64,000 bases of DNA from Harriotta raleighana (Eukaryota), in contig JBNZDD010013720.1 of the NCBI GenBank assembly GCA_050575255.1, positions 9,101,767 through 9,165,766 on the forward strand, read 5' to 3'. Made by a program: the position numbers and the translations under genes. Position 1 is the first letter of the stretch. Each line of letters starts with the position of its first letter. This document shows positions 1 to 64,000 of the stretch, piece by piece. Below the pieces are notes generated by a model, which did no database searches, was not told the origin of the DNA, and saw nothing but the letters and a program-made list of their open reading frames with translations.

Positions 1-924
1 ATTTTAGACAACCCACTATTGGGAACTGTTGAATTTCGTCTTAAGTATAAAACCCTTTACAGGAAATTAGAGAAAAATGGCTTCACAATTAAGGCTGTAT
101 ATTTAGGATTTTTTTTCTCCAAATTCTGTTTGTGCTAAACTGTTAGATAAAGTAAAACTAGATCTAGGTGAAATTTCTCCCATAGGGTCCCCTCTCTTTT
201 AATCAAATGGCTGCATTAAAAAGTGCAAGGAACAGGAGTGGAAGCGAAACACAAAGTCACCATGGAATCTTCTGAGACATTTTGAGTCACCAAAGCACAC
301 ATCTCTGCTAATGCCTCATCGGCTAACTAGTTAGTTAAACTTAAAGCTTTAGCACCTTTTGTCACACATGTCCACACATGTCTCATCTTTTGTCTGAAAG
401 ATCTTGTTAGCTCATTTTCAGCCCTGATCTCTCTAGTTCACATGGTACAGACCTAACCTGGGGCTCGCTCCCCCTGTACTTTTTGATGGCATGTAATTCT
501 CAAAAGGTCATAGTGCATTGAGTTAGTGTACTAACCACTTCAGGAATGGGATTAAATAAATAATATTACACATAAACACCAGTTCAAATGCGGAGTATAG
601 CATATAACACATAGAGCTATCTAAATACTGCCCTTAATGGGTTGGTCGATAAAGACTGGGTCTAACTAAAAGAAATGAAGAAGAAAGTTTATAGTGAGCA
701 TATGGGGTAAATTAATGTCATGTTATCAATGCTTCTTATTCTATCCACTTATTTAAAATACTAAATATGTTTAGTATACACCTTCAATATGTTGGTTCTT
801 GTAGTTGCTCACAGGATGTCTAGTGATTCTTACAATGCACGTCATACAATATAACACAACCCAGGGCTGGAACACTGAAACTTAATGGGACTACCCCTTA
901 AATCATAAAGAGCTCAATACTTAC

Positions 925-1014
925 TGTCATACCATACAGAGAAACCTGCCCATGAACCTTGAATTGGTTGGATGTTGTCAGTCCTCTGCTTGTGTACAAA
1001 AGAATATCGTTGAA
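925..1014 (-). CDS. FARP1: FARP1 exon 21 (90 nt), PH1: FNDILLYTSRGLTTSNQFKVHGQVSLYGMT
   Basis: ttgcag|TTC...ACA|gtaagt; phase 0 to 0. Confidence 0.96.
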
Positions 1015-1177
1015 CTGCAATGTCAGAAGAAAAACGACACTATTTTAATCACAGTTCAAATCACCTAAGTGAAAACATTCTAAGTGAATATTCTGTCATA
1101 GGGAAATGGAAAACAAAAACAAGAAGATTACAGTAGTTAAAAATAAATTTTGATTTTAACCACAGAAAATCAAAATA

Positions 1178-1396
1178 CAGTAAAACCATTTTACCGATTT
1201 GTTTACCGACTGTGCTGGAATGCTTTATTGGTAAGTATCCGTACAATATTCTGTTACTATTTAGTCTATTATTAACATGGTATATTTTAAAATAAGTTAA
1301 TTTTTTATGTTGGGTTTTCAGCAACTTGTCCCCCGTTTATCCGGCACAGTCAATTAGTCGACCCCAAGAGCGTGCCGGATAAACAGGGTTTTACTG
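1178..1396. mobile_element. Tigger/pogo-like MITE, internally deleted
   Basis: TA-CAGTAAAACC ... CCGGATAAACAGGGTTTTACTG-TA; near-identical body at 8805-9011. Confidence 0.8.
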
Positions 1397-1601
1397 TAAT
1401 TAGTCATTGTTTTCCACCATCCAAAACAACTATGTACCCTCACAACTTGACTGTTATTTATCATACTAGTATTGCTGAGTCAAAGTACATTCTTCTGCAC
1501 TACCGGGTAAATAGATAGTTCGATGCCCAGAAGTGGCATTACATCTTTGATCCTTTCAGACAGATACTTCAGTCACAATTACTTTTTGCTCAGTTACTTA
1601 C

Positions 1602-1670
1602 CAGAAAGAACATGCGTTGCTGTAATCCCTTTGCAGATAGTTTACTGAGACATCCCTGTCTGATGAATTC
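1602..1670 (-). CDS. FARP1: FARP1 exon 20 (69 nt), PH1: EFIRQGCLSKLSAKGLQQRMFFL
   Basis: tgaag|GAA...CTG|gtaagt; phase 0 to 0. Confidence 0.96.
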
Positions 1671-2954
1671 CTTCATCAAAAACACAATAATATGATAAGA
1701 ATAAAAATCAAACAAGGTCTAGACAATACACAAATATAAGGCACGTATAAAGGACTGCGTGTAAGATTAACGAGAGCTTTTGGCTACTCTCTGATGACAG
1801 AGCTAAGGAATATAATTTATAATCTTTAATATCAATGATGATATCCAGTATCTGCACATGCCAATTATATTTAAAGGTGAGTAAAGTAGCTACAATTTAT
1901 TACTTGAGCTATCATCATAGGAACATACTGAACCTATTCTACAACAACAACAACTTGGATTTATATAGTGCCCTCCATGCTGGATGGCATCTCAGAGCGC
2001 TAGTACAGTATCTACATTTCCCTCGAACACTAAATTCCCTCTAACATGGCCTTATACTATAGGTCCTTACTCTACTCTCTCCTATCTATCCCACAGATGT
2101 TTGAAGAGGTATTCTTTCACCCTCCTATAGATGTTTTCAGGGTCTCTCATTATAACTGTAGAGTTCTATGCAGCTATTGAACAGCTCAAGATTTCCCACT
2201 GGCTGAATTCTCAGGGCTCCCTCAAAAGGTATGAGGCTTTCTTAGATACTACTGGTAGCTTCAAACTTCTTTCTTAGATGACAGCAGCCAAAGACTTGTT
2301 TCTGGGATAAGGATTTGAGTTTACAGCATTATATCCCAGGGAGCTCAGACTTGGCACCAGGTTTAATCCTGATAGGTGCACTTATCCTTTCCCATTTGAG
2401 GTCAACAAAATGAATGTAATGTCTAAAACTACTGGAGGAAATGGGAGAATCTCCCCGGGCTTATTTGGTTCAGGCGTAGTTACATCTCCATTTATGCCAT
2501 TTTCTGGTATAGTCTTTTCATTTTACCCTCTACTGATATCTATATTGTTATTTGTCAGACTAAAAGACTGACAGTTGACTCATGTGTGAGGTAACTCTGT
2601 GTCTCAAAGCATTACTATGTCATCAGTTTGCTGCAGAGAACGTAAATAGAGTACCTCACTGATTTTATGCAGAGCTGTACTTCAGAAGGAAGAGATATAT
2701 CATAGGGTTACACGCCATCCCATAACTTGTGTCAACCCATATGGAAGCACTAATGCTGAAAGCTGTAGGGAATTCTATATCACGACCCTCCTTCCCCTAA
2801 ATAAATGGTTCTATTCAGGTCATAAAAGTTGTAGGAAGCTTAATATCAGCTTTATCATGTTTTAGCTGATCTCAGCCAGAATAAGAGTGGAACAGTTCAA
2901 TTGGTCACAGTGCTTCTGTGACATGAAATAGGAATTAGAAATAATGACTTCTGT

Positions 2955-3266
2955 AGAGTTCTGCAGTTCAGCGGTTAGAGTGCTTGCCTCGCAAGCTAGA
3001 GGCCTGGGTTTGATTCCAGGCAGGGCGAAACCTTGGACAAGTTTCCTTACTCCACACACCTGATAATAAGCCCTCAAAAAAAAAAACATTTTTTGACGTC
3101 TCAAAGCACTTCACAGAATACACTGCGAAGTAAATTGACTTTATATTTGTGGGTGAAACACAGCAGCCAATTGTGCACAGCAGTGTCCCTCAAACAGTCG
3201 TGGATTGAAATGACCAATTTTATTATTGTGTTTTTTTTGAGGGATTATTATTAGGTGTGTGGAGTA
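2955..3266. mobile_element. Two fused tRNA-SINE fragments in opposite orientation
   Basis: SINE head on + (2955-3085) joined to SINE body on - (3090-3266). Confidence 0.8.
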
Positions 3267-3775
3267 TAGATATATATACACACACATAATATATTTATAT
3301 ATACATATATATCAAAAATACATAGATATATACAGTAAATCATAGCAGCTTAAAAAAAATAGTTTGTAACAGTTCAGTTTGGAGCTGAACATGAGTGATA
3401 GGAGTTTGCACACAGTTGGAGGAAGAATTTGATGCCCTGAGGCTTGAGGAGCTGAGGGAGGTGCTCAGGTGAGATGGAGCTGATTATGGTCTGCATGGCG
3501 GTGACAAACAGAGGAGAGGACAGCGGCCAGACCCAGCCACTCAAAGGTCCTGTCGCCCAATAAACCCTGCCAGGGGGTCATCTCAGCTCTCAGGACGGGC
3601 TGCAGTCTGAAACTCAGGACCGTAGACAGCAACAGCACCAGGTTATTTAACCACAACAATTTATTTATAACCACAACAATTCCCTTCAGGAGGAAAGAAA
3701 CATTACAAAACCAATACACCCATTCACACAGCCTTTGAAATGACAATATTTTAAGAAACAAAGAACGGAATTTAC

Positions 3776-3906
3776 CCTTCCAGGAATAACTAGATTGTCA
3801 TTGCCTATTAAATCCCTCTTCAGCTCGACAAGCTTCTGAAAGTTCTCCATTTTAATCATGGACCCATGCAGTTGTGCTGCCATTTCTGTGACTTCTGCCA
3901 AAGCAG
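3776..3906 (-). CDS. FARP1: FARP1 exon 19 (131 nt): (A)ALAEVTEMAAQLHGSMIKMENFQKLVELKRDLIGNDNLVIPGR
   Basis: tccag|CTG...AGG|gtaaat; phase 1 to 0. Confidence 0.96.
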
Positions 3907-4550
3907 CTGGACAAAGAACACAGACAAAAGATAATCAGGTCTAGTACAATGTGAAACAAAGTACAAAACCCCAAATAAATTTAACATGCAGAATGGACTT
4001 TCCAATGTGTAATCTTTTAAAACAAATTGATACATTAATGTTAGTTACAAATTACGCAGGGAATGCACTTTAACAAATCTTTCTGACATGAACAGATTCT
4101 AATTTTATTTAGTTTCAATTCAAGGTTTGACTATTTCTGTTCAAATTTATTTTTGTAAATTCCAGTTCTCACTTTTCATTCCATTGCGAAAACCGTGCAT
4201 TGAATCGCAGAACTTACAGAGAAAGAGATTACACAGTCCTTATGCCTAAACTGAGGCTAGCTCATGCATTGGAGCTATCTCCTCTAAAGCAAATTCACTA
4301 CTCTTCTCTCATACACTTATATAGTCTCACTCCTCAAATGTTTATTCAGAATAATTATAACATTGTAATTATCAATAAATATCGATCAATAGAAAACAAG
4401 AGACGGCTTTACTTTTATGAAATTTCATTTTAACATTTTATTAATGTGTTTGATAAATATATCCGACCTAGACAGTTCAATTTCACTCTTTAGAATTAGT
4501 TAATGAATCATTTATGCTGCACAGACCTGCAGGGCAAATGTTCGCAACTA

Positions 4551-5000
4551 CATCACTTCCACCCTCGCCAGGCTCCATTGACTCCTCATTCCCAGAGGAT
4601 CGAAATCAAGATCCTCGTTCTCACTTTCAAGGCCATTCACAGTTGTGCTGTGCCCCTCGTATCTCTCCTACATACTGACTCCCTATCAACCTCCCTGCCC
4701 CCTCTGTTCAGCAGGCTCTGGTCTGCTCCATGTCCCCTGCCCGACCTGTTCTCTCTGCCTCCACACTCTCTCTCCATCCCACAGTCCCTTTGCCTCCCCT
4801 CTTCCCTTGCCTCTTTCAAGGCTGGTCTCAAGTCCCTCCTTTTCGATTGTGCCATCTGCCTCTCTCCAAACTGTTTCCCCCCATCCCCCCTATCCTGCCC
4901 CTCCCCTGTATTCGGGTCCTATCCCCGGACTATTCAGGGTCTTGGGACGTCCTCCTGACGTGAAAGGCACTCTATAAATGTAATTTTGTTGTTGGTGTTG
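4551..5000 (+). mobile_element. L2 LINE 3' fragment
   Basis: ORF2 C-terminal remnant QRIEIKILVLTFKAIH; tail GGGACGTCCTCCTGACGTGAAAGGCACTCTATAAATGTAATTTTGTTGTT. Confidence 0.85.
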
Positions 5001-5278
5001 ATCCTGCCAAATAATATTTCAGGATTTTCAAATCAGGCTACCCCTGGAATTCCCTGAAGGGAAGGGGCCATATCTGCAACTCTTTGAATTGTGTCATCGA
5101 TGGTAGGACTATCAGACAGCTCCAATATGGAATAGATCATTAATTGTTTTTATGCCAAATTATACCAAAATAAAAACCCTGCGATTTATTCCTTGCACTT
5201 TTCTTTCATAAACCAAGGTCTCCAGCTCAGGACCTGTATTTATTTAGCGACAGTGATACTCAGTTGTGAATAAGTTGC

Positions 5279-5295
5279 CTGCCACCTTGTGGCAG
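5279..5295 (-). promoter_or_regulatory. Possible CTCF site (near-palindrome CTGCCAC-CTT-GTGGCAG)
   Basis: Minus strand CCACAAGGTGGCAG has one mismatch to CCASYAGRKGGCRS; motif only. Confidence 0.25.
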
Positions 5296-6209
5296 TGAAT
5301 AGCAAAAGCTACGTCTCAAGATCAATATCATGCATATGGAGAATGCACTATTAAGAGTTCATTCAGAATACCAGCATCAGCAAACACCAATTGCATAAAA
5401 CTTGTTCAGCTCTACTCTTTTTCATATATTACATCGCTTGTGTATTATCCCTTTATGCATGATCATCAATGCTTTAGAAATATGTTGAGTTTCTTCCCAT
5501 GAATCTGAATGGATTATCTTAAACATTGTTAATGATCATGTTTATTGTATTTTTAAAAAAAAATACAGTTTCAAATAAGAAGTATTCCAGCTCAAGCTGA
5601 TTGGAATACAATTTTATTTTTCTAGCTTTTTCAACCAGTTCGGGATGGAATCCACTCAGGTTCTTGACTCCCATTCTCAGTATATATTGTTCATGCTCGA
5701 AAATACGACAAAAGAGAAGACGAGAGACAAGGAATTATTCTGATCCATTTTGTTCATTGATGCAAATGAATTAAGTGCAACATTATCATTCACTAAATTC
5801 GGCAAATTTTCCATTGTATACTTATATACTATAATACAATACATTTATAGTTAAATTATGGTTTAACATAGTCATTTAACATTGACAGTGTCAAATTTGC
5901 TCAAATCTTAAATGGATAGAATAAGCAAATAATTTTAGCTCACACCAGCATACTGAGTGAGTTAAGCAGACTTTAACAGATCCCCAATGCTGTTTTAAAC
6001 CTTTGAATATTTAACCTGTTTCTAACATATTCAAAAGTTTTCAAAATACAGTACAATGCGTTAACCAAAATATGATTTTCTTACTCAGTGAAATCAGAGA
6101 ACTAGACAGGAGCACTCAGAATGAATGACTAAAGATAAATAGTTATGCACTTGTTTGAGAATAGGAATGTGCTGAAAGGCAGCTCCCACTTGGGATGTAA
6201 TCTCTGTAC

Positions 6210-6447
6210 CTCGTGAGTCCCTGAAATCCGCATGACTGGCTGGGTAGTGCTTGCAGAGCCTCTCCAGAATCTGCTTGTAGTGCATCAGCCTATGGAGGGG
6301 CCTCAGAAAAAACATATTCAAGGGAAGGTAGCAGACCTTCTGCTGCTCAAAATCCCTGCATAGCGCCTCCAGCTTCCGTGAGTTCCTGATGGCTTTCTCC
6401 AGCTCCATCAAAATATCATTATGCTTCTGCAGGTGAACTGTAAATTG
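6210..6447 (-). CDS. FARP1: FARP1 exon 18 (238 nt), DH CR3: QFTVHLQKH...VCYLPLNMFFLRPLHRLMHYKQILERLCKHYPASHADFRDSR
   Basis: tttaag|CAA...CGAG|gtacag; phase 0 to 1. Confidence 0.96.
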
Positions 6448-6720
6448 CTTAAAATAGAACAAAGGAGCACAGCATGAGGGACTGGAGTGTACTGATGCAT
6501 TTTGATCTCGCACAGATCTCTTGCTTCATGGAGTGTTAATTATTTTCTTTCTTGTCTCAGATGTGAGGTTGTAAAAACATCTGCTGTTTATGCCTATGAA
6601 GGTATATATGAAAATATATTTCATATCATAATCCAGGTTTCGACAAGTGGAGCAAATTATTGATTTATCCCCAGAAATGTTGTTATCTATATGTTATCTA
6701 CAAGCAGTATATCACATTTA

Positions 6721-7030
6721 GAATAATAATTCCTTGCATTTGATATAGTACTTTTCACATCTTCTAGACGCCTCAAACTGCTTCACAGAATATACTGTAA
6801 AGTGAATTGACTGTATATTTGTTGGCAAAACATGGCAGCCAATTTCGCATATCAGTGTCTCACAAACACATGTGGATTGAAAATACCAACTTTATTGTTT
6901 TCTTTGAGGGACTATTTTTGAGTGACTATCAGGCATGTGGAGTAAGGAAACTTGTTCGAGTGTTGCCCGGCCTGGGATCGAACTTAAGTATCTCGCTTGT
7001 GTGTGCTCTAACCACTGAGCTACATAACCT
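6721..7030 (-). mobile_element. tRNA-derived SINE with Deu-type 3' core and L2-like tail
   Basis: Head GTAGCTCAGTGGTTAGAGCA..GTTCGATCC (A/B boxes); core TTGGCTGCC; tail GCAAGGAATTATTATT. Confidence 0.85.
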
Positions 7031-8292
7031 GAAATCAGCACCAAGTTTAAGTTAAGATGAAATTAAAGTTGATATGTTATTTTTGGAATCCATCATATGA
7101 TGCAATGTGGAGGGTTGCCTAAACAGGTTACCAGAGTATTTAGTGAAAAATGACCTTCTTAATATTAATTTAAAAAATCTGATATATAGTGAAATCTAAG
7201 AAGGTAATGTCAAACTTAATTCTTTAATTAGGTCTCATAAACTGATTCCTCTTAATGGTAATTTTTTGCTAGAAATTCCCATTATAAAGATACAGAGACA
7301 AGATTGATGTTAAGTGCTAAGGATGCGTTGGACCCCCAAGTCATAGAATTGAACTTCCAAGACTCCATCTTTGCTTTTGTTCTTTACCTCTTTAGGATAT
7401 CTATAATATGGCAAAATGAGCCCTTTAATTGCCTTAACATTAGAACCCAAGTCCCCATATCTTGCCTTTTCATCAAATGGCTTGGGCTAGCAAATCTGCT
7501 CTAGATTTCCTCCATTGCGATAAATTCTTCTTTAATTGTAAACTTGAATTTTGGAGGAGCTCCTACTACCTTTCATGCTTTCTGTGGGTCCTCTTTTTAC
7601 ATCTTTGGGCAACTTGCATAATTTCTTGTTAAATAGAGCATGTACAGGGTGATCAAATAATTGTAGTGAGACCATTACAATGTCTAATAAATCTTAAAGA
7701 AATTATGATTTTAGCTGATGAGATAGTAATCCCAACTTTTGGTCACCTTGCACAATGCAGACTCAACTTTTATCAAAACCTGCTGCGAATAGGTCTAGGG
7801 GAAACAGCTGTGTGTGCTTCACCCTTCAATGCTCCATCAGCAAGTGCTTAAACTCAAAGTTAGGAAGGCAGCATGGCATTTCAAGGCTGAAGCCATGTAA
7901 TGTTAATCTGTAGAACAACACAACTGGGTTTGCTGCACATCTGCCTGCCTGACAACTCATTTTATTTTGGACACAGGTTTATTTTGCCCAAATATCAAGT
8001 CAGCTACCCCCAAAAATCTTTACTAACCACATTAGTAACAGGAAACTCATGAATGTGAACAGATCACATACCTAATTTTCTGATCTTATACAAGATAGGA
8101 TATAAATCATATTTCCAAAGGCTACATTATCATGAAATTCCCACCTCAGGCATTTTGTGCCCTACTGAATCAGATACTGTATATTGTATCTGCTCTTAAG
8201 AGTGTTTTGCAAGGAATGTATCAATTTAAACTTTTGGTATAAATATTTAGAAAATCTTAATTTCTTTGTATGTTTTGCTTGTAGAAACGTAC

Positions 8293-8374
8293 CTTCAAGG
8301 AGCGTAGATTCTTCAGCATTACATCGCCAATCCTTTGGTAATCTCCTTTAATATGGGCATTGGACCTCCCTTCC
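8293..8374 (-). CDS. FARP1: FARP1 exon 17 (82 nt): EGRSNAHIKGDYQRIGDVMLKNLRSLK
   Basis: gatag|GGAA...AAG|gtacgt; phase 2 to 0. Confidence 0.96.
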
Positions 8375-8804
8375 CTATCAGAACACATAAATATAATATA
8401 CATGCATTAGAACTATGACATGTTTTCTGCTGCAAAATATGCTGTCAGTGTGAGAACAACTTGAAAAGCCGTGTCTTGTTTCTATAAAATAAACATAATA
8501 TTTCAAAAAATATTTCATGCTAAATAAAAATGAAAACTAATGGAACATATGTGCAGTTCTGGTTGCTGTGACATATGGGGGCTATCCAAATACAGTACTG
8601 TAAATCCAAATTCAGTTGATTTATCGATGGTATCTAATTTGCAGTATTTCTTAATGTAATTTCTTTATCACAAATCTGAGTTAATTAAATGAAGACGAGT
8701 TCTACAAAGCTCCGTATTCTTTTTGGACTAATAAGTTGTGTCTGGAGTGGAGATATAGCAAGAATGTTGTTATATAGTGCCCTCCACGCCATTCGCAGTT
8801 GCTG

Positions 8805-9011
8805 TTTTACCGATTTTTTCCCGACTGTGCTGGAATGCTTTATTGGTAAGTATCTACACAATATTCTGTTACTATTTAGTCTATTATTAACATGATATGT
8901 TTTAAAATAAGTTAATTTTTTTGTTGGGTTTTCGGCGACTTGTCCCCGTTTATCCGGCACAGTCAATTAGTCGACCCCCCCCGAGCGTGCCGGATAAACA
9001 AGGTTTTACTG
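8805..9011. mobile_element. Tigger-like MITE, right part
   Basis: Near-identical to 1190-1396; ends CCGGATAAACAAGGTTTTACTG-TA. Confidence 0.8.
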
Positions 9012-9027
9012 TACTATACTATAGTAG

Positions 9028-9275
9028 AATAATAATAATCCTTGCATTTGATATAACACCTTATCACTTCTTCAAGATATCTCAAAGAGCTTTACAGAAT
9101 ATACTGTAAAGTGGATTGTACGAAATGCGGGAGCCAATTGCACACAGCAGTGGATTGAGAGAACAAATTATTTTTTAAAAGGGGATTACGCCCGATGAAG
9201 CAATCTGCCAATCGACTGACAGCCGGGTTCCTTCTTACTGCAAGGTCAATAGATATGTATGGAGTGAGGAAACAG
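9028..9275 (-). mobile_element. tRNA-SINE, partial, long-core variant
   Basis: Family tail plus extra central segment; head missing. Confidence 0.75.
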
Positions 9276-9712
9276 ATTAACAGTCAAAACTATTCCCCCA
9301 GAAATGACAATTTTTGTAGGGTCTGCTCTTTATAATGCAAAACAATATCTCTGTGTAAAAACAGAACTAGCAGTCAATTTGCACTATAAAGAGGGCACAA
9401 ATTGTGTATTTGGTGTAATTATTGATTTTACCAAACTATCCAGGAGGAAGTGAGACAGGAATAATTTGTTGGAAAATAGTCTTCCTAGATTACTCAAATT
9501 GAAGGTCCAAGCAGTGTGACCAGGAATTTGTCATGCCCTGTGTACTCCTACATTCACATCTTAACTTTATTTAAAATAACAACAACGGAGAAAAAGGTAG
9601 CAAATCATACAAGAAAAGGAGATAAAGTGGATAAAAGAAAAGACTTTCAGTGTAAAAATTGCCAGATATTTACTAAAGCTGAAAATTTGCAATCCTTAAA
9701 AAATTGTGATCC

Positions 9713-9948
9713 TGGAGTTCTGTAGCTCAGTTTACAAGCAAGACACCTGTGTTCAATTCCAGACAGGATGAACCCTCAAAAAAACAATAATAAATTGGGC
9801 ATTTCAATCCATTACAGTTTGTGGGACACTGCAGTGCACAATTGGCTACTGCATTTCGCCCACACATATATAGTCAATTCACTTTTATATTATATTCTGT
9901 GAAGAAGATGTGGAAAGCCCTATATTAATTGCAAGTATTATTATTATT
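9713..9948 (+). mobile_element. tRNA-SINE with internal deletions
   Basis: GGAGTTCTGTAGCTCAG head; core; GCAAGTATTATTATT tail. Confidence 0.8.
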
Positions 9949-11029
9949 GTGCTCAGGACCCTGGTGGAGATCCATTATGATCAGTAGCCAAAACCTAAAA
10001 AGCTAAAATATGTTTTAAATTAAGCTTTCATTATGAGTTCTGCAATTTTAAAAATATATTATATGGGGATCAACTGAGCCACCAAACAAAACATATGATC
10101 TTGCAAGCTTTAACAATCTCACTGCAATTTGTTGAATCAATTAGGCTCTGTATTTCAAGGCTTTCATTGGAGAACATCTGGCAAGTTTGAACCAACACTG
10201 AGACCCCAAATTCTCCTGTATTGGATTACAAAAAATGTTTTAGTCTTAATTTAGATATTGATTTCCCAGTGTTCTTAAAAACATTGAAGAAAACCAACTT
10301 CCAAATGAATAATTTTGCATTATTCTGCACCACCTCAAATTTAACTACATTTGTATTAAAATTACGATGGTAAGGTAAATAGTATGAGAAAATTTTGGGT
10401 CTCAGAATACTTAAATACAAATTAGTTTACAGTCAAGTATTAACATAAAGGAATGATTACAATCATGAGATTGAGGACGATGATTCTAAATAATCCGCAT
10501 AATGGTGCAGTACTTATATTAAAGGATTCCCCACATATACAAATGGACGTGGGATGCAGGCCATGAACATCTATGCTCAGTTCCTTGCCTGATCCGATTT
10601 GCTACAACAATGCTAGTAAAACACATTAGGATGTGTTAGTCAAAATTCGGAGGATATTAACATTTTGAATTGGTCAATATCCACATTCTTAAAAAAATCA
10701 AATGATGCAAATGAATGCTTCCTCCAAATAGATTTGCATATGTGGAGTTGAGTCTTATAAACCAGGAGGGTCTGAGGTTTATTCTCCTGTCTGTGCTGAG
10801 TCAGAATGCTAACTTGCACTGAGTGTTCCAAGGGCTAAGCAATGGGAAAGTCACCCAGGTTTCTTGCTCCTGAATGTTATCTACATCATAATCGCACAAT
10901 TAAGAGAGTCCAGGTTCATGCATATGGCTGGCTACTATCAAGAGGGACTTGTGGAATTATATATAGCCAAGTCTGAGTATACATCTTCAGGAGAAGAGCA
11001 AAGAAAATTGAGATGTTTAACTCTAGAGA

Positions 11030-11165
11030 TGGGGAGAATGGGTTTGCGGGGTTATGGGGAGAGAGCCAGGGAGTGGGATTGACTTTGAATAGCTCTTTTC
11101 AAAGATCTGACACAGACTCGATGGGCCGAATGGCCTCCTTTTGCACTGTAACATTCTATGAATAA
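11030..11165 (+). mobile_element. CR1 LINE 3' end
   Basis: GATGGGCCGAATGGCCTCCTTTTGCACTGTAACATTCTATG, typical CR1 terminus. Confidence 0.75.
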
Positions 11166-12081
11166 CCTTTGTCCACCTGATTTTTCGTTTGATGAAAGCA
11201 ACTTGCTTTATTTTGGACAAGGCACAGGTTTGTGAATTTCACTGTTACACAAAGAAAATCAGGGGATCCTCCAGCACCGCCCACTGAATGACTAAAATGC
11301 ATTGAGTGTGTTAATTTATAGATGCTGCCATTCACATCATTGTGTAGTAATTTTGATAAGTGCCTTCAATAGAGAAAGGCAATTGTGCTAAGTGCTCTCT
11401 TCTTTTTTTTATTTTAAATTTCCCTAAAGACAAGCTATTTTATGTAGCCTTGTTGGCAACAGGAACTAAAATTCCTTTATTATACTTACAATCTTTTCCC
11501 TTCCCTTTTCCATTTAAACACCTACAGGTGGAGAGGAGCCACTCTATCTTGTGCACAAATGTGAATATAGCACTGGGTTTCCAGTTTTCAATGAATATTT
11601 TATTTGCAATTTTTGAAATAACCTTCGTGAAACCAATTGGAAACACTTATGGAGACTTCTGTTTCAAAGCAATATTTGTAACACATCACATTGGCATTTC
11701 TGAAACAGAATGTGAATTTTGTGAATATTGCATATGTTGTCTCCAAAATTTGCGTATCCAAAACAAATGAAAATTAATCCTTCCAAAGGAAGTGGCTGAA
11801 TTTGGGGTCCTGATCCTTCACGTCAATCACTGACACTTGTATTTGGTTATTTGGTTATTTTTCATTTCCTCTTAAGGTCTGCAGGGCATGGTTCATTTTG
11901 ATTCCTTATCCAACTGACTGTTCTTTATGTGTGAGGCCAGACAGACCCTAGAAAGCCATGAGCTAAAAAGGTGCACTTCAACATGAATTCTGTGTGATAC
12001 CTTTCTCCTTCTTAGCCCTAATTATATCTGGGATCATACGTAGTGTTTGAGTGAGATAAACCAAACAGCGGTAGAACTTAC

Positions 12082-12215
12082 CATAGAGCAAGCCTTTGTT
12101 CAATTTCCTTCAGAAACCCAGTGTGAAACTTGTACAATGGGTCAAAATTGGAGAAGAGAGCAGTCTTCAGAGGTTCGGGCATTACTTCATCTTTGGCCAC
12201 AGTATTTTGGAAACA
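12082..12215 (-). CDS. FARP1: FARP1 exon 16 (134 nt): CFQNTVAKDEVMPEPLKTALFSNFDPLYKFHTGFLKEIEQRLAL(W)
   Basis: ttgcag|TGT...TG|gtaagt; phase 0 to 2. Confidence 0.96.
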
Positions 12216-12866
12216 CTGCAAGAGATAGGGAAAATACCAGAATTTTTTATTATTATTTTCTGCATTGAGTTTCGTAAACAGCAGGGGTGAAGAATGGGTA
12301 GAATATCTGTTCACAGTTCAGTCTTACTTGAAAGCTACATAGGGATATTTTTGTATAGCGATTACACTGCCATTAGTTGCCATCTATTAATAAAGCTGAG
12401 TTTATTATTTTCAAATGTTAGTGACTTGTGGGTAAAGACTGAAAAACCAATGTTGGCACTGAAATGGTAGAATGTGGACTTATAGCATCAGGATACTTGT
12501 GACCTGAGGAGTTTGATCTTCCCTTATTAAGATGAAGCAAAGTTAATGGAACCTAAGCACTTGACTTGCTAGAAAGGGAATCCAGTCACCTGACCTGCTC
12601 ACCTGTAAATATGGTTCAGGTCTGCATTGTCCTTTGACAATTTGGGACCTAGAAGAGTTTGGGGAGGATTGGGGGCTTGTTCTCAGTGGAATGTTTCAGT
12701 CTAATTTAGCTGATCAGGCCTAACCTCTTTCATCAATAAAAATAATTTATTGCAGCAAAAGAGTTGATGGAACAATAAGTGTTACTATCTAGTGCTGAAG
12801 GAACCAAAACATTATAAATCTAGGCCAGGGAAATTCAGGAAAATCATAGACTAATCATATGAGTAA

Positions 12867-13176
12867 TAGTAATAATCCTTGCATTTGATATAGCGCTTTT
12901 CACGTCTTCTAGATGTCTCAAAGCACTTCACAGAATATACTGTAAAGTGAATTGACTGTATATTTGTGAGCAAAATGCGGCAGCCAATTGGCACAGCAAA
13001 ATCCCACAAAGTTGTGGATTGAGATGACCAATTTTATTCATTTGTTTTGGACGGAGTACTGTTAGGCGTTTGGAGTAAGAAAACTTGCCCAAGGTTTCGC
13101 CCTGACCTGCCTGGATTCGAACACAGGTCTTATTCTTGTAAGGCGAGTGCTCTAACCACTGAGCTACAGGACTCCA
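12867..13176 (-). mobile_element. tRNA-SINE, full length
   Basis: GGAGTCCTGTAGCTCAGTGGTTAGAGCACTCGCC..GTTCGAATCC head through ATTATTACT tail. Confidence 0.9.
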
Positions 13177-14149
13177 CAACCCAAGCCAAATGAGCTGTTA
13201 GGTGAAACTCTAGATTGAATGGCTCGTCTATGTGAACCTTAACTGAACCAACCATGTATCCCTATCTCGTGGATTCCATAATAATCCCGAGCACTGACTG
13301 GCCCAGTGATTGTTCATGGATGTGTAGAACAAATTCTTGCAGTAATTGAAAGAGGTAATAAAAACATTCTTAAATAGACTCTAAATACTGTGCTTTACAT
13401 TCATGCACAGTCAATATTTTTTCCCAAAGTTGTGCTGTGAATTTGGGCAAATTGCACAGTAAATAAATGAAGCCAAAACGCCAATCTTAATAATACCTGT
13501 GGTGCAAAGTGAAACTATTCAATGACTGAAATCAAACATGATTATATGTTTTTGATTCAATTTCTTATTTTGCAAGGAATTTGGAACCAGCATTTAATTC
13601 ATTTTGTACGAATGAGTAATTTTACTGCCACTAGTTCAGCTCATTACATTTATTCAAAAAAACCTTTATGCGAAAGATAGCAAAAAGCAGCATTACAATC
13701 TAATTTACTTTCAAGATTTCTTCCTAACTGTATGTACTGGTAAGGAAAATAATAGGGTAATATGTTCAAACTCTACCATTTCCTATCTATATTTTAGAGA
13801 TGAGCTTTAGTTAAAACCTCAGTGTTGCTGGCAGCAACAACAACAACAACTTGCACTTATAAAGCACTCTGCGTGCCAGGTACCATCTCAGAATGCTTAA
13901 CAGTGGCAGAGCCTGGTAATTACCATTAGCAAAAGCATTCGCTGCTTTTAATGTTTTTTTAATTGCCATAACTGGCTATTGGAGCAAAACTAATCATTAT
14001 ATCTTGTAACATTGTGGGTTCGATTCAGGTTTGCAAAGCAATAAGCAGCTCTTACTGCAGGGATATTATAGACAGGAGAATGATTTTATTGCAGAAATTG
14101 CTCGTGACAAAGACACAATAATTACAGCGTCACAATAGTTCTGGCAACT

Positions 14150-14650
14150 CACTTTGGGAACATGGCCTTTTGTAGTGTAATTGGATTTCCAGAGGTCTTG
14201 ATAAAATGCCACATGAGAGGCAGGTGACTAATATAGGGGCATCTGGAATCATGGGTGATGCAGCAGAATGGCTTAAGGAATGGTTAGGAAACCAAAAGCA
14301 ACCTGTATTAATTAAACGTATCTTCTCAGGCTGGCAAGAGGTGTTCCGCAGTGATCTGTGTTAGGTTCACTACTGTTCACTACACACATAAAGGATTTGG
14401 ATTCAGGTATACAAGGTCAGTATTTGCAGATGACAATGCATGGTAAAGTGAAATTGTGGAACTCACTACCTAAAGCAATGGTTGAATTAAATAGTGTAGA
14501 TGTATTCAAGTTGATGATAGACCTTCATGTAAGGGAGAGAGGAATAGAAGGATATGAGAGGGAGCAAGGAATGGGTGAAGACTTCTATGGAGTATAAATA
14601 TCAATATGGACTAGTTAGGGCAAAGTGGCCTCTATCCATGCTGTACATTT
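14150..14650 (+). mobile_element. Degenerate CR1 LINE RT and 3' fragment
   Basis: LDFQ..DKMPHER-like remnant, LGSLLFT..IKDLD, and LWNSLPKAMVE..SVDVFK..ID. Confidence 0.75.
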
Positions 14651-15037
14651 TTTGCAAACATCTTCTTTGTACACTCTTTCTGTTACTGTTGGGACAGTTA
14701 AATAAGACTAAACTAGGCAAACACAGCAAGATTGCTAAACTAGACTACAAGGTTGAAGACAATAAGACAGTTAAACTAGACTGTATTAAACTAGACCAAA
14801 ACACCAAGATTGCTGATCTAAATCTTACAAAATATAGGTTATAGCCTTACCAGTGTTTAATCATGGCATGTAATATGGACTATCACATGTGCACACAAAC
14901 AAGTATTCTGCAAGTCACAAAATATAGGGAAGAAATCCTTGCATTACACTCTATTATAATCAATGCATTTATAAATTACTTAATGGAGTGTTTGGAATAT
15001 TAGAACTCCAACTGTAACTGAAGAAAATCTAACTATA

Positions 15038-15486
15038 CAGTAAAATACCGATAATCCAGCACGTTCGGGTCCCAGGCGGTGTCGGATTAGAAAATATGAG
15101 GGATTATTGGATGTTACTCTGAGGGATGGAAGGATTTGAGTGTGCTGTGCTCTTATCTATGTTACATACCTGTGTAACGAAAACCAGAGCTCTCCCCAGC
15201 CCGGCGAAGCAGGCTGTCTGACTAAAGAGGCATCGCACCCGCCAAAACTTTTAATTTTTAAAAAATTGCGCACACACGAGTGCATTTATTAAAGCGCGCA
15301 GGCGCACTTATTAAACGTGAAGTCAGTGACGGGTCCCGGAGGAAAATGCACCGAGGACTGTGAAGGCTCTCTGACAAGAGATGCGCATAGAGATGTGCAT
15401 ATTGGAAAAAGATGGACTGTTGCAGATGTCGGACTATAAAACATTCCGGATTAACAGGTGCCGGACGGATTAAAGGAATTTTACTG
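15038..15486. mobile_element. Tigger/pogo-like MITE (449 bp)
   Basis: TA TSD both sides; 20-bp imperfect TIR CAGTAAAATACCGATAATCC / GGATTAAAGGAATTTTACTG. Confidence 0.85.
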
Positions 15487-16350
15487 TAGTTTCCAATTTG
15501 GAAAATCCAATTTCTTACATAAATACAAGCAAGTCCCACTATAAAGCGATGGTTAGAGGGGCCATTCCCTACCAGCCTAATACTGTAATGGGGTGCTCGT
15601 CAATGCTTCTGTATCATGACATAATTAATAATATGATCAATGATCTCACTGAACATATTTAGCTTTATTCTCATGCTTCAAGCTACATGTGTATACATGT
15701 TTTGTACCACAACATTGTAATTTGAGGCGTACTGCAGCTGAAGGAACCAGCCAAGTTACTGGACTGGTGTGGACTGTAATTGCTTGCGTTCACACAATAA
15801 ATGAACCTGTTATAGCAGGGTTCTACTTTCACCCCCAACGCCTTGAGACATCCCCCCAACGTGAAAGGCGCTCTATAATTGTAATTTTGTTTTGTTATTG
15901 TTGTTGTCTACTGCAGCACCATAACACAGCGAGGCATACATTCAGAGCAAGGTGGTGAAGTGATGGATAATGGTAAATTCCCACCATAAGCACAAATTCG
16001 TAAAAGTCTGCAAAATTTACTATAGAGCAGGGTATTACCCAAGTGTATTGCAATGTAATCCACTAAACCAAACTAAATACATATTGAGGCATAAAATATG
16101 GACTGTTAACCTATGGCTGGGTTATTAATCCATGGGCTATTCACCCAACCCACCTTTTAGAACCCACAGTATTTGAAAAACACTATTCAACATTAACAGA
16201 TAGACTACAGGAACGAATATGGATCCTAAGCAGGACCCCAAAGCTTTTTCTTCATCTATTTCTTCCATTTACAGATTCTATATCAGCTCTTAAACCAGAA
16301 TGAACACACTTTCCCTATAAAACATTGAAAGGCAGTCTAATTATACTCAC

Positions 16351-16440
16351 CACTGTGATGACTTCAAGATCCTTAAGGTATGTTCGCTCTGTGGTAGAGA
16401 CTTCTTTGGCAATAAAATAAGCTTTATCTGTTGGGAAACG
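16351..16440 (-). CDS. FARP1: FARP1 exon 15 (90 nt), DH start: RFPTDKAYFIAKEVSTTERTYLKDLEVITV
   Basis: cccag|CGT...GTG|gtgagt; DH CR1 motif. Confidence 0.97.
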
Positions 16441-16706
16441 CTGGGAAACACAGGAATATCACATAACCAGCTTGCTGTGACAAGTTTGTTTACAATCTGA
16501 GAAATACTGTATTCCTCAGAGATGTGTTGCATTTCATTTTGAACAACAAAATGTAACAAAAGTCTGTTTTTTCCCCCAATGTTCACTTTCTTTCCGATCC
16601 GTGTCTGTTTGTGAGGATTGGTATGCACAAATTGGCTACTGTGTTTGCCCAAAGCATATGTACAGTCATAACACAGGATGCAGTGTATCCTGTGAAGCAC
16701 CACAAG

Positions 16707-17032
16707 ATAATAATAATCGTAGCATTTGATATAGTGCTTTTCATGTCTTCTAGACAGCTCAAAGTACCTCACAGAATGCACAGCAAAGTAAATTGACCGG
16801 AAAGTAAATTGTATATTTGGAGGTGTAACATGGCAGCCAATTGTGCACAGCAGTGTCCCTCAAACAGGCCATGGATTGATGTTACCAATTTATTTTGTCT
16901 TTTTTTAATTGAAGGATTATTATCAAGCATGTGGAGCAAGGAAACTTGCCCAAGGTTTTGCCCTGCTGGGAATTGAACCCAAGTCTCTCGCTTGCAAGGT
17001 GAGTGCTCTAATCACTGAGCTACAGGATTCCA
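16707..17032 (-). mobile_element. tRNA-SINE, full length
   Basis: Family head, core and tail all present. Confidence 0.88.
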
Positions 17033-18502
17033 CAAGATTTCTTTAAAGAGTCGTTAATATGTCTTGACGACACGATAAAGTGATGTATTAAATGCAAGAA
17101 TCATTTATAAATGAAATTATAATTTCCTGATTTGATGTTGATTTAGGAATTAGGAAATAAGGAATTAAGAAGTAAGTTTGATATACCTCTTTTTACATAA
17201 AGCTCAATTCATTTGTTACCAGGAATGTCACTAAATCAAGCAGTATAAGTGGGTTTAATAGTCAAAGGGTTAGGTTACAACTGACCCTTCTCAATGGTGA
17301 TGCCTATGAAGCCAGGAAACTTTGAATGATCAGTTCACAGATTGTGATTTGCAACAGCTGCTCATCGGGACACAACAACAACAACTTCGATACCATTCTT
17401 TCTACTAAACAAAATATGCATGAGTAGCCCATATCCCACTAAACAGTACATTAAACTTAGTTTCATGGACATTGTCATTGATACTGGATTAGGAAGAATT
17501 TAGAAGGAATATTTATCAATATGATGAATCCTGATACTGTATATGGTTAAGTTGACCCCAATGTGTGATACAAAGAGTAAAAGTATTTGAAGGATATTGT
17601 GAGAGTTGACATTAATCAGAAATAGATGGGTTTGTTAAGCCTAATAGCTTTTTCCTGTTGCTCAAAAAGTATTATGGTCTTGAGGCATTATTAAATTTAA
17701 AGTGTGCCATTCCATTTCATATTCTATAATTCGTTTCATCTGACAATTGCACTGTGAATGTGACAGAGGTGCAGGAGAATGAATATTACAAAAGCATAGC
17801 AAAGGTGATTCACCTCTTAGATCTGCGTTCAAATATAGTGTGGACAATGGGCAGGAGATGAACTTTCTTGAAGGTCCTGAAGAGTCCTAAATGTAATGAG
17901 CTTGGAGGTTGGAAAGTAGTAACGTGTAGCACTAAATGGATGACTTCATGTAATGGAGTCAGGATACAGGAAAGAGGAATGGTACAATGTCCAGCCCAAC
18001 TATTGAATCTCCCCAAATCATGGTCCACAGTTACAATAAGAAATGGAGGAAGCCATTCAGATCTTCCAGCCTACTCTGCCATTAAGTCTGTGGCAACTCT
18101 AAAAGCATTTACTGTCAAATTAAATATGTATTTGGGCAGTAGAGGCTTGTATGGATGGTATTAAGGATTATGTGAAATTAAAAAATCTGATGAGATCTAA
18201 TAACTAATGGGATAAGTGCTCTGAGACTCCGTCCGGGTTGGAGGGAGCTATATAAATCAAAGTTGTTGTTGTTGTAGATTGAATGGCCTCCTCCTGTTTT
18301 CTCATGTTAACTGTTTGGGCTCATTTACTTAGGTAGGAATGTGCAGGACTAGGAAAAAACATTGTGATGTATCTGGCTTCTCAATTTTCTTTCAGTTAAT
18401 GCAAGTTACTGTTTGAAAAAGTCTTACCTTTATGTACATTATTCTTAGCTAATGTAGTGGATAAGTTTATGAATGTATAAAAAATTCAATTTCTCCATAG
18501 AA

Positions 18503-18900
18503 ACAACAACAACAAAATTACATTTATAGAGAGCCTTTCACATCGGGAGGACATCCCAAGGTCCTGAACAGTCAGGTCGAGACCCGAGCAAAAGAGAGAG
18601 ACAGGGTAGAAGGGAGGGGCAGGAAATAAATTAGGAGGGNAGTCAGGTCGAGACCCGAGCAAAAGAGAGAGACAGGGTAGAAGGGAGGGGAAGGAAATAA
18701 ATTAGGAGGGGAGAGTTGGAAGGGGAGGTAGAGAGTTGGGAAGGCAGATGGCACGATCGAAACCAGTGAGTGCTAGAATCTATGACACGGCTTTNAGAGT
18801 TGGGAGGGGAGGTAGAGAGTTGGGAGGGGAGGTAGAGAGTTGGGAAAGCAGATGGCACGATCGAAACCAGTGAGTGCTAGAATCTATGACACAGGGGGAG
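18503..18900 (-). mobile_element. L2 3' tail/UTR fragment with two N-associated duplications
   Basis: CAACAACAAAATTACATTTATAGAGAGCCTTTCACATCGGGAGGACATCCCAAGG followed by purine-rich segment. Confidence 0.75.
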
Positions 18901-19259
18901 GGCTTCTACCCGTGGCATTAGTGGCATCTTTGCTCTTCCAATTAAGACATCTATTTTAATCCCAATTCACTGCTTCATTACTATAATGCATTCTTCCACA
19001 TTCAACTCCCTTTTAAATGCCTCTCCTGTGAACTCACCATTCCCCAATAAAATCCCTGTCAATACACTTTAATCTTGTTCAATATTTTGTTACAAAAGAC
19101 ACTGAAAAGCATCAAAAAAATAAAGGTATACAAATGTGTTTTGTCTAAGATGTCCTTGATGCAGGATTTCCTGCAGCAAACTGTTCTCACTATGTGCTGC
19201 TGTGACATAGTTGGCTGCTGGGATAGCAGCAGGGTGCTATATGCTAATTAAACTCATAC

Positions 19260-19447
19260 CTTTCTCCTCATTTCTTCTTCATCATCAATCTTGACATATG
19301 CTGCGTCAGTTAGCGGTGGAGTCATCAGTGGGGAATGCTGCTTACCATCTGGGCTCAGGCTCGGAGACAGCGAGAGGTTCTGAATGCCAGGACCTCCGTG
19401 TGAATTAAGTGACAGCTCAGAGACATGAGGGCTGCATGTCAGAGAAC
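19260..19447 (-). CDS. FARP1: FARP1 exon 14 (188 nt): (G)SLTCSPHVSELSLNSHGG...KIDDEEEMRRK
   Basis: cttcag|GTTCT...AAG|gtatga; phase 1 to 0. Confidence 0.95.
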
Positions 19448-20377
19448 CTGAAGGAGCAGAGTAGTTCATGTTACACAGCAGTCTGCGGTCATCAGACAAA
19501 GTTTATCTTTGGAATATGTATATTTTTAAGAATAAGATTATTCTGAATTGTGTTTTTGCGGAGGCTTGACAATCCAATAAAATAGATCAGTTTCCAACTT
19601 TTTATCTAACTATGTAATAAGGGGAGATAAATGGATGAGCTGAAATTTATTATTCCTTTTCATTTCCACAGTAATGAAGTCATCAGTAATGATGTTCAAG
19701 CCATCCATTTGAACAATCATTAGCCTGTCTGAGAGAAGGGAGGATGTCACATCTAATCAGCCACATTTGTGCTATGGACCCATGTCTACTGCAGAGTACG
19801 TCAAGGAGCTGTCAGTAGAAGGATATGTCACATTGTTATCTTATTTCCGGGTCTCAAAGGATAGGGACCAGTGACTGAAACTAACACTTCTCTCAGTCTA
19901 TTCAATGAGATTTGGGTTGTGCTGTGATTGTGTTTTGCTTCTTAATATGCAATATGACTGGAACATATAATTAAACCACTTTGCTAAACATAATTTCAAC
20001 TATGTATTCATCCCTTTGTTGACATTTCTCATTGTTTGTCTTGGCACTAATAGTGGCTGTGGTAGAATCAGCTAAATATTCATTAAGATTAGTAGTGAGG
20101 CACTTCCCTGGGCCTCAACATTTCTAAATGAAGCTGTTTTTTCTGCACTTATGTTAAAAAATACACTTCCAAAATATTTCTTCAAAATTATGCACAATAC
20201 TGCTAATCTTAAAATGTTCACAACACTGAGCTCAGGGCTAAAACTGAGGCATTTCAGGCATGTGTGCAACAATAAACCTGCTCAGATGATGAGAGGGAAG
20301 GAAGATTTGGTGATTTCTATTAAGAAACTCTTCAGGATTGCATCCAGTGAGATCGCCAACTTAATTTATGATGGTTA

Positions 20378-20580
20378 TAATAATAATCCTTGCATTAGAT
20401 ATAGCACTTTTCATGTCTTCTCGACGTCCCAAAGCACTTCACGGAATATATTGTAAAGTGAATTGACTTTAAATGTGTGGGCGAAACGCAGTAGCCAATT
20501 GCGCACAGCAGTGTCCCACAAACAGTTGTGGATTGAAATGATCAATTTTATTATTGGGGTGTTTTTTGAGGGATTATTAT
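20378..20580 (-). mobile_element. tRNA-SINE 3' half
   Basis: Family tail and core. Confidence 0.85.
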
Positions 20581-21554
20581 TGTGGTTGTGTATATTATGT
20601 ATTAATGCTTCTTTTGCAGTGTGAAATCACAGGAGTTCTGTAAAATTAACTGCAGGACACAAATATACTAATGTTTTGTTACTTGTGTCTGGCTGGTACA
20701 ATGCAAGAGATGCCAGCAACTTACGCAACAATCTTGCTCAGGTAATGAGAGGAGAGATGCAATGCTTATCAGTAAAACATTCTGTGCTCTTCAGGCCTGA
20801 AGCCACAGAGAGCACTAACTTGATGTTTTGTTATTATACAGGTCACTGTTGAGAACATGTCTGAGGAGTCTAAATTGTGATCATGTTTGCTTAATAGGGG
20901 GCTTTAATATTTTTAATGTACAACTGTGTATATATTTTGATGCATAATTTCAATGGAGCAGAAAATGTTCAAAGGGTGGTCTGGAACAGATCTTGAAAAT
21001 TCTTAAGGATAAATTGCAAACGTTTACGCCTCTTCGTTGGTGAATTAATAACAGGGGTGTATACATTCTGGATTCACTGGAAGAGTTAAAGAGGAGGTCA
21101 GAAGAAACTTGTTCATACAGAGGGTTGTCAGAACAGGAATACTTTGTTGCAAGTAATTAATAGGCTGGCATTGGCCTAATGGCTGGTCTGTGCTGCGATT
21201 TGGGGGATTGTATCGTAAGTAAGATATGTTTATCTAACTCCTGAGAGAATTCTCACTTACATAGAAACCCCTACAGGCTCAACAAATTGCATCAGTGTAG
21301 TTTGTGGAAAGTACAGAATTTTATATTATTATTATATTATCTTATTTTAGGGGCCAAATTGGCTTTTCTCAGTCTGTATTTTTCTCTTTATTTAAAACTT
21401 GCCATCATCGGGAGCTATTTCACACCTGCAATGCCACCTAGCAGGCAGGAATGACATGGGTTTGGTATATGGCTGAGGACAAGTTTCATAAATAGTGAAT
21501 CCTGCAGACTAATTCTATAGAACTTTACTTGATCGAACGTCAATTTTAGAGTCT

Positions 21555-21785
21555 ATAATAATCCTTGTATTGTGTAACAGCACCTTATCATATCTTCCAG
21601 ATGTCTCAAAGCGCTTCGCATAATACACTGTAAAGTGAATTGACTGTATGTTTTGTAAGAACATAAGAAATAGGAGCAGAAGTAGGCCATTCAGCCCCTC
21701 AAGCCTGCCCCGCCATTTAATAAGATCATGACTGATCTTCTAACCTAATATCATTTATCCACCCTATCCCCATTGTGGGCAAAAA
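21555..21785 (-). mobile_element. SINE tail interrupted by CR1 3' end (about 21657-21772)
   Basis: AAGAACATAAGAAATAGGAGCAGAAGTAGGCCATTCAGCCCCTC lies between SINE ...GACTGTATGTTTTGT and TTGTGGGC. Confidence 0.75.
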
Positions 21786-22847
21786 CAAGTTCCTGATAGA
21801 GATTAATGGAGGTCACAGCCCAGATTTCTCAAGGGTTGGAGTTGGACACATTCAATATCTCTGTATTTGCTACTTATCAATTAATTTGCGAAGTTGACAA
21901 ATGGTATCAGATATTTACGTTTGACATGTTTTTTTTACAAAAGAAACTCAACTTTCTTAATAATCATTGCATACTATGATTGGCCTATTACCATCCGGTC
22001 AGTGTTAAATGTTATGACTATACAGGCGGAAGCAAAGCTGCTAATATCACATACTGTATCTTCTCTTACTTTATCTTTACAGGATCCTCACGAATGGTGA
22101 TGGTAGGTGGTGGGAGTGGGGGAATGGTGTAGGAAGGGAAATTCATACTGACTTTAAACATCACCAGTTTTAATCACACTGCTCTTGAAACCACTTCCTC
22201 TAGGTGATGTCAGGGGTAGTGCTGAAGCACAATTCACATTACCTGAGCTTCTGTTTCTAATGCAGCAATACGGTGGATCACTCTAATTCACTAATAAAAT
22301 TCCATCATAAACACAGCATGTCGATAAGACATGAAAAGCATTATATCAAATCCAAGGATTATTATTATCAACCAAATAGATGTCAGCTTTCAGTGATGGA
22401 TGGGGGAGCTTTTACTTAACCTTCCCCAATCGTCATCCTCGATTGCACATGATGATGTTGTGAATAAAGCCAAAGCTCCATTTGGTCAATATGTATTTGC
22501 TAAAGTACAATGTAGATCACTGTCATTAATGACAGAGGACCTCTTTCTTCACAGCCAACAATAACTCTAACCTTCTTTTCCGACAATCCTGCATTTTGTC
22601 TGCTTTTTAGCCTGAGGCCTAGTTATGTATTGAAACAAATCAATCACAGACACAAAAATGATTAAGAAAATCTAGTAATAAAAATTGCACTAGTATTTGC
22701 ACCTGGATCCAATTTTGTTTAAAACAAACTGCTAAACCAGATTCCCATTAAAGGAACGTGTTAAACGAAACAACTGTGAAAAGATTGGAATGATATTTAA
22801 CTCCAGTAGACAAGTGGCAAAATCACCTTCTCCTAATCTTTTGAATA

Positions 22848-23155
22848 ACAATAATAATCCTTGCATTTTGATACAGCGTTTTTCACGTATTCTAAACATC
22901 TCAAAGTGCTTCACAGAATATATTGTAAAGTGAATTGACTGTGTATTTGTGGGCAAAATGCAGGAGCTAATTGTGCACAGCAGTGTCCCACAAACAACCA
23001 TGGATTGAAATGATCAATTTATTATAGTTTTTTTGGGGAGATGGATTATTATTAGGCATGTGGAGTAAGGAAACTTGCCCAAAGTTTTGCACTGACCTGC
23101 CTGGATTTGAAAAAACACACATCTAGTGCTCTAACCACTGAGCTAAAGGACTCCA
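22848..23155 (-). mobile_element. tRNA-SINE, full length
   Basis: Family head, core and tail all present. Confidence 0.88.
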
Positions 23156-23324
23156 CATGATTCCAATCTATTAACAGCTCAGCCCTGGTAGCCTGCCATA
23201 AGGTCCACAGGTTCAAGGACTTGGAGATGTCTTCTCGATGTCAAATGTTTATAGCATTGAAGATAAATAGAAGATAAAACTTAATGTTATAATTTTGTCT
23301 ACTGCCCAAACATCTAGAAACGTG

Positions 23325-24830
23325 CAAAACATAGAAACAGGAGTCAGGCTATTCAGCCCCTCAAGCCTGTTCCACCATTCTATAAAATCATGGTTGATCT
23401 CTACCTCAAGTCGAGTTACCCACCCTGGCCCCATCTTCCTTAATACCCAGACCTAACAAATATCTATTTTCCTCCATCTTAAAAATGTGAATAGGTCCAG
23501 CATTTACAGCTTTTTGGGGAAGTGCATTCCAGGTTTCCAAAACCCTTTGGATGAAAAACTGACTCATAATTTCACTCCTGAATGGACTAGCTCTAATTTC
23601 ACGATTATGCCCCCCTGTTCTGGATTCCTGTAGTTTACAACACCAACAACAAAATTACATTTGTAAAGGGCCTTTCATGTCGGGAGGATGTCCCAAGAAC
23701 TGAACAGCCAGGGATTGTTTCCCGGGCGGGGGGGTGGGAGTCGAAAAGGGAGGTCTTAAGTCGTACCTTGGAAGAGATGAAGGGATTGTGAGATGGATTA
23801 GAGTTTAACTGTTTAGAGTACTTGCCTCGCAAGTGAGAGGGCTAGGTTTGATTCCCGGGGAGGACAAAATGTTGGGCAAGCTTTCTTACTCCACACACCT
23901 CTATTGGCCCAGCAGTAATTAGGAAACCGGTTGTCAACTGACTGGCGGATTGTTTTCTGGGTGGAATAATTCCTTAAAAAAATAAACATTTGGTCCACCC
24001 AATCCATGACTGTTTGTGTGACACTGCTGTGCCCAATTGGCTGCTGTGTATTGCCCACAAAACATAGTCAATTCACTTTACATTATATTCTCTGAAGCGA
24101 TTTGATATGTCAATAAAACATGATAAAACATTATATCAAATGCAAGGATTATTATTATTCCCCTACCAGAGATAATAGTTTCTCTGTATCTACTCTGTCA
24201 AATCCCTTTATTATTTGAAAAACCTCAATCAGATTACCCCTCAACCTTCTAAACTCAAGGGGTGGAGGACATGCAGTGTGCTACAGAAAATCCAAGTTGT
24301 TGTTTTTGTTGAAGAGAGACCAAGTTTATGCAACCAGTCCTCATAATCTAACCCTTTAAATACTGGTATCATTCTAGTGAATCTGTGCTATACCCACTTC
24401 AGGCACAATATATCCATCTTGAGATGTTGTGCCCGAAACTGAGTGCAATACTCCATCGGGGTCCGAACAAGGCTCCATATAGTTGAAGCATTATTTCCTC
24501 TGCTTTATATTCCAGCTCCCTTGAGATAACGGCCAAAATCCCATTAGCCTTTTTGATAACATTTCCCATCTGTGAGCTTGTTTTTAATAATTTGTGTATA
24601 TATACATCCAAATCACTTTTCTCTTCTACAGTTCTTAGTTGCTGCCCATTTAGAAAATATTCTGTTTCACTATTTTTGAATCCATAGTTGATGATCTCAC
24701 ACATTGAATTCCTTCTACCTCAGTTTCGCCCGCTCACTTAATCTTTCTGAATAACCCTTAAACCTTCTGTACCTCCTAACTTTATGCCACCTGCAAATTT
24801 GGATATAAAACTCTCTATTCCTTCATTCCA
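23325..24830 (-). mobile_element. CR1 LINE 3' portion, split by nested SINE/L2 insertion (about 23623-24159)
   Basis: ORF 24399-24704 (EYFLNGQQL..EEKSDLDVYIH..KKANGILA..LEYK) is CR1 RT C-terminus; CR1 terminus at 23325-23400. Confidence 0.85.
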
Positions 24831-25136
24831 TCTCGCTTACTCCCCCTCTCCTGACTTCCCCTCACTCCCTTACCACCACCCCGTGACTCCCTCCTATAAT
24901 TCACACACGAGAAAACAGGTGCATCTGATAGTGTGTGAGCAAGAGAATGAGCATAAGAGCAAGAGAATGAGCATAAGAGCAAGAGAACAAGTGTGTCTGA
25001 AGTTAGAAAGAGAGAGACAGACCCAACAGCTAGTGATCAGGAGAGAGAGTGGTCAGCCCTGAGAGTGAGGAGAGCAGATAGCCTGACAGCTACCCACCCT
25101 CGCTTCAGTCATGAATTCTCGCACACAAGAGCATTG

Positions 25137-25756
25137 TGGAGTCCTGTAGCTCAGTGTTTAGCTCCCTCTCCTTGCAAGCAAGAGGACCTGATTTTGTTTC
25201 CCAGGCAGGACAGGCAAAACGTTAGGCAAGTTTACATATTCTACACACAGCTCTGTTTAGCAAGCAGTAAGTGGGAAGCAGCTGGTTAGTTAATTGGCAC
25301 AGCGTTTTTCCTGGTAGGGGTAATAATCCCTTCAAAAAACAAAAACTAATTTATTTACTTTCTACCCATGACTATTTGTGGGACAGCCACTACACAGCCA
25401 CTACACTTTCCAGTATATTCTGTGAAGAGCTTTGATATCTCTGGACAAAATGCTAATAATAATAATAATAAACCTTGCATTTGATATAGCGCTTTTCATG
25501 TCCTCCAGACATCTCAAAGCACTTTCACAGAATATACTGTAAAGAGAATTGACTATGCATTTGTGGGCGAAATCCGGCAGTCAACCAGATTGAATTGTGA
25601 ATTGAAATGACCAATTTATTATGGGTTAATTTCGAAGGATTATTATTAGGTGTATGGAGTAAGAAAACTTGCCCAAGGTTTTGCTCTGCCTGAAATTGAA
25701 CCCAGGTCTCTCTCTTGTAAGGTGAGTGCTTTAACCACTGAGCTACCGGACTCCAC
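25137..25756. mobile_element. Tail-to-tail inverted pair of tRNA-SINEs
   Basis: + copy 25137-25455 and - copy 25455-25756 meet at an (AAT)n tract. Confidence 0.88.
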
Positions 25757-25764
25757 TATTTATT

Positions 25765-25912
25765 TATCCAGATATTTGTTAGATCAGGGTATTAAGAGAT
25801 ACGGGGCAAGGGTGGGTAACCGGACTTGAGGTACAGATCAGTCATGATCTTATAAAATGGCGGTACAATGCCAGAATCAAGGGGCTGAACAGCCTACTCC
25901 TGTTTCTGTGAT
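25765..25912 (+). mobile_element. CR1 3' end
   Basis: GATCAGTCATGATCTTATAAAATGGCGG...GGGGCTGAACAGCCTACTCCTG. Confidence 0.75.
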
Positions 25913-27059
25913 TCATCCCCAGCTCCATGCTTGATGTCGCCGGTTCTTACCTACTAATAATGCGCTGAATGGTGATAACTCTTCTGTAAACATAAGCACA
26001 GCTCTGTTTTGTTGGCTTTTACACCTCACTTAGCGCCAAAATCTACATAGGCTTAGTTTATAAAACCATTGCTCTTTTAAATTAAGATCAGGCAGAATTG
26101 TGGAAAATTCTTAAATTCAATATTAATTTGGAAGCCATTTCTTCAAACGATCCTTCTTATAAATGAAGGCTGAATTGAAGAAAAATTCTCCAGTTCTGTA
26201 GAATCTTAAATTTTAAGACAAAATGGGTTGGTAAGAGTAAATCTTGGTGGAATTTCAGGCCTCAAATTCTATATAATCCATTAAAAGTAGCATTTGAAAG
26301 GGTGTATTGTAAACACTAATAACATAGTGGACTGAATTTCCAACCAGTCAAATTGTGTAATGTATTTAATGTAACAATTTAAAAAAATGTAAATCCAATC
26401 CCTCAAGATCAACAATTTTTGCGAAATATCAATTCTTATTAAACTTAATTGAAAGTAGGCATGATAAATGTTCAGTAATAATTTTTAAAATCCTATTATT
26501 AAACCTACTTCAGATTCACTTCATGTTTTGAGCAGTTGTTTTACAAATCTAAATTATTTCCAACAGGGAATCAGCCAAATAAAAGTACTGCTTTGATCTT
26601 ACACCTAACTGTCAACTTGGGAGAATCAAAGAGGACGTGCTTTGTGATGTGTAACAAAACATAAGAGTGTATCTGCTTGTTCCTTGTAATTAACACCAAT
26701 TTATTGGCTAGTTACAACACACCAACTAGGTAGATAATGGAAAAATGCCGTGTACCATTTAAACAGTTTCAGAACCTGAGATATGAAAATATGTTAGAAA
26801 TAAGTAATGCAAGACTCAGGCTACAAACACATTCATTAGGACTTTGTGGTAAATTCTGTGAAGCACCATGTGACATTCTCCCAACAAGAATGACACTATA
26901 TTGTCCATGTAATTCGGTCACTACAGTTTATAGTATATTCTGTGACTCGCTTTGAGATGTTTTGAAGACATGACAAGATGCTATATCAAATGCAAGGATA
27001 ATTATTATATCAAATGCAATGATTATTATTATCGTGTATTCCAATGCACACTGATGCTA

Positions 27060-28165
27060 CAACAACAGCAAGAAAATTGTAGAGCGCTATTTATGTTGGG
27101 AGGATGTCACAAGGTACTGAACAGTCAGTGGTTGCATGGAACAGGCTGGAGCCTGCTGAATGGAGAGAGCGAACAGGATGATAGGGGGTCAACAAGTCCA
27201 AGAGGTAGGAGGGTGAAGTGAATGGGTGTGAAGGTGAGAGCAAGGATCTTGAATTCGATCCTCTGAGGAATGGGGAGCCAGTGGAACCAGGCGAGGGTGG
27301 GGTCGCGGAGCCTGGTGCGGGAGGATACGAGTTAAAGAGCTTTAGATGATCTGCAGCTTGTGGAGGGGAGAGTTGGGGAGGCTGACAAAGAGGGAGGTAC
27401 CAAATGCAAGCCTAGAGGTGACAAACGCATGCATAAGGGTTTCAGTAGCCTGATGTGTGAGGCAGTGACCAAGACGGGCGATGTTGCGGAGGTGGTGGAA
27501 GGCGGTGCTGGTCATGGCACAGATATGAGGGTGAAAGAACAGCTAAGGGTCAACCGAGACACCCAGGCTCCTGACTGGCTTGGTTAGGTGGAGTATACAT
27601 CTGTGGATCTGTTGCTGCCAGGGGCTGAGGTGCGGAGGAGCTGATGTGAGCCAATCAGGAGGGCCAGTGTTTTGCTGATGTTCAGCTATAGAAAGTTGTG
27701 TCTCATCCAGGACTTGATGTCTGACAGGCAGTCTGTCAGGATAACAGTACTTCTGGAATTGATGGTGGAGGCAGGGATAGAGTTGGGTGTCATCCGCATA
27801 CATGTGAACATTTACCCTATGTCTGAGGATGATGCCACCAAGGAGGAGCACATAGATGTTCAAAAGGAGGTGACAGAGGACAGAGCCCTGAAGGGTGCAT
27901 TAAATGGTGTGGGGGCTGGAAAAGAAACCATTGACAGAGACAAAATGTGAGAGGTGGAACCTGAACCAGTCAAGGAACCTTCAAGGTTGAGGTGAGTGGA
28001 GCAGCGGTGGAGGAGGATTGAGTGGTCGACAGTATCGAAGGCAGCCGAGAGGATGAGGAGGCAGACGGAACTTTGGTCACAGATGGATAAGATGTCATTT
28101 GTGACCTTGACCAGAGCAGTTTCTGATTGAAGGAGCTCATGGAGGGAGTGGAAGGAGAGCAAAGA
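27060..28165 (-). mobile_element. L2 LINE, 5'-truncated, frameshifted RT
   Basis: ETALVKVTNDIL, SAAFDTVDHSILLHR and HMYADDTQLY (RT catalytic YADD); L2 tail at 27060-27125. Confidence 0.92.
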
Positions 28166-29036
28166 GCAATGGTGTGGTTAGTACTGAAAAATCAATGTTA
28201 GTTTGTCACACCTTATTGCCTGGAATACAGCTGCATTGAAAAAAAATGCTCCTTTTTAGCAGTAAATTCTGTTTACAGTCCACCAAGACACATAATTCAA
28301 TAAATATAAGAAATGATATTGCAAACATCCCTGTGTGCAAACTGATGCTTGCCTACAAAAACAACCAGTTAAATTGATAATAACTACTGTTGAGATATTT
28401 TGAGGTATAGAGCATTATAAAAATGCAAACTATTTGGTACACTTTCTCATTGNGAGATATTTTGAGGTATAGAGCATTATAAAAATGCAAACTATTTGGT
28501 ATACTTTCTCATTGTAAAACTGTAAACTACTTTATTACTTTGCCATTAATTATATGTTACACCCCTTGCAATGCTACACAATATCTTGTTGTTGCTTAGC
28601 ACCAATTCGACAACATAGAGCACATTACAAGCCGTATTGGTATATACCTAAATCTCAGATAAATCGATGCTATATGNGTAAAACTGTAAACTACTTTATT
28701 ACTTTGCCATTAATTATATGTTACACCTCTTGCAATGCTACACAATATCTTGTTGTTGCTTAGCACCAATTCAACAACATAGAGCACATTACCAGCCGTA
28801 TTGGTATATACCTAAATCTCAGATAAATCGTGAGCATTACAAATGCTATATATGAGCATTACAAATGTATGAGTGTTTCCACTGTACAGAAGGACCAGTA
28901 TATTCATGAGTGCTATGTTCATGAGAAATCACACAATTCCAATTGGCGAGAAATTATTATGCAGAAAAACAATTACTTTATCCACCTATCAATTATTTCA
29001 TATACAATAACATACATTGGTTAGCCTTTGACTCAC

Positions 29037-29126
29037 CTCTTTGCTTAAATCGTGGTCACCATCACATAAAGATGAGTTGGGTATGTAAGCGAGCAGGCAG
29101 AGGGAAGAAGTTTTGAAATGCATTCT
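29037..29126 (-). CDS. Candidate 90-nt exon in intron 13: RMHFKTSSLCLLAYIPNSSLCDGDHDLSKE
   Basis: cttgacatcag|AGA...GAG|gtgagt (consensus donor); open only in phase 0. Confidence 0.3.
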
Positions 29127-29995
29127 CTGATGTCAAGATATACAAAGTATTAACATGTAGATTTAGGCCATGTAGGAGATTTGCTAACCTATTCCACTAC
29201 AATGAAAATGGCAACAAATTGTGTGCTAAATTTACGTCTGGTAAGTCCTTGCCATTCAGAAAGCCACCCAAAGCTGAAATCTTAATAACTGTGCTGAAGC
29301 ACATTTTGCTGCAAGTGAATGTCTCATTTGGTTTTAAGCCACAATGTAATCCCATCTCCACAGTAATCTTTTCTTCAAAAAATTAGGGTTTATCTATGTT
29401 TTAAACAATTGTGTCAAACCAACTGCTCTTTCGCTGTATCAGATGGAATGAAACATTGTCCCTAACCCTGTTTGGTCTGCTACTGTACTGTGTGATAACT
29501 AGAGTTTGGTTCAAGTGGGTGGTAGAGCAGTCTGAACAGTCTTCTTACCTTATCCATACTCAGAACCTCAGCAATGGCCTCCCTCCCAGAATATTACTTG
29601 GAGTTTATTGAAAACCAATCTTAGGAGGGATTATAAATTGGCAGAAGTCACTGATACTCCTTACTGATCAGTAATATGGATTACGGTCATCAATTTAATA
29701 TCATTTAGACCACATTTAATAATAATACCAATCCTTGCACTTGATTTAGTTGTGTATCATGTCATTGAAATGTCTCAAATGCACTTCACAGGATACTGTG
29801 AAGTGAATTATATTTTGTGGGTGAAACACAAAATACACAGCTTTTTGTACTTTAAGCTATATCAATTATCTTTTAAGTGTATTTTTAATTTCTCAGTGTG
29901 TTTACAATATATACTACAGCTTCTGTTTCTCCCAGCCTCGGGCAGTGCACAAAGGTACATCTTGGTCTATAGTGGGGCAGAAAGATAAGCCTTAC

Positions 29996-30033
29996 CTCCC
30001 AAGGCTGCCAATGGGCTGACGGTGTCAGACTGC
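29996..30033 (-). CDS. Candidate 38-nt alternative exon in intron 13: (G)SLTPSAHWQPWE
   Basis: gttgctttttacag|GC...GAG|gtaagg; phase 1 to 0 like exon 14; no transcript evidence available. Confidence 0.35.
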
Positions 30034-33000
30034 CTGTAAAAAGCAACATTCTGCATGAGCAAATCGTATGCGCTACATAACTACTCCTGATTCTATGTTT
30101 CCAATTGCTGGCCTGCTGAGAAATATCCCAGCCTCCGAACAAAGTACATTGGAAAGATAACACAATTATACATGGATTTGTCTGTCTGTTGCCCTGTTAC
30201 TATGGGAGTTGGCACACAGTGTAGACAGGGTGATTATACTTGGATGAACTCTGTAATAGAAATGCAGCTTCCAATCTGTTTGAAACCCTAATTTTCCACT
30301 TTTTCTGTTGTTGCTCGTCTAGCAAAGCAACAACAATCTGCTGTTATTCTCACCAAACATTATTTGTCACCGGGTCAAAATAATACTCATTTTAATAGTA
30401 TGAAATTTTGCCAGAAACATAAGCAAAATTATTAGTTGTGAAAAGGTTTAGTCAAGGGAGCGATGTGCACACATCCTTACTGATCAGCAAGGTAAGCAGT
30501 TGGCAAAACAAAAAAATGGTGGCAAGATTGCATAGCAATTAGCAGTTCAGAAAGCATAAGATCTGAAAATATAAACCACTTCTGTAGGAAAACAAATGAC
30601 AAAGATCCCATGCATACAATCAGAACATTATTATTCAAAGTTAATAAGCAGTTTTGATCCAACATGCTTTAACATTCGCCTCAAGCTGAGGATTTCTGCA
30701 GTAATTGGTAACCACAAGTTCATATTACATGCTTTAGTAATCAAAATGTTAGAAAGGAGAGTGTGTTAAACAGACAGTATCGACTCCTGTCAGCCTATTT
30801 ACTCTTCACTTGAATGATATAATGAAAGCTCCATACTGCTTTTCTAAAAAAATCAAAATGAATGAATCCTTTGCCTTTCATGGGCTGGAATTTAAAATTC
30901 TGATACCGTGTAACGAAGAGGTCACCACAGCCACCTGTCTCACTAGGAGACACTGGTCATTGAAAAGCTACTCATTAGGAAAATGAAATCTCACAGGAGC
31001 TAAGGTGATGGGGGTTCAGTGTGACATACTTGCGGCTTCCTGTAAAATTCACATTTCATGTTTGAAGTAATTTTTCCTGTCCAAGCTCCCCATTACATTA
31101 TCTGTTCCCCTGCTGGGCACTCCTTTTTAAGCCCTGAAAGGAAATCCTCCCCCACCCACCAAAACCCCCACCAGTTAATAAATGCACTGATCTTTGGCAG
31201 AGAAAATATATTATTCTCCATTTGGAAGAATACTGACCTCTGGGCAATGAGTAATTTTAATGGAAAATCCCAGGGTAAGTGCAGATCAGCAAAGAATACT
31301 GACACGCAGTCAATAATCACCAAAGATCAGTGTATTTCCTATCAACAAAGGAAATATCCCTTTATATGGAATCACTTAGTGAGAGGGAATTTAAATATGA
31401 CCCGATTCTTCCTAAAGATAGAGGCTGGATGTTTGCCCTCCAGCTAGGCTACATTTGATTAGTTAGCAAACTCAAAAGATTGAAGTGACTGCCAGCCCAA
31501 AATTCCAGTTTGTTCAACCTTGGAGAATATAGGGCAAACTAAGCCTGACTTGGCTGGGCTATGTTCACCGTTCATCCTCCCCTCTCTTCTCACAATGAAT
31601 TACAACTCAAACCATCTTCCTTTTACACCGTAAAGGGGACATCTATAGCTATTTGAATAAGGCAGTTCTCTGACAAAGCTCACATGCCAGTGCTATCTCC
31701 TTACTTTACAACAACCTCATAAACTTGAGATGATATAACATATGTCAATTTTCTATTGTCCAATCTGATTTTATTATTTGTACCCATAATATATCAGAGT
31801 ACACAGAATGGGCTCATGAACAGCTATTCTAGATGTAGCTGGAAATTTAACATTGGCAGCTACTGAGGGCATTCGATAAAATGAAACAGGGCACCACACA
31901 ATAATCATTGCAATCAGGACATATTTATGCGTGATGCTTGTATATATTTTGACAAGCAAGAGGAGGTCAAGGCAAAGGATTAATTTCTGTAAAACTATTC
32001 AGATTTTCTGGCTATTTATAGCACTGTGGTCAATTATTGCAACTCAGTTTACTTTGAGAAATGCAATACTGAATTATGAGGAAAATAAGTGAGTATTGGT
32101 TAATTTTACGTTGTTTTAAAAAACAAAATGATAAAATGTACGACAGCAAAACTGATACTGTCTCTTTAAAGCAGGTTCCTCTCCAAATGAAGCAGTGATC
32201 CTGTTAATAAAGGAAGGAAAGTACAGAGCAATATCTTGGTTTCCCTTAAAAGGAGATAGGATAGCCACCCATCATTAAAGTCTACTCCCCCCATTGCCAA
32301 ATGCTGGCCATTCCTGTTTCCTGAGCCTGTCTTTACCTTAACAGGATCACTGGCTTTAAAACAGGTACCTGAATACAAACATTTGCATTACGGAAACAGA
32401 ACATTCAGACAGCATTTCAAAAAGTGCAAGAACAGTCCACCATGCATTGAAAACAAGGACAGAATAAGAGGAGCCATTTCAAAGATACATGCTGACAGAA
32501 CAACAGTGTTTACAGTGAACAGAAATAAAAGCAAACCTTTTCATATTACTATATTAACCGTGTGGACAAATGACAATAATGAGAATGGAAGCCCCCTGGA
32601 ATCTCTGTTGAAAAAGGATTTTTTTTAAAAAGCACAGATTTAATTCTTGCCCATCGTCAATACTGTACAGTGCTTTAGCTATAGGCTATAAGAGCAGTTA
32701 GTATTCTTAGATACATCTAAGCTTGGTAGTTTTCTCAGGCCTCTGATTTCAAGGCCAAAAAAACTACCCTCACAGGAAGCAAAATAATTATGTCCAATGG
32801 AGCGAATCACTTCATATAGCTTTGATCTGTGATCAAATTTGGATTTTATATCAATCCAACACACTTTAGATCAAAGTGTGTTGGATTCAAAATACTACGA
32901 GATTAGAATAGATAATTTGAGTGAGGAAGCAAGCATCAGACATGACAGCAAGAAATGGCCAATTGGCCTCCTTTTGTGCTGTAATTTTTCTCTAATTCTA

Positions 33001-33799
33001 TCAGGGAAAGTAATGACTTATTTATAAATTCACACTGGAACAGTAACTTGCTTTAGCCTGCTTGCCAACTGGGGATCTGTGCTAGATGGGGAGATGCACT
33101 TACATACAAATATACTTCATTATTTACAGGTTCCAGGAAATGAACCGTGGACTGAGTTTTATTTGCGAGAAGTGCAAATTCATCCAGCATGGCTCAAACC
33201 ATTTAGTATTCTTGAATATGCGATGGAAACAAATTAAAATTCAGCCATAAATATTAATGCAAAGCCTCTGACCTTATGTTGGAACTGGCAAATTAGTATT
33301 CACCTTTTAATTGAAATGCATTTTCAATGTGCTTTCCTATTCGAAATCACTAACGTTTGTAGCAGGAGATTCAAAGGTTTATTCGCTCCACGATTGCAAG
33401 TTAAGGCTTTTGTAAATATAACAGTACAATCAATGCAAAGCGGAGCCTTATTGAGGCTGATCTGGACAATCTTATTTCTGGATGAGGGAGGTTTTCATTT
33501 TTAACACACAGTTTACTAAAGTGGGGGTGAGAACACAGATAACTGTTTGAGAAAGGTCAGATCACAAAAACGGTGTTCTCCGCAGTTCACTCTAAAGAAC
33601 GGGAATTTGATTATGAGACCTATATGGAGTGAAAGGTTTGCTATTTGGAATGATATAGAGGGGTCGTCCAGTAAAATCACAGTTTGTATCGTAAGCGCCT
33701 TTTCTGTCAGTTTTGCCATTGGAGCATTTGGTCAACTTCAGTTCCAGCACAGCAGGACAGAGACTGCACAACTGAAGAATTGAAAGGCCACCTTCAAGG

Positions 33800-34165
33800 C
33801 CAAAGGAGTCTAATGCTAGCATAATCCCAGAAGCCTTATTAAGAAACCTTGTACAGCGGGTACTCGCTTGCTTCACGTCCCCAGCCCTGCCTGCCCCACC
33901 ATCGGCATTTGGGCCTTCAGGCTTCAAGACATCCACTATCTGGAACTCTGTCCTGACACCTTGCCACTTCCCTCATCTACTACAAGGTCCATCTCAAGAA
34001 CTTCCTCTTTTGACTATGCCTTTGATCATCTTCATACCCCTACCTCCCTTGGCCTCCATTTCTCCTGATTCCACCTCCCAGCTTGAGTGCAAACCCTCAA
34101 CTGCCCAGCACCTTGGAACTCCTGACATGAAAAGTGCTGAATAAATGCAATTTGATGCTGTTGTC
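33800..34165 (+). mobile_element. Old L2 3' fragment
   Basis: L2-like 3' region ending CAGCACCTTGGAACTCCTGACATGAAAAGTGCTGAATAAATGCAATTTG. Confidence 0.65.
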
Positions 34166-34299
34166 CACATCCTAGTTGTGAACAATTTGTTCTTGGGGTC
34201 GGGATGGTTTCATAATTAACGATGATAACTCCAAAATGTTCTAAGTCGAAGTTTCACAAGCTTTACTCAAACAGTATAATGGGTGAAGGCATCTCCTGG

Positions 34300-34660
34300 T
34301 ACAGTACTATGTCATACTAACCAGAAAATTGCCAAACACTAAGCTGAATAGGCTGATCAATGCTCCTGGGTAGGGAGAAAACATTTAGTCAATGTTCCCA
34401 TTCATTACCAGTGCCAGACATGATATGTAAAGCGCTCTATCAATTGGAAGGATTATTAATGCTTTCTAATGATTCCTGCTGGTGGGTGCCTGTCTTAAGT
34501 ATCAAGCTCATCTGTGAAGCCCTCATAGATAAATAGTTTGTGATCACTTATTGTCAAGGCTCAAACATGAATAATGGCCACTTTGGCAAAGTACTAATGA
34601 CAACTAGTGCTCATTGAACGCAGCTCAGAAGTCTGGGAAAGGAGGGAAGAAAATTGGTTA
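34300..34660 (+). repeat. Old diverged interspersed repeat, probably a SINE (other copies near 10745, 39375, 41270, 45350, 53830, 60290, 63050)
   Basis: Shared blocks such as ACTGAGCCATACAGACCAG and CATG(T)GAA(G/T)AATGGCCACTT recur across copies. Confidence 0.55.
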
Positions 34661-37600
34661 AATTTAGAAAAATATTCCACAATCCATGGCTAAATTTGCA
34701 AAGTCAGGTTATTTCCATGTATAGTTAGGAGCTAAGGAATCCCAGAGTGGAAATCGTGGAAATTGCAGCATTAGAAAGCCATCGAAAAACTGCTGCTATC
34801 TCACTCACAAAAGATAACTACTGCATTCTAATCTCAATTCCTTGTTCCTTTCCTGTCACCTTTAAAATCCTCTTTTCAAACTAGTTTAGAATGTTTAACT
34901 TTTTCTGCCAGAGACAGGTACGCAAGGTTAGTCAAGGTTTAACATCCTTTGCCTATTGATTCTGGCTTTTCACAAAGATTAAACCCAGAAGAGGACAAAA
35001 GTGTGAGAGGATGATCCTGCATGACTGATATCTATCCCTGGTGTCGAATCAAACACAGGACAAGAAGAGAATGTGTTTTTTCCAAAGGCTAATTTCATTA
35101 GCTTTCTCCAATTTATGGAATAATTGAAGGAGCACTGCTTCTTTAAAATACCGAAAATATAGCATTGATTCTGAGAAACTTCCTATCATTTAATCTGAGT
35201 GCCAGTTTTAGCCGCACTATAAATTTATGTGTGCGCATTAACAGACCAGTACAGTAGCTTACTGTTACTAAAATCATTTCTGATTTTATATCCTACAAAC
35301 TTCCACTGGCAATGCAGGGCTAAGACTCCTGATGCCTCTTCCATCATTCCTGCATTTCTTGGATTGGGATGCCAAGTGGCCTGTCATTTAGCGTGTGATT
35401 GTGCTGCTGTTTTGAAGCAAATGTGACAGATAATGCCACAGCAGGTCTAACGTCAATGGTTATTTAACAACTAGGAATGAATCAATATAAATGTTGGTAA
35501 TGAGACTGCAGTTAATGGTTCTTAGTAACTAGAAAAGTTCACAGATCTTACAATCCATGAAACAAAATGTATCTTTGAGAAAGGCTGAGTTACGGGAGAA
35601 CAAAGCAGCTTCATGGTAAAAGCTCTGATCTAAGTAGATGAGAGGAAGTACAGACCAAAATTCAAGTATCAATTGGCCATTCTGTAGAATTGAGTCCAAT
35701 AGCAATCTTTTCCTCAGTCAAGTTTTATAATACTACTTTCAATGTTGAAGTGGAAACATAAAGGGTAGCCAAATCGTCATTTTGCCAATGAGCTATAGAT
35801 CCACAGCAATTGCTATAAAACAGATTTGGCTTGGGTTTATGACTCATTGGCGCATGCTTATTGGCATCACTCCCCTACCAGCCTAGTCAAAAAATGCTGC
35901 TCAATCAATATTAAGGGCGCACAAGTATAAAAGTCAGTAGTGGTAGGCTGGAGAGGATCACTAGCAACGTGCTTAAGCAGTAACTCAGAATGACAGATTA
36001 CAGGTAATGATCTGGATGTTTTTTAGATCACGAATAGGATCAAACCAAAATGTGCAAGTCTTAATCCTGCTGTGTCTGATGTCAAACTGAAGAATTTCCT
36101 ATCTTAACTATAGTCTCAGACATCTGACTGCAAGCAGTGCATTCATTGCTACTCTCAATTTGATTCAAACTGCCAGAATGGAAACAAAACCAGCACATAT
36201 ACAGTGTACAATTTCCCTCATTCATCTAAAAAGACACTGTACTTTGAATAGCTAATATACTGAGAACATCTTAGCAGTTAGTTTCAGCGCTTTGGGACAT
36301 CCTCCTAACGTGAAAGGCTCTAAACAAGTGTAATTTTGTTGTTGTTAATGCTGCTCCCAAGGTGGTCACATTGTCCAGCCAAAGTAGGTGACTCTTGTGC
36401 CTTGAATTTCTATCAAACCCGACATACAACCAAATTCACAGCTAACAAAAGCGGGATATAGGGCAGAGAAGCTATTTGTATTGTGAATAGTGGCATCTAT
36501 CTTACATATAAATTAATGTAGAAGATCTCTGCAGTATTTCAATACAATAGTTAATGAAGACGAGTAAATTATAATCTTCTATTTAATCTCTTCCTCCTGA
36601 GGCAGGAAGTGTGGATAAAATGGTTTTGGCAGGACTATTATTTTGCCCGGATAATTTAGTTGCAAACCACATCACTGGCCTTGTAAATTGCTATTGAACA
36701 ACATTTTCCCATTATAACATAACACCAGCAAGAAAGCTCTGATCCAGGATAATACCAGATCAGGATAAGAGGCTCTTGTCTGCCATGGTAGTAGATTAAC
36801 TAATCTTTGGAGAATAACTACTTTTAATACCAACTACTACATAGTGAATCAAGCCACTTATTTTAGGTACATATATATGTGAAAAAAAAGTAAAGAAACT
36901 CTACCTTTTAATTCTTTTAGGATCTTTAACCACATCTCCATATCAAGAATTACTTTAGTTTTTGTCTAAATGCTTTACCAAACAACAACAAATAAACTCA
37001 TTGAAAAGGACAAACCAAACTACTGCACAAGTGAAAGCACTAACCAATGCCATTCTCATCACATTGCTACTAATCTGTTATACCTTTACGAGATATCTCA
37101 GAAACATGAAGGCAATATTCTGATACCTGAATATGCATCAGATCATTTCACACCTCAGGAGTCATTTATGAGTTTTTCGAGATACACCACATTAGAACAC
37201 CTTATTGGAGCAATTGAAGCTCTGCCAGGTTTACTCAGTTACACGGTAAGAGTTTCGGGCAGGAACAATAGAATCCAATTCAATACAGACTAGGGCTAAA
37301 TGATCCATTTAATCTATCTTTCTGACCTCCCAAAAAATCTCTTACAACACATCCATCTCATCACCTATCCTTGCACTTTCCAGGAACCTGTCTAAATTTC
37401 TCTTTGAAACCCTTTATAATAATTAATTCCATGGATACTGTGATTTAGCAGATATGCAATACCACAAATAAGTACAGGACACAATTGGATAAACAGTCTG
37501 AGGTACTGCTCACTCCACCACAACCTCAGAAACCACAAGTGACAAAGTCACGGAGGTTATGAAAAACACAGCCAGACTCTATATTCTCTTTAAGCCACAG

Positions 37601-38037
37601 AGAAGCACTTTGACATGTAATCTAGTACACATTTATCAATGTAATTTTTCACTATACGGAAACACAGTAAAGGCAGTCAGTTGAGTTTCTTTGCAATGCC
37701 AGCAGGAAGCTGCTATGTCAGAGACAATGGGTCTATTGCAAGCCATTTGCTGAAAATAATCTTTTCATTTCTGTACTTCCTTCTAATGGGATCTCCCATT
37801 CCAGAACAAGTACAAAAAGGTTCCCATTGTTAGCGATCGTTAATGTGATAAACCTATTCTTGTGACTTTGGAAAGAGAGTGTTGCTCAAGAATTAGTTGA
37901 GTAGCACAAAGGTATTTGGTGGTCTCTGATGCCACATCTATATAAACACCAACAATAGCTCATGGACAGGACGACAAACAACTGGCTAATGAAAAGACAT
38001 GTTGCAAACTGAATGCTCCAGTTCTGGAGGAATACAG

Positions 38038-39288
38038 CTAACAGGTGATGACACCATGCTCGCTCACTGGACTGCCATCATCAGGGTCACTGAAACTGAT
38101 GGAGCCCTCCTCCTCATCGTCTAACTGCAGACTCCCAAATGAGAACTTGCTCCTAGGCATTGGCGAGGAGTTCACTGCTATTGGGTTCCCAAACGTTAAC
38201 GGGTGACTGAAGGGATTAATGACTTCGGAGTCGGAATCACTGGATTCTGTTCCACTGCTGGTAGAGACATCCAACAGCTGGGCACCACCGATGTGCTCGA
38301 CACAGCCAGCTGCCACCAGCCTATGGACAGGGGGGCTGGGCTTGGGCTGTCTGGCAGCTGACAAGCCATTACCTACAAGTCGTCTCTCTGACAGCAGCAT
38401 TGTAGGCGAGTTAACTTTGAAAGGGGTGCTACCCCGATATTCATTCGATGGGGTGGAGGCTATTCGACTGAGGATAAACGGATCAGTCTCTGACCTGTTG
38501 CACATGCTCTGCACTCGCTGGGAATATGGTCTGCTTAAAATGGGGGAGAAGCTATTGCAATCCTTTTGGCTGTACATGTAGCTGTCTTTATTCTCTAGCC
38601 TGCGGTTACAATGGCCATTCTGTAGAACAATGCCTTGATACCCATGCTGGTTGAAACTATTAATAGGGCTAGATACTTTGCTACTACAGTGTACTGGGGT
38701 GGCTAAGGGATTGCGAGTTTCTGAATCTCGGAATATCTCGTCAACCAAAGAGCTGTGTCCAGTTGTCCGAGGGCTCCTTCCAGAATAAAAGGACAGATTA
38801 GAAAACTCTTCTGTACTATGGAGTGGAGCTTCTGCCAGCGAGTAACTGTGCAATTCCCTATTCCTGAGCTGATTGAGATTTTCATTCCTTTCAACAAAGT
38901 ATTCACCGCTAACACACTCATCCTCATAATTGTCATTTGTTTCTGACTGTGACCTGATTATTCGCCCTTTGATTAAATCATACTCGCTGCTATCTACGTC
39001 ACTGCAGTCAATATAAGGAATGGAAGAGCTACTTCCACGAGCAGCTTTGGATGCTGGACCTGCATTCTGTTGCTCTTTTTGGGGTTTGGACTGCTGAACC
39101 CTGTCCCTCACAGGTTCCTCCATCACCACTGCTTCCCTCCTGTCCTCCTTCGGGCTCCTCTTTGGTGATCGACTCCCGTGTTCAAGCCCATCTTGATTAC
39201 TTGATTGAGTAGCAACTAGCTCCTTCCTCTGGTTACTAGCTGTTTTCCCTGGGGATGCAGACATGACTCCAAAAGTAAAACTAGCACT
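38038..39288 (-). CDS. FARP1: FARP1 exon 13, long read-through terminal form (416 codons + TAG) with FRMD7-like C-terminal tail
   Basis: Uninterrupted ORF continues about 340 codons past the weak donor; Ser-rich; ends ...ESSDSDSEVINP...SPMPRSKFSFGSLQLDDEEE...HGVITC*. Confidence 0.8.
   Translation of the reverse strand, partial: SASFTFGVMSASPGKTASNQRKELVATQSSNQDGLEHGSRSPKRSPKEDRREAVVMEEPVRDRVQQSKPQKEQQNAGPASKAARGSSSSIPYIDCSDVDSSEYDLIKGRIIRSQSETNDNYEDECVSGEYFVERNENLNQLRNRELHSYSLAEAPLHSTEEFSNLSFYSGRSPRTTGHSSLVDEIFRDSETRNPLATPVHCSSKVSSPINSFNQHGYQGIVLQNGHCNRRLENKDSYMYSQKDCNSFSPILSRPYSQRVQSMCNRSETDPFILSRIASTPSNEYRGSTPFKVNSPTMLLSERRLVGNGLSAARQPKPSPPVHRLVAAGCVEHIGGAQLLDVSTSSGTESSDSDSEVINPFSHPLTFGNPIAVNSSPMPRSKFSFGSLQLDDEEEGSISFSDPDDGSPVSEHGVITC
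39060..39288 (-). CDS. FARP1: FARP1 exon 13, short spliced form (229 nt), linker SASFTFGVMSASPGK...RDRVQQSKPQKEQQNA(G)
   Basis: tttcag|AGT acceptor; weak donor CAG|gtccag; phase 1 matches exon 14; DRVQQSKPQ resembles human DRTQQSKPQ. Confidence 0.88.
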
Positions 39289-39938
39289 CTGAAAAGAAAA
39301 AGAAAATTTTTTGGAGGAAAACATTCAAAACTCTTAAAGCTGCATTCTGTAAACTCCTCTGAGGACACAGCTAGACACTGAACCATACAGACCAGAAAGG
39401 TTTAGTCATCAGTCTGCTTACTCAGGAGCTGTCAGCCAAGATCCTCAGAATCCTTAGGTTGAAGAGGGAATGAAACCACTCTGGGCTCCTGCTTCTGAGA
39501 CCTTAATTCCACCTTGGCTTAGTACATTTCAACTATTTTCATTAATATTTAATGAAAAGATCACACAGAATCACGGAAAAAAATTATATTTAGTCAATGG
39601 GGAAGTTAATTTGTTTTGAACATCGGAGAAAAACAGCCTCCAAAGTAAGACTGAATTGAAGAATTATTTGTGATCTTCAATATTAAACTAAACAAAATGT
39701 TCTTAATGGCTAACATTAAGGCTAGGTCCAATTTAGGGCCTCATCAAAGTTAGTTATAATGCTCTTCACAGTCAAATATCCTTCTAATATTCACATAATA
39801 TATAGCTTCACTGAAAGCCTGCTGAAAGGTATAAATTAAATTATTACCTCACACACAACACCTTTAAGAAAAGAGAAAATTAGGAAGAGGAATTTCAAAT
39901 GAAATCTTACTTAATTTTTATAACTTGAAAAAACAGAC

Positions 39939-40210
39939 TAATAATAATCCTTGCATTTGATACAGTGTTTTTCATGTTTTTTTTTTGATGTTTCAAAGCA
40001 CTGTACAGAAAATACTGTAAAGTGAATTCACTATATATATGTGGGAAAACTGCAGCAGCCAATTATGCGCCGTAGTGTCCCACAAACAGTCGTGGATTGA
40101 AATGACCAATTTATTCTTTTTATTTTGATGGGATTATTCTTAAGTGTGTGGAGTAAGGAAACTGCCCAAGGTGGAACCTTACCTGGAATTGAACAGGGGT
40201 CTCTTGCTTT
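39939..40210 (-). mobile_element. tRNA-SINE, near full length
   Basis: Family tail, core and partial head. Confidence 0.85.
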
Positions 40211-40402
40211 TAATACCTGACTCTGGTATTACATAACTCAAAATGTGTTTGAGTGTACCATACTTCACTATCCAAGTTAAGATTGTATGATAATTTTACA
40301 CAAATCATTTTATTTAATAAATCTAAGTGACAACTCTACTCTATACAATCAGCATTTAGTAGAAATAAATCTGCAGAGTATTGTGTTTTCTGAGTTACTA
40401 AC

Positions 40403-40478
40403 TTGTTTTGGCACCTCTGATTGATGATCTGAAGGCTGTTCAGACAGACTCCTGACGGATCGGATTTTACTATGTTTC
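40403..40478 (-). CDS. FARP1: FARP1 exon 12 (76 nt): KHSKIRSVRSLSEQPSDHQSEVPKQ
   Basis: tttcag|GAAA...CAA|gttagt; phase 2 to 0. Confidence 0.94.
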
Positions 40479-40607
40479 CTGAAAATAAAATGTAAAACCA
40501 TTAATTTGCAGCAACATTTAATAACACTGATTTGTCTGAATGATAACTGTTCCATTTCCCCTCATTCCCACAAGAGATCTATGTAAGAGATCTCAATACA
40601 CACCCAC

Positions 40608-40676
40608 CTTTCAAATTGTGTTCTTTTGTATCCTCCTTCCTTAACATAATCCAGGAGTTGCTTCTGTGTCCTGCCA
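40608..40676 (-). CDS. FARP1: FARP1 exon 11 (69 nt), FA domain: (S)GRTQKQLLDYVKEGGYKRTQFE(R)
   Basis: tttcag|TGGC...GAAAG|gtgggt; phase 2 to 2. Confidence 0.95.
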
Positions 40677-41451
40677 CTGAAACCAAACAAAGACTCACGT
40701 TAGCTCCATGATGAGTTCCATGGGAACTGGCCCTTCTTGCAGGATTACTGCTTCCGCATGAAGAGCACACAACCTGCAGGTGGTCAGCAGTCAGTGGAGC
40801 CACTTCCCCAGTGTGAAGAACTGAGTTTGCCTGTTCCAACGCAGAAATCAAATCTGTAGAACACAACCTGCGCCCAAAACAAAAGCATTAATGCACCTTG
40901 AATGCTGCTGTCATAGCTGGTTTGAGAGCATAATGCAGACAGCCGTCCGGTGTAAAATTTTAAAACTTAAATGCATCCTCCCCCCTGCGACTCTCTGTGT
41001 GGATCAGAAATATGGTATCTCATTTCAATCCTTCTCCAAAGGCATTCAACTATGGCTGGCAGACTCCTTTGGCAAAATGACTGGCCGGTGAATTATAGCG
41101 TCATGCAACCTGGAAGACATGACATGGTTCAACTCAAACTAGGCATTAGTTAGAGCTCTACAATCGGAATCAAGGTCTTGAACTAGACAGAGGACCAGTC
41201 AGTTGAGGTCCCAAGTCCTGATTACAACCAGACCCCCTCTTCCAGGGAATGTGAGTTAGTTTTGGACCTGGGCTGTGATGCTTTCCTCAACTGGCTCGTG
41301 ACACGTATTGATTTGGCCCATATGTGAAGAATGGCCATTTGAATGTAGTACTGGAGGATAACTAATGCATAAGGAATTATACTCCCAACATGAGTCGGTA
41401 TCTTCAGGAAAGAAGAGGAGAAAGTTACACAGGAAGGTGCAAATCTATTAC

Positions 41452-41612
41452 CTAAACCTGAAGGAAGAGCCTCGACTGAAAAGAATAGGTTTAGGCTTTG
41501 GTTTGGGCTCCTCAATTAGTCTGAAAAAGGCATGATATTCAACACATATCTTCCAGAATGCCTTGCAGGAATCACGACTGTTCATGGAGAACTCCAAGGT
41601 ATCCTGACAAGA
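41452..41612 (-). CDS. FARP1: FARP1 exon 10 (161 nt): [53 protein letters not shown]
   Basis: ttgcag|TCT...TTTAG|gtaata; end of FERM and start of FA domain; phase 0 to 2. Confidence 0.96.
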
Positions 41613-41706
41613 CTGCAATGAAAGAAAAAGGTGAAAATATAATCACTACTCATTGATTCAAAACCAGCTCAAAACCAGAACAGTTATTTAACGTAACATC
41701 ACTTAC

Positions 41707-41802
41707 ATTGACCTCTGGTCGGAATTTGATGAGAAATCGTTTTCTCTTGAAACTCAGCTTGCGAACTTTGGCCCAGTTGAATGAGTTTATCTTATTTTGA
41801 CC
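41707..41802 (-). CDS. FARP1: FARP1 exon 9 (96 nt), FERM F3: [32 protein letters not shown]
   Basis: tgaag|GGT...AAT|gtaagt; FERM-C motif [16 protein letters not shown]. Confidence 0.96.
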
Positions 41803-41917
41803 CTTCATCAAAGACAAAAATATAATGTGTCGTTTCATTCATCTCATACAACTAAATTACCTAGTGCTAGTATGATAAATGTGACTACTGCACAAACACC
41901 AAATGAGTAACTATTAC

Positions 41918-42065
41918 CTGGAACACTATGATCCCTGTGTGTGACACAGATAGGTGAATCTTGGTTCCCTCTCTGTCTTTTGCAGGATGCTGTCGAATTC
42001 CATACGTTTCTAATCTTCTGGCAATCTCAAGGAGTTGAAAGTCTGATTCCGCTGGTGTCTGTCCT
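41918..42065 (-). CDS. FARP1: FARP1 exon 8 (148 nt): GQTPAESDFQLLEIARRLETYGIRQHPAKDREGTKIHLSVSHTGIIVFQ
   Basis: caaag|AGGA...CCAG|gtaata; lies within ORF 41885-42208; phase 2 to 0. Confidence 0.96.
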
Positions 42066-44158
42066 CTTTGACAAGGAAACAAAGAAACAATCTTGAGGAA
42101 GTAATTACACTTGCTTAATGTCACAGTTGTGTTCGCGAAAAGTGCGACTTTAAATGAAACGATTAATATAGCGCCCTCGACACCGGATGGTATCCCATCG
42201 AACTTCACAATAACAGATCCCAGGGGCGAGCCAGGGGCAGGGGAAGAAAGGTGACCAAAGGCGCGGTCGAAGAGAAAAACTCTATAACTGAGACCTGAAA
42301 CTGGGAAGAGAAGGGGAAAGTCGAAGGGATTGAGGAAGGGAATTCCAGAGCGTCAGGGCATAGTGGCTGAATGCAACGGATGTTCAGAGTCTATGTACAC
42401 CTACACTACCCAAAGTAGTTTGTTTCCACTTGCGCATATGACATAATAGTGAACGTCGTGACATTAAATGAACATATATTGATCAGCATATTATCAGCAA
42501 CATTATACGAGGCAACTGAAGCAACATTAAACGAGGTCTACCTGTATTTCATCTGCCAGTATCCTTTATTCTAATGAATTTCAGCACCACATTGCTATCC
42601 CAGGTCTCTGGTATACCAGCACCTTGTTCTATTTAAGGTCATCAGTAACATAGGTCCATATATATTCAAGGGCTTCAATTGTGTCATGTTTGACAGAGAA
42701 TGCTACCGAACGTAAAATCAGGCTGTATCCTCACTCTTGTCTGCATTGATTCACTTCTAGCAAGGGTCACTGCATAGTGGTAGGCAGCACAAATTCTAAC
42801 TGTTTTTCTTCTCCCTTCTCCCAAGGTCATTAAAGACAATTACACCTTTTCTATAGATGAAATTTGATTATAGACAGAAATTTTAAATTTAATTCTAGCC
42901 AGAAAAAAGTTTAGAATAGGTAAAAACAATTGAAAAAAAGTTACAATATAAAATCTTTCATAGTGAGATGATGGAAGAGAATAGAAGGAAAAATTATGGC
43001 AGAGCAAGTCTAGGCAAAGTTTCTGAAAGGTATTATTGATTTTTAAAATTATGCTTTTTGCATTAATTTTTGAGGGCCATTGTTAATAATGTAATTATGT
43101 TACCTGATGTTTGAGCAGTTCCATTTTGGTAACATTAATGTTTTTAAGATCACAAATCATTACTATCATAAAATCTATTTCTAGTCCAACTTTGCTCTGC
43201 ATGTGAATCAAAATTCTCTTTCCCTTTTTAGATAGTAAGCATATGAATATAACTTCAAGGTTTTCTTTGAATTGTTAGTAACATTGTTTGAATAGAGTTC
43301 TGAAAATCCATCTGCAGGAATTTGTGTGAAAACCATTTCTAAAGGCCACTTTTTACCTGTAACATTCCAAAGCTTGATCACCCAAAAAGCTGCTATTATT
43401 GCAGCCTGACGTGACTTCTGCTTACAAATTCAGTGTGATGTGAATATCAATTATAGCCCAGACTGTGTTTCCAGATCTGATATGTGCTGAACGTCACACA
43501 AACAGTGCTTTTTTCCACTTGGATACTGAGGAAGCAGAACTGCTGTCAAATCAGTATCCGTGACTGGCAGCGTGCCGGCAAGTGATATAATTAATAATAT
43601 TTCACTGCAGATAAAACGTCCCTTTCCATCAGACGTGACCATTCTGGTCCCGAATTGATTTCCTGAGCTAATATTCTTAAAAAATGGATTAGACACGTAT
43701 TTTAAAAAGAAAAAATATAAGAATAATCTTTTCATTTACAAGACTATGGGGAAACAGTGAGACTAATTGGATAGCACTATATATATATATATATTTTCAT
43801 AGACACCATTGTGCTGTGAGATTGTATGATTCTAAGGGGCAGGGGAAGTGGATAGATGACACAATCATAACAGGCTAAATGATCTCTCTGTGTGCTATAA
43901 CACTCATTCAATAATTCTAAGATTTGAATCCATTGTTTAAAATGTGCATCCAGCATTCTCACATTGTCCTTTACCTGATGGAGATGGGAAGGCAATATAT
44001 GAGAAACTCCCAACTATTATTTACCATCCAGCTCTTTACAAACCTTATTTACCAACTGAGACATTAGGCAAGCTCTTGTAACAATTGCAATGAAATTACT
44101 GGCTTCCACATCTCTCTCTGCTATAATAACCATACAGAATGACTACTTGAGGTCTTAC

Positions 44159-44273
44159 ACATGTCTTCGATGAAACTCCATGATCTTGTCTTCTAGTGTA
44201 TCTTGCTGAGGCATATATTTGTTTTTTTCCAAATGTTCCTGATCAAGGGTTTCATCGAAATCCCCAATCTCCG
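44159..44273 (-). CDS. FARP1: FARP1 exon 7 (115 nt): SEIGDFDETLDQEHLEKNKYMPQQDTLEDKIMEFHRRH
   Basis: cacag|CGGAG...CATGT|gtaaga; phase 1 to 2. Confidence 0.96.
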
Positions 44274-44575
44274 CTGTGACAAGGATGAGAAATTTAAATT
44301 ACTCTGTCAGTTCATACAGCAGTTTACACAGACACAAAATATCTTCCAACTCCTCTCCTGAGCTCCAAAATTTCTTACACTCCCAGGGTTTAGATTGTGC
44401 AACATTTATTGTGCTGTCTTAAATTGAAGCAGATTTTCCAGAATACCCCCAAAAACACCTCAGTGAGACCATGGAGGATCTTCAAGTCATTGAGCTGAGA
44501 TCCTGGGAGCCAACTGCATTGACACACCTAGAACGTGTTTCCTTCCGTAAAAGAAGCTATTCCAGGATTACTCAC

Positions 44576-44673
44576 ACTGGATAATGTGAGACACCAACAA
44601 TGCCATGCTCATCTCATTGCAGGTCATCCTTCCCGAAACTAAGTCCTGCTTGATCTGTAGTGCAAAGAGGTAC
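44576..44673 (-). CDS. FARP1: FARP1 exon 6 (98 nt), FERM F2: [32 protein letters not shown]
   Basis: ttgcag|GTAC...CAGT|gtgagt; phase 2 to 1. Confidence 0.96.
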
Positions 44674-45629
44674 CTGCAAAACACAAATACCCAAGTCAAC
44701 CAGCTCCCTGACTGTTCAGCAAAACATTCACATTTATTTCACTCTCCCCTTAGTTCCATCACTACGACCAGCCTTTCGCGATTCAAACTCCATCTTTCAG
44801 GTCACATTTTCTGACATGGGACCAGCCATTTTTTTCTTCTAAAATTAGGTCAGGAGAGAGTAAAAGATAGAAGTGACAGTTCAACTCAGCCTTCAAAACA
44901 AATCCCCTTCCAGCACCAGTGCATTTATAGCCTAAAATAATTTTTAAAAAGCAACATGCCATTAAATGGCCTAACTTTTTTAAACAATTGCTGGAAATCT
45001 TTGAATTAGCATTTTCCAGGAGCTTTACAAATCCTTGATTTCCCCTTCGTCCACCAATCTCCATCTTGCCCAAACAGGTAAGATTTATTGCCTTTTCTCC
45101 TCATCTATCTTGAAAGCTCTAACTCCTAATGGCCTTGGGTTCCATGATTGCTAGAACCCAGTACCTTACTGATGTGGTCATGTATTATACATTGTGTATA
45201 AACAAGTGTCGTATGCACCATTTCCAAATGGTGTGTGCAGAAGGAAATACAAGTCCCTTTATTTATGTAACTAGCAACCATGAAAGGGATTGCTGTTTAC
45301 TTACATAAACAATAAATTATTTCCATTGATGCCTGGTCCTGATTGTGGTCTAAAGACTTCTGCTGGAAAGCGTGTGTGTGGACATTGGGTGGAGACGAGT
45401 TTGAATCAAGATTCATTGTGATCACTGCCCCCCACACAAGCACACCTCGATTTAACGTCTCATCCAAAGAATATGGAAATAAAGTTGGCTACTTATATTG
45501 GACACTTAATATTGGACCTCACTATCTGGGTTCACAGGTGAAAAATAATATGAGTAATGCAGAAGATAAAGGACTGGTATACATATAATCCACCAATTTC
45601 ACAGTAAATCCAACTAAATCAACACAGAT

Positions 45630-45846
45630 AATAATAATAATAATAATCCTTGCATTTGATATAGCACTTTTCACATCTTATCAACATCTCAAAGCGCTTC
45701 ACAGAATATACTGTAAAGTGAATTGACTGAATATTTGTGGGCAGAATGCGGCAGTCAATTGCGCACAGCAGCGTCCCACAAATAGTCATGGATTGAAATG
45801 ACTAATTTTATTATTGTGTTTTTTTGGGGACGGATTATTATTAGGC
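45630..45846 (-). mobile_element. tRNA-SINE 3' half
   Basis: (AAT)n tail and core. Confidence 0.85.
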
Positions 45847-46075
45847 ATAATAAGATACACGCAGGCCAGGCGGATTTATTACCCCATAATGACGAGCCTC
45901 ATGGATGGATTGAAGCTGGTTCTGTATGGCTCTCTTTCGTGCTGAAAAACTACTTCACCAAGTAAGCCAGTGGCTTCCAAACTGTGAATAGCTGTGCCAT
46001 CCCTAACTCAGCAACATTTTTGTTGCACTCCCCCCACCCCCCACCTCCTTCACACTCAGCCCTGCACACTTGTGT

Positions 46076-46779
46076 TGTTAGGGAAAAACGATTTTTAAGA
46101 CATTTGTGTTCCTTATTAATATAATAGACTCATGAGGAACACGTAGGCACTCTTGTTAAAAGAATAAGAGGGAGTAAAAAAGGGCAGACAATTAAAAAAA
46201 GAGTTATGAATGGTAGCCTGTTCAAAAGTGATATAGGTTGCCAGGAAAGGGAGACGAGGGCCCATCAGAGCAGAATTCCTATGTGGGAGGGTAACAGGAT
46301 GAGCAAGGCCTGCAAGGGCAGCAGATAACGAAGCTGGAGAAAACATCTTAGCAGCAACTGACATAACTCTTGCTGACCAAGTACAAAGGAGAACTAAGGA
46401 TCGCAATAGATAAGAGTTTTGACCGGCCGGACACATTGGGGACTGGCCAGTAAAACATTAAACAGGCGGGAAAAAAGTGCTGGCTCGGCAATGTTCTTTG
46501 TTTGACTGAATACGTAATGTATGTACGTACATTGGTTAAGGATGGATGAGACGTTATTTTTTCTGCACCAGCAGATGATGTATAAATTGTAGTCACTCGT
46601 TGAGCTCAGGGTCTGAGTCTGACTAGAGACCTGACCCTATCTGTATGTGAGTTTAACTTGACTTACTTACTTATAGACCGAGTTAATAAACTTTTACTTA
46701 TTCAAACTCTTGGTATTTTCTGGGTTTCTTTGCATGTTTTAATTCCAATTCCACATAGGTATTCGCAATTTACCTAAAA
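46076..46779 (+). mobile_element. Solo LTR (704 bp)
   Basis: TGTTAGG...CCTAAAA termini; 4-bp TSD GTGT (46072-75 and 46780-83); TATAAA at 46581; AATAAA at 46685. Confidence 0.7.
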
Positions 46780-47138
46780 GTGTCCTCAGCTACAACCCTG
46801 CCCGTGGGACCACCGACCCAACGGGCACCGGTGGAGTCCCGGGCAGAGGTGGCGCTGACCTACAAACAAAATTTGCACAACAGTTTTAACACTATCAAGT
46901 GTGACAGGAATTTGTGCTTAATTATCCCTAACTAATTATCCCTAACTCCAATCAAGCCCAATTACCTTGTTAGCTCCATTTAACATGATCACCAATAACC
47001 ATCAAAGGAAGTGACAAGCTTTATTCCCTGCTATATACAGTAAAAGCCCGTTTATCCATGACTCAATCAACTGGAACTTCCGTATAACCGGTGCGTCAAC
47101 AAAAATCTACAAATGTAGTTACTTCATTTTACAATATA

Positions 47139-47496
47139 CAGGTATCCCCGATTTATGACGGGATTGCATTCCTTGAAAATGGTACACAAATCGAAACAAT
47201 GTAAATCGAAACAGGGTTTCCCATGCAGTCCCATTATATAACCCGAGATGCGTTCTTTTCAAAAAAAATTCTGGACCTTAAACCCACTAAATAATACACA
47301 TACCACACTAAATAACACACAAAATAATAAATAACACACAAAACTATTTATAGTGTGAATGAATGTATCTTTCATTCCCTCTCTTTCTCTCTTCAGTCTC
47401 TCTGTCTCTATGTGTGTGTCTCTCTCTCTGTATGTCTCGGTTTGTGTCAGTCTGTACAATGACATTGTGCTGTAGTTGTAGTATGAGTGAGTGAAT

Positions 47497-47527
<31 letters not shown>

Positions 47528-47848
47528 GTAGACAGGCAGGAAGACAGATATTGGCCAGTTCAAATGCTTCGATACATATATCAGGCGCAACCACGATTTT
47601 ACCATGAAATACACTATGTACTATGTACACTATGTACTGCGTATTGCCAAATACGACTGCGATTTTACCACGAAATACACTGTGTACTGTGTATGTGCAA
47701 AAAAGATGCGCTAAATTTTTTGGTCGTTAAAATGAAACCAAATATATAAATGGAGCTAACCAAATATATCGATGAAAAGGTGTTAAATAATTATGTTTGT
47801 TAAATTGAAATGATGTAAATAGAAGTGTCGTAAATTGGGTGATATCTG
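47139..47848. mobile_element. Tigger-like MITE inserted at a TA within a SINE tail; contains (GA)n
   Basis: TA-CAGGTATCCCCGATTTATGAC ... GTCGTAAATTGGGTGATATCTG-TA; SINE tail resumes at 47851. Confidence 0.8.
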
Positions 47849-48112
47849 TATTCTGTGAAGTGCTTTGAGATGTCGTTAAAATGTGAAAAGCGCTACATCA
47901 AAAATGCAAGGATTATTATTATACCTATTTGTGGGACATTCCTGTACATAAATTGACTGTCATTATACTTTAAAGTAAATCCTATGAAGAAATTGCTTTT
48001 GAGATATCTCGACAACCACTCTATATCAAATGCATGGATTAATATTACTGTATCATGAAGTGTGTGTGACAGAATTTCTCACATGCACTTTTTCCAGCTT
48101 TGAATCACAGTG

Positions 48113-48822
48113 CAGTAAAAGCCCGTTTATCCGGAATAACAAATGACTCGATGATCCGGAAAACCCGTTGAACCGGAACCTCAAAAAAAAGTCCGGATTC
48201 GATAAACCGGAAATTATCCGGCAGCATAGTGATGACGCATTTAATGAATCGACTGTCACACGCGAGTACTGGTTCAGGTACTCGGCTGGCCGCTAGTCGA
48301 GCCTAAACTCACTCCTGCTCCTTTTAAAAGTTGTGTTGCCGTTTTGTTTTCCTCCATGGGGACAGTCATTGCGAAGTATAAATAATAAAGTACTAATACA
48401 ATATTTTGTTAATATAGTATCTGTTAATAGTGTATTTAGTCTATTATTTATATAGTATTTAACATTTACAATAAAGTAGCCATACAATATTCTGTTATTA
48501 CAGTATCTGTTATTACTGTATTTTTTCTATTATTTATATGGTACAGTATACAACATTTACAATAAAAGATCCATAAAATATTGTTATTATCTGTTATTAT
48601 TTAGTCTATTATTAATATGGTATGTGTTAAAATAATTTTGAATTAAAAAAAAGTAGATTTTTTTTTNTCTGTTATTATTTAGTCTATTTTTAATATGGTA
48701 TGTGTTAAAATAATTTTGAATTAAACAAAAATGGAGATTTTTTTTAAAAAAAGTTCTACCGGAAAACCGTTTAACCGCCATTGGCCAGGTCCCGTGGGTG
48801 CCGGATAAACGGGCTTTTACTG
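48113..48822. mobile_element. Tigger/pogo-like MITE with perfect 22-bp TIRs
   Basis: CAGTAAAAGCCCGTTTATCCGG (48113-48134) / CCGGATAAACGGGCTTTTACTG (48801-48822); AT-rich internal repeats shared with the 1178 and 8805 elements. Confidence 0.88.
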
Positions 48823-49735
48823 TATAACATTTGTTATTCTCCAGGATTCAGTTAGCAATCTACTTCTTGCAGAGCTCCTAAAATATCTACCATTAAGTGA
48901 AATTGGTCTGGTTGGCCAGTAATCTGATGTATCTATATAGTTAGCATGCACAGATATCTTTCACAGATAGAAATCTCTTTGGAATCACAAGTGCTTGTTA
49001 GAGTAGATAAAATATTAGTCCAGCTACTCTGAATTATTTAAAAGCTATATCCAGCTGGTTCTAGAGCCCTGTGGGTTATTGAAGTATTATTGACTGCTCT
49101 CAGTCCAAAGATCAATGTTAATTTTGAACCCTTCAACATTTGGTTAGAAGTTTAAAATAAATTAAAGGTTTCAATAAAATCTGAACCAGTTTGACTAGGG
49201 ACTTTGAATGGAAAATCCAGTATTCCTCAATGTGAAAGGGGACAGTTCAGGGAAAATCATATATTTTTGTCTCTGAGTTGAGAATGAATCTATTACACAG
49301 CATCAATCTTACTTTTACTTGAGATATTGAGCTGTTAGGAGACAGTTTCCTGGACACAGCATGTGAAGTCACAAGGTGAAAATCAGGGCCTGTGATCTGT
49401 TAATTATTGAAGATTCTGCTCTAATGAGCACTAAAGCTATATTAACTGGACCGAAAGAGGGTGAATTTTGGATCGGAAATTTTGGATTTCAAAGCTAATT
49501 CAAAGCCTGTTAAAAAACAGATGATGTAAGCAGGTGGGACTATATACAGGAAGATGCTTATCAGTGCTGAATGACATATGCTGGCACTCGGAATGAAATA
49601 ACACTGTTCCCTGCTCAAACCAAACCATCATCCTAGCAGCTGGCACAGACAAGTAAGATCAGCCTGCATTGCTATGCACAATGATAAGTACGAAGATGAG
49701 AAACAAATGAATGTAAAGAGAAAAATGGCACTAAC

Positions 49736-49814
49736 CTTGTTAGTTCTTCTTGTAGTTGTGCATGATCAGGTGGGAAGAATTTCACCACGAACCTCATCAC
49801 AACATGTTTTGGTC
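49736..49814 (-). CDS. FARP1: FARP1 exon 5 (79 nt): (R)PKHVVMRFVVKFFPPDHAQLQEELT(R)
   Basis: ctag|GACC...CAAG|gttagt; phase 1 to 2. Confidence 0.96.
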
Positions 49815-50148
49815 CTAGAGGAAGATTAAGTCATTTTTGTGTTTTATAAAGCAAACATGAATTGAATATCAAGCAGTAATAGCACATACTCAGAAAGTGG
49901 TGAACGCTGGTCTCCCATCCCTGTGGATATAAGTTCAAATGTCAAGAGAGACCAGCTTTTACCTCAAGTCATTTGTCCACTAAAGTAAAACATTCAATGG
50001 CTCTTTCAAGCACACCCAAGTGTAGTCTTGGAACAGATTGCAATATAGACAGGCACCCGAACAGCTTCCATGTGAGCACTCTGTGGAATTGCATGGCAAG
50101 GCAGACATTGGTTTGTAAAGATAAACCAACAAGACAAACAGTACTCAC

Positions 50149-50191
50149 TTCTGACTTGATTCGCAATTGGTTTTAAAAGATCCAGCCATAC
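50149..50191 (-). CDS. FARP1: FARP1 exon 4 (43 nt), FERM F1: VWLDLLKPIANQVR
   Basis: ttttag|GTATGG...AGAA|gtgagt; phase 0 to 1. Confidence 0.95.
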
Positions 50192-52078
50192 CTAAAAGCA
50201 CAACAAAGATTGCAATTACTATTAAATAGTCTGTATCCATTTGAAAAAGAGATTGATGTACTTCATAAAGGTTTCAAATAATTTGATGGAATGCACATGA
50301 AGGTGCTATTGTATACGTTAATTAGATTTTTCTTCAAAGCATGGTTTAAACCGTAGTTTATATTTGTTAGATAGAATGGTGTTGAATNTTTAAAAAAATC
50401 ATAGAATATTACATTGCATTGCAATGGGTTCTCCATCGTATTTTGAAGGTGGAGTAGATTGCAAATATTTAAAGTGTTTCCAACAAATATTCACATTTTG
50501 TGTCACGTCAGATTTCAAAAAAACTTTTCTTAGTCCTTGACATGAACACCAGTTTTATGTTTATCAACTAGTCCATTACTGCCAAGCTTTTATCACATTA
50601 TTACCCATGATTTCACCCAGTGTAATAAAATAAAATGGAAAAACTTTATTAATAAAACCAGCTAAAAGCAGAAAATAATGTAATATTCATTTGATTTCCA
50701 AGAGCATTAGCCTCAAAGAAACCAATTTATTTTCTCTTCTTTCTCTTTTGGAAAGATTTTTTTTCAAAGTTCTCTCCCTCTCTTTAGGAGTGAATGAGAT
50801 GAAGTGGGAAATAGGAAATCAGAAAGATGAACAAAGGAGCTGCTGTGGAAAAACGCCAATTAATTAAACAAACCACACCAGGCTTTCCACATCTACGTGC
50901 TCCTTACAGCAATATGGAAGTATTCCAGAAGAGGCCATTAAGGCTGATGTTCAGAGCCCATTGAATTAAACTGCACTTTAGGAGACTACTTCATGTATTC
51001 CCACCAGACTACAGAAAATCAGATGGCCCAGACTAGGATGGCAGAAATAAGACTGTTCTTCCCCGGATGCTATCACGTAAGATACCACCTCCATCTGATA
51101 GATTGGAATTCTGCAGAGTTCCTTGATACACTTTGTTTTAAACATAAAAGACATAAGAGCATTAGGATTTGGATACATCCTAGCCTCTACCACCAGGGAA
51201 TAATTTCCGAACTGAATTATCCAAATGGGACTATATTAAGAGATACATCAAATTCATTTAAACCGTTCCCTTTCAGTACATAAATAAGTACAATCACTTC
51301 ATCATTCCATTAGTTATTGAATACTGACATAAAAAATGCTAACACTTAAAATCGAAAGGAAACAATATTAAAAAAAACACCATTTTGTTCTGTAAGGAGC
51401 ACAGTGTGCAGTTTGAGTCTATTCACATTTGTTAAGCATTTCAGTAGCTTTCAGCCCCTCGGGTTAGACATTGGGGACTAATTTGGGACATTTACAAATG
51501 GTTTGCAATTTTTTGATCTTCATGTAACTGAACTAGAGAGTACAATATGGAAATATTTTATTTCACGAACCATAACTTTCCGATGATCCAGAAATTCGAG
51601 GGCGAAGTAATCACTCTCAACCAGATTAAGGTTCTGGCAGATCAAATCCAGCAGAAACTTCCCAGGGGCTCTTATCTGAAAAGAGAATACAATTGTTACA
51701 GTTTAGTGAGAGTATTTTATTCTGCAGGAAAATGTAACCGTTATCATATACAGTACTACAATTTAACAAATGGCTGAATAACACTGTTACATTCTCTTGG
51801 CCAAACACTGAAAAGGACCAATGTAATGTGATGCAATTCGATCAGAAAACTGAGGATTGACATGCATCAGAAATTGCAATTTGAATTACACATAAGATCA
51901 TATTTTCAAATGGATCTTTCCCCATTGTGTTAAATACCTTCTGTCATACTTGTATAGAACAGACTCTGGCCCAGCAGTTAAATGCACAAATTAGTAAAAT
52001 GTTACCTTTATTATAGCTTATTTCTGAATTTAGTCACTGTATTTCCATTCATCTATCAGCGTAAATTACAGACCTACA

Positions 52079-52103
52079 AACACACACACACACACACACA
52101 CAC
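52079..52103. repeat. (CA)n microsatellite
   Basis: Visible dinucleotide run. Confidence 0.9.
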
Positions 52104-54075
52104 TTAAAGGCTTTTGTTGCAAGTATTACATTGAAAACCTACAGAAATTGGGAAAGTGTTGATGTTTGAATGTATAACACAGTTTCTCATTTCAATATGT
52201 AACACTTCTTTGTGCAAAATTTACAAAGCATTCAGTTAGTTGTTTCTATTAGAAAAGTTTAAGGTTCAAACCACACTGATAGTTATACAACCAGCTGATG
52301 AGACACAAACTTATCTTTATTTAACTAAATAACCTGCAAATGATTTAGCAACAACAGAAAACGAGGCACTAGCAGAGGAAGAGCTGGCACAACTTTCACC
52401 CAAGGCCTCCTTCACATAAATGAGTATCTTAGTTGGAAGAAAATTGGCTGTGGCTTTAATGGAATGAGCCTGTTTATCACTATGCTGGTGTGAGAATCTG
52501 GAAGAGTGAAATTACATTTAGTAATCTGTACAAGCAAATAGTAAAGATATACTAAACATAAAACATAATTTTTTCTTTTTAAAAAAAAACCTCTCTATTT
52601 GGGTGAAATAGGGCTGAGTCAATAATGTAAGCAGTAATAATAATCAAATAATAATATTGCATTTGATATATGTCTTTAAAGACAGCTCAAAGCGCTTCAC
52701 AGACTATACTGTAAAGTGAAATTTCTGCATATTTTGTGGGCAAAATCCACTGTTGGATTCCTGATGCCATTAGCAACCTTCGAGTCGACTTTACATGCCA
52801 GCGAGTTGCAGATAGGCATGACTGTCAAACTGTCCTGTATCCAATTTGGGCAACCACAGAGTCAAGGAGATGGGACTGTTTTGAAAACATGTTTTTAACT
52901 TAAATAGGAATAGTTAAGATTAAATTTTGTGGGGACTGATTGTACCAAAATAGAAATCGGCAGATGTGGGGAGGGAATATGGGTTACATTTTCTCCTTCT
53001 TAAAAAGATTTTTTTCCCGCCAACATTATGTAGATGGTAATTTCAATGGAGATACTGAATCAATGATATATTAACCAATTGTGCACAATGCTCATTACAC
53101 CATCTTCTACTCATCCATGTGACCTCAGCACCCATCTTCTCTAAAGTGTCCTGTGTCAATCATCCAGCAATCACTGGATCGATTGCAAAATATGGGCAGA
53201 CCCATCATAAAATGTGGTATGACTCTGTATAGCTAAAGGATGGACAAACCGTATTAGACTACAGTTAGATTTTTTTAATGTATTTTGTATACAATATAAA
53301 TACAGTACTTCATCATTGTTCTGATGAAGAGCTATCAAAATAGTAACCATCTTTTTCCTGTGCTGCCATTTGTCAAGACTTTCTATTGTTATATCGCAAG
53401 TCTAGCAGGCCTCTTTTAGTATGCTAACTCTTTCATAAACTAGAAATTAGCTTATGTATAATACATGCTCCATCATTCTATACTTCGCATAATGCATATA
53501 TTATTTATGATGGGTGTGTTCAGCATCTGGCGATATATTTATGAAGTATTTACAATCTTCTAGCTCTCTCATAAATAATTGAAAGCAATAAAAGTGCTAA
53601 ATGTAAGAAAAAAGTAATCTCAAGAAATAACATTTTGTGGCAAGGAAGCATGCTAAACTTTAGCCAGTTGAGCTGTACATCCACTATTGTATCTACACTG
53701 GATTCACAATATCAAATCAATGTGTTTTAGTTGCGCAATGTGCAATCAATGTTGTACAGTGTTAGTATTGTTTGGATTTGCATTTTATTTCTCTCTCGAC
53801 CAATTTTTACCCAATGACTACTATAGTAGCTGAGCCATACAGATCTGAAAGGTCTCACATTCAAATGTCAGTGGGTAATTCAATATCCATATGTTAGGAT
53901 GTTGGCTGAGGACCCGATTGGATTAGACTATGATTCATTATCAAATAGTTTGTCAAGATATTCTAGGAATCAAATAGTGTTCATCAAGGAAACCAACAAT
54001 ATAAATGGTGCAAATGTTCGAAAAAACACCATGTAAAATGTATCTCCTCCAGTAAACTCTGTTTATATCACATTA

Positions 54076-54512
54076 GAGTCCTGTAGCTCAGCGGTTAGAG
54101 CACTCGCCTCGCAAGTGAGAGACCTGAATTTGATTCTTAGCAGGGCAAAACCTTGGGCAAGATTTCTTATACCACACACCTGATAATAATCCCTCAAGAA
54201 AAGAAAAAAAGAAGTAATAATAATTTGGTCACTCAATCCACGACTATTTTGGGACACTGCTGTGTTCAATTGGCTGCTACTTTTCACCCACAGATGTACG
54301 GTCACTACACTTTACAGAATCTTCTGTGAAGCCCTTTTGAGATCTCTGTAGAAGATGTAAAAACAACAACAATAATAAAATTACATTGATAGAGTGCCTT
54401 TCATGTCGGGAGGATGTGCCAAGGTGCTGAACAGTCAGGTCGCAATGCACACTATACAGCCATTATACTGCAATGCAAAAAGCACTATATCAAATGCAAG
54501 AATTATTATTAT
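54076..54512 (+). mobile_element. tRNA-SINE, full length, with a minus-strand L2 tail inserted near its 3' end
   Basis: Head GAGTCCTGTAGCTCAGCGG; insert about 54362-54476; SINE tail resumes AGCACTATATCAAATGCAAG. Confidence 0.85.
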
Positions 54513-55960
54513 TTATTATTACCCTGGGAGAGCTCATCATTGGAACCATGTTCTTATGATTTGTTTTCATTTGCAGGACTGCCTAATGTATAGCAAGTGT
54601 AATGATATCAAAGTTGGATATCATCATGTTATATTATTACCTTTCCTCACCAAAGACCATATGTTTCTACATGGTGTCAGTCTGGATTATACTGTTATGA
54701 TATCACACACACTGATTATTGGGAAGCGCTTACATTTTTCACACTGCCATGTCAAAATATCATAAACCACCATTAAAAATCTTAACTTGTTGTTTAGACT
54801 GTGTTCTACCACAGTAACATACTGTTAATGTTGTTTTCCATTGTTACATTGTATTGAATCCTTCTGCACCACATTGTGCTGTTTAGATTACATAGTTCTA
54901 TAATAGTTCTTTAATGCATTTTATATTCAATAATGTATTATATTGTAGTCTTCCAAGCTTTCGATGTTGAATGGGACCAATCCAACAAGCTCAACAGGTC
55001 ATTGGCATCCCCTTGATTTTATGTTATTATGTTCTTAGTATTGATTACACTTTGTTACAGAGTAATCAAGTAATGCACACTATACAGACACTATACTGCA
55101 ATATTAAACAATATACTGTATATGTGGTATATATATATATAATCTGTACTAAAGCCTTCCAACTTTTTCCATACTACCTACGCTATCTTTAGTTACACCT
55201 TAGGAAAACTGGCATATGGTGGTCAATTGTTTAGCTCTACAAATTATACAGTGTCATCAATCACTGGTTTAGGACCATGCTTTAGTAATAATAATTCTTG
55301 CATTTGATATAGCGCTTTTTAGAATATACTGAAAAGTGAATTGACTGTATATTTGTGGGTGAAACATACCAGTGTAAATATTTAATGTCTGAACAATGAG
55401 CAGTCATACATCAACATGATTGTATGACACAGGGGTAGGGTGAAGTACAATTAACAGTGTTCATTAATGTAATGCCGGCATAAATTATCAAAAACTGCGC
55501 ATTTTCCCCTCAATGTTCATTTTCTCGCTCATGTTTTTCAAGGGAGGAGGTACAAGCATTGGCCTTGTTTTTTCATTAATTTTGTCTCACACCATGCCAA
55601 TAACATAGAAATTCAATTAGCAAGGAAGACAAGAAGGCGAAGAAAAACACATGGGATCAGATACAGTGGTAATTTCACAGCATGGATCATAATGACAAGA
55701 TAACTTCACTAATACCCAGTGTACAAGAGAATAATAAATTCCCAATGGGTTACTTTTACACTTGTGCTCAATACAAGAGGAAAATAATGGAAGAATAAGA
55801 ATAAGTGATCAGAACTGATAAGATTTAAAGTTGCATTACTCACATCACACATTCTTCCATTTTTGACTGGGGCAATTTAGCATTGTGTACAAACCACAAC
55901 AATTGGATACAGCGCCTCCAAAAATGCCCCACTCACTATGTAAAGCACTAGGGCAGTATG

Positions 55961-56335
55961 ATCAATCAATCAATCAAAATTACATTTATATAGCGCCTTT
56001 CATGTCGGGAGGACGTCCCAAGGCGCTGTACAGTCAAGTAGGATCAGAGTGGGGGGAGGGGTCACGGGAAGGAAAGTAGGAAAAATTGACTGTATATTTG
56101 TGGGCGAAAATGCGGCAGCCAAATTGCGCACAGCTGTGTCCCACAAACAGTCATGGAAGTGGGGTTAGGGGAGAAAGGGGCGAAAGATGACAAGGGGAGG
56201 GGTCGGGGTAGGAGCAAGGAGAACAGGAAAAAACGACTGCATATTTGTGGGCGAATCTCATTACTGACCTTGAACTGCAAAACTTCTGAACCAAGAGCGA
56301 GAGAGCTAACAACAGAACAAAACTGACACTCCAAA
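55961..56335 (-). mobile_element. Chimeric element: L2 tail + Deu-type core (duplicated) + degenerate tRNA-like head
   Basis: (ATCA)n and L2 tail at 55961-56035; SINE core at 56083-56157 and again at 56235-56256. Confidence 0.65.
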
Positions 56336-57362
56336 ATTTATTTTCCTTCATCTGGTAATAAACAGATCCTTTGAGGTTCCGCAAAAATATTATTCAGCTT
56401 TAAATTCATGAGTAAATCTTTCTTTTTAAGCCCAATCATTTTTTTAACAACAGAGGAAAATACAAGTTATTTGAGACTTTATAAACCAGTCATGTGGAAC
56501 TATCACTGACTTTCTCCATTACCATGCACATTATTACATGTGGCGGCTTTTCTTTGATCCTGTAACATAAACCCAATTTAAAGATTTATCTTGCCTCTGC
56601 AGGCCACAACTAGTCTTTGAAGCTAATCAATGCCTATCAGATAGTGAAATATATCAAGAATCTAATACATTGCAGCAATTCTATGGGATATTATGATTTG
56701 GATATATATGGGATATTACATTTTTAAAAACCAAGATGCATCTTCCATTAACAGCAGTGTATAATTTCAGCAGGAGTGAGGATATCTGTCTTGTTCTTAT
56801 TCAGAAATATTCTGTGAATACAGTCGAGCATTGAACTTTCAGAAACCTAGAGGCCTGCAATTCCATCTTATTACTCTTAGCATGTAAACCATTTGGTTTA
56901 AAATTTACTGAATTTAAATTCAGTCACTTGGAAGTCAAAATGATGGAAAATCAGCTTCCAAATGCAGATTGAATTAAGGATTTTCCGCAATTCTGCACAA
57001 TCTTTAAATTTTAAGATAGAATTATGTTAAATTATATTTAGTTATATAAATAAGGTAAAGCTTGGTGGAATTTGGGTTCTTAGCAGATAATTGGTGCAGA
57101 AACTGTTTGCAGCAAACATGCTTTTAGTCTTATCACTACTAGCACTTGGAATAGCCTGTCTGAATAATGCAATGCTCAGTCCTTTTGTACAAGAGTGTAA
57201 CAGAGCATGAGTCTTGCAACAGCAATGTGCATTTGCATGATGGAGACCTGTTATAACAGGCTTGATTATATGGGATCACCTGAAAGGCAGCTTTCTATTC
57301 AATGTTTCCAGGAATTACTCACTTTAATTTTAAATGTCTAAATTTCATGTTGAACTCAGATG

Positions 57363-57727
57363 ATAATAATAGTAATCCTTGCATTTGATATAGTGCCTTA
57401 TCATGTCTTCGGAACCTCTCAAAGCATTCCACAGAATATACTGTAAAGTGAATTGATTGTAAATATTGTGGGTGAAATTCGGCAGCTAATTGCACACAAC
57501 AGTGTCCTATAAACAGTCATGGATTGAGTGACCAATTTATTAATTTTTTAAGTAATTATTACACTGGGATAGACAATCTGCCAATTGTCTAAAAACTGGG
57601 TTCCTACTTACTGCAAACAGGCGTATGGAGTAAAAGAAACTTGCCCAACGTTTTGTCCTGCTGAAAATCGAACCCAAGTCTCTCGCTTTCAAGTTGAATA
57701 CTCTAATGACCGAGATACAAGATTCCA
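57363..57727 (-). mobile_element. tRNA-SINE, full length, long-core variant
   Basis: Family head and tail plus extra central segment. Confidence 0.85.
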
Positions 57728-59859
57728 AGATATTTGGGTATTGGACATGAAGAGAAATTGGCTGCAATGTTCACCTACTAAAGTATAGTAATCAACTGTA
57801 CAGTGAATCCTGTGATGTGTTTTCAGACATCCTCTCGACATGAAAGCAACTATATCAAATGCAAGGATTATAATTATTGTCTACCAATGGCAGATACCTA
57901 CAGTACTAAAACAAAAAACAATAAAGAAATTCATCAGGAGTCTTAATCTAAAGTCAGGCATGCTGTCAGCAGAGATTTGAATCAAAGGCGAGATATCTTT
58001 ATTGCAAATCTGATGTAAGTAAATTCCTGGCACATTCTCAATATCTGCACCTATTCAGCAAGGATTGGTTCCTTACTTTTTAAAATCATTTGTGTTAGAT
58101 TCAGACTTATTAATTTGTCTTGAGATTTTATCTCCATGCTATGTATTCCAAAACATCCCTAAATCATTTATGAAGTCACTTTTTACTACTTAAGATTCAC
58201 GACAGGTCTTCATCCTAAGTTCAACATTCTTCTTGACTTGCATTTCCTGCAGTTTCAGATACCAATTCTGCAGTTCAAAGACGGAGAATAAAATGAAATT
58301 CTGAAATCAGGTTGTCTATTCACAGCTGTCACCAACTATGGAGAAGTCAGCATCAGACTGTTCTTGACAAGCCAGTACATTTTGAATCAGTGCAAGAACA
58401 CCTCCAATTATAAAAGTGGCAGTCTCCAGCAGTGTTTTAGCATTTCATATCAAGTGACAACTGTAGAGTGCTCTGTTAGCTATCGGCAATCATAGATTAA
58501 TTACAGTAGAAAACTGTGAAATTGAGTGTCCTGCAGTGGTAAATGTGCTCCCACAGCAATGTGGAAATATCCCATTGCAACCAAGTAAGGTTTTTAATGA
58601 GTAGGACAAAGAAATCACATTGACAAGTATAATGACTTGCCTTGTACAAGATTCGCTCACACACTCAACTAGACATGTTTAAAACGGACATTATTTCTAA
58701 TGGCAATTCATTTACCTAGGTTTCACCTGGGTCGAAATTTACTCAAGTTGTACAGCATTTCAGAGAGTCTAGGATTCAGTAAATTGTGCTTCAGTGTAAC
58801 TGTTTAGCACAATTTTATTAAAATAACTTATTTATTACCTATTAAAATTTCCCAAAACCAATATCAAAATCAACGGTGTATTTGAGAACTTGACAAACAG
58901 CACACTCTAAAATGNTTTAGCACAATTTTATTAAAATAACTTATTTATTACCTATTAAAATTTCCAAAAACCAATATCAAAATCAAAGGTGTATTTGAGA
59001 ANCACATAAATAGTGTTTGTCTCGACCGCAATGGAATTTCTCCTCAGTGGTGCTTTAAGTCCTTCATTAGTTAATTGGTGAACTGACTGAAAGGATATGA
59101 GTCCTGAGGGTATTTCTTAGTCCTATGAAGAATAGCAACTACAGCGATAAAAGGCAAACCTGCCATGGTTGCAACCTGGAAACCAACCAGAAAATGTCAA
59201 CCCCACCACAAGGTCAACCTCACCCCAGGTGAACCAGTACCTGAAAGATGTTTTAGCTTTAGTTTTAGCATTGCAGACATAATAGAAAGAGCCAACAAAG
59301 TTTCAGAGAAGGTTCATTTAATGAGCAGTGATCTTGTGAGGTGCATGGTATGTTGAGGTTCGTTGGGCGGGGAGGGGACAACAACTGGCTATTTGGGAAA
59401 GTCCCCGTGAAAATGGTTACCAATTTTTCAAAATTCAGAGATGGCAGGTGGCTAGTGTTAAAGGGAGCTCCCTCCCGCCTCCCCACCCCACCCCCAACCC
59501 CAGTGTAGTTGCTGCCAGCCTTAGCCATTACCAGCTCCCTGGAAATCAACTGACTTACACTTACCTTTCAGATAGCCATGCATCAGACTCATAGAACAAC
59601 AACCACAAAATTACACTTGTACAGCGCCTTTCGTGTCAGGAGGACATCCCAAAGCACTCATACATGTGTATTGTTTGTTTTGCCACTTGCACCCTCCATG
59701 AATCAACACTCCCATTTTCCATGAAAATCCCGAACCCTTTCGCAGCGGCAGTCCGCGACCACAATCCTCTTCTCCCTGTGCTCTCACTTTGAGGTGTGCA
59801 TTTGTCAATCACTGAAATAGAAGGTGTACTCACATCTCTCCCTCCACTGCCTACTTGAG

Positions 59860-60180
59860 CCCCTCCCACCTGATTTCCATCCTGCACAGAGACAGTGCAA
59901 TGCAAAGTCGCAAACAATGTTGTCTCTCTCTGTGACCAGGGCTCCCTCTACCTCCTGTCCTAGACCTTTCTGTTGCGTTCAGCAGTCAACCCGGCTATCC
60001 CCCTCCACTGTCTTTGCTCCCTCATCGACCGTAGCGGGTTGGCATTCTCCTGGTACATGTCCTACTTAACCAACCGCCACCATTTCATCTCTGTTGCTGT
60101 TTCTGTATCAACCCTGCCATTGTTATGTGCTCCAAAATGCTACCTGCTTGAAGGACTCTATATAAATGCAAGTTACTATA
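59860..60180 (+). mobile_element. Old L2 RT fragment
   Basis: SGLAFSWYMSYLTNRHHFISV resembles L2 RT motif G.AL.WF.SYL..R.Q.V; L2-like tail at about 60150-60175. Confidence 0.65.
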
Positions 60181-63100
60181 GCTTTTGAAAGCCTTGTGTG
60201 TGGAGAGAGTGGCTAGTAATGTGTAAGAGAGTGGATAGTATTCACTGTAAGTTTCCTGATTTTAGCTGTTGTCAGTTGTACCAGCCACGATTGCAATGGA
60301 AGGGCCACAGTTGGCCTCAGTATTCCCTTGACTAGGAAAGAGGAAATATCCTGCCATCTTTCCAATTCCAATCATTGTCTAATAAGATAAACAGAGCATG
60401 GATGTAGATGTCGGTAAGGATTAGAGTTGAGTTTGACCTTTGATGACCCACATTGAAATAGGTTGTCAACACTCAATGCTTAGGTTTACACATGAATAAT
60501 GGCTACTTAAGTGAGATATTGAAGGGTGACCATTGTCAGTGAAAAGGAGTCAGTACCTTTGCAGGGTGCGAGGGTCGGGGAGAAGATGACTATATTCTAA
60601 AAAAAAGCATGCATAAAAAATCCAGACTAGAAATAAACTAAATGTAAACAAAGAGGAAATGCTGCCCATAATTCTATGCCTCTCACCAGGGTCTTTATAC
60701 CCTAAACATAAGTGAATTTTAGTCCTGGCTAATAAAGCTGGACAGTTATTGTGAAACCAATTGAATGGATTCATACCAAAGTTTGAAGAGATTAGCAGGA
60801 ACAAAGCATTCCCCGTATATGTTCCTCATTTATCTTACTCAGGTTCTGCTCTTCCTTCAGAAAGTAGTATACAATACCAAATTACATTTGTATAGCGCCT
60901 TTCACGCTGTGTGCTCCCTCACTGCCTTTTACATTAAAATTCCTCCTCCACTGGCTGCCTCTCCCAACGAGTGGCACATGGCATTCAATCTGGGTTAAAA
61001 CATGTAATTTAAATTCACACAAGCCACTCTAAAAAATAAACTAATCTCCGTATCTCCACGGCATTGCAAAAAGTATCACACCTGCTGATCATAAACCTGA
61101 GTCCTAGCACTTTCGTCGTATTGACAGCTCTGTGTTCCTGACTTGTGAAAAGCATTAATAGCGAAGGAAAGCAGAGACAGCTCAGTAGTTTTAAGATGAC
61201 AGAAGCTCTCCTGTCAATCACAATGATGCCTCAGACATCAATGCAAATCATTACCGCCATTGTAGAAGTGAGGTGTCTGCGGGGAAGAAAGGTAAGAAGA
61301 TATAATGGCTGAATAAAAAAAGAAACATTTACATTTTGTGCACAGAAGCTTTAACCATTTGCTGTAATTAAAGAGTTAATTTTCTAGCAGTTCAATACAT
61401 AAAATAATATTTGATACAGCCTCTTATCATGTAGAAATGTCTCAAAACATTTGACACATATTAAGGGAGAGAGTTAATTCACCTAGGTGTAGATTAATTT
61501 GATTCATGTAGCATTTTAGGGCTTCCAGAATTTGGCAAATTCTTCAATCATCTTAATTGAGAATTAATATCCTTAAGATCTACAGAAAACCAGCTTCAAA
61601 ATTAAGACTCAAATCAACAATTTGGCAAATTGTGTATGTTCTAAAATGCTAAACAAACAAGTGAACCTAGACCCAAGCGGAATTTCTCTCCAAATTAGTT
61701 ATATTTAAAAAAGCATATCGANAATTGTGTATGTTCTAAAATGCTAAACAAACAAGTGAACCTAGACCCAAGTGGAATTTCTCTCCAAATTAGTTATATT
61801 TAAAAAAGCATATCGACTGTTATAATGAAGATTTATCATGCAGGTAATCTGCATCCAAGACTCACAAAGTGGAGTGAGATAAATGGCCAATATATTTGTT
61901 CTGCTGAATTGAGATAATAGAGGAACAATAGCCCCAAAATATTGTATTTTGTAAATTAATACAGTATGAAAGAGAAGGCATGATTATTTTGAAGAGAATA
62001 TTATTAACATGTTTAACCATTTCACTGGGACCACTCCTGGATCCAGTTAATCCTGCAAACCAAATTCTAACAGGTTGGGTGATGAGTTGGATAAGCAATG
62101 GGAATCTTACCAGACAGCTCTCTCAAGGCATATGATTTTTGCTGGTTGACCTCCAGGAATACCCCCCCAATACACACTTTCAGTTCCCCAAGCCTTCACT
62201 GTACCTAACACCCAATGGAATTCCATAGACAGACGACATCCCGGGAGAGAGTGTGCATTCCATTCCTGACAGTAATTTCCAAGCATAGGTAACATGTATA
62301 CCTGACACTCTCAGCCTGGTGTGAATACTCTTAAGCATATCTACAGTAATTGTATGGCTCATTGAATGAGTGAGCTAAGGTGTGGCTCCTATGGTCCATG
62401 TTGGGAGAATGTGGGCATAATCAATGGCATTTGCCTATTCCATCAGGATCAAAGGCACTTAATAACAGCTTATTGGAACCGTTATTTTACTCATCAAAGG
62501 CAGCACTCAAAATCTGCATTTGTGTCATTTAATCATTTACATTTATATTGCAGCATATTCTATGATGGATTATTCATTCAATCACTTATTGAGCTGAAGA
62601 CTATAAAGGTCCGCGCCCTGTTCATGTAAAAGTGCAATTGGTTTATTAAGCAGGCTTATTAAATAATACATCAAAAGCATTCTATCTTTTGGCCCAAATA
62701 AACTGAAGATGCAAACTCACGTTGTCAAAAAATTCTGATAGGCTTGAACAAAAAAGCAGTATGAATCCAATCATGACAGACAGATAAAAATATCTACCTT
62801 TGTCAGTTAAATGAGCCTGGGACTCTCAATTCATTTCCTGCTGAGCATAAATGCAAATCCCCCAAATTTAGCACTGTGGGTAGTTTTGCTAACTGTACCA
62901 AACGGGAGGAATTCATGATTTAGCTCCTATTTACTAATGTGAGTTAGCTTTGCTCAATTGGTAGCACTCTTATCTCTGAATTAGAAGGCTGTGATTCAAG
63001 CCCCATGGTAGAACTTGTCTATACTGACACTCCATACAATGCTTATTAAGATAAGACCAAGGGAAATGTCAGTTCTCTGATGGTATCCAGTGATAGGAAA

Positions 63101-63479
63101 GTCCTCATTGTGGATAGAGGGTGAGGGCATTGTCATCATTTTTCATATTTATTATGTGAGTCCACATTGGAAGAATATGGAATTATTAAAGAGGAATTAG
63201 CATTTAGGGATCCACATTCTAGTAAACAAATTTTAAAAAATTATAAATTGGTCACTCAGTCCAACAACAACAACTACAACAACAACTTTAATTTATATAG
63301 CGCCGTCCACGCCCGACTTTGTATCAGAGCACTTCAAATCCATGAATGTTGGTGCCCAGAAAATATAGTCAATTCATTTGATAGTATATTCTGTGAAACG
63401 CTTTGATACGTCTCAAAGTTGTGATAAGACGCTATATCAAATCAAGGATTATTATTATTATTTCTTCACTGTAGATGCT

Positions 63480-63672
63480 CAGTACTTGAACATTTTCAAG
63501 GCTGAGACTGATAGATTTTTTTTAAAATAGAGGGATTAGGAGATATGGGGATAGGGCAGGTAATTAGAGTTAGGTCAGAAGATCAGCCATGATCTTATTG
63601 AATGGCGGGGCAGGCTCGAAGGCCGAATGGCCTACTCCTGCTCCTAATTCTTATATTCTTATGTTCTTATGT
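63480..63672 (+). mobile_element. CR1 LINE 3' end
   Basis: GATCAGCCATGATCTTATTGAATGGCGGGGCAGGCTCGAAGGCCGAATGGCCTACTCCTGCTCC followed by TTCTTAT(A/G) terminal repeats. Confidence 0.85.
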
Positions 63673-64000
63673 ACTCAATGTAATCAGATGCATAATTTCA
63701 GAAGAGATGTTTCAGGTTAAAGGTTCGAATTTCTTCCCAGCCAAGCTGGCACTAAACCCAAGAAAGAATGACAAAGTGATTCGAGAAGTTACATTAATTA
63801 CTGTTTCCACTAAGGCATGAAAGTTTCATGTACTCTCCTGAGATATCCTGATACTTTCATGATCAAAGTGTTTTACTTGGTCAAACTAAAATTTACTGCA
63901 TAAATTTAGAAGAGATCTTAGACGTTAAAGGTTGGAAACAGTCCTATCAGTAGAAATGGGCTGTATGTACAAACCAGGTTTGAAATCCATTCCACAGAAG

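Follow-up and report, generated by a model that had tools for sequence, protein, structure and literature searches.

Why does the reading frame of a FARP1 exon stay open far beyond its splice donor, and does the locus thereby encode a second, FRMD7-like protein? The gene lies on the minus strand of the window, the 64,000-nt stretch of Harriotta raleighana DNA analysed here (contig JBNZDD010013720.1, positions 9,101,767-9,165,766 of the forward strand), which holds its exons 3-21. FERM and FERM-adjacent (FA) exons are followed by DH-PH-PH exons, and the closest relative is FARP1: the DH exon matches FARP1 (PDB 4h6y) with E 1e-34 and FARP2 more weakly (E 4e-26). Proteins of the source genome are 87-88% identical to those of Callorhinchus milii, as befits a holocephalan, and the 88%-identical Callorhinchus orthologue groups within the FARP1 clade of a FERM tree. 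The locus is not FRMD7 itself, since FARP1 and FRMD7 form separate FERM clades, the FRMD7 gene of this genome lies on another contig, and DH-PH-PH exons, which FRMD7 lacks, come after intron 13. The gene ends about 17 kb outside the window. We found no ATG exon in the window or in the 80 kb upstream (C13720:9165767-9245766), so that either intron 2 is very large or this exon has diverged; the length of about 800 aa given below for the short protein is hence an estimate. The FARP1 introns also contain broken reverse-transcriptase remnants (27543-28177 and 4500-4977, with YADDTQLY and AFDTVDHSILL), which we take to be of LINE type, and a repeat occurs in two copies (1061-1336 and 8685-8966) with near-identical conceptual translations.

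Exon 12 terminates with ...EVPKQ at 40403, and exon 13 begins behind the acceptor TTTTCAG/AGT at 39288 (a slash within a sequence marks the cut). The stop-to-stop frame of exon 13 (39324-38038, minus strand) spans 428 aa. As the earlier note had held, it is the longest of the window, among 49 frames of at least 90 aa; the runner-up, put there at 151 aa, measures 170 aa stop to stop. The proposed read-through is borne out by the sequence: the frame is open for 1019 nt from 39059 to the last sense codon and closes with TAG at 38040-38038, adding 339 residues after the junction Gly where about 340 had been claimed, and the three motifs described at 38998-39036, 38212-38247 and 38107-38166 are found at these positions. 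With the stop frequency of the window (0.058), 339 open codons from a fixed start have a chance probability of p ~1.6e-9; when the bases of the tail were shuffled 5000 times, no shuffle attained this length, the longest open run being 178. The GC content is 48% in the tail versus 39% elsewhere in intron 13. The donor that the frame overruns has 5/9 matches to the U1 consensus, tied lowest with four other donors, and agrees with exon 14 in phase (phase 1). The coordinates are collected in Table 1.

Table 1. Elements of the FARP1 locus in the window, with the corresponding FARP2 extension of the same genome
Feature	Position	Strand	Remarks
Exons 3-12, FERM and FA domains	40403..51675	minus	common to long and short forms
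Exon 13	39060..39288	minus	common to long and short forms; splice joint 39288/40403 in 3/3 runs of a relative
Internal donor CAG/GTCCAG, cut 39060/39059	39054..39062	minus	doubles as tail Gly-Pro-Ala codons
Read-through coding extension of exon 13, 339 codons + TAG	38038..39059	minus	predicted disordered, with conserved short blocks
Block A, GSSSSIPYIDCSD	38998..39036	minus	aligns with HSQSSSAFPLVY of tetrapod FRMD7, weak match
Block B, NDNYED..G.Y, TEEF(IDDDP)..SFY.G, P.HS(S/T)L.DE.F	38740..38940	minus	limits approximate
Block D, STSSGTESSDSDSEVINP...FGNP...SSPMPRSKFSFGSLQLDDEEE	38107..38262	minus	strongest match to FRMD7 last exon
C-terminal VITC	38041..38052	minus	most non-therian orthologues end VFSC-like; therians seen without such an end
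Probable 3' UTR of short form	35500..38037	minus	contigs cover down to 35500
Intron 13 of long form, 19,612 nt	19448..39059	minus	none of the other 17 introns measured in the window exceeds 5,060
Exon 14, starts 19447 (TCCTTCAG/GT TCT CTG), GSLTCSPHVSEL...	19260..19447	minus	entry to DH-PH-PH half
Exons 15-21, DH and first PH domain	925..16440	minus	long form only
FARP2 extension, ~326 codons past likely donor	C13635 ~2748050-2749273	plus

The 416-aa exon product matched no Pfam family, and the ESM Atlas returned unrelated names with a top score of 0.84. In an AlphaFold2 model of the bird short form (807 aa) the FERM domain is folded and the tail is devoid of secondary structure, with pLDDT <50 for nearly all of residues 318-807. 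The model gave no sign of tail docking on FERM, a weak test given its shallow 100-sequence alignment.

Conservation of the tail extends from chimaera to human. Searching with residues 77-416 of the exon product revealed homologues in 77 of 3109 candidates at 729-2080 aa and in 129 of 2008 candidates at 228-728 aa, many of them FERM-FA-tail models of 750-890 aa. Named carriers are chimaera, sturgeon, teleosts, frogs, lizards, birds, a marsupial and placentals, with identities of 88% for the tail of Callorhinchus and 41% for that of human; no lamprey, hagfish, amphioxus or invertebrate name occurs in any match list, in which many Logan matches are unnamed. In therians the FARP1 tail ends some 15 residues sooner (..EEEDE), without the VFSC-like end of fishes, frogs, reptiles and birds (P0007, P0200, P0255, P0029 and others). 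The short isoform itself is already known. The earlier note had called it hidden, which does not stand, since Ensembl, UniProt and RefSeq models exist, among them human A0A1B0GV68 (801 aa), zebrafish XP_005172563.1 (772 aa) and Callorhinchus A0A4W3H926 (751 aa), and mouse brain peptides were published in 2021 (PMC8248162); the note's caveat that its novelty would then fall applies.

Probable transcripts of the short form are present among assembled reads. Whole FERM-FA-tail ORFs occur on single Logan contigs of 2.7-4.5 kb (P0017, P0030, P0036, P0045, P0059, P0064 and the human P0200), which are too short for the unspliced gene and thus point to spliced RNA. The sequencing runs searched included no RNA run of H. 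raleighana itself. For a relative about 90% identical, RNA-type data consisted of three runs from one study, as contigs only and with the library type guessed; of 504 differences counted in them, none of the 40 listed falls in the tail. GT-AG joints lie at the exon borders 41612/41707 and 39288/40403 in all three runs. An exon contig terminates at 39058, precisely where exon 14 (GT TCT) and the read-through (GT CCA) diverge, and a further contig spans 37285-39084, across the tail and onward (3/3 runs). Coverage past 39060 is present in the relative, and its contigs fork at the donor. Their depth amounts to 25, 26 and 98 in the tail and to 229, 110 and 258 in exon 13, values that are unfit for ranking the isoforms. 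Introns 10-12 are also partly covered in these runs, so pre-mRNA may contribute to the contigs. Over the stretch down to 35500 the relative's contigs contain no transcript 3' end, the cover running to its edge; ATTAAA occurs at 37313, 36912, 36828, 36587 and 35194, and the first AATAAA at 33383, 4.65 kb beyond the stop. Thousands of contigs from the three runs pile up on high-copy repeats at 39939-40163 and 36283-36347.

At the protein level, Li et al. (2021, PMC8248162) described an 800-aa mouse Farp1 form through nine intron-specific peptides, with 244 spectra in 132 brain samples. Their supplement table gives ten Farp1 peptides, one of which spans the donor (..PQPSTGPASR) while one looks C-terminal. 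Six pieces of these peptides match mammalian tails found in our analysis. The mouse isoform and the annotated models use the same exon and the same read-through and have an orthologous tail, so that the feature of the window, an in-frame extension past the exon-13 donor, is the chimaera orthologue of the human and mouse forms, differing from therian ones by its later end. Taken together, the frame, its conservation, the spliced contigs and the mouse peptides support the reading that one locus encodes both full FARP1 and a FERM-FA-tail protein of about 800 aa.

Could the tail instead belong to a longer FARP1? If a second donor, within the tail or at its end, were joined to exon 14 by alternative 5' splicing, the tail would mainly be an insert in a GEF-containing FARP1 of ~1,350 aa. 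Such an arrangement appears in 24 database models that connect the tail to the DH half, two bats sharing one tail-DH junction and three cyprinids another, and a phase-1 donor-like site formed by the last codon and the stop (T/GTTAG, in CCT/GTTAGC at 38043/38042) is in phase with exon 14; splicing there could also explain the conserved terminal Cys. However, the junctions of the 24 models are scattered, as expected from gene-prediction repairs, and the contig 37285-39084 is unbroken at 38043 in 3/3 runs, although contigs drop rare forms. Moreover, one mouse peptide ends at the apparent C-terminus of the short form (PMC8248162), and 162/232 tail-bearing records (redundant) end in Cys then stop, 114/232 with a terminal VFSC. 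This alternative is thus improbable as the explanation of the tail, and a tail-containing long form may exist as a minor third form. Near the position corresponding to 38038-38043, some few of the long forms in the databases join up with exon 14 again.

It is still less likely that intron retention or slow splicing produces the short form incidentally, as no more than a loss-of-function or dominant-negative FARP1 with a functionless tail. Li et al. (2021) found the mouse form as a retained intron and suggested possible loss or gain of function; the available part of their paper mentions neither deep conservation nor FRMD7 or FARP2 (PMC8248162). The large intron 13, the weak exon-13 donor, the partial coverage of upstream introns in the relative and the disorder predicted for the bird tail agree with such a reading. 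On the other hand, the frame is open over 310-430 codons and contains ordered conserved blocks in all jawed-vertebrate groups seen, which needs selection at the protein level; two paralogues also retain related tails, and one of these genes is a disease gene with pathogenic last-exon truncations (PMC12811896). The conservation of the tail indicates that the mouse form, read as a possibly disease-related retained intron, is a normal product.

In its own genome, the tail has its best non-self match (E 7e-11, 49% over residues 243-330) in a FERM-FA gene, namely in the last exon, 49 of whose 54 database matches are named FRMD7; two more own-genome matches (E 6.9 and 8.3) were taken as chance. The start of this FRMD7 last exon occurs three times with two single Ns between (C13686:1112294-1112438), which suggests an assembly artefact. 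In the large database, single-sequence searches gave no FRMD7 among the 77 matches and among the 120 of 129 listed for the FARP1 tail and, from the FRMD7 side, no FARP1 among 54 matches. An HMM of 33 FARP1 tails placed 55/55 FRMD7 tails above the best of 1100 local shuffles (median 27.6 bits vs a shuffle maximum of 9.5), and the reverse FRMD7-tail HMM placed 25/33 FARP1 tails above shuffles. For these sets 2/35 FARP1 and 1/15 FARP2 sequences had been dropped because the cutting motif was missing, and the FRMD7 set contains no mammalian sequence. Furthermore, hhalign of FARP1 vs FRMD7 tails gave 98.5% (E 2e-15) over 73 C-terminal columns. After masking of the Ser/Asp/Glu block 38/55 FRMD7 tails still pass, and with the first 150 residues only, 6/55 and 15/33 pass, which suggests that homology to FRMD7 is weaker in the N-terminal half of the tail.

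The FARP1-FRMD7 alignment is collinear over four blocks; for instance, coelacanth FRMD7 NVSFYLGKPPQVPRRTSVLVEEILR faces sturgeon FARP1 NVSFYAGGTLQMPRHSTLVDEIFR, and (R/K)SxTDP in 28/33 FARP1 tails stands opposite RSxSQSD in 49/55 FRMD7 tails. The motif (R/K)SxTDP and the terminal VFSC are candidate 14-3-3 and class II PDZ ligands, respectively. Among the motifs that the earlier note attributed to FRMD7, DVSKQ, HSQSSSAFPLVY and a 21-residue stretch occur in the FRMD7 sequences checked, those of shark, coelacanth, salamander, reptile, bird and two teleosts. The homology of the tail to the FRMD7 last exon, proposed in that note, is upheld by the profile comparisons (HMM 55/55, hhalign 98.5%), and the short product, with FERM-FA and this tail, is FRMD7-like. 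FRMD7 consists of FERM-FA plus one long last exon and resembles the FARP1 short form in its collinear homologous tail blocks and in a paralogous STK neighbour; it differs in being a separate gene without GEF exons, whose FERM domains form their own clade (100/99). The published view of the C-terminal half of FRMD7 is that it is unique and that its function is unknown (PMC3633374, PMC3163398). In a non-exhaustive search of the openly accessible literature, which calls the FRMD7 tail homology-free, we found no report of its homology to FARP1.

A corresponding extension is present in FARP2. In the same genome, a 422-codon frame lies at the exon-13 position of FARP2 (own-genome match E 0.06, reciprocal E 0.03). 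It follows an exon ending ADVPKQ and precedes GSLTGSP and the DH-PH-PH exons by 13 kb, and a phase-1 donor CAAG/GTTCTG, presumably used, fits exon 14. This FARP2 extension also ends Cys-stop (T/GTTGA). A search with it yielded 17 representatives, namely 15 FARP2-type tails, one camel FARP1 tail and one repetitive 1824-aa match (P0347) taken as chance. It is conserved in birds or reptiles, teleosts, lemurs and whales, the named carriers being lemurs, whales, Astyanax, a goby and Coregonus, and one 802-aa FARP2-type ORF lies on a 2.7-kb contig; no human or mouse FARP2 tail is named among the clusters of the 16 of 17 matches examined. In the match P0342, Pro and Ser are widely replaced by Phe and Leu, as in a C-to-T converted library.

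With the FARP1-tail HMM, 13/14 FARP2 tails beat shuffles (reverse 15/33), and hhalign of the two tails gave 96.9% (E 1.5e-10) over the N-terminal 100 columns. The shared part is Block B, which is common to the FARP2 extension and, more weakly, FRMD7; indeed, TEEFIDDDP..(V/I)SF..GG is common to sturgeon FARP1 and chimaera FARP2. TEEFIDDDP with its IDDDP is present in sturgeon FARP1 and nearly all FARP2 tails, IDDDP is missing from both chimaera FARP1 tails (window ~38795-38815, minus strand), and bird and frog FARP1 have variants. FARP2 and FRMD7 tails display no direct similarity (HMM 0/14 and 0/55; hhalign 0.7%) and are linked only via FARP1. Judged by sequence, the first third of the FARP1 tail is held in common mainly with FARP2 and the last third mainly with FRMD7. 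In the literature searched, non-exhaustively, we met no mention of a homologous FARP2 extension at this position.

The surroundings of the three genes add to this picture. FARP1 faces a STK24-type kinase tail to tail, and FRMD7 faces STK26 in the same manner: on contig C13686 the STK26 coding exons reach ~1,103,700 and the FRMD7 stop lies at ~1,111,330, with ~7.5 gap-free kb between. Neither this interval nor the 71 kb searched on the downstream side of FRMD7 gave a DH/PH match. No STK kinase exon was found in 43 kb downstream of FARP2, so the synteny is shown for two of the three loci. The tail occupies the same exon position in all three. This synteny reading (FRMD7-STK26 with no GEF exons, FARP1-STK24) was likewise not found in the literature searched, again without claim to exhaustiveness. 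The FERM tree (25 rows after removal of 3/28 that lacked the anchor motif, and rooted at the midpoint just for display) has three clean clades and no outgroup, and the order of duplications is not resolvable from it. A different three-gene history, with the FRMD7 likeness due to convergent low complexity, or the tail arising on a FARP1/FRMD7 branch and the FARP2 extension separately, could draw on the Ser/Asp/Glu-rich best FRMD7 block, the lack of a FARP2-FRMD7 match and the unrooted tree, but is very unlikely, since the FARP1-FRMD7 signal outlasts masking and local shuffling, the blocks are collinear, sturgeon FARP1 and chimaera FARP2 have a motif in common and the exon position is the same in three loci.

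The worm frm-3 gene is instructive by its layout, tail sequence and donor position aside: one FARP locus gives two forms, GEF-less FRM-3A (FERM-FA, no known C-terminal domain) and FRM-3B, which adds a GEF and two PH domains, by splicing from a donor inside the last frm-3a exon (PMC7260190; PMC9632837), and C. elegans frm-3 works with LIN-2/CASK (PMC7260190). Since FARP1 and FARP2 both have the extension plus GEF exons, and worm frm-3 has two forms, the most parsimonious history, however the tree is rooted, is a loss in FRMD7; the FARP2 extension strengthens the argument for a two-isoform ancestor. FRMD7 is most likely the duplicate that kept the short form only. This part of the earlier proposal stands, but its subfunctionalisation does not: FARP1 and FARP2 each retain extension and GEF exons, so the partition is a one-sided fixation rather than a reciprocal one. 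Duplicates that fix one splice form are a familiar class, in which one paralogue keeps one form, as here; the partition among FARP1, FARP2 and FRMD7 is one-sided.

Accounting for these observations as a whole, we think it highly probable that FARP1 exon 13 is a composite exon with two mutually exclusive outcomes and a three-paralogue ancestry. Use of the internal donor would splice out 19.6 kb and give full FERM-FA-DH-PH-PH FARP1; skipping of the donor would add the 339-residue tail and a stop, giving the short protein. Composite terminal exons arising by intronic polyadenylation are a known class, and exon 13 resembles them in its weak donor (5/9 U1), large intron (19.6 kb) and in-frame extension; its poly(A) site is putative. 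A stop codon upstream of many junctions should trigger decay, which argues for intronic cleavage rather than retention of all 19.6 kb; the short transcript most likely ends at an intronic poly(A) site. On the evidence of homology and synteny, the ancestor of FARP1, FARP2 and FRMD7 probably had this composite exon. After block duplication, by parsimony, FARP1 and FARP2 would have kept both forms and FRMD7 would have lost the GEF exons.

The short protein retains FERM, which binds membranes, and FA, lacks the GEF half and carries a tail of short conserved motifs predicted to be disordered. It would act like FRMD7, as a membrane scaffold, probably with CASK, and not as an exchange factor. A published study reportedly concerns FRMD7, RhoGDI and Rac1. 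The KRKR lipid patch (PMC6041286) is retained in the short form, where the window encodes LSFKRKRF. In FRMD7, the FA domain is bound by CASK, and the tail on its own promotes neurites (PMC3633374); the worm FERM-FA alone rescues receptor clustering (PMC7260190). In FRMD7, last-exon truncations are pathogenic and no missense disease variant is known in exon 12 (PMC12811896), a pattern that would fit short motifs in a disordered chain; the motifs shared by FARP1 and FRMD7 may be individually dispensable, given the absence of such missense variants.

The isoform is not new; its reading is. The FRMD7 tail gains two paralogous tails, from FARP1 and FARP2, which mark a few blocks conserved in jawed vertebrates as the residues to mutate. 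Knock-downs of FARP1 or FARP2 at 5' exons would affect both forms, and reagents against the GEF half would miss the short one. [quoted passage not shown] More speculatively, and with considerable doubt, the long/short switch could be one ancient bilaterian device, homologous to worm frm-3a/b, through which all three paralogues make a FRMD7-type CASK scaffold and the short FARP1 and FARP2 cover FRMD7 loss outside the eye-movement circuit. If this is true, FRMD7 mutations would cause only nystagmus because short FARP1 and FARP2 cover elsewhere, and part of the synaptic role credited to the FARP1 GEF would belong to the GEF-less form.
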